Part shown: one piece after another, positions 1 through 64,000 of the stretch
How the letters are laid out: each line of letters starts with the position of its first letter
Position numbering within the stretch: position 1 is the first letter of the stretch
Source: Saccostrea cucullata
Taxonomy: Eukaryota
Assembly (NCBI RefSeq): GCF_032062105.1
Contig: NW_026930592.1
Span: 248,001-312,000 of the forward strand
Direction of reading: 5' to 3'
Length of the DNA stretch: 64,000 bases
Made by a program: the position numbers and the translations under genes
The notes under the pieces: model-generated
Database searches by the model: none
Told to the model about the DNA's origin: nothing
What the model saw: the letters and a program-made list of their open reading frames with translations, nothing else

Positions 1-3000
1 TGAAAAAAAATTATTGATTTAGAATTTCCTCTATATTTATTTATTAAATACTGAAAACAGGTATTTAATGACGAAACATAAAAGTAACTTACTTGTTTAC
101 AGAGGAAAGATTAGACAGTGCTAGAGATCCTGCTTTGGCTGAAGAAAAAATCACATGGAAATGTTAAGAATATTATCTTACTAACAATACATAGATATTT
201 AATTCACGTTGGGTAAAAATAATTTGACAGGTTAACAAATGGTTGAAAACTGAAAACTCACTATTAATTCTGACAACTTCATTTAACTCATTCTTAGACA
301 GGAGCAGGTGCTTGTAGCTGAAAGAGATAAAGGAAGGGATAAATCAACTTTACATCTCTGCCTGTGATGTGTTGAACAGAAGAAAATCAAGCATTATAAG
401 CTGGGATATTTGATTCAATTATCAGGAAAAATTCAAAGACTTAATCAAAACAGCTGACTTACTCTGAGTGATCACAAAAGCTGTGGACCAATCTAAGGAA
501 CTGGATCTTCAGAGCTACTTCCTGAAAAATCAATACAGATCTATTTAGCTACAATCTAACATTTTACATCATGAAGAATAAGGCAGATATTAAAAAAAGA
601 ATGATCAGTATACGACAAAATCTTACAGGACTGCATTCACACGCCGCATTATGTCCCCTCAGGCGATGACGACTACTGTATCTGCTTCTGTTAATATAAA
701 GGGACAAACATAAATTTCTTGAACTTTTTTTTTTTTACTACATACATAAATACACTAATGGACAATTTTTTGAACACAATTTGTTTACTTACACTTGACA
801 TTTCCAGATGAACTGGTCAAACAACTCACTCAACCCTGGAGCTAACTTCAACTCTGCCAACTTTCTTTGAACCTAAGAATAACATTTAGCAACATTTAAT
901 GAAAGATCATGCGTATCATCCACGGAAAAATCTGAATTTTTTTTTAAGTTTATAAACAACACAAATGAAGCCCATTTTTTATAATAGTGTTGATAGAAGA
1001 CTCTTCAAAACAGAGATTTATCATTTTACAATTTTAATCAATTGTGAATGATACAAAATTCACAAAATATATTATATACATGTTTCTTCAGTAAATCTTT
1101 TCTCACTTTCAAAAACAGCTACTTGAGCTCCTAGTAATGATTGATTGGAAGCATAATTTGTGTGTGGGTGTGCAGGGAGGATGGGGTTGCTGTTGGGGTG
1201 TTGGTGTATAGTTTTGCAAGAAATAATGAAGACCCCAGGAATGATCAGTGGTGATAGGTAATGATGTGATTTTTGTAAGTGTGACTACTGAAAAGCAAGT
1301 CAATTGGCAAGAATGATAGCATGGATGTATATACCTTTTTTCTGTGTTTTCCTAAAAGGAACAGTCCCAGTACATAGACCACCTCCACCCTCTGTACCAG
1401 CTCCTCTGTTATCTTCAGTCCTTGTTGTTGATTCATAGGACCTCCAGCAGTAGTGGGCTCTGATATACCTGTAATAAAATCATCCGTATACACAGCACTC
1501 TACAACAATGACAACTTTCAGTGTGTGAATAGCATAAATCACATAAAGTTGCAATCCTTCTGCTGTAATTAACATTTAAGAAGATGCCCCCAACTTCCAA
1601 ATTTTTATTTTAGTGCTAAATGGATTGTAAAAAATCTTATCATTACAGAAACATTTATGGCTATAGTATTTCATTATTTCTTTTCAAATTTTTCCTAGAC
1701 TTTTACACTACTAAATGTTGAATTTGTTATCATTCAATTCAATTCTGTTTCTTTTGTGTTTGTTTCAGCATGTATTTTGAATTAGGCTTAAAAAATACTT
1801 GTAACATTCCCAAATAACTTTACATGTATGTCGTTTTTTTTTTATAAATGCCAAACATACCTGACTGAATTAACCAGGTGTTATATTTACATGGACACCC
1901 AATATATGGCTGCCTATAGCAGCAGAAAAAAGTCCTCAATAATGATTACTCTTTAAATTTAAGGTAAACGTTGAATATATTCACATATTTTGTATCACAA
2001 ATAAAGCTACAATTAATAGCGAGCGCAGCAGTCCACGCTCGCGAAGCTAGCTCAATAGACTAACGTGTAAGAACCGAGGAAATTCGGACTGAAATCTGTA
2101 CAAACACAGCCAAATTTATACTGTGCAACATTCAGAATTCCTGCACTACCCAATGTCCTTTGCGCGAATATTGCCGAATAAATAAATAAATAATAACGTA
2201 AAGCATATATCAGACTTTCAGTTTGTAGAAATCCAAAGAAACAAGAAATAACTCTGCAATGTTTTCCGACAAAAATTGCACTAGTTCTAATTGCACTAAG
2301 CTCCGACAATTTTAAATAATAACAAACTTTGACGTTCGAAGTGTCAAGTGTTTTTGATGGTACAACTGCGCTCGCCCCAACGGTCACACCGTAAAACATT
2401 TTATTTGAAAAATGGAATCAGCTGAATGATCAAACACAGAAAAATCCGCCTGGGATATGAAAACGAAAGTACATTGGATAGTTGAACCATTTTTACGATC
2501 AATTCTGGAAAAGGTTAAAATTCTTACTCGCCATGTGGGCGATAATATTCTCAAGAGCTGGTCGCCCACAGGAAAATTTACTCGCATTTGCGAGTGGGCG
2601 AGTGGTTATTTGCAACCCTGCCTTCTGTAATTAATTAGAAAAGATGCAACCTTATTTGAGTGCTAAATGGATTGTGAAAGCTATCATTACAGAAACATTT
2701 AAATAAATCTGTAAGCATCTTCTCTATACATGTATAGTGATTTGAATTTGTATACATAAATCTGCTGTGTTCTGTTCAGAATTAGATGGGCCACAATACA
2801 AGATCAAAACTTTACTTAGGAATGTTTAGAATGACCTGTTTGGGTCAATATAATACAATAATTATATTGTACCTCCAATAAAGTCCTCTAAGTCATCCAT
2901 TGAGGGACTGTCGTACATTTCCTCAGCCATTTGACATCCACTCCATCCAACAGTCCAGCTCACTGACCATTCCTCTGTACCGGGGAGTGTCTGTAAAATA

Positions 3001-6000
3001 AACACAGTATAATGTATATACTGGTTCATGTTTCAGCAAAGTTAAGGACAGATTTCAGGATGTTAAGTTGATGTTTGAATTAAAATATCTTTTTCTCAAA
3101 CCACAGAGAAACATACTTCTCTAAACACCTTTATTCAATTGCACTAATACAATTTTAAATAATAACAAACTTTGTGAAAATCTCTGAAACTTACAGTCTC
3201 TCGATACTGCTAAGTTGACAAGTCGAGGAAGCAACTCAGGAATTCCTAAAAGTAGCTCTGTAAAGAAAAGAAATACATGTATTAACATTTTTACACAATT
3301 TTAGTAAATTAAATCCATTCCTATGTAGAAAATGAAACAAGATTTACTCTACATGAGACAACTGTATTCAAACTAACATTCCAAAATCTTTAAAATGAAA
3401 ACTACCTTGATTGATGTCTCTAACATTTACAAATCCCTTTGTTCTCTTCTGTTTGTTCTGTGCAAATACTACAACAAAAGACCAAGTGATTGAAACATTG
3501 CAAGTTTGACATTTTCAGCACCTTAATTAATGAAATAAATTGAAATAAACGATAAAATACGCAGATTTCTCTGATGACATTGAGGATACTTACATGAGGA
3601 TTTGTTTTCGTAGATATCTAGATCTGATATAGCAACAGCAAGTATGCGACAGAAGTTAGCCAGCTGCTGGTCAGTCAATGATTGGATCAAGGGGCGAATA
3701 TTCTCTACAAAAACATTATCATTACGTCTTGAGTACAACCTCTCTAATTTTAAACACAGCATGAGAATATAATCATGCATGATGTAAATCTGTTTCCAAA
3801 CTTTCCTTCTGCATACTTGATGTCAAAATTTGATTAGTATATTCAAATTATTTTTGACCCCTGGTGTTCCTTTTCTATAAATAGTGTATTGCTTTATTTC
3901 ATGATAAACAACACTCAAAGAAAGACTTGGATTACACTCACTGATTCTGTGAAGATCTAGGACCTCCCTCCTGTAGGAGTTTGATTTAGACTTACTGATT
4001 CTGTGGATATCTAAGACCTCCCTCCTTTAGAACGTTGATTTAGACTTACTGATTCTGTGAAGATCTAGAACCTCCCTCCTGGAGGAGTTTGATTGAGACT
4101 TACTGATTCTGTGAAGATCTAGGACCTCCCTCCTGTGGGAGTTTGATTTAGACTTACTGATTCTGTGGATATCCAAGACCTCCCTCCTGTAGGAATTTGA
4201 TTTAGACTTACTGATTCTGTGAAGATCTAGGACCTCCCTCCTGGATTGTAGCATGTCTTCAATCAGCTGACAGGCATTGATAAATGTTTTCTGGTGTGCT
4301 AACAGAGTGAACACATAATTTAGAACCTCATCGTCTGCCATCAGGATAGCGGTCACTTGTTCCCCAATGGACTTAAAAAAAATCAGTCAAAAATAACAAA
4401 AACACTCCTGAAATACTCAAAGTTACATTGTCTCCTCTTTCCAAAAATAATTTTAATGTCTTACATTTTACGGCATTGTGTAGATAATATGATACTTACA
4501 GTGACATGAAACTTGGTCAGGATTTCCAGAACCAAACTTTTAATCCTGAGGACTACTTCTGCTTCACAATACCCTACTGATAAAATAAAGCTGGAGAGTT
4601 TTTACTAGGCAAACGAATGTAAGTTAGTTAAATAATTTCACTAAGACTTATCCAACGGACTATGAACAAGAAACTTTGTACATTTATTATATTTGCTCTT
4701 GATAAAATGTGTCAAATTGAATGATTTTTTTCTCTCTTTCTGAGTTAATGTCTTAATACTTTTTGAACAGCAATTGTAAAACCACCTATTGAGAGCATGT
4801 TCACACAATCCATTGTATCTTTGTAAAAAGCTCCTCAAAACAAGGAAATGTCAACAGGAAGATTTAATCCATCTCACCTTTAGGCTTCTTGCTTGACTGA
4901 GGGAAGAGGGTGTTGAACATCAGAATCCTTATCAAGACCTACAATTTACAGAATAAATGATGCAAAAAAAAAATCTGATTAAAGACACATTCAAAGTCTG
5001 AAAGCAATTGAATAATTTCCTGTTTACCTCCACTCCTCCATGCTGCAGGAACTGAGCAGCGTATTTGTTTTGTTCTTCATCTGCCGTGGCATCATCCTGA
5101 CTTCTTCGTGGCTCAAAATTCATCAAATTCCCCAGCAATGTCTATTTAAGAGATTTGTGACAATTACAATCTAATAACCTTTTTTAAAATGGTCATTAAA
5201 ATTAAAGAAATGAATAATTATTATTCTCAATTATTATTCAAAAGCTTCATTTATCTATTTAATACAGTGAATTACAATCTAGCACGTGTATGATATACTG
5301 TATTGATCTTAGTCTGAAATTTACCTTTAGATTTTCCATGCACACATCATCTTCCCCGTTCATTTGTGCGCTGTACTGATCTAACTCTACAATAACTTCT
5401 GGTACACCCGATCCATCTCCAATGTCTTCCACAATGTGTTCTGGTAGCTTTAAAATAATTTGTAAAAGACTCTTAATAAGTGTTCCATATAAAATCCAAT
5501 TAAAATTTTGTGTAGTTCCTCACGATCTTACCCAATTTCTTATTTTTTCTCTCTTTAATTTTAACAAAATGTGTGTTTTTTTAAAACTGTATTACAAAAA
5601 ATCGACTGGACGATTTTTTTTTATTATGTAAATATCATTTTCATTACAAAAGAATTCTTAGGTCTTATTTTTTTTTTCAGTTTCATTTATCATGTACATG
5701 TCATCATTATATATATTTGAAAATCAAGCACAGATGTCTAATCTTGCCAATTTTGATTCTAGAGGAACAGGAGTTACTTTCCTGGACAAATATTTTTAAT
5801 GTTAAAATTATTTTTTCCCACAAACCTGATTTTTCAATTTCAAAAATCAACAGAATGATATTTTTTTAAATGAGGAAAAAAAAATTACAATATCTGAAGT
5901 AGAATTTTCGGCTTTCAAAATGTCATTTCTGCTAAGGTGGAGCTGTTATACAAAATGACATTTGTTATAACTACTTACTTTGAACAACACTTGAACAATT

Positions 6001-9000
6001 GATAAAGAAATCATTTTTTGAAGTCATAAATTTGATTGAAAGAAAATTATAAATAATTTAAGGCTTTAAATCAGGTATCTGAATTTCTTTAATATGGAAC
6101 TCTCTTATTCTGGAAACACAAAAGTATTGTTACATTATAAAATATTATAATCTTGAAAATGATCAATTCCTAACTAGGCAATAAAATGCCTGTAGTATAG
6201 GGTCCTTCAACCTTGTAAATCTTATGGTAAGAAAAAGTAAATAAAAAAATATATTTTGAAGTTGAATAAATAGACAACACAATATGAAATTTTGACACCG
6301 ACAGTATTCAACAGTTACCTCAGGGCTCTCACACCACTTTTTGGGACTGGGGCCGTTCAAATTGGGAAAAATATCGTCATTTTGGGAGATGTTAGATGAC
6401 CAACATTCATTGAAAAAATCCTCAAATTTTGCTTTCCTAGCATTTTGTCATCAATTTAACTCTGGTTTTGAATAAACACTTAAACAGAACAAGTATGGCT
6501 ATGTAGGCTATTTATGAAAGTACATTAGCTCTGTCATAACTATCTTTGAGTGTTGATATTGCAGTTATTTGTCTTTCTGAGTGACAGTCGCCAGTTACAT
6601 AATCCCGAATTTCCTGGATCACGTGGACAACATTGCTTACCAATACAGCGTGAGACTGAACATGCCGACAGTCTCGATCACATGGGACAACATTGACTTT
6701 TTTTCCTTTAAATCCATACCATTATGATACTGAGATTGAGAGGATGGTGAGACTGTGAAATCTAACTTATTGTTAAATGCCATGTTAACTATTTATAATT
6801 TTCCGTACAAGCATGTATTTTTTTCCTTCATATTTGACTTGTATGTATCAAAAAAAATTCTTAAATTTAATATGCACTTTCAATGGTGCAAGTTTGATGA
6901 TCAGCTGACTAATATTTAAATGAAATGTCTATTTTTGTAATATATAAAAATTAACAAAAATAAAGGACATTTGTTTGGACCATGTTTACCTCTTAATTTA
7001 GATTTTCATGACAAGATTTTTTTACCGACCCAACCTAAATTTTCTGCACTCATAGGCTTACACATTTCTGTTAAAACAATGAACATGACAAGATACTCTG
7101 CACTCATAGTTACACATTTCCCCGAACCAGTTTACAAATGCATTTGCCGCGAACTAATTAATAGTCGTACATAGAAGTAGTTTGTTTCACTTTCATTTGC
7201 AAGTGTGTTTTGTTTTGTTTTTTTTTTTTGCGATCAAGTTTCAGGACTTTTATTTTTTAATTAATATTTTGCAATGGAAATTGGGAAATTTACACCTTTC
7301 TTTTGGGAAAAAACGTACCTTTTTTGGATTGGGAACGGGGCGGAATATCGGCCCCAGATATAGAGAATCTAGAGCCCTGTACCTTATGCAGTGTTTGAAA
7401 CTCACCGTAAAATTAGCTAGACATGCAGGGCTGACTGCTAGAGCAAGTTGTCAGCCCTACCAAAAATCCTCTAGTCCCAGAAAGTAATAGTCTTTTATAA
7501 ATTTATTTATAGCGATAATGTGAATGAGGCCAGACCACCATAACGTCAATTCTGAATCTACAGGCTAACAAATTCTACCCCTTTTATCTATTGCACTTTG
7601 CTATTGACACTATCAGATGATCTGAGAAAGATTTTTCAAATATATGAATTTTATAATTAAATTTAAGGGAAATTTTAACACATCCAGTCGTGTGTCTAAA
7701 TGTGCAAATCTGTTCGCCCATGGCAAAATTTGTGCGTCTCGTCCGGTCGTAGCTGCAGAACTGACTGTAGCTCTCAGCTTGAGAAAATTCAGACAGATAA
7801 AGTAGAGAGCTACAGATCCAAGCATGTAAAAACCGTCGATTTACGCAGACAATTTTGTGTCGCTACTTTAGGTATTTATTTCATATAGTTTAAGCTTTCT
7901 CTGGCTCTTAGAATGGTATCCCATAATAATTCATATATTTAACTCTTATATTTGATACATGTACTTTGTTTACCTTTTAACAGTCCGAAACAGTCCTGTA
8001 TATAGTTTTATAATGTCGGTTTAAAAGAGTTCCATTTCGACGTCTGTATCCACAAACAGCCATTTGTTAGCTGTTGAGAGGTAAGTAAATGATCAGGAAT
8101 TGAAGTTGAATGTATGATTAATCATTAAATACCATTTAAAATGATTTTAAAAGCTGGGGAAAGTATAAAATACATGAAAAAATATCCATAGTGAGCGACA
8201 AAAAATTGTCGGCGTAAATCGAAGGGTTTTACAACACTTGGATCTGAAGTTCTCGATCTGCTTTATCTTTTCAAATTTTGTCAAGCAGAGAGCTACAGTT
8301 CTGCAGCTAGTCCGGTCGGGGGCAAGGTTATTTCAAACAATGGATTATGTATGTATGTTCAGCAATGACAAACGCCTTTTCCATTTTTTCCAAAATTAGA
8401 TTTTTTTTGTAATTATAAATTTGCGTCTGTTAACCTAATTTTCACTCACAGGTAGAAAACAGGAGGCCGTCAACTACTACTTTGTTTATCGTGATGAAAT
8501 ATCCTGAGAATGCTTATTGGAATTCCTTGGGCCAACTTCTATAAGTTTTCTAATGAAAATTATCAGAGGCATTTGTTTAACAGGTTGGGACCAATCGCCC
8601 AAATGGGATATAATAGTCCGTTTGGCAAATGGGCTATAAATTTACAGTGCAAAAATTGAAAATTTTTATTTTGGCAATATATATCATAAATCCGCATCAG
8701 GACACATAAAAAGGCATAACGTTTGGTTGATAAGTTTTCCCATATGCCCATTGTTTAGGAGATAGATCCCTCGAAAGTTCCTTAACTTCTTGGGGATCAA
8801 TCTTACAAACTGTAAGGTTGCAGAAAAACTTGCTCACCAAAAGTTATTCCTTTTTAAGTGTTTTGATGCAGATTTATGATATTTATTGCCAAAATAAAAA
8901 TTTTTCAATTTTTGTACTGTAAATTTATAGCCCATTTGGGATATTATATCCCAAACGGACTATTATATCCCATTTGGGCGAATGGTCCCAACCTGTTTAA

Positions 9001-9473
9001 CCACTTCATCAGGTGTCTATGTCTATAAAGCTACAAAAACTGGAAATTTTCCTAGTACTAACTGAAATCAAATAAGTTTGAATTATTTTCCTTATATCAC
9101 TATTAGCTTTTGTTTGCATTTTACAGATCAAAATTAGAAAAAAAAACAATCAGTCAAGTGCATACGCATATATTCGAAATAGCAATCAAAACATTCTGGG
9201 CACATACTACTTCAGTAGCTTTAAAACCAGTTCTTTGAAATTCATTTAAAAATGTTTCAAATTTATTGAAACACACTGCAAAAGAAATAGATCGAATAGC
9301 TAGACTACCCGAAATGAAGGTGAAAATAATGAAAGTCACATTTGTGCCAAAATGTTGAAAATCGAATATACCTGGTTTATACGATGAAAGCCGTTTTCTG
9401 AATACTGCCAATGTTGACTGGCTAAAAATACCGAAGATCGAACAATACCCTTTCTAAGTTTCTGGCGATTCAT
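1..9473 (-). CDS. TRPC4AP: TRPC4-associated protein (TRUSS), multi-exon, 3' end outside the window
   Basis: Exons assembled on GT-AG boundaries: 9473-9372, 5447-5325, 5141-5028, 4938-4878, 4576-4500, ~4371-4212, 3704-3594, 3468-3406, 3257-3195, 2990-2873, 1468-1335, 872-793, 687-627, 521-463 and further exons to the left. Peptides QQLANFCRILAVAISDLD, EVVYVLGLFLLGKHRKKV, LAPGLSELFDQFIWK and GHNAACECSPEVALKIQFLRLVHSFCDH match TRPC4AP as I recall it. There is one apparent frameshift in exon 2990-2873. Confidence 0.93.
3936..4243 (-). repeat. 54-bp minisatellite made of an exon 3' end plus its splice donor (6 donor copies)
   Basis: ctgattctgtg recurs at 3941, 3995, 4049, 4103, 4157 and 4211. On the minus strand each unit reads ...CACAGAATCA|GTAAGT, and the last reads GTGAGT. 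Confidence 0.95.
6321..7379. mobile_element. Non-autonomous TIR element, hAT-like, with 5-bp TSD
   Basis: Ends CAGGGCTCT / AGAGCCCTG, flanked on both sides by TACCT. No ORF. Confidence 0.65.
7720..8340. mobile_element. Diverged foldback element (MITE-like), ends approximate
   Basis: 7750-7870 is an imperfect reverse complement of 8188-8309 (tagctgcagaactg...tagctctc vs gagagctacagttctgcagcta; cgatttacgcagacaattt vs aaattgtcggcgtaaatcg). Confidence 0.6.
8581..8995. mobile_element. MITE with long TIRs
   Basis: caggttgggaccaatcgcccaaatgggatataatagtccgtttgg pairs with ccaaacggactattatatcccatttgggcgaatggtcccaacctg; TTTAA on both flanks. Confidence 0.85.
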
Positions 9474-10606
9474 GGTTTCTTTCCTTGTTTTCCTCGAGCT
9501 TCAGTGCTTGAGAAGATCGGCGGTAAATTCATCTGCGCATGTGTGAGATACATTTCCTGTTTTTCTTCTGCCCCTTACATCATTGCTGTCAATTAATTTT
9601 TCAATTTGCTTTATTTACGTCTTTGTCTGAAAGGAAAATGATAAAACAAAATATTCAAGATTTAAAAAAAATCAGTAGATCTACTTAATTAACTCTTTAG
9701 AAATAAAAACACTACTTTGTATTGATATAAGCGTTTAACGTAATAGTTTACGTTGAGGACCAGTTTAAAAGGTACAGTGTATTTTTAGTTGCCACGGTGA
9801 GGTCAAGCGCTTCAGAGTACCTTTTTTTTTTCTTTTTTAAAAATAGACATTTAAATTTTTTAAAATAAATTACTCGAAAACAAATAAGGGTAGCGATAGT
9901 GCGTGTTCCCTCTGCTCTGGTGCAGACGCCCACAAGTGTTAAAAACTCGAATGTAAAAAATACTGTTATGATTACAAATCATAGAAAGTGTTTAAACATT
10001 CACAAATTGAATATTTGTGGATACAGTTTGTGTGCGAGTGTCATTCTGTGCATCGAATAAGATTCGACCTTACTTAGAATTAGCAGTCTACGATGGATTG
10101 GCACTGAGATGCCATCGAATTTAATTTGATAGGATTAAAAATTTGTGAGGGCATGATACGGTTTTGATTCCAAGTAATGAGGTAAGATGATTCAACATGA
10201 TATTTAACAATGGTTTACATTGTGAACTGAAATCATTGATTTCTTCCATTTTGAAACACATACTACACTGCTGCAGTGTGGAAAAGAATTTTAATTATAG
10301 TTTCAACATTGATAATTTCAAAGACATTGAGTTTTGATTTACACGACAGGAAATTTCATGTCAGTGTTACACAGATTAGTTAATGCTTAAAAGATTTAAA
10401 TCTAAAGGTGTCAAATTCTGAGCTTACTGAAGATCTGTGCCATGTAAAATCAATACACACCAATGGACTTACAATTAAATTCTCTTGCGCAAGTTTTCAA
10501 AGATGATCAAGAGAGCAGTCACAGAAATTGATTACATTGCTATGGGCCAGAGGCTGATTTAAATTTTAATGGTTTCATTTAATTTATTACAGGGAGTCAC
10601 AAGAAG

Positions 10607-12115
10607 ATGACATTTGTAAACATTTTCAAAGATTTTTACTCTGAATCTGATTCCTTTGACAATCATTATGATAATGACCGAAACTACACAAATGCGCTGA
10701 TTGAACAAAGTGATAGATGTAATCCGCTGGATAATACAGCTCAGAAGAAAACTGCACACAGCGACTGGAATGAGGCTGTCAGCGCTTGGAAGAATACAGT
10801 ACCATTCCCGCGGTATGTGCCGACCTCCGCTGTCTCTAACGTCATCAAACGTCAGAACCGTGACGTTAATAAAGTTGAGGAGTCGGAAAGTAACATATCC
10901 GTCAAATGTGTGGGTGAAGATTTTGACACGTTCCCTGTTCCAGGCTGGAAAGCCAACGTAGAACAGGGGACGTACCGTTACGTCACAAACAATGCCTATT
11001 ACAGGACGGTGAAAATACTGGACTATCGTGACAGAAGAGAGTGGTACACTATAAACAAAAAACACCCGGAGATAGTTTCTATGCACTGGCAAAATAAAAG
11101 ACACAATAAGGAGATGAAGCGGAATTTGAGAAGGGATTTGGAAGTAAAGTTTCACAACCACAACCGTCGACAGCAATCGATTGTCTTAGAAAAAGTGCAA
11201 GATAATACCGCAAGTGTTACACCAAGCGACATTAAGGTAGAACATGTTGAGAGTATTCGTGTTCCTAGTGTGCAATTGGAGGCACCAAAATCTAATCGAG
11301 ACTACATAAGCGACTGCAAACACGAAATGAACAATAATTCAGATACGCTAAACAATGCCTCTAGTGACTTGAACATCGACAAAATCTCTTCAAGGATAAC
11401 TGTTCTAAATGAAGAATTGAGACGTGATTCAAAGCTAAGAAAATCGCACGAAGTCACGGACATATCAAAACTTTTGCTTCAGACGAAAGGCAAAGACGTA
11501 TCTTCGAGAAATTCGCCCATTAAGAAGAAAGACGGACAAAACGCGACAGAGACAATGACAGTAAGATCTGTGGCTCGAAGAGGAGAGTTAAAACAACTTG
11601 AGAGAGCGGAGCTGAAACCGATGGAGAGGGGCGAATTAAAGCCTGTGGAAAGAGTTACGCCCTCTCAGAGATTAATCGCCGCGGAGTCAAAGAAATCTAA
11701 AAACAACCAACTACGGTACACTAATTCTACCGGAAGTGATGCGGCATCAATCAGTGTTCCTTCTATTCCTGACAATTTTCAAATTGCTAGTCCAGATCTC
11801 GAAAAAGCTCTTAACTCTTACAAAATGGCAATAGAAACAACTAAACAATCACTGTTCAATACTCTAACTGGCAATAAAGGCCAGAGGCGGACGACGGGAG
11901 GGGGCGGTAAGGTCACTCACTCTGCTCCCCCTTCTGTGTGTGAAACTGCTTCACTCCCCCTCTCAGAACAGCCCCCGTCAGAGGGGGTCCAGAGCTATTC
12001 TAGTCTAGGGGGCAAGGAGAAATCTTCGAGCAAAAAGCATTCCTTTTCTGGACTTCTGCCTGAAATTGCTGGTAAACGTTTAGAAGTGGGAACTACTATC
12101 AACAGGTGGTTATAG
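10607..12115 (+). CDS. Uncharacterised 502-aa protein, CDS in a single exon
   Basis: 1.5-kb open frame, more GC-rich than its flanks. Splice acceptor (ttattacag) just 5' of the ATG and a candidate upstream UTR donor at ~10181. No domain recognised. Confidence 0.75.
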   Translation: MTFVNIFKDFYSESDSFDNHYDNDRNYTNALIEQSDRCNPLDNTAQKKTAHSDWNEAVSAWKNTVPFPRYVPTSAVSNVIKRQNRDVNKVEESESNISVKCVGEDFDTFPVPGWKANVEQGTYRYVTNNAYYRTVKILDYRDRREWYTINKKHPEIVSMHWQNKRHNKEMKRNLRRDLEVKFHNHNRRQQSIVLEKVQDNTASVTPSDIKVEHVESIRVPSVQLEAPKSNRDYISDCKHEMNNNSDTLNNASSDLNIDKISSRITVLNEELRRDSKLRKSHEVTDISKLLLQTKGKDVSSRNSPIKKKDGQNATETMTVRSVARRGELKQLERAELKPMERGELKPVERVTPSQRLIAAESKKSKNNQLRYTNSTGSDAASISVPSIPDNFQIASPDLEKALNSYKMAIETTKQSLFNTLTGNKGQRRTTGGGGKVTHSAPPSVCETASLPLSEQPPSEGVQSYSSLGGKEKSSSKKHSFSGLLPEIAGKRLEVGTTINRWL

Positions 12116-14039
12116 AAACAACTGCAAATTATTCCTAGTGGAAAAGACAAATTGAATTGAATTCTATGTTCGTCTCTATTTACAGATACTCGTATTTTAT
12201 AAAATTATTAATGAATCAGCATGAAGTCTTATGTTGTATTCGAGCATTTATGACACATTGAATAATATTAAGCACGCACCTGCTTGAGAGGTGAAAATTT
12301 TGATAAAAGTTTTAATGTTACACGAAATATAGCATTAGAGAAATTGCTATTTTCAATATTAAGAAGAGAAAATTCCTCAATATTCGCACGTTGTGGAATT
12401 TTAATAGGCCATCACTTATACCCGAGGATGAATATCTATGGTTCGCAAGGCATGGTTAAAAAATTCGGTTTAAATGCTATTCGATCTTTAACGGAAATAA
12501 ACAGAACTATCTTTTAATCAATGGAAATTTAATCTTATTACTTTACCCTTTCGAAAACGTAACAAAGATTTCAAGGTATTTATGAGGTATAAATATTGAC
12601 TTAAAGAGTTGAAGTTCTGTTTAAAACTGTTAGTATACGTGTATTTTCACCCCCTTGATCAGGACATAAAAGAAATGATTAGGTCGTCTGTCAGATCTTT
12701 ATTTGCTTACATGGCAGGAAAAAACATGTTAAAACAGTTAAGTCTGAAGATTGTCCGATACGCAATTTTAACAAGTATAAAAGCAAAGTTTTTTTTTATT
12801 GTTTTATGCATGTTTGATTCAGATTGTCGCTTTCAAACTTTACTTCCTTTCAAAGATCAGACAAAAGTACATGTGCTTGTAGACCAACTATATAAAAGAA
12901 CAAGCTTGCTTCAGAATACTTAGTCTTTCGGTTAATATTACGTAAATGTTCCAGACAGAGCAAAGGAATGTCGGCTAGTGACATAGTAAGCTAAAAGTAT
13001 GCTTCTCTTCATATAAGTGTATCCGCCATTGGATTCATGTTTAAAAGAATTGATAGAAATGAAAACTTCTGTTCTATTGATTTAATATTCCTAAAATATT
13101 CAGATATTTATTTGACTCGTCATAAAAAGAAAACATATAAAAAATGAAGACAATGAAACATAATCAGTTTTTTGATATTACTGGTAAATTAATCTGAACG
13201 ATTTCAATATATTCTGATGGAGTGGATTGTTTCCCTTTACAAATCCGAAAAAAGGGGGGGGGGGTTCAGAACACAGTGTACATTTCTCAGTTTTGCAGTT
13301 TTCAGTGAACGAATAAAAGCAAACGATCATGAAATATCTGAAAAAAGTCTGCGATCCACCACTTGACTTTGTCGATCTGCACCTATAGATTATAAGTACA
13401 GGTCCATTTCATTAAATGTCGTTATTGAAAAAGACCCCGACATTTGATCTATTTAAAGGCTTTTAAAATTCATAGACTCCTTATAATAATGTTTGGCTAG
13501 GAACGAATACAATGCTAGAGACCATCTAAACCATACAACCCATGTCTTTTTGTAAGCCAACACCCCACTCGTAAGTCAGTACAGGACCGATTAGGAATTG
13601 ATTAAATTTTCTGAACAACTATATGGGAGTTTAAAAATAAATCAGAATGTTAATCTATTTTACTTCGTGTTCATATATAGATGGACCAGAGATAATCAAT
13701 ACGAAACAATGAGCGACCATCGAGTTCACGACAGTACAACAAAATCGCAGTTTGTGGTCTATTTGCCCTTTTATTTACCTGCTTAATTAAAAGAAATGCT
13801 CGTTGTTTTGATACCAGTGAGTCTAGCTCAAGGATATTGCTTATTTTTTTCTTTCTAATTTTACTTAGTAAGTTGATAAAAGGTCCAACGGACCCCCACC
13901 TCCCCCCTGCTGCATCTACTCCATGTTCCATAAACTGACCCCCCAAAATGACCATAATGCATTTACACAATTTACATAACGGCTAAATGCAAATATATTG
14001 CAAATCGACTTCAAAAATTTAAAATGTCGGATAATGAAA

Positions 14040-14530
14040 TATAGAGATAAAGAACAGCACTCAAGCTCAAAAAGACCATCGAAACATACATGTATTTACA
14101 AATCAGGAGGCAAACACGGACCTGTAAAATATAAGTGGTGGGATCCGGTGCCATGGAGGAGGAAGCATCTCGTGCTGACCAGTCACATCCGCCGTGTGCT
14201 CCTTGTCATATAATCGAAAAACGAAAAAAAAATCCACAGACAATTCAATGTGTAAATAATGACCTAACAATTAATCAGTTTATAAAAATGCCAGTCAACA
14301 TTTGACTTTGACAAACTGTATTTGCTGCCAAGGCCATTGTATCAACCGCATAGATCTTGCAAATTGATTACTTTAAACGAGAATGTTAATATTCTTGTTT
14401 CATCAACTTGTTTGTCAATATGTAGTCTCGTTTTAAAATTTTTTTGCACAAAAAGATGCTTTTGCGTATCGAATCAACTGAGAGACATACATGTTCACCA
14501 CATTTGCAGATGATAAGGGTATAATGCTAC
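14040..14530 (-). mobile_element. Degenerate Penelope-like retroelement 3' fragment
   Basis: Homologous to 14765-15262, including the shared 3' block (ccgccgtgtgctccttgtcat). Confidence 0.7.
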
Positions 14531-14764
14531 ATAGTCTGACATCCCTCTTATAACTGCTCTCTCCAAAAATAAGTTGTTATATTTTAATAGTGCCATAAAT
14601 TCTTGTGATTATTTTTGTATCATTCGTATGAGATGATTGTCATAAAAATTATACTGGAAAATAAATATTATCAACCCCATTTTTGCAAAAGTAAACGTTC
14701 AAGTACTTAAGTTAGACGTTTTATGCAATCTAAATCGTTTTATGGATAATAAGTATTGTCTTTA

Positions 14765-15262
14765 GAACTAACGCGGACCTCCAAAACATTTGAGGTGGTA
14801 TCAAGTGCCATGGAGAGTGAGCATCCCCTGCCGACCGGTCATACCCGCCGTGTGCTCCTTGTCATGATCGGAAAATAACGGAAAAATCCGTCGTCAATTC
14901 AGTATATAAATAATGGACTATACTACAATCTAGTATATGGAAAACGTCAGTCAGCATTCGATTCAATGATAAACTGTATTTGCTGACAAGGTTATTGTAT
15001 CGACCATAGAACTTACGAAATGATGATTTTAAATAAGACTGCTGATATTCGTGTTTCATCAACTTTTTTGTCAATAATTTTAGAAATTGTTCATACGTAG
15101 AGCATGCTTTTTCGTATCGAATTAACTGAGATATACAAACTCCGTATGCAGGTGATGAAGGTAAATTGCTGCATAAGTAAGGGAAGTTGACGATAGAAAA
15201 GTTTAAAGTCATCACGTTTATCATCGAGCTTGGTTGTATTATTACCATTAACGTCTTTTTCA
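14765..15262 (-). mobile_element. Penelope-like retroelement, RT C-terminal fragment, 5'-truncated
   Basis: Frameshifted peptides KLDDKRDDF and NFSIVNFPYLCSNLPSSPAYGVCISQLIRY...FRKFYGRY. Confidence 0.8.
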
Positions 15263-15267
15263 AGTGA

Positions 15268-17046
15268 TCTGAGATACAAGCATTCAGATATATCAATGCA
15301 TAGATCTAAACATGCACATTCAACTTTTGATTAACAATTCTGTTGTGTTGGGTAATGAACATGAAGAGGATGCAAATATTTCCAAAATTATGAAAAATAT
15401 TAAGCAGAATAAACGCCTGTTTGGTCCAGATCATGAAATGTCATAAGCTCTATAGCTTTTATTTTCCAGTGTGCATTAATCCTGACTTCCAAATTCTTAC
15501 TTGACTGGTGATACCTTAAGAAAACATTTGCATCCAGGTGAAAGTTGACACGAACCGCAAAATGTGCCATCCCATTGTTTAAGTTTAATAAAGTGATTAC
15601 AACGCCTTAATACTAGATCTCATGGATTCAACGATACCCTAATGGAGTTTTATGAAGAGACTTACTTTTATAATTGACGACTGACTTTTACAATTTAAAC
15701 ATTGACAAACTCCAGTCACTAAAATGTAAAAGTCAGCTGTCAAATGTAAAAGTAAATCTCTTCATAAAACTCCAATATCCAGTATTATATGTGATTTTAC
15801 GGATAATACCCAATTTTGGAAAATCCTTCCCGTTTCAGAGGTGGATCCAGCCATTTTTTTCCAGGGTTGTACTGTATACTCTATATTCTTTCATATAAAA
15901 GGAAATAGTGAGTGGAAGAAACTTAATGTGTGAGAATCTATCTATTTAATACATAAGTTAGACGTACAAATACATGTATTTTAATTTATTCTCGGAAAAT
16001 GTTTTTTCTCTCTCTTTCTCTCTCTCTCTCCACTTGACAAAAAATAAAGGGGGCTTCCAAACCCGGAACATACCCTCCTTTGGATCCACCAATGAACCGC
16101 TTACAAGCATTCACCCATCTTTGACACTTTTTCAATATCTCTCCAAGGTTTGGGAAACCTAATAAATTTAACTCCTTGCATATATTTTTTGTGGGCATAC
16201 TATGAGTCACTATTGCAGATTCCATGGCAACAGTGTTTTAATGCATCCTTTTTTTGCACAGATTAGCCATAATATTACTTAACTAATTTACACCACAAAG
16301 TAAGATTCAAGCCACTGTTTTGGTCATATAAACATAGAAACATGTGGGTCAGTTTTTCCCATCTAAATAGTTTGCAAAATCTTCTGAAATATGTGATAAG
16401 GAATTCTAAAAATAGATGCAGCAGAGATTCTGTACCTGTGCTATAAACAGATAAGACGCAGCTCTCTGCTGAGTCAGTGAGTGAACATTTAAAATATGTC
16501 AGTTTCAATTAAACAATGATGCAGATTTCTTTTACCTTGGTAATGTAGGGTATTAATGTGATAGGACCTTCGCAAACTAATTTAAAAGCCCTCAGGCGAG
16601 GTCAGATAATTATAGGTTCATGAGGAAAAAAAAAGAATTATGTATTGTTTTTGGAAAATATTGTGACCGAATTAGATGAATTGCATCAAAATCAGATGCA
16701 GAGAACTGCACTCGGTGATCTGTTTTGGTTTCCCCGACAATTTAAATTCTGTGTCAGCGAGAGTTTTTATCAGCCAATGAGCGTGTCAGCAGCAGACTCT
16801 ATACATCACTGATCACCTGTCTGTATACAGCGCATATCTGATATCAGACAGGCAGGCCAGTTTATCAAAATTTAGCCTGGTTCCCTGTCCCTGTTTTGCT
16901 TCGTGTACTCCTGCCTTGGAAAGTATGAGCCTGGGGACCAGGCTAATCAAAGTTAACGTGATTTGCCGCTAGATGGCGATCGCAAATTCCCTTCCGCCTC
17001 AGATGAGCGGTACCAATAGAGCGGAGGCTAAGCCTCCGTCTAAAAA
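15268..17046 (-). mobile_element. 3'-truncated copy of a non-autonomous Helentron-like element
   Basis: Near-identical to 19029-19873 plus 22112-22977. The minus-strand start TTTTTAGACGGAGGCTTAGCCTCCG has the subTIR + inverted repeat layout. Confidence 0.7.
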
Positions 17047-17349
17047 GGTTTTGTTACTGCTATCTCGTTCAAATCTTAAATTTTATATTTCCCTTGGTGT
17101 AATCTTTCTCTAATTTAAAAGCCAAAGAAAGAAGACTTAAATCAATACACCATCCTTCTCTCCGTACACAATGTAAGTATCAGTTCCTGTATCCTGCATT
17201 TTAGATAATAAAATCTGTCTTTTTCAAAATAAGTTAATTTACTTATTATTGATTATTATTTTCATAGCATTGTCCTAAAATTCGTAAACTACCATGATAT
17301 TCTTTTTTATACAGTCCATGCAGTACAGGGAAGCATTATAAAGCACTAC

Positions 17350-17740
17350 CCGTTGCACGCCAAATTCACAAAAATAAGATAAACATAATTTAACACTTGA
17401 TATACTTGAATTAACGATTGTTTACGAACTGTGAACCATTTGTTTACTATAGTTTTCATCTGTAAAACTATATTTAACGGCTGTAATGTGTAATTTAGGA
17501 ATACTGAACTAAGTTTACCTGGCTGTACATGTAAATAAACATTAACAATATATTTTGCTGATAATTACAGATTCTGATTTGGTAACTATAATCTTAATTC
17601 ATTTACCATAGTTAAGGTTAAATTAATTGTTAATCATGATTTTGCAAATCATTAAACTATATATTTATCAGATAAACTATGATTTATAGTCGCTCATTAT
17701 AGATTTCGGTCGTAAGCTACAATTAATTAACTATCAATAA
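17350..17740. mobile_element. Degenerate copy of the 600-bp IS3EU-like MITE family
   Basis: gcacgccaaattcacaaaaataagataaacata matches the TIR at 61196; internal (a)actatagtt-like motifs. Confidence 0.55.
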
Positions 17741-18159
17741 TACATGTATCCTTATTTATGAAGAAGTATTCCACTATCACCTGCTAACATGTGTTGATTT
17801 GATATTCATGGACAGACACGGAGTACGATCAGTATTTAAATGGGGTCATGCTACTGACAAGTAAAATGATGTTACAGGGACTTCAACATTTGTAATAACA
17901 AACAATAATTTTCCTGTATTTTTCTTTTTATTTCCAACTATAGATGATCGAATACTTACTTTTAATGTCAGCAAGAAATATACATGTATATATTTACATT
18001 TCCAATGTCTTTGTCCGAGATAAAATTACCAAATGTAAATGTACTTTATTTCTCCATCAATGTATTGGCGCGGTTCCAAAAAAAAAAATCAAAGTACTGA
18101 AAGTACTGATAGACGGAGGCTTGGAATAAACATGATTTGTTGTCTCTTTGGGAATTTTT

Positions 18160-18835
18160 TATTCATATTCTGACCCCAACATTTGCCTAAAGGTAGTTGG
18201 CCATATCTTTTGAACATTAGATACCAGGACATTTATACTTCATATTTGTATTTTTGTGGAAAGACCTTTCATTAGATATTAACAAGCTTGACCTTTTGAC
18301 CTTGACCTACGAGATTCCATACTTATGAAAAAACTTTAACCTTGGCCATAGGTTTTGAATGGTAAGGGATAAATAGTGCTTTTTATACGTACATATGTAA
18401 TCCTTGTAAGAAGACCCAGAACTTTGACCTTTTGACCTTGGAGTTTGACCTACTTTTATAAAGCAAATCTTGACCATAACTTGAAAAGGTTTTGGGTTTG
18501 TGCTTTCATACTTTATATATTTAATCCTTATGACAAGACCTTTCATTTTATAGCAAGACATTTGACTTTGGAGTTTTGCCTACTTTAAAAAAATATCATT
18601 TTTCATAACTTTTGAAGGGTTAGGGCTTCATACTTCACATATGTATTCTTTGTGGGAAGACCTTTCATAGCATACCAACAATCATGACCTTTTGACCTTT
18701 ACCCTTAGCCTACTTTCATATTTCACAATTGTATTTCTAGTAAGAATACCATACTTTTGGTACCAATATATTAAATTTGCATCTTCGCTATATTGCCACA
18801 CGGGGGGCCAGAGTGTTTCACAAATACATCTTCTT
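18160..18835 (+). mobile_element. HINE-type fragment with ttgacctt tandem repeats
   Basis: Repeated gaagacctttcat...tgaccttt units; 3' end ggggccagagtgtttcacaaatacatctt. Confidence 0.65.
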
Positions 18836-19949
18836 CATTTATTTATCGTGGTCTAATGTTTAATTATGTAATTTACTGAATTCCCATTTTTCATCAAAAG
18901 GACAAACCACTATAATTGCAATAAACTATATTAATTTGAATTCTTTAGTGACTCATGGTAAGAGCTTCCTGAAATGTGAGAAAACCAAAAGTACTTTAGT
19001 ATATCTAACTCTTCAGGACTAAAAGGAGCTGAGATACAAGCATTAGATATATCAATGCATAGATCTAAACATGCACATTCAACTTTTGATTAACAATTCT
19101 GTTGTGTTGGGTAATGAACATGAAGAGGATGCAAATATTTCCAAAATTATGAAAAATATTAAGCAGAATAAACGCCTGTTTGGTTCATGAAATGTCATAA
19201 GCTCTATAGCTTTTATTTTCCAGTGTGCATTAATCCTGACTTCCAAATTCTTACTTGACTGGTGATACCTTAAGAAAACATTTGCATCCAGGTGAAAGTT
19301 GACACGAACCGCAAAATGTGCCATCCCATTGTTTAAGTTTAATAAAGTGATTACAACGCCTTAATACTAGATCTCATGGATTCAACGATACCCTAATGGA
19401 GTTTTATGAAGAGACTTACTTTTATAATTGACTGACTTTTACAATTTAAACATTGACAAACTCCAGTCACTAAAATGTAAAAGTCAGCTGTCAAATGTAA
19501 AAGTAAGTCTCTTCATAAAACTCCAATATCCAGTATTATATGTGATTTTACGGATAATACCCAATTTCGTGGAAAATCCTTCCCGTTTCAGAGGTGGATC
19601 CAGCCATTTTTGAAAGGGGAGTTCCAGGGTTGTACTGTATACTCTATATTCTTTCATATAAAAGGAATAGTGAGTGGAAGAAACTTAATGTGTGAGAATC
19701 TATCTATTTAATACATAAGTTAGACGTACAAATACATGTATTTTAATTTATTCTCGGAAAATGTTTTTTCTCTCTCTTTCTCTCTCTCTCTCCACTTGAC
19801 AAAAAATAAAGGGGGCTTCCAAACCCGGAACATACCCTCCTTTGGATCCACCAATGAACCGCTTACAAGCATTCCCTAACAAAAAAATACTATAGTTAAC
19901 TATAGTTAACTATAGTTAACTATAGTTTACTATAGTTAACTATAGTAAA

Positions 19950-20840
19950 TCAAAGTGTCAAAGTTTTCGTCAAAGTTTTTCAAAGTGTCAAAGTTTTCAC
20001 CAAAGTTTTTCAAAGTGTCAAAGTTTTCGCCAAAGTTTTTCAAAGTGTCAAAGTTTTTGCCAAAGTTTTTCAAAGTGTCAAAGTTTTCGCCAAAGTTTTT
20101 CAAAGTGTCAGAGTTTTCGTCAAAGTTTTTCAAAGTGTCAAAGTTTTCGCCAAAGTTTTTCAAAGTGTCAAAGTTTTCGCCAAAGTTTTTCAAAGTGTCA
20201 AAGTTTTCGCCAAAGTTTTTCAAAGTGTAAAAAGTTTTCGTCAAAGTTTTTCAAAGTGTCAAAGTTTTCGCCAAAGTTTTTCAAAGTGTCAAAGTTTTTG
20301 CCAAAGTTTTTCAAAGTGTCAAAGTTTTTGCCAAAGCTTTTCAAAGTGTCAAAGTTTTAGATAAAGTTTTTCAAAGTATCAAACTTTTCGATAAAGTTTT
20401 ACAAAGTATCAAAAACTTCGATTATGTTTTTCAAAGTGACAAAGTTTTCGATAAAGTTTTTTAAAGTGTCAAAGTTTTCAATAAACTTTTTCAAAGTTTT
20501 AAAGCATCCAAGTTTTCGATAAAGTTTTTTGAAGTATCCAACTTTTCGATAAAGTTTTTTCGAAGTATCCAAATTTTCGATAAAGTTTTTCAAAATATCA
20601 AAGTTTTCGATAAAGTTTTTTAAAGTGTCAAAGTTTTCAATAAAGTTTTTCAAAGTGTAAAAGTTTTCGTCAAAGTTTTTCAAAGTGTCATAGTTTTCGT
20701 CAAAGTTTTTCAAAGTGTCAAAGTTTTCGCCAAAGTTTTTCAAAGTGTCAAAGTTTTCGCCAAAGTTTTTCAAAGTGTCAAAGTTTTCGCCAAAGTTTTT
20801 CAAAGTATCAAAGTTTTCGCCAAAGTTTTACAAAGTGTCA
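19950..20840. repeat. 30-bp tandem array (caaagtgtcaaagttttcgccaaagttttt), resuming at 21869-22045
   Basis: Direct reading; roughly 30 units, homogeneous at the edges and diverged in 20340-20660. Confidence 0.97.
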
Positions 20841-20841
20841 A

Positions 20842-21868
20842 CGCAGCACAGTTAAGGTTACAAAAAGGAGGCGGAGCCTAATTTGTACGGGAAAACTTGA
20901 CTATGACATCATACACAATATACGTCATACAACATTTCTTTAAAATACCACAAAATGAGTTTATCTGCTAATTTAACCAGTAAGAAATCATCAAACTACA
21001 TAAAAACTTACCACAGCGTGTTGTTTTGTCGTTAGTTAAATCCCGCATAACAAGTTATAAACAAGTCACTGATCGCAATACCCTTGTCAATATGACGTCA
21101 TTTCTTACAACGTGACGTAGTTTGTATGAAGTGAGAGACAGATTAAGTAATATTTTCTCAACAAAATATGCATTCTCTAATTAAATAAAATATTATTTAC
21201 AGATATTCTATGGGGCAATAACTTGAATTTAACGTCTTCTTCACTATTTTATTAATATATTTTCTGTACATTACGTATTTAATTGACACTGCCGTATATT
21301 TGTATGCAAGTACATCGGAGGGTAATGTGATCGATTAGTGCAAGGGCATACACTCTATGGATCAAAGTAAGCTTTTATATTTCAACTATAGAACTATTCA
21401 GGTATCTGAAAAGTGCTGCGATCCTGATGAAATCTTAAAAACAATTTAATTATATCAATATTTCATGCCGCTGACCAGCAAAAAATATAGCATTCGGTCA
21501 TACAAGTATAATTTTAACAATAAGATTGCAGAATTTAGACAGGATCGCAGCACTTTTTAGAAACTATAATGCGTGTTGAAAATATTTATATACTAAACTT
21601 GGAAATTTATCTTGGTTATGCCCTTGCACTAGTGACATTTATATGTAACATCAATACTTCAAGTCAATGTGCTAAAATCGCGTGACTGCCGCATCACGTG
21701 ACTAGTCTAAATATAAAATACAATCGTCCTCGATATGTAGTTATTAATTATAATTACAATTATTTGATATAAATAATGTACTAAAAATAATCGCCATCCC
21801 GATTACGAATACATTTTTAAATACAAAATTTAGTTGATATTTCCATTGCGCACCTTAACTGTGCTGCG
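20842..21868. mobile_element. 1027-bp non-autonomous TIR element inserted in the 30-bp array
   Basis: Perfect 17-bp TIR CGCAGCACAGTTAAGGT / ACCTTAACTGTGCTGCG. The 2-bp TSD AA is deduced from the repeat unit (gtgtcaa | aaagttttcg). Confidence 0.9.
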
Positions 21869-24153
21869 AAAGTTTTCGCCAAAGTTTTCGCCAAAGTTTT
21901 TCAAAGTGTCAAAGTTTTCGCCAAAGTTTTTCAAAGTGTCAAAGTTTTCGCCAAAGTTTTTCAAAGTGTCAAAGTTTTCGTCAAAGTTTTTCAAAGTGTC
22001 AAAGTTATCACTATAGTAAATCAAAGTTTTCAAAGTGTCAAAGTTATTACTATAGTTAACTATAGTAAACTATAGTTAACTATAGTTAACTATAGTATTT
22101 TTTTGTTAGGGTTCACCCATCTTTGACACTTTTTCAATATCTCTCCAAGGTTTGGGAAACCTAATAAATTTAACTCCTTGCATATAATTTTCACTATTGC
22201 AGATTCCATGGCAACAGTGTTTTAATGCATCCTTTTTTTGCACAGATTAGCCATAATATTACTTCTAATTTACACCACAAAGTAAGATTCAAGCCACTGT
22301 TTTGGTCATATAAACATAGAAACAAGTTTTTCCCATCTAAATAGTTTGCAAAATCTTCTGAAATATGTGATAAGGAATTCTAAAAATAGATGCAGCAGAG
22401 ATTCTGTACCTGTGCTATAAACAGATAATACGCAGCTCTCTGCTGAGTCAGTGAGTGAACATTTAAAATATGTCAGTTTCAATTAAACAATATGCAGATT
22501 TCTTTTATGATACCTTCGCAAACTAATTTAAAAGCCCTCAGGCGAGGTCAGATAATTATAGGTTCATGAGGAAAAAAAAAGAATTATGTATTGTTTTTGG
22601 AAAATATTGTGACCGAATTAGATGAATTGCATCAAAATCAGATGCAGAGAAAATCTGTTTTGGTTTCCCCGACAATTTAAATTCTGTGTCAGCGAGAGTT
22701 TTTATCAGCCAAAGCGTGTCAGCAGCAGAATACATCACTGATCACCTGTCTGTATACAGCGCATATCTGATATATCAGACAGGCAGGCCAGTTTATCAAA
22801 ATTTAGCCTGGTTCCCTGTCCCTGTTTTGCTTCGTGTACTCCTGCCTTGGAAAGTATGAGCCTGGGGGCCAGGCTAATCAAAGTTAACGTGATTTGCCGC
22901 TAGATGGCGATCGCAAATTCCCTTCCGCCTCAGATGAGCGGTACCAATAGAGCGGAGGCTAAGCCTCCGTCTAAAAACACGTGCAGGGCGGGTCAAACAG
23001 ATAGACAGAAACAGGGCTTGGAGCACGTGGCATTGGCGTCGGAAGCAAATTGAAAGTGGGGGGGGGGGCTAAGTTTAAAAAAAAAATATACCTTCAAAAA
23101 AACCTGACAAGCAAAAAATAAAAAAGAGAAAAAAAATTTATATACACCGGGTTGAAATCCGACTTTTTGAAAAATGATGGCGGCGTTAGCAAAGGCGACG
23201 CACTGGATTATGATCAAGTGTTTTGATCCTGAATTTCAGTCCTACAGAAATGTACAAGTCATAAATGTATGTTAGAAAAGGAAATGTTTTCCTGGTCCTT
23301 AGTATTTAGAATGACTGAAATGACTTGTCTTTGTATGTAAATAACGGAAACTAAAAAAAAAGACAGGCATAAGAATTGGGCAAGAGTACCACAGTGCAAC
23401 TCCATTAGAGAAGACAGACGAAAAGAACTTTGAAATACAGAGATTTCAAATTATCATCATTTCATACTTGCATATATATGCATATACTTTGTTAACATAT
23501 TTTAATGTTTGATCATATCATAGTAATTAAGATATTTTATATTAATAATCATAATCGTTTTGTTTAATTAAGGAATTTGATTATGGTAAATGGAATACTG
23601 AGTATTTTCTCCAAAAATTGAACCGTTGACATTTGTCTTTTTTGACGTTGCAGATTGCTCCGGGTGTTAGAGAACGATTTCACTTCAAATCTGATTACTC
23701 GAATTGCTTTCATGTAAACATGATAAAACTTCGTAATTTATCTGCCAAGAACACGCTTTATCCACACAGAAAATTTCATAAAGATACATTAGTTTCTTTA
23801 AAAGATATAAGATCAGTCTAGGAAATTTTGGAACAACCCTCATATATACTCAGTAAATAAATTGCAGGTAGGAAAATGAATTTAATACAGTATGCTAATC
23901 AGTGTTTTCAGTAGAATACATATCATATAATGATCTGCATTTATTTAACTTAACTCGAACTTAACTGGATGACTCTTACATATTTCAAAGCATATAAAGA
24001 CCCAAAGAATTAATGGACCCTTTTTTTAAAAACACCATTACGTGAAGTCATATTTTAAAATAGGCAATAGGGATTTCTTTAAAATCCAAACCGAAAGTGA
24101 TGGTTACTGAAATGTATCAGAATAAGAAGAACCCTTAATTGATATAATAGAGA

Positions 24154-27100
24154 ATGCCAGAGGGACAGGGAAATGGCTTCGGCCGCGATTTTGTCATGTT
24201 TGTGGTGGCGGTGACCATCGTGGTGGTTCCTTACTGGTACGATAGACGTCTACAGAGGGTGGACGAGAAGATGCAGATGGTTCTCACACAGTCGGAGAAA
24301 ACAAACCAGATGACGCTCCAGCTCGTGAAGGCTGAGTGTGATAATAGATATCAAAGACTTAAAACATTCTATGAGGACTACATCAAGCGTCTAAATGAAG
24401 ATCAGACCAATCGGGTTCATAGAATGGAAAACTCATACGAGGATCTGATTTACCACCTCGAGGAAGCTTATAAAACCAAAGTATCCCGGAAAGGCGAAAA
24501 GATTGACGGTAAGGTAGAACTACTTTCACTAATCTAATTTTTTGGACAGAAGTTTTTTAAAGCATTGGTATGATTTTTTTTTTTTGCAAAATAATGCACT
24601 TGACAATTTCTATATATGTAAAAGTAACCTACAAAGATTGAATAGTGTTCTACTTTAACAGTTTCCGACAGCTCAGGAAATAAGTCTTGTCCAGATGGAT
24701 GGGTGTCCTTTGGTCCTTCTTGCTACGTAGTGATCCATACAGTAGCAACCATGCCAGCAGCGATGGTCAGTCAAAGGCCATTTTTAAAGATGTTTGGCGC
24801 TTTTTGAATTGAAATTACCCCTCTTACATTTTTTTTAGATATGCGTAACAGATTTTATTGATCTTAAAAATATCCAGTGATTGAACTTTCAGTTTCGAAA
24901 TAGCATGATATATTTGAAAAGTACTATTATACGACACTGAAAACTAACCAACTCTGACCCAAAAGTTTTATTATGCATATTTTTTACACTTGTGACATGA
25001 CCTTTCTAAGGACCTATAATTTACATGCGTATTTGGGTGTATACCTCCCAACCAATCAGATGATTTTTAGAAAGTTGATTTGTATCCAATTTTAAGCATT
25101 CTCAACTGAAATGCCGAGTGAGATGGATGTGCATTATCATTTTAAAATATGCATAAATTAATTTGTTTTCCCAAAATTTTATTTAGATTTGATTGCGCAA
25201 GCTCTTGCTAAGTTTAACTACGATTTAATGCAAAACATTTTGATATATAAGAATCATGTGGGAATATTTTTGAAACAAAAATGCTTCGGGAGATCGTAGA
25301 TTCTGAGAGAAATGTCCGACAATGTCCTATACCGGTCGTCATATACAAAATTGAAATAAGCAGATGAAAGGAAAAAAAGGGGGGGGGGGTATTTTACCTT
25401 CACGTTTTCATTAAAATGTAGAGTAACCAAACTGCCCCCAAAAGTTTTTTTGCTTTCTTAAATTTTTTTTTTCTAAACTTGTATACATACGGTTTTTAAT
25501 TCATCAACAAGTTTTTTAAATGACACATAATTTATAAATCTATACGACGAAAACTCCCTCCTCCGATACTTATGTTGTAAAATTTTATTTTTAAGAACCT
25601 CTGATATGGCATACTGGTATGTCTGTATACGAATACAAGCTAAAAATAAACCGTACTGTATCGTTGATAGCAGACCATTTGTCATTTGCATAAGAAACGC
25701 CTACCTTTAATTTGAAAAGATTCATGTACATATTTTTTACAGTTATATTGCGCCCTGGTATTTTTCTGAAGCAAAATTTATACATTTATACGAAAACTGA
25801 TACATAAAAACTGATACATAAGAACTGATACATAGAGACCATTTGTCGTGGCCTTTAATTTGAAAAGAACTTGAAATAAAAGTCATCATAGATTTTTAAG
25901 ATCTGTTTCATATTTGGATATTTTGCTAAAGACCGTTAATGTATCCTGAAAACTAAACTACGATAAACGTGATGACTAACTTTCAACTTCCCTTACTCAA
26001 ATACATCTGTATCTTAAAATATACTAGTACACCTATAACTAGGAATCATGACTCTCAGTTAGTCCATGCTCTACGTACTAATTGCTGAAACAAGACAAGC
26101 TATATATTGATAAACAAAAGTAAATGAAACAAGAATATCAACAGTGTCGTTTAAAGTAATCATTTTGTAAGATTTAGTCGATACGATGACAATGTCAACA
26201 AAAACTATCTATCAAAATGAAATGCTGACTGACGTTTATCATACTAATTGTTAGGCCATTATTTTCAAACTGAATTGTCTACGATTTTTTTTTTTCCGTT
26301 TTCCTGATCTTAACAAGGAGCAGACTGAGTGGTATAGGCAGACAGATATAAAAGATATAAGACTGATTAAAAACTGTTTTGTCCGCCAGGCGACTATTTT
26401 TATTCACATAAATGAAAGAATGATTAAAACTTTAAGAAATTTGCAATCAGCTGTATTGTTGCATGATTTTGTTAGTATTGGTCAATGATTTCTCTCTGTT
26501 TATACCTCTTTTAGTTGCCTTTTTCATTTAAATTACCAATACTGATTTCCATCATCGTTAAAAATATCATTCTTTAGACATAGTTATTAAGCTCGTGCAT
26601 TTGGATCGAAAATTACTGTGTCATTACAAAAGTGTGAAAGAGCTAAATCTGTATTGTCTTTGCAACAGATGCCAATGGGAAAGACAAAATCTGAATTAGA
26701 TTCTTAGGTTTTAGTTTAGTAATGTATTTACAAGTTTTGCAGTTTAAGAATACCGTGAATAGATATCGTCTTTCTCCGAGTTTGAACCAAGTTAAGTATT
26801 TATGAACTGATCTGATGAGATTCATCGTTCCTCTACAACCACCATCACTTGCTACAGAACTATGAACAAATTCTGTTAATTACAATGATGATTCCCAGGA
26901 AAATCAAAAACTTGTCTCTGTGTAACGAGCCATTTTCAATGGTCAAGGAAAACACACATGACTTTGTATAGAAGTTGAACCACATTTCAAAGTCCCCCCT
27001 ACATATTTTCATTTCATCTTGAATGCAGTTAAAAATTCGAATGAGTTTTTAAAATAAATTAAAGATAAAGTACTAGTAAGTAAAATTTTATTATGTATAC

Positions 27101-29534
27101 CGCTAGTATACTAGTTAGTGAACAAGAAATGGGCACAAATTAAAATACTTTAGTATCAACTTTTGCATTTTAAAGCCTACAAGAATGTTTTATAAAATAT
27201 AGATTCTAATACACGCATATCGTTACCTGTATATTATACGTAATAGACACCTTTCTACAAAATTTTTATTTGATATATGTTGCAATAATATGGGTCTTGT
27301 TGGTTTGGTTGCAGCATCAATGTTATGATCTGAATGCAAAGTTGGCGGAAATCGAGACTGAGAAAGAAAGAAACTTCATAGTTCAACACATGAAAGACCT
27401 AAAATCGCCAGGTAGTAGATTTATATAGAAAAAAATACCAAACAAATATTTCTGGAACCTTCTGGAACGTAAAAGGTAGAGAAAACACAATTTAAAAACG
27501 CAGTAAGTCACGTAATCAGTTACTTGCAAAACCACTTGCGTGAATATCTACTGAAATAAGAGTACTCTCGAAAGGTCGGGGCTTCTGTAAAGAGAATAAT
27601 GAACAAATCTTCCTTTTAGATCACAAGTTGATATTGTATCTTAAAGAATTAAACACGGTCTTGTACACAAAGAGAGTTAATTATAAAAAAAAGCCTTTTT
27701 TGTGAAAGTACATGTACACGACCCACGTAAGAGGGTAATGTAATTTTTTTTTTACAGCCATGATTGCAATTACGGTTAATTTCATCAAAAATCAAAGACC
27801 CCTTTAAATTATTACTTATATTTATATTTTAATAAATGGATTACGATACTTAATTTAATACAGTTGTAATTTTGTCCTTATGTGCATCACCTGCATAGAA
27901 GAGATTATTTCAAATTGACCTTAAAACTGGTTCTAAAAACTTGTTTATTGTACATGCAACCTGATTTCATAGGAAATAAAAAACATTGCCTTATTGAAGA
28001 AAGGATATACTTATACTCAATATAACGCAATAATATCAACAAAGTACAAGTAGCAATGCTTTCGCAGAATGTATGTGGATTGGAGGGTCTGACGCTATCA
28101 TAGAGGGTCAGTGGTATTGGATGACGTCACAGATGACGTTTACGTTCGCTGATTGGGTGGAAGGGGAGCCAAACAATGACAGGGGAGGGGAGGATTGCGT
28201 TCACATCAATCCCAACTCTGATTACCACTGGAACGACGCCAAATGCACCATAGCCTACAAGTTTATATGTGAGAAAGAGGTAAATATTTCATTAAATATA
28301 CAAGATAACCATTGTTTGCGAATGATGGCATTTACACTGACCAGAAAAAGGTCAGCATTAGGTAAAATATCCAATTTTTCTCATTCTTATTGGGTTTTAT
28401 CTTTTTTCATTGTCATTGGTCATTTGCAAAATAATTTTGTTAAAAAATAATCTGATTGTACTCACAAGTACTCTGAAGTTGATGTTTAAAAGTTGCTCAA
28501 GTTTCTGAATGATAATATCTATGTGATTCCAACAATCTATTAGAATTCCCATGGGTACCCATTGCGCCCCGTTATGTTAATAGCGGACCTATTTTTGTAT
28601 TCATATTAAGCAGAATTTGATCAAAATCTTTTACGTGAAAAGAAGAAAATGCTTGCATATTCATATTGACGACGTATTTTCAATTAACAATAGTTATTTC
28701 CATTCTTATACTCGATATATCCCAGTGAGCTTGAGATAAAAGATACCACAGAGACTGAAACATCTGTTTTATATCTGGATATTTTACTAGAAAAATGTGT
28801 TAATGGTTATCTAACAACAAAGCTTTATGATAAACATGATGACTTCAACTTTTCAATCGTCAACTTTCCGTACTTATGCAGCAATATATACTTTTGTTAC
28901 CTGCATACGAAGTTTAAATCTCTCAGTTGATATGATATCGAAGAGCAAATTCTACGTATGGACAATTTCTACTATGAAGTAAGTTATTGCAAAACAAGTT
29001 GATGAAGCAAGAATATCAGCAGTCTTGTTTAAAGCATCATTTCATAAGTTCTATGGTCGATACCATGGCCTTTTCAGCAAATACAAATTATCAATAAGTC
29101 AAATACTGATTGACTTTCTTCACACTGATTCTTAGGCCTTTATTTACACACTGAGCTGTCGAAGGATTTTTCCAACTTTTCCCCAAACATGACAAGGAAC
29201 ACACGTCGGTTGTGCCAGATTGACACTGGATGCTCACTCCTCCATGGTACCTGATACAACCTCTGTTGTTTTGGAGATCCGTGTTTACTCCGATCCTATT
29301 CGAAATGTTAAATGGACTTTTGGGCTTGAATAATATTCGTTATCTCCACATATTTCATTCAATAAACGGACATATTCCTAGTACTTTATCTCAAAGTACT
29401 ACAACGTTCGAAAGAAAATTAAAGCTATTATTATTTTAATCGATGATAATGATAATGATTATGAGACAATTTATTGTTTGACCTATATGTCTTTTCTTTT
29501 GCAGAAAGATGTAAAGAAGAGAATCATTTTTTAA
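24154..29534 (+). CDS. Type II transmembrane C-type lectin (perlucin/CD209-like architecture)
   Basis: Exons 24154-24508, 24662-24765, 27315-27411, 28068-28279 and 29505-29534 join in frame. N-terminal TM, coiled-coil-like neck, then CPDGW...CY, C...AKLAEIET, WIGG, EPN, EDC, WND...C and FICEK. Confidence 0.9.
28490..29310 (+). mobile_element. Degenerate Penelope-like RT fragment in the last lectin intron
   Basis: Decayed IPMGTHCAP, YIDD and LYDKHDDFNFSIVNFPYLCSNI motifs, plus the family 3' block (gatgctcactcctccatggtacctgat). Confidence 0.8.
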
Positions 29535-30205
29535 CGAAGTCGACATGAGATTTTTACCTTGGTCTTTCATTTTTCTACAAAGAATTAAAAAGTGATGTAA
29601 CACTTTTAATTTTGATGACCTCATTAGAAGGATTAAATACAACTGAATAATCTTTTATATTAAGCAAAGGTTTTTACCTTACAATTTCTGTCTGTTTTCA
29701 ATAAACAAATTCAATCCACTTATAATTTTAAAACTTTCTTTTTCAATTTACAATGCATGTATCTTGTTTATCTGATTTTTTGTCTTTCAGACCTAAAATA
29801 GACTTCTTAAAAAGCAAGAACACAATTTTGAGCAAATCTACTCGCATACAATTTTTCTCAAATGGTTATGATTTTTGGTACCTAGGTTTTCCCAGTTCAA
29901 TTTCCACTCACAACCCCCGTGAATAGTATTGTCTTTTATCTTCGTATTACCAGCCACATGAGAAACCACTTGTTAACAGCAATTAGAAAAATGCATCTCT
30001 TTAAAGACGTGACATTCAACTACTTTAAGATTTGAGGAAGTAGTGAGAAATCTAATGACTGTTACTTTGTACATAAAAAAAGCCCTGAAAAATACCTAAT
30101 CTAAATTTTAAAGCTGAAACAATAAAATCAGCCTGTCGGCATCTATCTAAATAAACACAAAAAAGTGAAACAACACGTGTTTTTTCTCGAGTTCTCAGTA
30201 AAATT

Positions 30206-31125
30206 ATGATTTTATTCCGAGAATGTGTTTTTCCCGCTTTTTGGCTGTTTCTGGGAATATCCAGGGGACAAAGATTATTTTACAATACTGGCGGTGATTG
30301 TGGATGCGATAAAAGTTTTTCACTATCTTTATATTCAGGTGAGTCAGTTGATAAAAAAAACTTACTGAATTTTCCTAAGTATACACCAAGAATAGAAGTA
30401 ATTTTTTCTGCAACTTCAAATCTAAATGAAAAATATCTAACCCAACAAAAGTCATTTTACAAATTTCAACGAAATCACCAAAAGAAGAAAAAAACATATA
30501 ATGTATATATGTACATCTCAACAAATTACACATTTAAGGGATTGTACATATCAACACCCTCTCTTCCAATTCTTACAAATTACAATTACTTCCTGTATAT
30601 TGCAACTTCCTTTCCTTCTTTCCTGAGAAAGACGGAATACTAGTAATATTATTTACTGGCAATTTCTTGCATGTCATAGAGTATTTTTTCCTTCTACATA
30701 ACTAGGTACAGCAAAACATTCAGTGGGATTTACAGCACTGTTAGACGGAACTCGAACGTTTTCGGAGGATCAGGCCATTATCTTTAATTCCATATTGACG
30801 AATATAGGTGGTGGATATGACCATAAACAATGAATCTTCATTGCTCCAATCAGAGGGCTATATGTGTTTCTAGTGAACATTCTCACAATGCCAGAAAGGT
30901 TGCTGGATGTGAATATCATGCGCAATAATTATGTCATCGCATATATTTACAGTGCAAGCAAATTTGAAAATATCCACGGTGTGGGATCCAATATGGCGGT
31001 CGTGATGTTAGAGAGGGGGGGGGGGGGTCAAAGTCTGGCTAGCTGTGTCCTACGTGTATGGAACGACCGCAGACATTCGAGGACCGTGGAATTCTTTCTC
31101 CGGATTTCTCCTTTATTCCTTGTGA
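30206..31125 (+). pseudogene. Secreted globular C1q domain-containing gene, disrupted
   Basis: Exon 30206-30338 (signal peptide) plus 30706-31125: VGFTA...IIFNSILTNIGGGYD..*IFIAPIRGLYVF...SNMAVVML..G.KVW...NSFSGFLL. In-frame TGA at 30831 and a +1 frameshift in the G13 run at 31015-31027. Confidence 0.85.
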
Positions 31126-31949
31126 GCTGTCTTCAAATATTAATATAGCAATAACAAAATAAAATATTTTGGAAATATGAGGGTTGAAAATATATTACTT
31201 GTAGTTCTTCCACACTTTCTGATCTTAACCTGAAGTTATATCCAAAGTGGACCGTAATCTTAAGGCCAATATTCAATTATTGAAAATAACTTTTCAGTTG
31301 ACAAGAGTGTATATTTTTTTTTCTTTCAAACACTAAGTTATTTTAATGTACTTTGGGTATTTTTGTAAAAAGAAAATTACATTAAAAAGAAGATAACATT
31401 TGCATGTTAAAATAGTTTTTTTGAAGATGACTTAAGTTTTTCACTGAATATTACTATCTTTCTTCTTGATTTTATTTATCTTTCATTCCTTTTGAAAATG
31501 ACATTTTGCATTCACAAAAATGAAATGATAAATAAAAATCTGGGGTGAAATGAAAAAAAAAACGTTAAAGGCTATAAAAATAACTTATCTGGAATGTGAA
31601 AATGAGGGGAAATATGATTTTTTATAAGTGGAATTATGTTGTAGGGGCTCTCCAAAGCACACTATATTCGCTTGAGTGTTTATTTCTGAACATTTTCTTT
31701 TAATTTTCTATTGCATTTTATAATTAATTCCATCTGTACCTACATTAATTACATGTATAAACGTAGAGCGACTTAATTTGAATATCGATTTATAGTTAAA
31801 AAAGAGATAAAAGTATAGTAAAGTAGCAAAACGGTAGCTCTGCACTTCATCGGTGTCAGGTATGTTTTTTTTTTTAATATATAAGAAAACTTGTGAATAA
31901 CTCTTTAGGCGACAAAGATGAAAAGAAAACTACAGGTAGTTAGGATATA

Positions 31950-32114
31950 CTGTAAACCAACTTTTATTCGCGTGCGAGGAATTTTTGCCCTTAAAATTTA
32001 TTTGTCTATTAACAACAGATCCAAAAAGGCCTGTTCGCGAAAATCAATCATTGCCAACTTGTTTATCCCTGATAAATCGCGAAATGAAGTCGTCGCGAAT
32101 AAGTTGGTTTACAT
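31950..32114. mobile_element. Small Tc1/mariner-type MITE
   Basis: ta-ctgtaaaccaacttttattcgcg pairs with cgcgaataagttggtttaca. Confidence 0.6.
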
Positions 32115-32815
32115 TATATGTATCATAGTGTCCTTATAATATAAAAATTGGGATAAAAATTTTGACTTTTTATAAGATCATTCTGACAAGTTCAAAGAAT
32201 CTTGAAGCACACTGAGAGGTATAGAACGGAAATTGTTGCATGTAAAGATTAAATTCTCAACCTTCCTTTTGAAACTTTATAAATTAAATAATAAATAAAA
32301 GTGTTATCCTTTCTGGCTAAGGATCGTAGTACCATAAAGTGTAATGATGAAACTTATATTCAAAGAATATTCAAGGAGGTTTTTTTATCAAGTGATCAAG
32401 CACTTTGCTAAAATGATAATTTGAATTAAAGTCATGCGTTTTGCATAATTTTTCAAACTTGAGCAAACTGTTACATCATTTTCTTAAAAAATCCCAACGG
32501 TTATTCCATATATTTTCATTTTTACCTGATTCTCTTTTCAGTTTGAGTTATTAACTATATATTTTATTCAATAATAGGAGATCTAAGTCTGTAACCCCCA
32601 TGAAGTTTCCCGTGAAGCACTTTCCTTTACTAACATTACATAGAAATTAAAATATATATTGAATTTCTTGATCTCTCCTTTTCGAAGGCCAATATCTCAA
32701 CATTTTCAAATGTCTATATCGGAGATGAAACTAGAATAAGAAAACAGTTTTATAAGTTATATGCTGAAAAGGCGTGATTTCATAATTTTTTTTCGATATA
32801 AACACTATTGAAATA

Positions 32816-34218
32816 TCAAATGTTTGTTTCATCTTCTTGATCTTCGCAGGATAACAAGGGCGTCCCCTCTTCGTTGTTATTTCGACTATTACATCCACGA
32901 TAAATTTCTTTCCGAAAATCTTTGTCAAAAACACAAAAAAGAAGAAAATTTGCAAATGCTTGTGAACTGTCTCCTATGCAATGAAAATACACCAGAACGG
33001 AGTCGACTTTGTCTACAGTTTGGTTTTTATAGGCTCCAATTATAGTGAAGATGAATCTCGTTGATCCCCAGATCCTGAGTAGGTATAGTATAAAAGGCGT
33101 ATAACAAAACCGTTCATCATCTGCCCTTACTATATCTGAATTCCAAAGGCTAGGATCTTCCCGTCTTCTCTGGAAACAAACCAAAATCTATGTCAGAAAT
33201 ATAAAATTATTATCATCCGAATAACGCATGACGATTGTTAGTATATATAACTATGAATGTACTATTTGAAATTTGATCAAGCTTCTATAAGAAGGCGATA
33301 GGAGGGAAAATATATTGATGGACGTTAAACAAAAAAAGCAAGTAATCTCACGTCTACATTTTAAAGCCCATAGAAATCGGCATTTTGGTTAAATGTCGAA
33401 ATTTTCTTACCCTTAGATAATTATTCACCATTAGTATTATATAAAATGCTCCTGCTATTAGATATGTTGCAAATTCCCATCCTTTCCCAGCAAGGAACAT
33501 AAAGGCTATATCTGTGGAGGTGATCTCGGTTGCATTCACCTTAACCCAACACCACTGACCACTAGATATCATCCCGGGGTCATGGTCTTTGGCACCGCTA
33601 TTAAAAGTTCCGCGTCCGAGTTTGTCAGACTCAAGAGCAACAACAGAAATGAAAGCTGTTTGTAAAAAGAGAGAGAGAAAAAAGAAAACTAGCCAAGAAA
33701 AATCAAGATAATGAAAATCGAAATGTTCTATCTCAAATTTTCTTTCAAATAACTAAGATTTGCTTCAGCACTTGTAGAGAAGACATACAAGATAATTAAA
33801 TCTTATCTTAAAATTTTGAAGTCTTGCCTGGTACAAGCCATCCTGCAACATGGTAAAGAAAGATGGTGTAGTTCTTTGTCTCACTAATTTGTTTCATGAA
33901 ACAGTAAAAGAGATGAATTGTTATCACAGTTGTCCAAATAAATGACGAAACACTGGAAAAAGTTGTTATAAAACTTTGAACGACGCAGAATGAATTGGAG
34001 TCTTTCCTCTTCTGTTCACTTAATGTCAGATAGTTTGTGGTTCCTAAAACTGCTCCACTTGCTTGTAAAATGTCGGCAAATGTGAGACATATTAACAAAA
34101 CCCGAACAAAATATAAACGTCTAACGAAGATATGTGACAAAATGAGCGCAACTCCTCCAAGAATAGAGGCAAATCCACTGACCAAAGTAACCACAGAAAT
34201 CAAAATATCCTCTCTCAT
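32816..34218 (-). CDS. GPR157: GPR157-like 7TM receptor, copy A (3 exons)
   Basis: Exons 34218-33828 (GC donor), 33655-33411 and 33169-32816 join in frame. Motifs CVVQSFITTFSSVSSFIWT, GQWCW, LAGKGWE, LRIWGSTRF and IGDSSQAFANF parallel GPR157. The symbol marks the family, not 1:1 orthology. Confidence 0.88.
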
Positions 34219-34776
34219 ATTGACGAGTAAATTCAAACCGCACGAACTGGTCCATATATTAAGTAGCCTGCATCAGAACATTCTCTTTTTTGTAGATAAG
34301 ATAAAGCTTATCCGTTACATGTTGGAGCCATAATTGATTAGATTCTCAAAAATATATAAAAGTAAATTGAATTGTTTTGTGCTTCAAATATTTTAAAATT
34401 TGATATCTATGAAAAAAAAAATTATCAAATTACTTTTAAATCGTAAAATTTGTCCTATTTTAGAAAAAAATGTATTCAATTAGGGGCCAAAATATATATT
34501 TAAAACAATGTAAAATGTGTCATGTTAAATATATGTCAAAAATTATGCCTGTATGTTGCTATTATTAGTCTTGATAGTACTTTAGTACTCCTATTGGATA
34601 GTTACTGTCCAATAAATAAGCACACCTGAGCATCTTATCTCCCTTGTTATCTGTTCATATAAAACTGATAAATGATTAATAATGTATCCTATTATGCTCA
34701 TGAATTTCGTTGACATTACTATTTTAAGATTTGTAAGTATGGCAGAACATGGTCAAATTGAACAAATTACACACTA

Positions 34777-35821
34777 CGAGGGCCGTTTAAAAGTTACGCG
34801 GACTGTGCTATTATTTACTCTTTCAGACGTCATAAAGTTATGAAATTTCACAGAAATATGTATCTTAAAGCTTCCAATAAATTTTGGGCAAAATTTCTGC
34901 ATTTTAAAAAAATTCTACCAAAATTATTGCTGATGGAGAGGTATACGGAGCACGACAAAAAATTTGAAGCAAAAGCATGCGGAATCCAAAATTTAACTCA
35001 TTAATTTTCTACAATTCGCGATATTTTTCGACAATTTTCTCATATGTATCTTTAAATTGTTCTATTATTACGTAATTAGATATCTGACGTGATATTTGAA
35101 GTATTAACAGAAATATAGTAATTTTTCTCTGATGCGATTTCCGTGAAAACGTCTGTGAAAATGACGTCTCCTGAGTTGACGGCGCACCACACTTTCGTTA
35201 AATTCTGTGTAATGCTCGAGATATCGCCAACATAGATCCAAAATATGCATAATAAAACATGTAATAAACTAGGGTATTCGTTACATTCGTCCACAAATAG
35301 GAAACTGAAATTTTATACTGTTAGACCTCTGTAAAAAAGGCTATACGTGAGGACGGAAAGATTTTCGACGAAAACTTTTTAAGGACTGTAAAGAACGTGA
35401 TTGAGAGTCACCAATATCATACTATATCTAAAAAATACCTGCAGTTTTTGGTTTTAAAACAAAAAAAGAATATGTTAAACTTGTTTAATAGATTTTAATT
35501 TTGACAAGAAATGGTGTTTGGATGTTGAGTAGATAAGATAACTCAAACTGTACAGGTACTCCTGGGAAAATGTTGAGAAAATGAAAGCTCAATCACATAT
35601 TGTTGTATAATGCCTGTGACGTAGAAGATTTTGCTGCTCCTGACTTAATAATATGTCCTGAAAATCACTCAAAATTGATATCAATTTAGAAAATTTTGAT
35701 ATGAATGTTTGAAGACCATATAAGTAAAGATTCTTTTATATTATGTGTGACATTTTGCCCGATGATGTCGTCAAATATTTCTTCTGTGCAACAAGTCCGC
35801 GTAATTTTTGAACGGCCCTCG
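34777..35821. mobile_element. Non-autonomous mariner-like element
   Basis: TA-CGAGGGCCGTTTAAAAGTTACGCGGACT ... AGTCCGCGTAATTTTTGAACGGCCCTCG-TA. Confidence 0.88.
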
Positions 35822-35867
35822 TACATGAGGGCTTGTAATAAAACGTGTAGTAATAATTAAAATAATA

Positions 35868-36235
35868 ATACATTATATTATACTTTCATGTAAATTAATT
35901 GAATCTGATTGGTCGAGAAACATTTGTTAAAAAACACTATTACCCGCTGAATAATGAAGCCACGACTTCCAGCGTAGCAACAGTCAAGAGTGCTTGACGA
36001 CGGGTGATATTCCAAAAAAATAGCGACTGCGCAGAATTTATGCGCGCACGGTTCACTATTATATGTATTTGTATAAAACATTCAGTATAATATAATAAAT
36101 ATTGCATGTAGCTGAGTGTAACATTGAAAATTTTCACCCCAAGAAAACCATTGTCAACCTGCGCCTCGGTTGACAATGGTTTTCTTGGGGTGAAAATTTT
36201 CAATGTTACACTCAACTACATGCAATATTCATGTA
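35868..36235. mobile_element. Short repeat element with a near-perfect ~62-bp-arm hairpin (possibly a Crypton-type non-autonomous element)
   Basis: 36098-36229 is a palindrome with one arm mismatch and a short loop (around ctgcgcctcg). The family assignment is inference. Confidence 0.6.
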
Positions 36236-36570
36236 ATATAATTGTCAGTGTGTAACGTAAATATGATAAGTTTTTAATGAAAACAGTAAAAAATACTTTA
36301 AATATATATAATTAATTTATTTTGTTTTTTTTATTTTGATGCTCTGGAAATACTGTATGCCCCCCAAGACACACACAGAAAACGAACGAAGTACACATCT
36401 TTATTGTAATAAATAATTAATTTTAAAAATTTGATATCAAGCAAGTAGTAATTAATAAAGGATTTCAAGGACACCCTATGGGCAAGATAATTGCTTGACT
36501 AAAATGATACATTTTTGCATTTTTTGGTGACACAAAGAGCACATAAACATCAACTTTTTGCTTCAAAATC

Positions 36571-37895
36571 CTATTTCTCTGCATAGGGTATCAGAGGTGT
36601 TGTCTCTTCTTTATAAAACCTTTGATAGATATTTTTTCGGAAACCTTTATCAAACACACAAAAAAGAAGAAAATTTGCAAAGCCTTGGGAACTGTCTCCT
36701 ATGCAATGAAAGTACACCAGAACGGAGTCGACTTTGTTTACAGTTTGGTTAGTATAGGCTCCGATTATGGTGAAGATGAATCTCGTTGATCCCCAGATCC
36801 TGAGAAGATACAGTATGAAAGGCGTATAACAAAACCGTTCATCATCTTCCTCTACGATATGTGAATTCCAAAGGCTAGGAATATTGCGCCTTCTCTACGT
36901 GTAAGAAATTAAGTTATCTTTCAACAGGAAACAACAAGTTAATATATTATCAGTAAGTTTAAACATGATATCTTTAATCTAATGTACAAGAACATTTCGA
37001 ATATTTCTTACCCGTCGAAAATTTTCCACCATAAGTATAATATATAGCGTTCCTGCTATTAGATATGTTGCAAACTCCCACCCCTTCCCAGCGAGGAACA
37101 TGAATGTTGTATCTGCAGAGGTGATATTGGTTGCATTCACCTTAATCCAGCACCACTGACCACTGCCTATCATTGCATGGTCTTTGGTACCCCTATTGAA
37201 AGTCCCACGTCCAAGCTTCCCACATATAAGGGCAACAATAGAAATAATCACTGTGAATAAAAGGAACAAAATGCAGCGTTAAAGATAAAAAATGAATTGT
37301 TTTAGCTTTACAAGTAATTTTTAAAATAATCATGCCAATAATCAATGTAACAAGTTCAAGTTTTCAAAACAAATATCGATTTTATGTGATACCACGTTTT
37401 CAAGAGACAAAATATTGAAAAGCATTTGAAATTGAATATTGTTTCGTACATTTATTTTTATTTACACAAAGTTTTCTTCGAATAAATAAAATCTGAAGAC
37501 TTGCCTGGGACTATCCATCCTGCAACGTGATATAAAAAGATGATGTACTTCGAAATCCTCGTAATTTGTTTCATTAAACAAAAAAAGAGATGAATTGTAA
37601 TCACAGAAGTCCAAATAAATGACGAAACGCTAGAAAATGTTGTTATAAAACTCTGTACAATGCAAAGTGAATCTGTATCCATTCTCTTTTGTTCACTTAA
37701 TGTCAGATAGTTTGCGGTTCCAAAAACTGCTCCACCCGCTTGCAAAATGTCTGCAAATGAAAGGTATATCAACAGAATACGAACGAAATAGAAGCGTTTG
37801 ATGAAAGTATGTGACAAAATGAGGGTCACTCCTCCGAGAACAGAAGCAGTTCCACTGACCAATGTTACTACCGATATCAAAATATCTTCTCTCAT
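36571..37895 (-). CDS. GPR157: GPR157-like 7TM receptor, copy B (3 exons)
   Basis: Exons 37895-37505 (GC donor), 37250-37012 and 36894-36571 join in frame; close paralogue of copy A. Confidence 0.88.
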
Positions 37896-38626
37896 ATTTG
37901 CAAGTGAATTCAAAGTTCTTAAAATAAATGTCCCGAATTTTAATAGTTTTGTCTTTCTGTTGATAATATAAGCTTGTAGTTGAAGTGCACTACTTAACAA
38001 TAGTTCTCATTTGGATCGTGTCCTCCGTTGAGGGGTGAAAGTCGACAGGCTGAAATGTAGGGGGATGAAGAAAGATCACGTGCTGCTTCACTTTGATTGA
38101 CAATGATAAAAACAGCTGAAGTGTAAGTGACACTTGTCGGATAAAAAAAAATGAAGGTTAAAATATCTAAAATTTAATAATATAAAACAAAATGAATTTT
38201 TCAACATTATTTGTAAATCTTGTTATTATCATAGCAGTGTAGAAGGATGGTTTTAATTCTATATGAGGTGATCCAACTCGTACATGTAGATTCCTTTCAA
38301 AAGACGAAATTTTAATCAGAAACTCGAATTTGAAACATTCCCGTAAAAGAAGTTACATTGATAAAAAGATAATGGATAACAAAACTATTTATGTAAGTCA
38401 GGCGAAATATCATTTAAAAGGTCATTGTTTGTAATTAAGAAACAAATGTCCCAAAATACCAGTGAAGAGGAAAGAAGCTTGTACAAAAGAAAGCTTTTTA
38501 CTCATAAACAAGTTTCGAGATAAAAACATGTACATATTTTGACAGAAATGCCCAATGCTTTTTCGTTTTATTTGGGATCTTCTACCTATGTATCTTTCTA
38601 CTATATGTCTTATATATAGATTGATT

Positions 38627-38848
38627 GTTTAATTGATTGCATGTTGTTTAACGTCCCTGTCGAGAATTTTTCACTCATACGGAGACGTAGCAACACTTGC
38701 CGTTGGAGAGCTACAAATGTTACCCTATACTCGGCACTCAGGGTCATTGAGCAATGAGGGATCTTTTTCGTGCCGGCACCTATTGCGACACGGAACTCCT
38801 TACTTCGCGATTCTAGAGCAGATGCTCTAACCACTGAGTCACGAGGGT
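38627..38848 (-). mobile_element. tRNA-derived SINE, internally deleted
   Basis: Reverse-complement homology to 43322-43590. Confidence 0.75.
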
Positions 38849-39259
38849 GACTTTTATTTACAGAAAAAAGATAAAATTTTCATCCTTTTAAATCCTTTTT
38901 TATTTATAGAAAAAAGGATGAAAATTTTGCTTTTGTTCAAAATGATATCGTATTTTGCATCTCTTGATAAATTGTCCAGTCACTGAATTCCTCCTGTCTC
39001 AGATATTAATTAATTTTTTTTCTATAACCCAGAAACAGTTGTGAACAAAGTATCAATGCTCTAGCTGAATTATCCAGAAATCGTGCTGATTTAAGTATAA
39101 AATGTATGTATTTCATACGCATTGAATCTGAAAAATCTGCTCCCTTTCTAGCAAAACGCTCAGATTAGTGACCAGAGTTAGTTAAATGGAAATTGAAAAC
39201 GCAAGTGGTTCAAATTCATCTGATTAATCTTACGCATTTATTGTAATGTGGATGAATTA

Positions 39260-40340
39260 TATGGAGATAACGAACATTATTCAAGCTCAAAAGTCCATAA
39301 AACAACACAAAATAAGAGCAGAGCAAATACGGACCTCCAAAACATCAGAGGTGGGATCAGGTAACATTGAAGAGTGAGCATCCCCTGCCGACCGGTCACA
39401 CCTGCCGTTTGCTCCTTGTCATGAGTGGGAAATAACGGAAATATCCGTTATCAATTCAGTGTGTATATAATAGCCTGACAATTAGTATGAAAAACGTCGG
39501 TCAGCATTTGACTCAATGATAAATTGTTTTTGCTCGTATTAGAAATTGTACATTCGTATCTAGCATGCTCTTGCGCATCTAATCAACTGCCAGATATTAA
39601 CTCCGTTTGCAGGTGATGAAGGTATAGTGCTGAATTACTAAGGGAAGTTAAAGATTGAAAAGTGAAAATCAGCACGTTTATCATAGGGCTTGGTTGTTAA
39701 ATTAACATTAACGTCTTTTTCAAGTAAAATATCCAAATATGAACAGATGTGTCAGACTCTGTGGTATCTTTAATCTCAAGCTCACCGGGATATATCGTAT
39801 TGACATAAGAATGGAAATTACCATTGTTAATTGACAATATGTTGTCGATATATCTAAATGTCGAGTTGAAGGCCACAGCAAGTGTTTTCGTGTTTTCTTC
39901 TTTTGGACAAATTCTGCTTCATATGAATACAAAAATAGGTCTGCTCACGGGGCGCAATTGGTACCCATGGTAATTCCAATAAATTGTTGGAATACGTGAT
40001 CTCCAAAAACCACATAGATATTGTCTATCAGAAACTCAAGCATTTTTTATGTCCAGTTCAGAGTATTTGTGAAAACAATCAGAATGTTGTTTAACAAAAT
40101 AGTTTTGCAAATGACCAATGAGAAGGTAAGCAAATTAGTTCCATTTTTATTGAAAAAGCAACTGTCAGTGATATCAAAAAACCTGGACTTAAATTTATCG
40201 TGGGGAATGGTTGTAGTTGAAAAGTCAATAATTGTCTCCCCAAATTTAATTTTCTTAGTTAAAGTATGTCACTCGTGAAATTTGTTAAATCAAGAATTTT
40301 TTTAGAAATATATTTTGAGTCTTTTCTATGTTAAACCCGT
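39260..40340 (-). mobile_element. Penelope-like retroelement, longest fragment in the window
   Basis: Decayed DFSTTTIPHDK, GITMGTNCAP, LYSYEAEF and RYIDN motifs, plus the family 3' block. Confidence 0.82.
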
Positions 40341-40351
40341 ATTACTAATCG

Positions 40352-40560
40352 TCCGCGTGGAGCAGCTCTAGTAGTAAGAGCGTTTGCTCTAGAATCGTTA
40401 GGTAAAAAGGTGAATCTTACATCGCAGATTTGAATCTCACTGCGGGAAATGGAGACCAGTCCTTCAGATGAAATTTTTAAAAACCGAAGTCCCGGGACGC
40501 AGTAGTTGCTGGCTCAAAAAAAGACTATTGCTCAGTGGTCATGAATGTTGAACATAGCTA
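40352..40560 (+). mobile_element. Degenerate tRNA-derived SINE
   Basis: agagcgtttgctctagaatcg...tttgaatctcactgcggga resembles the SINE head at 43325. Confidence 0.55.
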
Positions 40561-41332
40561 CTGCCGGAAATTGGTAGTAAGAACTAGGTGCGCTTTGACC
40601 AATACATGGGGAGAGTATTGTAGCTCATTTCCTATAAAGTTAAATAAAGGGGGCGCTTTGATCAATATCAAAAATCTGTAAACGACTATTATTATTTGAA
40701 ATAAAGAACTTTTAGTTCGTCACGTCATCAAATCCTGTGAAGCCCGAAGGGCTTCTCAGTAGATTTGATCACGAACCAACTAAAAGCTCATTTCCCAGAG
40801 AACTTTTTAACATTGTTGTTTATTACTAATATTTACCTTTGAGATGCGAATAAATTTCCAAGTAAAATTGCATTTATTTCCCGAACGTACCGCCGTAATG
40901 CTATATTGTGACGCGCAATGACCTAGAAATTGTTTGGTCAAAGTTAGTTTACCTCGCTCCAACATTTGAATGTTTACATTCACGTTTAGCAGTCCAGTTC
41001 AGGAAATATCTGTATATACTAATAGTGAAAGAAAAATGATCGCTGCTGAGAATAATCTAACTATTTCATAAGTTCTTACAATATTTGAAGTCAAAAGCGG
41101 TGGAATCGCCTGTTTTAGATTACATTAATCCAAAGGAATTTCGGGTTAAAACGGTAAGTGCTGTTTTAGGCTAATTATAGTCTTCATAACTTGATTCACA
41201 TCATCAGAAGTTTATTGTACATCCAGTAATTGAAAAATATCCATATTGTTTATTATTTTATCTTTTTCATCGTTATTATATGGCAAGCCCTTTTACTATT
41301 TATTCGGAAAATAAATTTTTTCTTCAAATTAC

Positions 41333-41770
41333 AGAGATATCTCTCATTTTAGAGAGATATCTCTTAAAAAATAAAGATATCTCTCAACTTAAAGAGATAT
41401 CTCTTATTTCTAAGAGATATCTCTATAAGAAAGAGATATCTCTTAAAGTTAGAGAGATATCTCTTATACTTAGAGAGATATCTCTTTTACTTTAAGAGAT
41501 ATCTCTTTCTCCTTGAGAGATATCTCTTTCGTGAAAAGAGATATCTCTGAACGTTAAAGAGATATCTCTTTCACCTAAAGAGATATCTCTTTCACCTAGA
41601 GAGATATCTCTTTCACTTTGAGAGATATCTCTTTAAGTAAAAGAGATATCTCTCTAAGTTTATTTTAAGAGATGTCTCTCAAAGTGAAAGAGATATCTCT
41701 CAAAAGTGTCTACAAGAGATATCTCTCAAGCAAAAAGAGATATCTCTTTATTGCAAAGAGATATCTCTCT
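41333..41770. repeat. Left subterminal array, 21 copies of the palindrome AGAGATATCTCT
   Basis: GATATC cores from 41336 to 41760 (one GATGTC variant), spaced 19-21 bp with two 26-bp steps. Confidence 0.97.
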
Positions 41771-42450
41771 TCATTATTTTTATTTAAATTCCATTTGAAA
41801 TTACTTCTCCCTTTACCGGAAGTATTTCAAAACCTGAGAAAATTCGGTCCAGGGTCTGAAAGTGCTTGTCACGTAACTTGCGGGGTACCTCACTTCCGGG
41901 GTACCTAACACGTGGAGTTCTGTTATCGAGTTCAGCATGTTTCTGGTTTACGCAAAGCTTTCGGGGGAAAGTTAAATAGTTATCGACTTACGACGTCATA
42001 CCATAAAAACTTGGGTGCGAGCGTCCACCTTGGGTTCGATCGAAGTACAGGTAAACAAATCAGAGTGTCATCCGTTTCTTGTTTATTTTGAGGGTAGATT
42101 AGGTGTTTTATTCTCAACCGAATGAAATAGTTTTGTAATCATCTTTTGCCTTAATTTGTTAACAGAATTTTCTCGAATCCGAGGACAATAATGTTTTTAT
42201 CAGCTGATTGTAGAGGAGGAGTTTTGTCAGTGTTCAATGGGTACTAACGTCATATTGTGGCTGCATCACTTTTGTTTGGGTAAATATTTATTTAATATAC
42301 ATATTTTTCAGTAAAGTTTTACCTTTCGTATGTCTGTGGATTAACTTTTTGTGTATTAAATGTTTGTAGCAATTTAATTATGATCTATTGGAGTATTTCA
42401 CAAGATGTTCTGTTCATATTTTTTGCCCAAAGGGTCTGGGACTTGTTTCA

Positions 42451-43173
42451 GTACTAAATTTTTAACCCACAGTATACATGTAATAACACAAGGTATCTTA
42501 CTCCAAATTACACTTTGTGCCCCCTCCCTCAGAAACGCATTCATTTATATACACTTTCAGACGAAATGCACTGTCAAACTCTTTAATACGATTTTCTTCT
42601 ATGATAAATTATCTACACAACCATACATAGCATGCTTGTCTGTCTTTTTGTTTATCTCCGTAAACAGAGACAAAACTCTGCTTGCATAGTGGAAAAGTCG
42701 ACTCAACCATGGAACGGTATGTGCTGATCCCGCACAGAGATTTTGATTGGATAAAAATCTGTTTCTAAAATTACATCAGATAAACATCTTAATGTTTTCA
42801 GGGAAAATTAGACGTAAACAAGTTCTATTTACTCACTGCAATATTTAAACAATGGAATTGAATTTTTAAAACCACTGATTTTTTAATTTTGCTCTTTGCC
42901 CGAGACTAGAACATACCATTCTATGGTTGAGTTTGACTTTCCACCCAACAAGCAGAGTTTTGATGCTGATTACGGAGGTAAAAGAAAATAGAGACAAGCA
43001 TGCCATATATGGTTGTGTAGATGAATTATTGTAGAAGAAATAGGTATAAACAGTTTACTCATGCATTTCCTCTTAAAGTGTAAATGAGCACGATTTTAAG
43101 GGAGGGGGGTGCTCCGTGTAATTCGGAGTTAGATACCTTGTATTATTATACACTTTAGGTCAAAAATTTATTA
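42451..43173. mobile_element. Old foldback MITE with ~270-bp diverged arms
   Basis: 42451-42722 is an imperfect reverse complement of 42911-43173 (e.g. caaggtatcttactccaaattac vs gtaattcggagttagataccttg). Confidence 0.75.
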
Positions 43174-43321
43174 CAGAAGCTGCATTTAACAAACTTCAGA
43201 TCATTACATTAACATGCATGACCATATTTCTCACTAAAGAGACTGAGAGTATGTTCCCTATTTATAGAACATGGTTTTAATTAGGGATTTTGGTTAAATT
43301 TTCTGTCTGTTCAAATTCACC

Positions 43322-43590
43322 TGCATGGCGCAGTGGTTAGAGCGTCTGCTCTAGAGTCGCAAAGTAAGGAGTTGATCCTTACGTCGTGGGTTTGAATCCC
43401 ACTGTGGGATGTGGAAACTTGTCCTTGGGATGATACAGTATAAACCATGGCCCAATCTCACAGTAGGTATTGGCACTAAACAGATCCCTCCCTGCTCAAT
43501 GGCCCTGAGTGCCGAGCATAGGACAATTTTGCAGCTCTTAACCGGTGTTTCCATATGAGTGAAAAATTCTTGAGAGGGATGTTAAACAAA
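43322..43590 (+). mobile_element. tRNA-derived SINE
   Basis: A box TGGCGCAGTGG, B-box-like GGTTTGAATCC, and tail tgagtgaaaaattcttgagagggatgttaaac; other copies occur in the window. Confidence 0.85.
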
Positions 43591-44413
43591 TCTGTCTGTT
43601 GAATTTAGTCATTGATATTACACAATTGTATACATTAAAACTTATTTTATAGCAGAGGTACAAGAGAACCAGTAACACAGATAAAAGATGCAGTTGCTAG
43701 GAGATCCAAAGTCAGCAGCACCTAAGGCTATACTGACTTTGAATTATCAGCATCCAAAACAATGCAAATCAAATACAGGTATGAAATTGATGCAACAAAA
43801 TAAGTTCTAGGACAAATATAAAATTAATTTTTTGCAAGACATAGCATATCAAAAAATGACAAAAAAAGTCTGTGATGTCCAGAGATGCTTTACCCCCACC
43901 CCACCTTAAGGTTTAGACATAGACCCCTTTATTCAACTTTACTGTCATCTCACCTCACTATTAAAATGGGGTAAAATACCCTTGTTTACAGATTAAATGT
44001 ATAATAATTATATATATATGTATGGATTTTTTTTTACAAGATGACTAATATACTAGTCAACATTGACCATCTTTAAAAATGTTTGTTTGATGTACTCCTA
44101 CCCACTTTTATCAAGATTGGTAGGTAGGTATCGGAAGGTTTTTTTTTCTTTTGCCTTACAGTATTGAACAAATTGAAAACTGTCATAATTAAAAGCATGC
44201 ACATACTCAGAAATCTGTTGATGTTTCATTACTAGCTAGAAAAACTTTATATTTATAAATTGAAAAGCATCCTAAAAAAAATTGATACCTTATCTTTAAA
44301 ACATCTATGGAAATTAAGGTGGAAAAATTAAAAATTTTGAAGTGCCCAAAAATTGATTGCTAATGGGTAGGGGCCATTTTAACAGGTCGGTCAGAGTACA
44401 TCAAACAAATCTG

Positions 44414-44476
<63 letters not shown>

Positions 44477-44495
44477 TGTCGTCGTAGTCGTTGTC

Positions 44496-44531
<36 letters not shown>

Positions 44532-44542
44532 AAGAACCACTG

Positions 44543-44586
<44 letters not shown>

Positions 44587-44672
44587 GAGAATCAAGTTTG
44601 TTTAAATGAAGGGCCATGCCCTTTTCCAAGGGGAGATAATTATGAATTAGAGAAAAATTAATGGCATTTTTA

Positions 44673-44703
<31 letters not shown>

Positions 44704-45174
44704 GGAAAGACGAAAATCATGTGGAATCATCCTCAGGTAGTGTAGATTCAAATTTGTTCAAATGATGACCCCCGGGGCTAGGGTTGGGCCAAAATGGCCG
44801 ACCCAAGTTTTACATAGGAATATATAGGAAAAATCTTTAAAAATCTTCTTCTCAGGAACCACTGGACCAGGAAAGATGAAATTCATGTGGAATCATCCTC
44901 AGGTAGTGTATATTCAAGTTTGTTCAAATCATGACCCCTGGGGCTAGGGTGGGGCCAAAATGGCCCACCCAAGTTTTACATAGGGATATATCGGGAAACC
45001 TTTTAAAATCTTCTTTTCAAGCACTTCAAAGCTATGATTAGTGTTATTTATTGGGAATCATCCTCAGATAGTGTAGATTCTAGTTTGTTCAAATGATGAA
45101 CGCCCTGGGGGGGGGGGGGTTAAATTCAAGCCCGATGTGCTCAGGTGAGCACTGTGGCCCCTGGGCCTCTTGTT
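44414..45174 (+). mobile_element. Helentron-associated element (HINE) carrying ~166-bp satellite units
   Basis: 5' tttttagctcacctgagccgaaggctcaagtgagc, a (gtc)n microsatellite, ~166-bp repeats, and 3' gctcaggtgagc + hairpin ggcccctgggcc + tcttgtt. Resembles the oyster Cg170/HINE type. Confidence 0.9.
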
Positions 45175-45221
45175 TATTGTTGGCCTTGGAGGGGCACCCT
45201 AGATATGAAAATGCAACAAAT

Positions 45222-45654
45222 ATTTTTGTGCCTCCTTTGAAGAAGGGAGGGCATATTGCTTTGCTGCTGTCTGTCGGTCAGTCTGTAGGTCCATTTAGTG
45301 TCTGTTCATTTTCTTCACAACCATTGCACATACTGAAATGAAATTTGGTATACAGGTATATCAGACGAATATCTAGGTCAAGTTTTGTTTTGGGTATGAT
45401 CGTACCATTTTTGACAGAGTTATGCCCCTTGGACTTAGAAAAATTCCAATTATTTGCAGCTTCTTTTTATTTTCTTTATAGAGGTTGCACATATTGAAAT
45501 GGAATTTAGTACACAGATTAGTCAGATGAATATCGAAGTCAAGTTCTGTTTTGGATATGATCGCACCATAATTGACAGAGTAATGCACTTTTGGACTCAG
45601 AAAAATTCTAATTTGTGGGGGAGGGGGGCATAAGTGTTACAAACATCTCTTGTT
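45222..45654 (+). mobile_element. HINE-type element (related deleted copy on minus at 46488-46712)
   Basis: 5' ttttgtgcctcctttgaagaagggagggcata; 3' ggggcataagtgttacaaacatctcttgtt. Confidence 0.75.
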
Positions 45655-45835
45655 AATTAAAAAAAATTAAATAAAAATATTTTTTCTGTGTTTGTAAACA
45701 ACAATTTTTTTTATTCTCATTTTCTTTTAAAATCTTTGATAAAATTTAATGAAGAAAGTTAAGATTTGTATCAAATGAATGGATATTTGCAAGATGTATA
45801 ACTCATTATTTGTCAGGTACCTTAGTCCTAAATTA

Positions 45836-46016
45836 CAGTAAAACTTGGTTAGTACGAACATGGATATTGCAAATTCACAGATATAGCTAAGTTATCTTGG
45901 ATCCCTAGTTATATAAATTTTAAAAATATCTCATATGGATATAACAAATTATGGATATATATGTAGCAAAGTAATTTCATAGGTCCCATTGACTTCGTTA
46001 AAACTGAGTTTTACTG
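45836..46016. mobile_element. pogo/Tigger-type MITE
   Basis: TA-CAGTAAAACT...AGTTTTACTG-TA. Confidence 0.7.
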
Positions 46017-46822
46017 TATTATCAGTTCATGCACATACAAGTATGCAATAATTCAAATGACATGTTACAGAAGCTTGCTAAATTACAGGTGTCTGCACAT
46101 CATGCAATCTTAAGACAGTACTGGATGGTTTTGATTAAGAACTGATCCAGCATGAAGACCAGCCATGTGCCTCACCTGTCATGACATTATTTAGGTAAGT
46201 GTCCTTTGAAGCAAAGAATCTGACAAAGCAAACCCTTCATCTTAAAAGATTTACATTTAATACTTATTTGATTGGTAGTTTTGATTTTATTTTCTCTTAG
46301 GAAGCCTTTTATTTAGCATTTCTGAGTACTGGTATATGATTGCCATACTTTCCAAAACTTTTTTTTAAATGCTTTATTTTGAAGCTTTTCCTATATCCAT
46401 ATATACAAACGCATACCAAACAATTTTCACCCACTCACCACCACAATTACACACACTCACACAGTGCACTTTCTAAACTTCAAAATGACAAGAGATGTTA
46501 GATGTTTGTAAAACACTATGCCCCCCTCCCCCCACATTGGAATTTTTCTAAGTCCAAGGGCATAAATCTGTCAAACTTGACCTCTGATATACCCGTATAC
46601 CAAATTTCATTTCAGTATGTGCAATGGTTGTGAAGAAAATAAACGGAAACTAAATGGACCGACAGACAGCAGCAAAGCAAAATGCCTTCTCTTCTTTGAA
46701 GGGTGGCATAATAAATGTACATATATGTAAACATATGACAGTTAAACATATGATTTATCCAAAAACAAAACAGATGTACCAAAATATGTAGATATAAATT
46801 AACAAAAAAAATACAATTTTGA

Positions 46823-49800
46823 TTTTTATACGCCCGTCTTAAGACGGGTCGTATTATGTTATAGGCTTCATGTCCGTCCGTCAGTCCGTCTGTCCGTCTG
46901 TCCATTCCTGTCCGGCTCATAACTTGAATACTATTAGGCCTAGGATTATCAAACTTTGTCAACTGATACTTCTTGGGTAGACGGTGTGTCGCGCACAAAA
47001 AGTGGTGGGTAGACGGTGTGTCGCGCACAAAAAGTGGGTCGCTCTGACCTTTAATAAAGATGCTATAGCCAAATATGGAAAAATCCTGTCCGTCTCATAA
47101 CTAGAAAACTATTAGACCTAGAGCTTTCAAACTTGGCAAAAGTATACATCTAGAGTAGAAGGTGTGTCGCGGCCTATTTCAAGGTCACTGTGACCTTTAA
47201 TTAAAGTGATTTTTTTAAAAAACTAAGTTTTTTAAATTCTAAATTTCATAATCCTAAAAAATGTAAAAATATAGTTGTATCCTTATTAAAAGATGTTAAA
47301 TTAAGTAAAAACTTATTTTTTCATTATATACTTTACAGCAATCTGTAACAAATGTTTATGCTTTGAGAGGAATTCAGTTTGTCCCATGGGCATAATTATC
47401 AAGCACTGGTCAAGAAGAATTTCGATAGCAGAAATTTGCATGTCAAATTAGAGAGAAATTAATGAGTTTATTGTCAGGAGCTAAGAGCGTCTTTAGATCT
47501 GATGCTGAGTTATCTTAATTTATCCCTTGAGAGTTGGGCAAAAAGAAATGGCCTCATAGTTGCTTGTGTTAATTAAGAATTCTTGATGGCTAGTCCAAGA
47601 TCTTTCAATTGGTGTAATTAATTTAAACAAATTAATGTTTTAGTGTATGATTAAAACTAAATTAGTATTGTATAATATGATTAAAACTAATAATATATGT
47701 GTTCATTTGAAAAAAAAAATTATTTTTGCAACAAATATGCTATAAACAAATATGGAAAAATCCTGTCCAGCTCATAACTAGAACATTATTAGACCTAGAG
47801 CTTTGGCAAAAGTATACATCTAAAGTAGAAGGTGTGTCCGGGCCTATTTCAAGGTCACTGTGACCTTTAATTAAAGTGATTTATTTTTTTAAACTAAGTT
47901 TTTTAAATTCTAAATTTAATAATCCTAAAAAATGTAAAAATATAGTTGTATCCTTATTAAAAGATGTTAAATTAAGCAAAAACTTATTTTTTCATTATAT
48001 ACTTTACAGCAATCTGTAACAAATGTTTATGCTTTGAGAGGAATTCAGTTTGTCCCATGGGCATAATTATCAAGCACTGGTTAAGAAGAATTTTGATAGC
48101 AGAAATTTGCATGTCAAATTAGAGAGAAATTAATGAGTTTATTGTCAGGACCTAAGAGGTCTCTATAGATCTGATGCAGAGTTATCTTAATTTATCCCTT
48201 GAGAGTTGGGCAAAAAGAAATGGCCTCATGGTTGCTTGTGTTAATTAAGAGTTCTTGATGGCTAGTCCAAGATCTTTCAGTTGGTGTAATTAATTAAAAC
48301 AAATTGATGTTGTAGTGTATGATTAAAACTAAATTAGTATTGTACAATATGATTAAAACTAATTATACATGTTCATTGAAAAAAAAAATTATATTTCAAT
48401 TTTTATATATTTGCAACAATTTGCAGTCATGCCTCACTTAAAATTTTATAGTCTGAAGAATAATTAGGTCTTTCCACCTTTCTGTGGAAAGACCTATTGA
48501 TTTGCTTATGTTTATTATTATTCCTATTATTTTTCTTCCGCTGATTTTTTGTTTCGACATTTATCGAAAAGACTTTTTGTTCATCGTAAAGGTCTTTAAA
48601 AGTTATGAACAAATTTGACCCAACGCGTATGAACTATGACCCCTTTCGAAGTTATTGCCCTTTACGCAAGAAATGCTTGTTATCGCTACTCCTCCGAAAC
48701 CGTGAACAATAGAGGTATGAAACCTTCAACAATGTCTTCAACTACTTGAGGGGACTCTGGAATCTATTCATTGCGAAAGTATTCGAAAACCCCTTCAATG
48801 AGTTATAGCCCCTGATAGTTTTTGAATTTTACAAATAATTAAATATTTTCAAAATGAGAAGTTGTAGAGACTTGGGACCAACTGCATAAGATTAATTGAA
48901 CTTTGACCTTAAAATTCATGTAAAGGTCAAAGGTCAAGGCCATTGCAAAATTGAGAAATTAAGCTCTTTTTGTATCTTTTTTTGTTTTTTAACATATACA
49001 AACTGTATTAGCATCATTATTATGCACTTTTGAAACTATTTTAAAGATTTAATTCGTATCCCTTAAAATTGACCCTATTAAAAGTCATTGCCCTTTGTGC
49101 AAAAACCTTGTTATTGCTACTACTTCGAAACCGTAAACCGCAGAGACATGAAACCTTCCCTAATGTTTTAGACTCCTTGAGAAGACTCTGGAATCTATTC
49201 ATTGCGAAAATATTCGGTGACCCCTTCAATGAGTTATTGCCCCTGAAAATCTTTGAATTCTACAAATAATTAAAAATTATCTAAATGAGAAGTCGTAAAG
49301 ACATGGGACTAACTGCATAAGATTTATTGACCTTTGCTCATAAAATTCATGTAAAGGTCAAAGGTGAAGGTCATTCAAAATTGAGAAATTAAGCTCTTTT
49401 TATATCTTTTTTGACTTTTAACATATACTTAATGTCTTTGCATCATTAATATGTACTTTTGAACCTATTTCAAAGATTTCATTCTTGTCCCTTAAGATAG
49501 ACCCTATTAAAAGTTATTGCCCCTTTTGCAAAAAACCTTGTAATTGCTACTGCTCCGAAAAAGTAAATCGTAAAGACATGAAACCTTCACTTATGTCTTA
49601 TGGGACTTAAGGCACAACTTTTATGATCAAGTGCGAAGGGATCTGGTGACTCCTTGAATGAGTTACTGCCCTTTGATTCTTTTGTGCTTACCGTGAAAAC
49701 ATAACTTTAAAACTATACGTCATAGAGACGCAAGGTTAATTACAATGTGACCCTTGACCTTTGATCTTGAAAATAATTTGAAGGTCAAAGGTCATGGTCA

Positions 49801-50270
49801 GCTCCAAATTTTGAATATTTTCATTTTTTTCTTCTTTCAAGCCATTCCTGGTTTCTTTTTGATGAAATTTAATTTTAAAGAGATAAATATTAAATGAAAT
49901 TGAAATTCAAAGAAGGTGGAAAGACCTCTTATTGTTCTGTGAACAATAAGTCTCCTAGTTTATGTTTGATTTTTGACTAGCATTTCCATTATTTCATAAA
50001 ATATGCAATAAACAATTTTAAGCTGCAGATCGATGGATATTTGTTATGCTCTAACATAGTTTAGAAGAATATGATGTTATTATTTGTTATAATCAATCCC
50101 TACACTGTAAAGTCTCTTAGAGATGTATGATAAGAAATGGAAATTAGATAATTGAAATTTGTGTCAATCTGTTAATCAAGGCTACCTGATTTTCTTTCAT
50201 CTTAACCAATTCATGATTATTGAATAATAAATGACGGGCGTATCATGCTGTGGCAGGGCACTTTATTTCA
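46823..50270 (+). mobile_element. Large HINE with a ~677-bp internal tandem duplication and a nested HINE
   Basis: 5' tttttatacgcccgtcttaagacgggtcgta plus (gtcc)n; 3' gacgggcgtat at ~50233. 47070-47746 is duplicated at 47747-48420. Confidence 0.8.
48463..49960 (+). mobile_element. Nested HINE with ~420-bp tandem units
   Basis: 5' ttaggtctttccacctttctgtggaaagacct; 3' ggtggaaagacct + hairpin cttattgttc-tgt-gaacaataag + ctagtt. Confidence 0.82.
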
Positions 50271-50419
50271 TCACTTGTTGTACACATTATCATACAGGGC
50301 CCATTTACTGAGTATTTTGTCCTTACATTGAAAAAAAAATTCACAATAATTTTCTATGTTTCTGTAATACTTAAATAACTTTATTGCATCAATAAATAAT
50401 GGCTTACTATCTTGTGATC

Positions 50420-51610
50420 TAGAATATTAACTGAACTGTTTTGCAACTAATAAAAAAAAATTTTCTAAACAACTTCCTTCTACTGGGAATATTACCAAGT
50501 AAAACAGTTCTTTTTCATATTTTGTAATCTATTTCAATGACACTAAACCATTGTACAAATTCATTCCAAAATTCTGTCACATTTATATTCACAATCATAA
50601 AATAAGTGAATTATTGTCTCTCTTTCAATATTACAGAATGTACATACACTATTTTCTGACAGCTTGACTTTATGGAGAAAGGAGTTGGTAGCAATATAAT
50701 TCATCAGTAATCGATATTGAAAATAAATTATTTTTATGCCCCGCCATGAATATGGCTGGGGCATATAGTGTTTGTCATGTCCGTCTTTCCGTCCTTCCGT
50801 CACACTTTGCGTTTAGCTCTGTTCAAAGCTCATTTTCAAAGAAACTATCCAAGATAATTATTTTCATCAAACTTCATAGGCTGATAGATATTGATGAGAG
50901 CTGAGCAACTGCATCAACATTCTTTGACTTTGACCTTGACCTCACTTTTCTTAAATTAGTGTTAAACTCAGTTTTAAAGATACCATTGATTCAAGATATT
51001 TTTATCAAACTTCATATGTTGATACAGTGTACTTACTGATGAGAGCTATTCAATTGCCTCAATAATTTTTACCTTGACCTTTCCTTTGGCCTCACTATTC
51101 CTAAATTCGTTTCAAACTTTATATGCTAATACATACTGATGAGAACTATTCATTTGCATTAACATTTTGACCTTGATATTTCATTTGACCTTGGCCCCAC
51201 TTTTAACAAATTGTGATTAAGTTAGTTTTAAAGAAACCATTCATTATATTATTTTTCAAATTTTATATGCTGATACATAATGATGAGAGCTTTTCAACTG
51301 CATTAACATCTTTGACATTGGTCCTTCCTTTGACCTAAGACCTCATTTTTCTTCAATTGGTGTTAAAACTTCATATGCTGATGCATACTAATGTAACCAG
51401 TTCAACTGCATCACTTTTCAAGATATTCTAAAATTTCAAACAGTTACAGAAATTCAAATTTTCATGTTGCATTACTGATATACCCTTGGCGGGGCATTCA
51501 TGTCCTATGGACATATTTGTAGTTGTCTCTTTGAGAATGATGATGCATTTACGAAGAAGATTTCCATTCTTTTTCTGAGATTGACTCATCTAGTAAAGTT
51601 TCCCACTTTT
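50420..51610 (-). mobile_element. L1/Tx1-type LINE 3' fragment (zf-RVT) split by a HINE
   Basis: FQYRLLMNYIATNSFLHKVKLSENSVCTFCNIERETIIHLFYDC has the CxxC...ET..HLF..C motif; upstream KWE...W remnant at 51530-51610. Confidence 0.7.
50731..51524 (+). mobile_element. HINE-type element
   Basis: 5' tttttatgccccgccatgaatatggctggggcata; 3' ggcggggcat + hairpin atgtcc-tat-ggacat + tagtt; internal ttgacctt repeats. Confidence 0.8.
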
Positions 51611-51611
51611 C

Positions 51612-52331
51612 TTTTTATGTGCCCGGATTCGAGGTGTATATTGCTTTTGTCCTGTCTGTTGGCAACTTTAACCTCTGCCTTAACTTTTGAACCATGAGAG
51701 AGACTTCATATTTAATATGCATACTCCACTAATTAACTTCTTTCAAAAGACACCAATGTCAATGACTTGTGTCCTTGACTGTGACCTATATGCTAAAATA
51801 GGTAACTGTATACAGGGAAATTTTCCCCCCGTTTAATTTTTCGACCCTTTCGCCCCAGTCTGGCGTGGGCGAATTTAAAACGGGGCGAATTCAGAGTAAA
51901 CTGTATATCTTAAACATAAATATTTTTGGCGAATTTAAAATGGGCCAAACTTGTTTTCAGTTGTGTAAGGGTGAAAATAATATGGGGCGAAAATAACCCT
52001 GTATACAGTATTTGAACTTTCGCTATAACTTTTGAATCATTAAAGATAGAGACATCATATTTTGGATGCCTTCTCCACTAATTAAGCTCTTTTGAATGAC
52101 ACCAAGGTCAATGACCTTGTGACCTTTACTGTGATTTAAATGCTATAAATACCATTTTGAACTTTAGCAATACATTTTGAACCATTAAAGATAAAGACTT
52201 CATATTTGATATGCATACTCCACTAATTAAGCTCTTTCAAATGACACCAATTTCAATGACCTTGTGACCTTGACTGTGACCTACATGCTAAAAATAACTT
52301 TTTCGAATTTGTTGTCACCGGGCGCAAAGTG
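51612..52331 (+). mobile_element. HINE-type element containing a MITE (51806-52008)
   Basis: 5' ttttatgtgcccgg; 3' ccgggcgca...gtgtttcacaaacaaatcttgtt. The inner MITE has ctgtatacaggg / ccctgtatacag ends. Confidence 0.72.
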
Positions 52332-54741
52332 TTTCACAAACAAATCTTGTTTTGATGTAGTTCAATTTTTGTAGAATTTTATGTTACATATAAAAGCCAA
52401 AAAAAATATTTAAAATCAAATCATTTTTATTTCAGTACTTTGTGACAGTGGGAAGATAGAATTTTAAAAATGGACATGGCTCTATATTACTGCATCAGAG
52501 ATTAATCCAGGTTTACTTATAATTTGAAGAAAAACAGTCAAGCATCATTTGGAGCTACGTATGTCACTGCCTTAACAATATGCCGGCTTATATAACCAAC
52601 CAAGCACAGTGACCAGTTGTACCTATGATGTTGGAAGAGATCCTGAAAAACCTTCCAGTACACTCTGCAAAGAAATAAAAATTCAAATGACTTGTATCAA
52701 CACTTTTGTACTTCTTCTGGCTTGTATTTTCAGTAATCATTAGCCTTTAGCTTCCTTCAAACAAAATTGCATAAGTACTAACTTGCAGGTGTAAAATGTT
52801 TGAAACAGTTTGCTTGACCCAGAGGAAATTCTTTGCCAATCAGCAGTGGCATGAGCAGTTGATTGATGTCACAGTTCCACCGGCAAAGTATTTGTAGCTG
52901 CATGAATGGTGCCATATAAAACACTTTTAACAAGAACCTGGAAACATCCTAGAAGTGAGCATCTACAAGAAATTAAGTGAATGCTTTCTTGAATGTTAAC
53001 AATGTTATAAAATGCTTGTGTACATCCTATATATATACAACAAATTACACATGTAACAACCAAATACACAAAAATTAAACTTCCTTAAATTTGTTCTTGA
53101 TGTTTATTTATAGTGTATTAAAATAAGCATCCAATATTTGTCTTGTTATACTGAAGGATTGTTAAGAAAATGTCGTTCGTTGAAACAAATGTGCAAACAA
53201 GTTACATTCTGCACAGTTAGCAATTTTTGTGGAGAACCTATCAACATATATTTTCAATCGTTGGGATGTAATGTTAGGCAAAGAGTAGGAGAATTATACT
53301 TGTTAACAAATAATTTTTACCGATCAAATTTCAAATTGATAATTTAATAAGAAAGCAATATGACAAATTTAACTAGCATTATGGTCCATTGATTTTAACA
53401 CCATGGTGTGTGAGCTTTTGTGAACTTGATACTGAACTAGTAAGTTTGAAATATTGAAGTAAAGAAAAGAAAATTTTTCCTGTACCTGATTTAAAATGAG
53501 TCCCAGCATCAACTACTTGGAAGTTGCCACACTCTTCATGAGTGTAAGAATTACTGGATATTCCTCAGTAACAGATCTATACTGGTACATGTAAATGAAT
53601 GACACATTCAGTCGAAGCATTGTCCCTTTTTCAGTATCTCCTGGATCCCTGTAAAATATATGATGACAAAAGTAGATAAAATGTTCCATCATTGAATGAT
53701 GAATGTCCTATGGACCCAGTGCGGGCCTGTTGGGAGACACCATTTGATTGTTCTAGCAATGTGTCTGTCTCTTAATTGTATGAGAACTAGTATTTGGGAA
53801 GGGGGTCATAAGGCTTTACATTGTGTTGTTTAACGTCCCACAGTTAATATTGAAAATGAGTATATACATCCCTGTGTATATGAAAGAAGTAATGTTGGAC
53901 GTTTTTATTTCTGGATTATTATTTAACAAATTAAAGAAGAACATTCTATCAGGATTATGTTTAATCGACGTAGTAATCAACCCTGTATTCCCGTGATTGA
54001 TGAATTTGGTTACATGCATTTCCTATTTGTTTTATTGACTTTGCATTCTACATCTCGACCTCAGCTGTCCCGTAAGCTAAATCCAGGCACATAGCAACAG
54101 GGGGAGGGGGGGGGGGAGGGAACGGCGCCTTGTCCCCTTTTTTTCCCAACAATACCTCTACTATTGAGAATGTGCTTTGAATAGTTTGTTGCCACACACC
54201 CTACTTCTTACCACAGTATAGAATAACAGTATAGTGATATCATGGAAATGGGGAAATGTAGTATTTTATGCAATAAAAATTGGAAGTGAAAGGAATATTT
54301 GGTCTTGAAAAAAGTTGGCACTAACCCCCCCCCCCCCCCCCGGAAATAGGATTATCGAGTTTGGTCAACTTTTACTGGTAAGTATAAAAAAAACAAATCT
54401 CTCTGGTTGCCCCCCCTTTCAAAAACGATGCTTTGTGCCTGAAATCAATATATGGGACCAATCTTTGGGGAACGTTTTAGTTTGAAAACACTATTTCAAC
54501 TTACTTTTATGCTTTAAAATGGCTCGTGACCCAGTTGGAATAGCTTGTATGTACTGTATGTACGTCATTTACAAAAACAATAACGCGATTAAACGTTGTT
54601 TACCTGTATCAATCAATCCATTTTCTCCTCTTCCTCTTCTTTTCAATAATCAAAAGCGAACGACTTAACAAACATTACTTCCTGTTTCGCTTTCGTTTTC
54701 AACGGGAGAACTAATTATGTTATTTTAAGGGTGATTTGAAA

Positions 54742-55057
54742 AGAGATATCTCTTTCATTAAAAGAGATATCTCTTTAGCTTAGAAAGATATCTCTTTTTG
54801 AAAATCTATAGAGATATCTCTCTAACTATGAGAGATATCTCTTTTAAACTTGTTAAAGAGATATCTCTCTAACTTTAAGAGATATCTCTCTCGCTGGAAG
54901 AGATATCTCTCTAGCTTATAAAGATATCTCTCTTACAAAAAGAGATATCTCTCTTTCAAAAAGAGATATCTCTTTTGTTTAAAGAGATATCTCTATTAGT
55001 CAAAGAGATATCTCTACAGGCTAAAGAGATATCTCTCTATGCTAGAGAGATATCTCT
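54742..55057. repeat. Right subterminal array, 15 copies of AGAGATATCTCT
   Basis: GATATC cores from 54745 to 55049, spaced 21 bp with two 26-bp steps. Confidence 0.97.
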
Positions 55058-55583
55058 CAAACTGAAAGAAAAATTTATTTTTCGAATAAATAGTAAAAGG
55101 GCTTGCCATATTATTAACTTAGAAATACTCCAAAACAAGTTGCACCGTGACAGAAATATGTAGACAAAATATCACCTCGCTCTGTGATTCAGTCGCGCTA
55201 TGACATCTGACCCCCAAATAACATTCACACCGAATTGAACATAATTATTTTCTCTTCAATGGGTTCATCTAAGATAGACATTTGCAAATGTAAATATTTG
55301 ATATTTTCATCAATAATTGTAAATAGACATAAAATTACTTGCATTAGGTGAAAACTTAGTTTTTTTTTGATAATTTGCATAAGAATTTGAATAAGGGCGA
55401 ATAGTTAAAATAGACATACATACTTGCTAACTTGCATTAATAAAACGAAAGAAGCAAAATGATCTAAATTAAAAATATATAAAAAATCGTTTAGCTATAT
55501 TATCAGTTATATTTTCTTATAATATTAAGTTGTATTTCCACTGACGAAGGTATGTGACTTAATGAATTCTAATCCAACAAGAT

Positions 55584-55862
55584 TGATTGGTTGTGCATTG
55601 TTTAACGTCCCTCTCGAGAATTTTTCACTCATATGGAGACGCCACCATTTGCCGGTGAAAAGCTACAATTTTGTGCTAAACTCGGCACCCAGGGCCAGTG
55701 AGCAGTGAGGGATCTTTTTTGTGCCAGCACCTACTGCGACTCGGTTTATACAGTCTCATCCGAAGGACCGGTCTCCACGTCCCACACTGGGATTCGAACC
55801 CGAGACCTAAGGATCAACTCCTTACTTCGTGACTCTAGATCAAAAGCTCTAACTACGCGGTC
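55584..55862 (-). mobile_element. tRNA-derived SINE
   Basis: Reverse complement of the 43322 SINE, with B box GGTTCGAATCC. Confidence 0.85.
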
Positions 55863-55962
55863 GACTAATCCAACAAGAAAAGAAGCGGTTTAAGTATTCA
55901 CTCTCATTTTTCTAAATAAATTTAAATATATGAATTAATGGCAATCTTTCAATGAAGGATTG

Positions 55963-56185
55963 AGATGGAGATAACTAACAGTATTCAATATCAAAGTCCA
56001 TAAAAGAATACAAAATAGGAGCAGAGCAAACATAGACCTCTAAAACATCAGAGGTGGGATCAGGTGCCATAGAGGAGTGAGCATCCCCTGCTGACCGGTC
56101 ACACGCGCCGTGTGCTCCTTGTCATGATCGGGAAATAACGGAAAAAATCCGTCGTCAATTCAGTGTATAAATAATGGACTAACAA
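55963..56185 (-). mobile_element. Penelope-like 3' terminal fragment
   Basis: gaggtgggatcaggtgcc...gagcatcccctgctgaccggtcacac, as at 14790 and 39350. Confidence 0.75.
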
Positions 56186-57069
56186 ACATCCTGCATTCTG
56201 TCATTTCTTTTTTATTTTATTGTTGATCAGATAAGAAACATATTGAAGATTCTATTTCAGTGCGATTTTCCTATGCTGATAACAATTTGTTGGAATGTTA
56301 GCTAGCATGAATCTTTTTGATATATGTACATAAAAATAATTATTTTATATAGATTTTAATTAATATATTGTTATTGAATTTCAACTATTTATGTTTAATA
56401 ATCAACCACATACCATTTCTAAAGTTTTGTTACATTTTAGGCATGGTGCTCGCATTAGTGGCAAAATAATTAGAAAGATCCTATTGGCTAGTTATTGACC
56501 AATAAATAGGCAACACTGTTTACTTTATCTCTCAAATAAACTGCGCATACAAAACTGATAAATCCATATCTTTTTTTACTGCTTTGTATTATGTCATTAG
56601 ATCTAGATATGACAATCAAGTGCAGTAAAACTAAACCCTGGCAATGTTCTACTTTTTTTGAGACAGGAGATCAATAAATCGTGCAGACCCCCCCCCCCCC
56701 CAACATAATATAAATAAATAAAAAAATAATATTAAGGAAAAAAATAACTTAGGACATCAATGGATTTATAAAAATGTTATGTATTCTAAATAGCTTGACA
56801 GATTTTAAATGTATTGATCCTTTTTCCCGATTTTTTTTATAATAATCGTTTTATCAGACATATGCTTGCTATTTATCTATATATCTGTAGATATTTTGCA
56901 TAATGTATGTAAATGATCGACAAATATATTGTAATAAATTAAATAAATAAATGAAAATGAAAGGAAGAAAATTTAATGCAAAATTAGAAATATATCTACT
57001 GGTATATGAACTGTTTTTACTTGAAAGAAGATAATAAACTTCTTTCTTTCAAGTTTTTAGGGATTATCC

Positions 57070-58684
57070 CTAAGACTGTAATATACTTTGATAACTCGCT
57101 GAATCTGAAAAGGGTGCTCTCAGCAAATCATAATTTCCCTGTCTATTGCAGCATTTAACGATCATTTCACGATATTTTCTCCTTATATTTTTGTCAAGCA
57201 AACAAAACAGAATAAAGTTTCCTAGCGCTTGGGCACTGTCCCCTGCACAATGAAAATAACTGAGAATATTGTCTACGTCCATTGCTTTTCCGGATTTTGT
57301 GTTAGAAATCTCAATGAAGAATCTGATTGTTCCCCAGAATCGAAGTAAATAGAGAATGAGCCACGTGAAGCAGAATCGCTCATCTTCATTTCTTAGAGTC
57401 TCGCCGCCCACATCCCTCCAACAGTAGCTTTTATTTTTTTGTCTCTAAAAATTAAAATAACCTTCTTTATTGCAAACTTAACACATAAAAATAACTTATA
57501 GAAACGTTTTATAAAGCTGGAACATCTCACCTCTATGTACGTGTTAATTTTCAACATCATGTATATAGAGAACGATAGGACGTATGTAAGAAGTTCCCAG
57601 AATTTCCCGGTCATTAACATCAGCACTATTTCCTGTGTGTGGATTTCAGCGTCGTCTATCTTTATCCAGCACCACAAACCTGTCCCAGCTTTTTTTCCAT
57701 TGTGATCTCGACCAAGCTTGTCTTCAGCCAGGACAGGAATACAAATAATGGCTGAAATCAACAAAATCAAAGCAGAAGACTCGCATTTACATGTTATAAC
57801 AGTGATTGGTTAATAGTAATATAGATATTTACATTTTTGAATTAACATCATTGTCTGAAAATTTGATAAATGATTCTATAATCCTGCTCTTATCCTACAG
57901 GTAAGTTGCAATGAAGGACGTTGCAATTTGATTTTCAAATTTGTAATCTTTTAAAATCAAATAATATTTGTTTAAAATCATTTACAAATTATACAATTTG
58001 TCTCCCAAGCATACGTTCTGTTTGTAACCATGCAGTAAGTACTTCATGTATTCATACGCCCAATAGAGTTAGGTTATGAGATCTTGTCCATTTTGTGACA
58101 GGAAACCTTATATTTTCCAAAACTTTTTAACTCAATAAATTTCTAATGATTTTTAAATGTTGGAGTCATCAAATTTTGCGTTTGAAAACCGAAGAAGAGA
58201 AACGATAGACAGGTTCGAAAAGTAATACATATTCCGCGCATGTATTATATGATATACTAGTAGTTGAAAATAGCATACCTGGGATGGCCCAACCTGAAAA
58301 ATGATACATGATCTTTAGAAATCTTTTCCTTCGAAAATCTCTCTGTGTCCGTATTAAAAGGTACAGATGAACTGCAATAATAGATGTCCACGCAAAAGAA
58401 CTAAGGCTTGAAAAGGTCGTGATAAAACTTTGAACTTCGCATAGTGTGTCTGTCTTATTTCTGTGCTGAGAATCTAAAAGAAGGAAATGAACAGTGCCAA
58501 TAATATAACCCGATGCTGTAAAAATATCAGCAATAGTAAGAAAAACAAGGAGTTTTCGGACAGAGGTTTGGAATTCTGGTATCTTGAAGTAAGTTAACAA
58601 AAGTGCAAATCCTCCAGTAATCGAAAGAGAAGCACTGATCAGCGTAATGGCCGCCAAAGTTGCATCCTTGGTAGAGAGATCCAT
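57070..58684 (-). CDS. GPR157: GPR157-like 7TM receptor, copy C
   Basis: Exons 58684-58279, 57751-57531 and 57444-57070 join in frame; motifs RKLLVFLTIAD, GLWCWI and MTGKFWELLTY. Confidence 0.88.
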
Positions 58685-59125
58685 AACTTCACTTTCTGTG
58701 TATGTTGTACATTGAAATAATGGTTGCAATTTGTTATGGTCAAGTGATAGATAAAACATTGATAAATAGAGGAAGTATTTATATGAATGTTTGTAATCTA
58801 TTGTGATCTAAATTTTGATATTACTGACTGATGACATATACAAACACGTTAGCTAACTGTATAATTAGAATTTGTACAATTACATGTTATGCATGGTTAC
58901 TTACATTTATCAATTTATTAACATTGTATCATTTGATCATTTTAAGATCCAACGATTCAATGAGATATAAGGAACTGTAATCATGCTCAAAATTTATTGA
59001 AACATAGAAATAAGGAACAGAGAAAACAGACCTCTAAAAACATCAGAGGTAGAATTATGTAATTTCCAAGGAGATGTTAGCATTAAAAATATCGTAATAA
59101 AATAACAATTAAAGACAATTATGTA

Positions 59126-60739
59126 TTAAGTTGAAGCAATGGATTGATGAGGCACAGAGAGAGTTGGATTTTCTTCATGTTCCTCTTGTTGTTCAAACCT
59201 ACGAAAACACACCGACATGTACTTTCCCCGAATTTCTTTATCCAGAAGACAAAATAGAATAAAATTTCCCAAAGCATGCGAGCTATCACCAACACACTGT
59301 AGGTATAACAGGAAATCATAATCATGACTGAGCAGACGACTACTTTGATTGGATATTACAAAAAAGAACCGTATTGTTCCCCAGAACCTCAGCAAGTACA
59401 ATGGCAGCCAAATGTAACAGAATCGTTCGTCCCCCCGTCTAAGTGAAGCTGGATTCACCACCATTCTACTCCAACGATACGTCTGATTGGTTTCTCGCTG
59501 AAATAGAAATAAAATTTATTTTATCATTCACATTTTTAAAAGAATGTAGGTTGTTTTACTTATTTTTATATTTTTCGTAAAATGATCGTTGGTCGTGATA
59601 AATAAATTATAAATTACTTTGTTTAATGTTTCATGTAATAATTATTAAACTGAATTCTATTTATTTTTTGTTAAGGACAGCTAGCTTTTGAAAAGAGATG
59701 AAGTCACTTAAATATATTACTAAAAGCAACAATAATTGATCAAAGTCCACGAGTAAAAAATCATTTTTCTTGAATTTTGTATTTTTATTAACATTTTACA
59801 GAGGATTGGAAAATTTATTTTTATTTAACTTAGAAATCAATGAATACTTACTTCAATGTAAGCAGTAATTTTCAAATGCATGAATACTGCTAATGACAAT
59901 ATGTAAGTCAGAATCTCCCATAACTTTCCGGCGAGTAGCATGATCCCTCGATCTGTCGCCTGAATATCAGTTCTATTCAGTTTAATCCAGCACCAGGATC
60001 CTGTAGTTATATTATAGCTTTCTCCTAGACGATCATTCACCAACAAGATCACAGTTACCAGACCTACACACAGAAGTTAAAATAAAAAAAGATATTCTGT
60101 AGGCTTAATATACACATTTCAAATTTCATTTTTTCATATATATTTAAAAAAAAACGAGAATGCGCCATATATAATTGCTTTTTTGCCAGTAAAATCATCA
60201 AGGCTTCCTTTTCATTAAATCTGTAAATGCAGTATGTCAGAACTTTATCAAGCAAATATGTCTCCATTTTGTTAGCACTTCGTGAGTCAATTTTAGTAAA
60301 AACTTGTAGCTTACTAAATAGACTTACCTGGGATAAACCAGCCTATGATGTGATACAAAACCTTTAAGCAGGTATTTCTTTCCCAGTCTTTTGTTGTTCT
60401 GACCAGTAAAAATAGATGCACCGTAATGATAGAGGTCCAAGCAAACGAAGACATGTTGGAAAACGTCGTCACAAAACTCTGAGCGGTACAAAGGGTGGTG
60501 TTCCAAGTGTGTTCACTTATGTTATCTGATCTTATATTTGAAATCATGTAATTGAAAGTCCCACAGATGTATCCCAAGTCTGTTATGATATCAGCAATTG
60601 TGAGAAAACATAAAAGGTTTCTGAGCATGTAATGTAAATTATCCATTTTATACTGTGTTATTAACAGTCCTACCCCTCCTAGCAGGGATGCCAAACAGCT
60701 AACCAAAGTTATCACAGCAACTTTTTCCCAGTATTCCAT
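59126..60739 (-). CDS. GPR157: GPR157-like 7TM receptor, copy D
   Basis: Exons 60739-60328, 60063-59852 and 59497-59126 join in frame; motifs GSWCWI and LLAGKLWEILTY. Confidence 0.88.
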
Positions 60740-61084
60740 CTCGCAAGGTTTGAATAAGAAAACAGCAGAGGTTGTAAAAATTGCTGAGTAAAATTGATTT
60801 ATTAGCCACAGTAACTTTTATCAGTATGATAAAGAAAAGACAGCTTTATCCCAAGGTAAGTTTTTTGTGCGCAGTATCTACTTTAATTTATTGATATTAC
60901 TGACTGTGGATCAAAGGTATATGTATTTACCTCTAGAGTTTTGGTGATAAAAAACAATTCAAACCATATTCTATCACTAGTCGTCAGAAATTCTTTTAAT
61001 AACATTTTAATTTTGAGGACATTAAACGACATTTTTTTTTTTTAAATTCCATCTATTATATTTAGAAAAAGCAATAACCATGGC

Positions 61085-61930
61085 AAATGCAGAGAGAATC
61101 CGTATCTTTTTCTCTTTCGTTCACATACTCTCAGATAGTTTGTGGATCCCAAAACTTCCCCGCCAGCTTGCAAAATGTTAGCAAATGAAAGGTATGGCAC
61201 GCCAAATTCACAAAATGAGCTAAACATAGTTTCATAGTCGATAAACTAGGTTTATCGGTTGTAAACTATAGTTTACGGACTGTAAACTATAGTTAACAAC
61301 GTTAATCTATATTTTACATCTGTAAACCATAGTTAATGCTATAATCTATGTTTCAGAACCGTAAACTATTCTTAACACTTAAAACAATCATTTGCGATTG
61401 CAAAACAGATTATCTGATAAATACAGTTTCACGATTTGTAAACCATGGTTTACAACTCTCAACTATAGTTAACGATCTGATAAATATAGTTTCACGATTT
61501 GTGAAACTATGATTAACAACTCTTAACTGTAGTTTACGATTGTAAATTATAGTTTACAAACATGAATCTATGTTTATGAACAAAATCTATTTTATTACAG
61601 ACAGATAAACTTAGATTAGCATTCGTTAACTATAGTTAACAACCGTTAAATATAGTTTTACAGATTAAAACTATAGTAAACGAATTGTTAACAATAGTTC
61701 ACGGTTTGTAAACTATAGTTTACAGTCGATAAAGCTAGTTTATCAACTGTGAAACTATATTTAGCTCATTTTTGTGAATTTGACGTGCCATAGAAAGGTA
61801 TATCCACAGAATACGAACGAATAGAAGCGTTTGATGAAAGTATGTGACAAAATGAGGGCCATTCCTCCGAGAACAGAAGCAGTTCCACTGACCAATGTAA
61901 CTACCAATATAAAAATATCTTACCTCCTAT
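61085..61930 (-). pseudogene. GPR157-like pseudogene (exon 1 of a copy-B paralogue)
   Basis: 61793-61930 and 61085-61192 align to 37670-37895. Start codon lost, MITE insertion, exons 2-3 absent. Confidence 0.85.
61193..61792. mobile_element. 600-bp IS3EU-like MITE
   Basis: TATGGCACGCCAAATTCACAAAA... / ...TTTTGTGAATTTGACGTGCCATA. The 6-bp TSD GAAAGG is confirmed by the uninterrupted paralogue at ~37759. AACTATAGTT-type motifs recur every ~20-21 bp. Confidence 0.92.
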
Positions 61931-62848
61931 TTTATGATTGAATTTAAAGTGCTGAAATGAAATTCCCCTCGAGAAGGGTCAAATAGCAACGAAATTGTAT
62001 GACAAACGAGATAACTTCAGTTTTTCTTTACTTGTTTAGGAATATATCCCATTATTATATTGTCTATAAATAGCCCCTACATAACCAATTCAAACGCACG
62101 CGAACAGTTCATAGTAGTCACAGGAGGGTCAGTGTGCATGCGGCGCATTGTGACGTCACAATCATAACCTCAAACAACGTTATCAACAATGGTTGCAAGG
62201 GTGCAGCCAGCTATATATCTGAGTCTGAGCAGGAAAAATGTTAGACAAATCTATCAAAGGATTATTTGGACGTCGTCTTACACATAGCGAAACTCGGAAA
62301 GGAAAACACGGCAATCTGATTAAAATCAGATTGGAAAACATGGGGGTTACAAACTGTAATATGGAAAAAAAAAATTATTTTCATTGACAAAAGTTCGTAA
62401 ATTAAGATGGTGTCGTCATGCAGCTTTCAGTCTTATGTAAGCCTCTATTCAAATCCGGACCATATCTAATGAAACAATTATGGACCAAATTAGTGTTGAA
62501 TATGATTTGTTATTCACCAGAAAAATATCAATATTGACCTCTGATGAATAACAAACCATATTCTACCCCAAAACAGTCCATACTTGTATAATATCACTTG
62601 CATTTAGGGTTTATGTCTCCCAACTTATTTGATACCGAAAAGCATGATATAAGTGCGACCATTTTTTTTTTTAAACCGAGACGGGGTACTCACATATAAG
62701 TTGATGTTGCAGGGATTTCAGCAACCTCGTTTAGAATCAGTATTTATATAAATAAATAAATATAATATAATGCATAATCAATTATTGTTTATAAATTATA
62801 TATACTTGGAAGGAGATATAAACTTCTCTTTCTTTTTCCTGATTATAC

Positions 62849-63223
62849 TCAAGTCTGCGGTATACTTTGATAACTGACTGAACCTGAAAATGATGAATTC
62901 ATCAAATTATACCTTCCCTGTCTATTGCAACAGTTACCAATCATTTTACGATATTTCCCCCTGATGTTTTTGTCAAGCAAACAAAACAAAATAAAGTTTC
63001 CTCGCGCTTGTGCACTGTCCCCTGCACATTGAAAATAACTGAGAATATTGTCTACGTCCATTGCTGTTTTGGACTCTGTGTTAGAAATAGCAATGAAGAA
63101 TGTTGTTGTTCCCCAAATTCGAAGTAAGTAGAGAATAATCCACATGAAGCAGAATCGTTCATCTTCATTTTTTAGATTCCCACTAACTACATCACTCCAA
63201 CAGATGTTTTTATCTTTTTGTCT
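62849..63223 (-). CDS. GPR157-like copy F, last exon only (paralogue of C)
   Basis: Acceptor at 63224-63225, then RQKDKNICW...EDERFCFMWIILYLLRIWG. Upstream exons are not seen before 64000, so it may be a pseudogene. Confidence 0.65.
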   Translation of the reverse strand, partial: RQKDKNICWSDVVSGNLKNEDERFCFMWIILYLLRIWGTTTFFIAISNTESKTAMDVDNILSYFQCAGDSAQARGNFILFCLLDKNIRGKYRKMIGNCCNRQGRYNLMNSSFSGSVSYQSIPQT

Positions 63224-64000
63224 CTAAAAATACCATTTTTCATTGCATATTTATAAAATAAGAAAAAAACATAGCAAACTTATTTGTTATTTGTAAGGTC
63301 AATACGATGATTTAGCGACCTAAGGAGTACAATATTAACACAGCCCATCAATATTACAATATCACGGTGGTCAATATTGTACTGCGAAGAAGTCTAAATT
63401 ATCGTATTGACCATAATACTGCACTATTTGTTTTATTTTATGATTCAATGATTAAATGAAACAAATTCATTAAGCTGTTCGTGCCATCTTACGTGTTCAC
63501 ATTTGCTAATGAAGTCCTAGCCAAACGAAATGAGAAAAACGGGATCAAAGAATCTTAACAATTCTTGATTAAGTCCTGACTAAAAGAAAATACACATTGC
63601 TACAATATTTTTTCTTGGGGGGGGGGGGGGGGGGGTCGTTGGAGTGGAGTAAAGGATGGAGGATTGACGTCTATTCATGAGCCTTTTAATGAATATGTTT
63701 ATTCTAAATTAAATTTAAAGATATACCTTCAGAAAAAGGTTTGGGGGCTGCAACCCAAACCCCACCATCCCCACCCAAATTATATATTCCCTTTTGTTAG
63801 ATGTTCACCTGAATGGAAGTTGGTATCAAGTGAAATAGCTTTCCAAAAAACTATTTGGAATTTCCATGTCTATTTTGAGACTATTGTAGATGAATTAAAT
63901 CCTTATATTGACTTTGAACGTCACCTGCAGATGGATAAATGTATAACGTAATATTTTTTCTACATTGTTGGATCTCAGCCAATCACAGAGGGTGGGGGAG

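Follow-up and report, generated by a model that had tools for sequence, protein, structure and literature searches.

Although the IS3EU group of DNA transposons is represented in Repbase, how its members are built and what they do is described as largely unexplored (PMC11934779). Fungal IS3EU families have been described as having TAYGG..CCRTA ends, terminal inverted repeats (TIRs) of more than 30 bp and 6-bp target site duplications (TSDs), and TA..TA termini with 6-bp TSDs are published features of IS3EU/GingerRoot elements. The tips of four published fungal IS3EU elements start with TATGGAGCCC, TATGGAGGCC, TACGGAAGCCC and TACGGCAAGG. Autonomous members encode an IS3-like DDE transposase and a second protein; 17 of the 45 Repbase IS3EU families are autonomous, and non-autonomous ones are common. 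GingerRoot copies are up to 12.9 kb long, and fungal IS3EU elements measure 8–12 kb. For Styx/REP9 of Zymoseptoria, the available excerpts of two reports describe copies with a dead transposase that are still mobilised in trans (PMC10853768, PMC8232023). In the type 2 foldback element Muta1, a larger number of subterminal repeats leads to more transposase binding and excision (PMC5499845).

Termini, Target Site Duplication and Genomic Context

The window analysed here is a stretch of 64,000 nucleotides from Saccostrea cucullata. The 13.8-kb element found at 41279..55110 (Table 1) is a genuine insertion of a DNA transposon; its ends are of the IS3EU/GingerRoot type, and no transposase gene could be detected in it. 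A sequence-only reading of the window had described a perfect 28-bp outer TIR, an exact 6-bp TSD and a location within a GPCR array, and all three observations were borne out. The sequences at 41279-41306 and 55083-55110 are identical (28/28) and are the only two matches in the window at up to three mismatches, two matches having been obtained in none of 100 shuffles; when extended, the TIR matches at 41 of 42 bases. TTATTA flanks the element on both sides, the chance of a 6-bp flank match at the local composition being about 4e-4. In total, 1663 TAYGG..CCRTA pairs were found in the window; three of these are flanked by an exact 6-bp repeat, and two of the three, the 13.8-kb element and a separate element at 61193-61792, also have TIRs. 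Pfam matches to 7TM families were obtained for four of the nine scanned frames of flanking receptor exons. The element is intergenic within this receptor gene array, and no paralogous empty site was found in the part of the array contained in the window.

Table 1. Coordinates of the 13.8-kb element, its components and the comparison element.
Feature	Position	Strand	Remarks
Left TSD	41273..41278	.	TTATTA
Left TIR	41279..41320	+	28 bp perfect, 41/42 extended; starts TATGGCAAGCC
Left array	41333..41768	.	21 palindromes AGAGATATCTCT; intervals from tip 20x4, 19, 21x10, 26, 21, 26, 21, 21
CpG-rich promoter-like stretch	41781..42199	+	CpG o/e 1.24; strong inward-facing splice donor near 42051
Old MITE	42481..43149	.	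arms mismatched in 64/286 columns (22%)
tRNA-headed SINE	43313..43589	+	directional CpG loss
HINE-like repeat	44417..45172	+	166-bp tandem units; bounds by eye
HINE-like repeat	45226..45645	+	bounds by eye
Small MITE	45834..46018	.	TACAGT..ACTGTA ends; by eye
HINE-like repeat	46488..46712	-	relative of the 45226 repeat (12/175 columns differ)
HINE-like repeat	46823..48420	+	GTCY microsatellite; 671-bp tandem duplication (33/665 columns differ)
HINE-like repeat	48466..49945	+	431-bp units
LINE 3' fragment	50200..50720	-	zf-RVT
HINE-like repeat	50732..51522	+
HINE-like repeat	51614..52352	+	145-bp units; contains small MITE starting near 51805
Backbone stretch	52750..53069	.	two further assembled contigs carry DNA-level homologues (P0001, P0002)
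Inner right end	53950..54736	-	less CpG-depleted (CpG o/e 0.71); strong inward-facing donor near 54603
Right array	54742..55057	.	15 palindromes; intervals from tip 21x9, 26, 21, 26, 21, 21
Right TIR	55069..55110	-	end letters GGCTTGCCATA
Right TSD	55111..55116	.	TTATTA
Separate 600-bp comparison element	61193..61792	.	TATGGCA..TGCCATA ends, TSD GAAAGG, palindrome array

Palindrome Arrays and Related Elements

The large palindrome arrays noticed earlier in both arms consist of 36 copies of a 12-bp palindrome, 21 on the left and 15 on the right. Only 4 of the 432 core bases are changed, while the spacers are all distinct within each arm (20/20 and 14/14) and show about 44% identity (about 4/9 bases), which suggests, at the sequence level, selection on the palindrome cores. 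Satellite expansion by slippage was rejected as the origin of the arrays because spacer identity is at background. The sequence-only reading had counted satellites among the cargo; the arm arrays instead belong to the element's own ends.

Over both arms, the palindrome intervals are 19–21 bp in 30 of 34 cases and 26 bp in four, and never 22–25 bp. When both arms are counted from their inner ends, each of the 14 intervals on the right recurs in the same order on the left; the two 26-bp steps would coincide between the arms by chance in 1 of 91 cases, for a pattern that was noticed post hoc. In the register of the shared intervals, spacer identity (0.47) stays within background. The extended similarity of the two inner ends was not significant (20 of 200 shuffles scored equally high), and an Rfam search with the left array gave below-threshold hairpin matches only. 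The palindromes look like family-specific, helically phased putative protein-binding sites, and as an array they are likely docking sites for a transposition protein.

Two further elements are built on the same plan. A search of a metagenome collection with the array pattern alone, TIR letters left out, gave one locus (L001), a 330-bp element from a different host. It has the 11-bp tip TATGGCAAGCC in common with the 13.8-kb element and a different TSD; its cores read AGATATCT in 12 of 13 cases, at intervals of 20–21 bp in 11 of 12 cases, 26 bp in one and 22–25 bp in none. The flanks of L001 have 44% GC, and the only sequence shared with the window is a 29-bp low-complexity match. The other element, at 61193-61792, has an array of a different, AACTATAGTT-type palindrome with mostly 20–23-bp steps, and its tip differs slightly from that of the 13.8-kb element. 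The invariant palindrome, the 21/26-bp spacing and the palindrome swap between families offer a ready binding target and a set of spacing variants for studying IS3EU end recognition, and they provide a signature by which autonomous partners could be located. Nothing was found when viral contigs were scanned for the array, and L002 and L003, from scans of the viral and prokaryote collections, were rejected as chance pattern matches with two cores each and no array. Tandem copies of the palindrome seen in the 61193 element were also found at each end of an unrelated CCC..GGG element (19874-22111).

Relationship to Known Transposons

The 13.8-kb element resembles IS3EU/GingerRoot elements in its TA..TA termini (TATGG..CCATA, conforming to TAYGG..CCRTA), a TIR of more than 30 bp, a 6-bp TSD of free sequence (TTATTA, compared with GGATAC in L001 and GAAAGG at 61193) and a multi-kb size. 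It differs in having no DDE gene and in its arms of 15–21 phased perfect palindromes. Visual inspection of four fungal IS3EU consensus sequences over their first 400 bases showed no such arrays, and no description of IS3EU-type palindrome arrays was found in the literature searched, Repbase entries lying outside the comparison. Neither a DDE transposase nor a second protein was found, so the element is not filed as an autonomous member. The IS3EU fit proposed by the sequence-only reading agrees with the ends and TSD, and with the occurrence in L001 of the same tip and core with another 6-bp TSD; membership based on these sequence features is provisional because no partner transposase is tied to the element. 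Neither an autonomous partner nor a second full copy was seen in the window. The size is not exceptional, given the GingerRoot and fungal IS3EU lengths cited above and the 7.7 kb of nested repeats. Polintons/Mavericks and LTR elements, which also make 6-bp TSDs, were rejected, as there were no PolB or integrase matches in Pfam and the ends are inverted.

Styx/REP9 is likewise IS3EU-related, with a 6-bp TSD and a 43-bp TIR of its own, but it is a fungal element of 7.9 kb with four genes, and the available excerpts do not mention palindrome arrays (PMC10853768, PMC8232023). The arms of tandem subterminal repeats are as in type 2 foldback elements (MULE/P type), and those of Muta1 are made of a repeated 12-bp motif with variable linkers. 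Muta1, however, belongs to the MULE superfamily and has an 8–9-bp TSD, 3–4-bp linkers and arms that are 97% identical (PMC5499845), whereas in the 13.8-kb element the TSD is 6 bp, the repeat is itself palindromic with steps of 21 or 26 bp, the two arms agreeing in spacing but differing in the sequence of the spacers. We regard the 13.8-kb element as a structural variant within a transposon group that is known but little studied; apart from this, there is nothing unusual about a large non-autonomous element with nested repeats.

Nested Repeats and CpG Decay

Nested repeats account for 7.7 kb of the element and the backbone for 6.2 kb. The cargo listed by the sequence-only reading (an old MITE, a SINE, about seven HINEs and a LINE fragment) was recovered in full, together with two additional small MITEs. 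The calls for the seven HINE-like repeats were made by visual inspection and rest on tandem units, GTCY microsatellites and T-rich ends. They resemble the Cg_HINE non-autonomous Helentrons of oysters in their tandem central units and, in some, GTCY, but are here cargo only; HINEs have been reported inside other elements (PMC7492417). The tRNA head of the SINE scored 26.8 bits, below the 29-bit cut-off.

The CpG o/e is 0.41 in the interior compared with 0.82 in the flanks, with a step at both element ends; 134 CpGs were seen in the interior where 267 were expected, a contrast whose Poisson p takes no account of clumping. In one-kb bins, values below 0.45 were found 13 times, seven of them outside the element, and hand-picked backbone gave 0.18. 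The nested SINE has three related copies outside the element in the window. CpG losses were 9 in the nested SINE versus 1 in the copy 0.5 kb outside (p 0.02), 8 versus 1 against the second copy, and only 3 versus 2 against the third, most diverged one. The inside SINE diverges by 0.16 from an outside copy, and two outside copies by 0.14 from each other. The TSD and TIR show no change at 68 sites and, with the cores included, 4 changes at 500 sites (95% upper limit, 1.8%), on a clock that presumes the cores to be useless to the host. The earlier contrast between intact ends and diverged cargo holds, with end decay below about 2% and MITE arms 22% mismatched. The cargo divergences are not strict minimum ages, because the copies of the SINE, the arms of the MITE and the tandem units may already have differed at their source.

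Because the interior is CpG-depleted, the SINE has lost CpGs and the ends have decayed by less than about 2%, the element probably moved with its cargo, and it is likely that it jumped here recently with most nested repeats already inside. The earlier proposal of movement as one unit with older cargo has thus gained indirect support. A CpG step at both ends can serve as a marker of large gene-less elements that carry older transposons between loci.

Search for Coding Sequences

The earlier statement that the element has no transposase ORF agrees with the frame list and with negative Pfam, IS3EU motif and word-index searches. The sole stop-free frame of at least 120 aa sits in a nested repeat. 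Six-frame read-through against Pfam gave zf-RVT as the only significant match, in one of 30 frames; 30 shorter frames of the element had no Pfam match, and neither a DDE nor a HECT remnant was detected by Pfam. For five short IS3EU motifs, the best backbone matches were at background level, two higher ones lying within nested repeats, and word-index searches with three frames of the element were negative. Candidate backbone exons picked by eye, partly for GC, had no open frame in any phase and formed no open exon chain.

The CpG-rich stretch at 41781..42199 is possibly the start of a decayed gene, and 53950..54736 possibly that of a second, convergent one. A deep protein search with one of the six frames of 52462-54039 gave a single match, P0001, with a cluster mate, P0002 (96/102 residues alike). 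No named protein matches these homologues, and over about 310 bp they are separated from the backbone by 3 frame changes. They match two window frames alternately and extend over AT-rich sequence, which is why they are read as presumptive gene calls on homologous DNA rather than real proteins. Along most of their length, one frame on the opposite strand may be open. P0002 gave no locus in viral contigs. ETS-like and E-box motifs (40 and 9 sites) are common across the window and were given no weight. In three DNA runs from one sample, 0.22–0.25 of the words of 52380-54740 were present (other runs, <0.2), which a common nested repeat could explain; these runs do not count as evidence here.

Proposed Mechanism and Alternative Explanations

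On balance, the best overall explanation is a gene-less IS3EU/GingerRoot-type carrier that was likely moved in trans via protein-coated arms, recently and with most of its cargo. The transposase would likely be supplied in trans. The TATGGCA tip would very probably serve as the cleavage and integration end, with 6-bp staggered integration producing the TSD. Each 12-bp palindrome would probably be bound by a dimeric DNA-binding domain, belonging either to the transposase of the partner or to its second protein, giving a one-sided filament per arm; sites two helical turns apart would favour such a filament and the pairing of ends 13 kb apart, and the two 26-bp steps would rotate one pair of sites to the opposite face and then restore the phase. 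The backbone, which we lean slightly towards regarding as the element's own decayed gene pair, would be the remains of an intron-rich element that was methylated elsewhere and collected about 11 insertions, its ends being preserved because a copy whose ends no longer worked would have stopped moving.

A broader conjecture, held tentatively, is that animal IS3EU elements use a two-part address: a common TATGGCA catalytic tip and a family-specific palindrome set out along a helical ruler, which advances in 21-bp steps and changes face through a fixed 26-21-26 switch. A protein encoded by the element would polymerise on the ruler, and gene-less 14-kb carriers would keep jumping, ferrying transposon stacks and long-methylated DNA into unmethylated gene clusters. 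If true, the tip and core common to two distant hosts would imply deep conservation or horizontal transfer of a protein-site pair.

In a Pack-type capture, the ends would have enclosed a methylated piece of host gene body with intronic HINEs, SINE and MITEs and moved as one unit, the backbone being host DNA. Host exons and introns are indeed present in 22 of 77 GingerRoot copies (PMC6839031), oyster gene bodies accumulate methylation according to the available part of PMC4378273, and no remnant of a transposon protein emerged from the Pfam, motif and word-index searches. Published captured pieces, however, measure only 84–1654 bp (PMC6839031), frame changes separate the backbone homologues, for which there was no match to a named protein, and each inner end exceeds the middle in CpG and has an inward-facing donor, as two convergent native genes would. 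We consider such a capture unlikely.

It is rather unlikely that the arrays are read by no element-encoded protein and act as host factor sites (promoter, insulator or anti-silencing) or single-strand hairpins. The arms adjoin promoter-like DNA, the 61193 palindrome recurs in the unrelated CCC..GGG element, and the arms fold at -141 and -90 kcal/mol, compared with -39 and -29 for shuffles; strong single-strand folding is expected of any palindrome array. A hairpin role would favour complementary spacers over helical intervals, but outer spacer bases pair in only 9–13 of 25 cases. Moreover, the same core and 11-bp tip are found together again in a distant host and a slightly different tip comes with another core, as would be expected of a family-specific protein-site pair, and L001 consists of ends and array only.

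An old insertion that gained its cargo and CpG decay in place, with ends kept by host selection or conversion, is improbable. No other copy sharing the cargo was seen in the window, in-place methylation of transposons does occur (in oysters, DNA transposons and SINEs exceed background methylation; PMC4378273), and the cargo divergences are not strict lower bounds on age. Against this stand the unchanged TSD and TIR and the near-invariant cores; conversion would have homogenised the spacers too, and host selection on 36 sites plus the TSD is unlikely.

A cryptic autonomous element, with its transposase split into short exons by large repeat-filled introns, would account for the splice-like signals of two convergent units, but it is very improbable, as none of the candidate backbone exons has an open phase, neither a DDE motif nor a Pfam match was found, and homologous copies carry the frame changes noted above. 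Small members of the plan exist (L001, 61193-61792), but that two unrelated small or half-elements flank 13 kb of host DNA by chance is barely credible, as each arm has an outer tip only, the TSD matches, and the interval series and the CpG step are common to both ends.

Ends and Setting

The main element, a 13.8-kb transposon, is a real, likely recent insertion of a known, little-studied transposon type. Its outer 28 bases are inverted and identical at both ends and match nothing else in the window, and the terminal inverted repeats (TIRs) agree at 41 of 42 bases when extended. As a control, TAYGG..CCRTA pairs were collected window-wide; an exact 6-bp flank repeat occurred in 3 of 1663, and TIRs in just 2. 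The element is placed between 7TM receptor genes, and 4 of the 9 receptor-exon frames matched 7TM families in a Pfam scan. The perfect 28-bp TIR, the exact 6-bp target site duplication (TSD) on both flanks and the GPCR-array location, all claimed by the sequence-only reading, were confirmed. With bounds set by eye, nested repeats make up ~7.7 kb, and ends plus backbone (the remaining non-repeat interior) 6.2 kb.

Features of the window
Feature	Position	Strand	Remarks
CpG-poor stretch	1-7000		0.11-0.43 in 1-kb bins; probably methylated gene body
54-bp tandem array	3932-4245		inside the CpG-poor stretch
Stop-free frame	10583-12115	+	510 aa
2.2-kb element	19874-22111		CCCTAAC..GTTAGGG ends; apparently 2-bp TT duplication
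C-type lectin domain exon	28034-28450
Tandem 7TM receptor genes	32816-38006, 57070-63223	-	7tm_2, cAMP-receptor-like Pfam matches
Main element	41279-55110		TTATTA as TSD on either side
Donor-like word, 11 bases	42046	+	inward-facing
Donor-like word, 11 bases	54608	-	inward-facing
Backbone database match	52750-53069
61193 element	61193-61792		600 bp; TATGGCA..TGCCATA ends; TSD GAAAGG

Family Assignment

According to PMC10045372, IS3EU transposons have TA..TA ends and usually a 6-bp TSD; in PMC12730594, fungal members have TAYGG..CCRTA ends with TIRs >30 bp, and four published tips are closely like that of the main element, whose size is close to the ranges published for IS3EU/GingerRoot. No transposase was found in the main element by ORF listing, Pfam, motif scan, exon chaining or protein searches, and the claimed absence of a transposase ORF holds in all five kinds of search. 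Because its ends are IS3EU-like but a transposase was not found, the element is filed as non-autonomous, with IS3EU/GingerRoot-type ends; the proposed fit of termini and TSD length stands, TIR length agrees too, and membership is provisional.

Divergence of the Cargo

The cargo (nested repeats) is diverged inside intact ends, as had been proposed: MITE arms differ by 22% and tandem units by 5-15%, versus 4 changed positions among the 500 sites of TSD, TIRs and cores (with an upper limit of 1.8%). The HINE-like repeats resemble the HINEs described in oyster (PMC7492417), which makes a bivalve host probable. Interior CpG is half of the flank level (134 observed versus 267 expected), and the fall starts just internal to each arm. 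CpG losses of the nested SINE against outside copies ran at 9:1 and 8:1 for two copies and 3:2 for a third. The simplest reading, and in our judgment a quite probable one, is a long stay in a methylated setting elsewhere, followed by a recent jump into the CpG-rich receptor cluster. Against a move with cargo, neither a second copy nor an empty site turned up within the window, CpG-poor bins also occur outside the element, and transposons of oysters can acquire methylation where they sit (PMC4378273). The proposed one-unit move agrees with the interior CpG deficit and the nearly unchanged ends, but no cargo distance is a strict minimum age.

Backbone

At both inner ends of the main element, CpG is above that of the middle and an inward-facing donor is present, which would fit two convergent genes; fungal IS3EU elements carry transposase and alpha-kinase genes in opposed orientation (PMC12730594). 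No protein remnant backing such genes was found in the backbone, and a captured host gene is a live rival (PMC6839031). The single database match places 52750-53069 in two other contigs as well, where the first stretch is alike at 36 of its 43 residues and there are three frame changes; it shows that the backbone is not unique and says nothing on what it encoded. The donor-like word just inside each arm occurs only twice in the window, and its wider alignment is not significant.

Palindrome Arms

The claimed palindrome arrays proved to consist of near-invariant copies of the 12-bp core AGAGATATCTCT, 21 in the left arm and 15 in the right, with every slot filled and 4 of 432 bases changed. The spacers between cores are each distinct within their arm (likeness about 44%). 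Core-to-core intervals are 21 bp (n = 25), 20 bp (n = 4), 19 bp (n = 1) and 26 bp (n = 4); counted from the inner end, 14 intervals, 26-21-26 included, are the same in both arms, and spacers aligned in that register show background likeness. Such retention of core and spacing with drifting spacer letters is expected from selection on protein binding and not from satellite slippage or conversion. At 10.5 bp per helix turn, 21 bp makes two turns, 26 bp two and a half, and 26 + 21 + 26 bp seven. A protein would bind the arm palindromes; in the closest tested case, the MULE-type element Muta1, subterminal repeats increase binding and excision (PMC5499845).

Elements of the Same Plan

Metagenome contigs were scanned with three cores, without any TIR letters. 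The scan returned one locus, a 330-bp element (contig L001, 1461-1790) with the TATGGCAAGCC tip of the main element, TSD GGATAC, and AGATATCT, as in the main element, in 12 of 13 cores, at intervals of 20, 21 and once 26. Its flanks (44% GC) are unrelated to the window, and the host contig is GC-richer. The 61193 element, a separate one within the window, holds 19 loose copies of a AACTATAGTT-type palindrome, mostly at 20-23-bp steps, in a more decayed array. Tip, TSD length and array plan are common to these three elements, with two different cores. Phased palindrome arms common to different hosts are a new, testable feature; no published description of such arrays was found, and Repbase, subscription papers and full supplement sequences may already show them. 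Each end of the 2.2-kb element, presumably EnSpm-like, carries 10-bp ACTATAGTTA repeats, the same palindrome as in the 61193 element, and its interior includes a 30-bp array.

Follow-up and report, generated by a model that had tools for sequence, protein, structure and literature searches.

What kind of element carries two arrays of one short palindrome, and why is the spacing of the palindromes kept when the letters between them are not? Across the whole 64-kb stretch of DNA analysed here (the window), AGAGATATCTCT, a 12-bp palindrome, matched 36 times with at most one mismatch, always inside two arrays (0.14 matches expected from shuffles), which bears out the 21 left and 15 right copies counted in a preliminary description. 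Cores were exact in 19/21 units on the left and 13/15 on the right, and agreed with the consensus at 428 of 432 bases (4 differences). Reading outward from the inner edge, the 14 steps shared by the two arms were identical, at 21, 21, 26, 21, 26 and then nine of 21 bp, as had been described. The left arm continues outward with 21, 19, 20, 20, 20, 20, a stretch that the preliminary description leaves out; steps of 19–20 bp make up 5/34 in the element. The arms differ by six units, and register is held from the inner edge only, not from the tips.

The 9-nt spacers, compared in register between left and right, matched at 51/108 positions (47%), no better than permuted ones (47.8 ± 4.0, P = 0.25). 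Despite these 72 differing bases, none of the 14 registered steps had changed in length, where the rate in the window's own repeats predicts 5.1 changes (P = 0.006). Thus, register rather than spacer sequence is kept, as originally proposed. The spacers had been called unrelated, which held between arms, but they were not featureless: their consensus is approximately TTAA-S-TTAA, with C or G at the centre in 21/25 (P = 2 × 10−7), and within an arm adjacent spacers resembled each other more than distant spacers did (combined P = 0.003), indicating that unit duplication helped build the arrays.

The two arrays are the subterminal parts of a 13.8-kb transposon, 41279–55110 (Table 1). Its ends read TATGG...CCATA (TATGG at 41279, CCATA at 55110), the 42-bp inverted repeats at the two ends are 41/42 identical and are the only two matches to this repeat in the window, and the perfect 6-bp target duplication has a chance probability of about 0.0006 given the local base composition. 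Nine choices of boundary were compared, and none gave an exact duplication of more than 6 bp. The assignment of the arrays to transposon ends was upheld by these boundaries, by the duplication and by a tip common to relatives. The arrays cannot be explained as one long inverted repeat that has simply decayed, because the tips match at 41/42 and the cores at 428/432 while the spacers match at 47%.

Table 1. Features of the transposon and its flanks, in window coordinates.
Feature	Position	Strand	Details
Left target-site duplication TTATTA	41273..41278	.	Identical to 55111–55116
Left terminal inverted repeat, 42 bp, TATGG start	41279..41320	+	41/42 vs right; first 27 bp 21–25/27 vs relatives' tips
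Left lattice, 21 palindromic cores	41333..41768	.	Outer to inner 20, 20, 20, 20, 19, 21 (×10), 26, 21, 26, 21, 21
Interior, 13 kb	41769..54741	.	Pfam six-frame, self-match coverage, tblastn with relatives' frames
Promoter-like inner flank, left	41805..42058	+	TTCTCCC, CCGGAAGT, donor-like CAG/GTAAAC near 42051; putative function
zf-RVT (LINE 3' end) fragment	~50561–50812	minus	Pfam
Promoter-like inner flank, right	54599..54710	-	TTCTCCC, CAGGAAGT, donor-like CAG/GTAAAC near 54603; putative function
Right lattice, 15 palindromic cores	54742..55057	.	Inner to outer 21, 21, 26, 21, 26, 21 (×9)
Right terminal inverted repeat, CCATA end	55069..55110	-	41/42 vs left
Right target-site duplication TTATTA	55111..55116	.	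Identical to 41273..41278

Several superfamilies were considered. Boundaries at 41282–55107, with an AT or ATAT duplication as in ISL2EU or Sola1, were abandoned because relatives fixed the tip at TATGG. Sola1 elements make a 4-bp AWWT duplication; an ATAT reading exists here, but its TAT belongs to the relatives' conserved tip. ISL2EU duplicates AT within A/AT/T and has GG termini (PMC4482050); our reading would give T/AT/A, and relatives place the terminus three bases outward of it. The TATGG ends ruled out CACTA/En-Spm, whose elements end in CACTA and duplicate 3 bp, and the longest exact duplication of 6 bp ruled out type-2 foldback MULEs (8–9-bp duplication). In the descriptions compared, IS3EU/GingerRoot elements have TA...TA ends (TAYGG...CCRTA in fungal families), a 6-bp duplication and inverted repeats >30 bp (PMC10045372, PMC12730594, PMC6839031). 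The window element has TA...TA termini, a 6-bp duplication and 42-bp inverted repeats, and with TATGG...CCATA these are the published IS3EU/GingerRoot marks. The Repbase rule for a named family is that the terminal 11 bases align with it (PMC4455052). The likeliest reading of the sequence is a non-autonomous DNA transposon of IS3EU/GingerRoot type that lacks a recognisable transposase.

A Pfam search of 36 six-frame pieces covering the 13-kb interior found no transposase or second-gene domain, only the zf-RVT fragment. The same pieces gave no match to rva_4 or Alpha_kinase, although short decayed exons could escape notice, the control for these being weak; the same library did detect an rva_4 remnant in a relative (G001, below). 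Nested repeats make up at least 43% of the interior by self-match coverage, and tblastn with 2655 frames from related loci returned nested-repeat and chance-level matches only. One plus frame of 52433–53344, searched with phmmer against 1.84 billion proteins, had a single match, an unnamed 57-aa frame; this match leaves the window frame part-way, and so reflects shared DNA and is no proof of a protein. Word searches for an interior protein (one of which covered one of three frames) and with the G001 helix-turn-helix (HTH) exon gave no match, and an Atlas search with 53114–53344 gave no usable one. The window element does not classify as an autonomous IS3EU, having neither a recognisable rva_4 gene of its own nor a recognisable, oppositely oriented second gene. 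TTCTCCC lies inside the innermost core by 36 bp in the left arm and 31 bp in the right, and at 31–36 bp in the relative G003:C366; it is absent from G004:C553. The splice-donor-like CAG/GTAAAC is present inside both arms.

The same 27-bp tip followed by arrays of AGATATCT, an 8-letter palindrome, was found on animal-like contigs in three other assemblies. Eight tips from these assemblies were identical to the window tip at 21–25 of 27 positions, each leading into such an array, and relatives with varied flanks begin at the same TATGG. The first core lay 35–37 bp from the tip in eight of the relatives' arrays; the first intact core of the window element is one step deeper, at 55–56 bp. Viral and prokaryote sequence collections did not contain the exact tip. 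Among 22 loci, 11 were used (eight from G003/G004, three from one G001 contig); the other 11 were short, prokaryote-like or tipless, although L033 may be a member, and L003–L009, L011, L045 and L046 were omitted on like grounds. L009 is a 22-bp-step array on a bacterial-looking contig. L001 has the same core at 19–21 bp but, as a mirrored read rich in errors (88% arms, 203 gap openings), did not enter the final tally of steps. Sequencing runs with ≤0.31 of the query words were left out of the evidence.

In 14 other arrays with 161 steps, 125 steps were of 21 bp, 23 of 25–27 bp, six of 19–20 bp, three of 32 bp and one of 23 bp, with none of 22, 24 or 28–31 bp; relatives were gathered by patterns requiring 21-bp or 19–27-bp steps, which inflates the 21-bp peak, yet steps of 22–24 bp were admitted by the pattern and were still nearly absent. 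The counts are not independent, because one or two unit types gave rise to 11 of the long steps in G001 and some units are common to G003 and G004; twelve steps of 37–71 bp were dropped since they probably hide decayed cores. Non-21 steps fell within 0.8 bp of a half-turn multiple in 23/36 cases, against 32% for a flat spread. The clustering at about 2 and 2.5 helical turns expected from the preliminary description was therefore found in relatives too, together with a cluster at about 3 turns. Its notion that a single DNA face is coated was too strict, because half-turn steps are frequent and the outermost five steps of the left arm, at 19–20 bp, slip about 200 degrees off helical phase. The 27 long linkers comprised 15–16 sequence types with no 5-mer duplication seen (P = 0.88), and the extra 5 bp is thus not a slippage product. 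Slippage, which the preliminary description expected to homogenise the spacers, may still have built the arrays, given the likeness of neighbouring units.

Three relatives had two ends, with a target duplication of 5/6 in two and none in the third. One of the former, G001, is 21 kb long, and its terminal arrays differ in order (21,21,21,21,26,21,21,27,21 versus 21,21,26,21,21,21,21,21,27,26); long steps sit at varied ranks in the other arrays as well. Mirror order is not a family rule, and the idea that it is required found no support here. Free variation of spacing among copies had been named as a refuting result; it was seen for the order of the steps, though not for their sizes. Two further G001 arrays are internal, away from the tips. 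Between the tips lies a broken gene, which may belong to a nested element; it retains an HTH region and the first part of an rva_4 integrase core (19-residue match, E = 4 × 10−5, below the Pfam cut-off). This start resembles IS3EU core starts in the part of the PMC10045372 supplement compared. G003:C998 and C1119 are short elements of almost only tips and arrays. No such array was found on three G003 contigs examined that carry rva_4 genes.

The same core and step sizes recur across relatives and are thus traits of the family, a finding in favour of protein docking in helical phase. Our preferred reading, with a probability of roughly 0.6, is that the arrays are IS3EU/GingerRoot-type subterminal regions, likely helically phased docking rows for a two-fold symmetric protein that would coat the ends and help to pair them. 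The 27-bp tip would be the site of transposase binding and cutting, each AGATATCT would bind one dimer, and autonomous members of the family would probably supply the docking protein. The HTH region of the transposase is the likeliest binder, with the second IS3EU protein as the alternative. Whole-unit duplication would grow the arrays, and selection over rounds of transposition would preserve the core, and steps near 2, 2.5 or 3 turns, as spacer letters drift. Mirror order in the window copy may be a legacy of an ancient long inverted repeat in which the spacers later became saturated.

That the lattices are instead regulatory, with a host transcription or chromatin factor or an anti-silencing protein of the element driving or protecting inward promoters and pairing needing the 27-bp tip only, we judge rather unlikely. 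The promoter-like motifs and donor-like site just inside both arrays fit this proposal, as do a core that is the same in distant assemblies although the sequence elsewhere turns over, the promoter-like sequence adjoining the internal G001 arrays, and a G004:C17 array upstream of a RAG1-like frame. AGATA, which resembles GATA- and Myb-type sites, also counts for it. However, elements of almost only tips and arrays are expected if the arrays serve mobility, and a first core fixed at 35–37 bp from the tip argues in the same direction.

A strict version of end pairing, in which coated ends pair in register only if the 21- and 26-bp steps follow exact mirror order, draws on the 14/14 matching steps between arms, with no indel although spacers are saturated; two long steps would share ranks by chance about once in 91, given one anchor. 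It is very unlikely given the differing G001 orders, the varied ranks elsewhere, and window arms six units apart that are in register from the inner edge and not from the tips. We find it scarcely credible that no protein is involved and that slippage and hairpin-templated repair, keeping palindromes intact, left the arrays as by-products. Such a process would suit the likeness of adjacent units (P = 0.003), the runs of identical units in some arrays, and one over-symmetric linker position pair in G003/G004 (P = 0.005, 1 of 18 tests, shuffled across arrays). However, mirror symmetry of core flanks did not exceed that of shuffled flanks, whether in the window, in G001 or in G003/G004, spacer self-complementarity did not exceed that of the consensus (1.76 versus 1.82 of 4), long linkers lack the 5-mer duplication, and the same eight letters, beyond mere symmetry, are kept across assemblies.

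Extending the docking-row reading, we tentatively raise a doubtful but broader idea. Animal IS3EU elements may share an old cross-lineage end code, an 8-bp palindrome on a half-turn lattice (21, 26–27, 32 bp) with its anchor point 35 bp from the tip. A conserved protein would read it, zipping or wrapping several hundred bases per end into a two-faced filament; no such assembly is described among the integrase-like transposases of eukaryotes. Like arrays might serve other elements and IS3EU-derived, centromere-like host repeats.

The IS3EU superfamily is widespread, and the parts of PMC11934779 compared call its structure and function largely unexplored. A conserved, countable lattice offers a first direct handle on IS3EU end recognition and a simple mark by which non-autonomous copies could be found and classified, and its step sizes make a role of helical phase readily testable. 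It is apparently an undescribed end architecture within a known superfamily: no description was found in the literature searched on AGAGATATCTCT, AGATATCT arrays and IS3EU subterminal regions, or in the searched parts of the PMC4482050 and PMC10294476 supplements, and Repbase entries may note it. The surprise is limited, because other superfamilies already show subterminal binding arrays.

Besides its ends, duplication and inverted repeats (PMC10045372, PMC12730594, PMC6839031), the window element resembles IS3EU/GingerRoot in length, 13.8 kb being near the 3.9–12.9 kb of GingerRoot, of which copies without a transposase core are known. It differs in having no recognisable transposase or second gene and in its subterminal palindrome arrays, which are absent from the published descriptions compared. 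En/Spm, Muta1 and IS607 offer precedents for subterminal sites that are phased or reiterated. En/Spm elements, whose TNPA reads reiterated subterminal motifs, likewise carry many motifs inside short terminal repeats, unequal in number between ends, but have CACTA ends and a 3-bp duplication, with no fixed lattice in the description compared; CACTA motifs diverge fast between families (PMC2613891), whereas AGATATCT is common to the assemblies examined. Muta1, a type-2 foldback MULE of Aedes aegypti, has 12-bp subterminal repeats in tandem, set apart by short spacers that vary, and non-autonomous derivatives with mixed interiors, but differs in its 8–9-bp duplication, MULE transposase, 15–16-bp period and repeats lying within matching 145-bp inverted repeats (PMC5225508). 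In IS607, as described in the sections compared, helically phased subterminal motifs nucleate a TnpA dimer filament that captures the other end (PMC6188088). The window element shares the several phased motifs and would work in a similar way; IS607 has a bacterial serine transposase and four 9-bp direct repeats, without inverted termini or target duplication, whereas the window element has 15–21 palindromes per end at 2 to 2.5 turns.

The palindrome lattice is a real feature of the window. Across all 64 kb, 36 matches to the 12-bp palindrome were found at ≤1 mismatch, against 0.14 from shuffles, and none lay outside the two arrays, which bear the 21 left and 15 right copies reported in the preliminary description. 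Its shared order of steps was also borne out: from the inner edge, both arms run 21, 21, 26, 21, 26 and then nine steps of 21 bp, and the left arm alone continues outward with 21, 19, 20, 20, 20 and 20. Cores are kept more than spacers, as claimed; just 4 of 432 core bases are off consensus, whereas the registered 9-nt spacers of the two arms match at 51/108 positions (47.8 in permutations, P = 0.25; 64/136 with 14-nt spacers included). The spacer consensus is loose, near TTAA-S-TTAA, with a central C or G in 21/25. Adjacent units are more alike, sharing 4.8–4.9 of 9 bases versus about 4.0 for distant units (combined P = 0.003).

At 10.5 bp per turn, core phase in both arms is 0, 0, 0, 171, 171, 342... 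degrees, so that a two-core block switches face and the phase then comes back. These calculated phases agree with the proposed face switch at 26-bp steps (about 2.5 turns, against 2 for 21 bp). Over the five outermost steps of the left arm, the phase shifts by about 200 degrees. Registered arm spacers contain no indels, where about 5 would be expected for 72 differing bases (P = 0.006), on the assumption that the arms were once copies and at the rate of seven repeat pairs in the window, where 238 mismatches came with 17 gap openings. Both inner flanks carry TTCTCCC (at 31–36 bp), GGAAGT and a donor-like CAG|GTAAAC at similar distances, which favours common ancestry, and descent of the two arms from one copy is our favoured reading.

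Features of the window and of the element that encloses the arrays
Feature	Position	Strand	Remark
C-type lectin exon	28034-28450		
7-transmembrane receptor gene cluster	32816-38006 and 57070-63223	minus	tandem, intron-split; Dicty_CAR / 7tm_2 matches
Element enclosing both arrays	41279-55110		starts TATGG, ends CCATA
Left array	41333-41768		21 cores; palindrome scan, ≤1 mismatch
Nested repeats	42447-43178; 43313-43589; 44670-45110; 47053-48396; 48637-49671; 50826-51411; 51681-52303		
Right array	54742-55057		15 cores; palindrome scan, ≤1 mismatch

The enclosing element has 42-bp terminal inverted repeats, identical at 41 positions, and is flanked on either side by the target-site duplication TTATTA; shorter readings (2–5 bp) are also possible in the AT-rich flank, but relatives with varied flanks all start at TATGG. 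According to PMC10045372, IS3EU families end in TA...TA and usually make duplications of 6 bp; for those of rust fungi, PMC12730594 gives TAYGG...CCRTA ends and repeats that exceed 30 bp. The TATGG...CCATA ends, 42-bp repeats and 6-bp duplication agree with these accounts, and the ends are very probably IS3EU-type. In 36 six-frame pieces of the interior, neither a transposase nor an alpha-kinase was matched, and we file the element as non-autonomous IS3EU-type; GingerRoot elements, of the same lineage, are given as 3.9–12.9 kb and often lack the transposase core (PMC6839031). Sola1 was rejected as an identity. So was ISL2EU, on comparison with its description in PMC4482050 and PMC4122938. Nested repeat sequence makes up at least 43% of the interior and includes an inverted-repeat element, several elements with internal tandem duplications and a SINE-like copy that shares 78% identity with another at 55598-55856. 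That tips and cores are near-perfect, and the interior old and cluttered, suggests maintenance of the ends in working order during recent rounds of movement. A 77-codon open frame (53114-53344) had no family or Atlas match; homologous DNA is present in further contigs (P0002, 55% identical over 56 aa, the frame diverging part-way).

The element is inserted between members of the receptor cluster, in AT-rich animal DNA (about 33% GC); by their resemblance, the nested repeats suggest a mollusc host. Elsewhere in the window, a tandem repeat of about 21 bp, noticed as repetitive reading frames, forms two tracts in opposed orientation (19926-20827) and is unrelated to the palindrome core, and a 510-codon frame (10583-12115) had no Pfam match.

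A lattice search of public sequence collections found relatives in animal-like stretches (LINE fragments, microsatellites, introns) of three prokaryote-labelled assemblies. Such stretches, with LINEs, microsatellites and intron-split genes, are present at about 1986000-2074999 of G001:C1 and in several contigs of G003 and G004, and are probably host DNA wrongly binned or joined. Eight relatives' tips are identical to the window element's at 21–25 of 27 positions. The core invariant across relatives is AGATATCT, lengthened to 12 bp in the window element. In 8 arrays, the distance from tip to first core is 35–37 bp; in the window element it is one step longer, at 55–56 bp, with a decayed slot between. 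Among 161 steps of ≤34 bp in 14 arrays, 125 were of 21 bp, 12 of 26, seven of 27, four each of 25 and 19, three of 32, two of 20, and one each of 16, 23, 33 and 34; none was of 22, 24 or 28–31 bp. Left out of this count were 12 steps above that length and L001, which is rich in errors. The search patterns were biased toward 21-bp steps but also allowed 22–24. The 27 long linkers fall into 15–16 sequence types, 11 linkers from G001 representing one or two, and show no 5-mer duplication beyond chance (P = 0.88). Core and step sizes are thus conserved in the family. Long steps, by contrast, keep no fixed order there: G001's two terminal arrays do not mirror each other, and mirrored order is not a family trait.

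G001 has a pair of tips separated by 21 kb, with a 5/6 duplication. Between them lie four arrays and a broken gene that has an HTH exon and residues 1–19 of the integrase-like rva_4 core (E 4e-5, below cut-off), which resembles IS3EU core starts in the PMC10045372 supplement. Two short G003 elements consist solely of tips and arrays, one with a 5/6 duplication and one with none. Three other loci were noted. L001 (255-1090) is a single element end next to a (TA)n tract, in which TAGAGATATCTCTA cores, spaced at 19–21 bp, are interleaved with a second motif; no TAYGG tip was found on this contig, a mirrored error-rich read. L009 (5957-6100), on a bacterial-looking contig, has seven GAGATATCTC-like cores at 22–23-bp steps with unrelated GC-rich spacers and is an iteron-like look-alike. 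L025 has a AGATATCT array (5-185) upstream of a 1088-codon RAG1-like frame (2386-5649; RAG1_imp_bd, E 3e-7); the lattice may serve another transposon group too, or the array may mark a nested insertion.

We consider it most likely (roughly 0.6) that the tip would be the transposase cutting site and that each core would dock one dimer, neighbours being predicted on the same or opposite DNA face, never at right angles; arrays would enlarge through unit duplication, with core and step retained by selection. The binder would probably be the transposase HTH region, relatives' transposases having weak Clr5/HTH_21/HTH_23 matches, or a second IS3EU protein. A tight link between array and transposase is counted against by the array before the RAG1-like frame and by three G003 contigs whose rva_4 genes have no array. 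The main rival, that a host or anti-silencing factor acts through the arrays in a regulatory role, seems to us unlikely. Hairpin repair as the array builder found no support: flanks of cores were no more symmetric than shuffled ones in 3/3 groups, though 1/18 tests of G003 and G004 linker symmetry reached P = 0.005.

The lattice is not described in the IS3EU literature and supplements examined, on which Repbase and further supplements may bear. A 21-bp oyster satellite, CgiSat43, has an entry without class in PMC8268682. In its proposed working, the lattice has parallels in IS607 with its phased subterminal motifs (PMC6188088), in En/Spm with its TNPA motifs (PMC2613891) and in Muta1 with its repeats (PMC5225508), but the element is a member of none of them.
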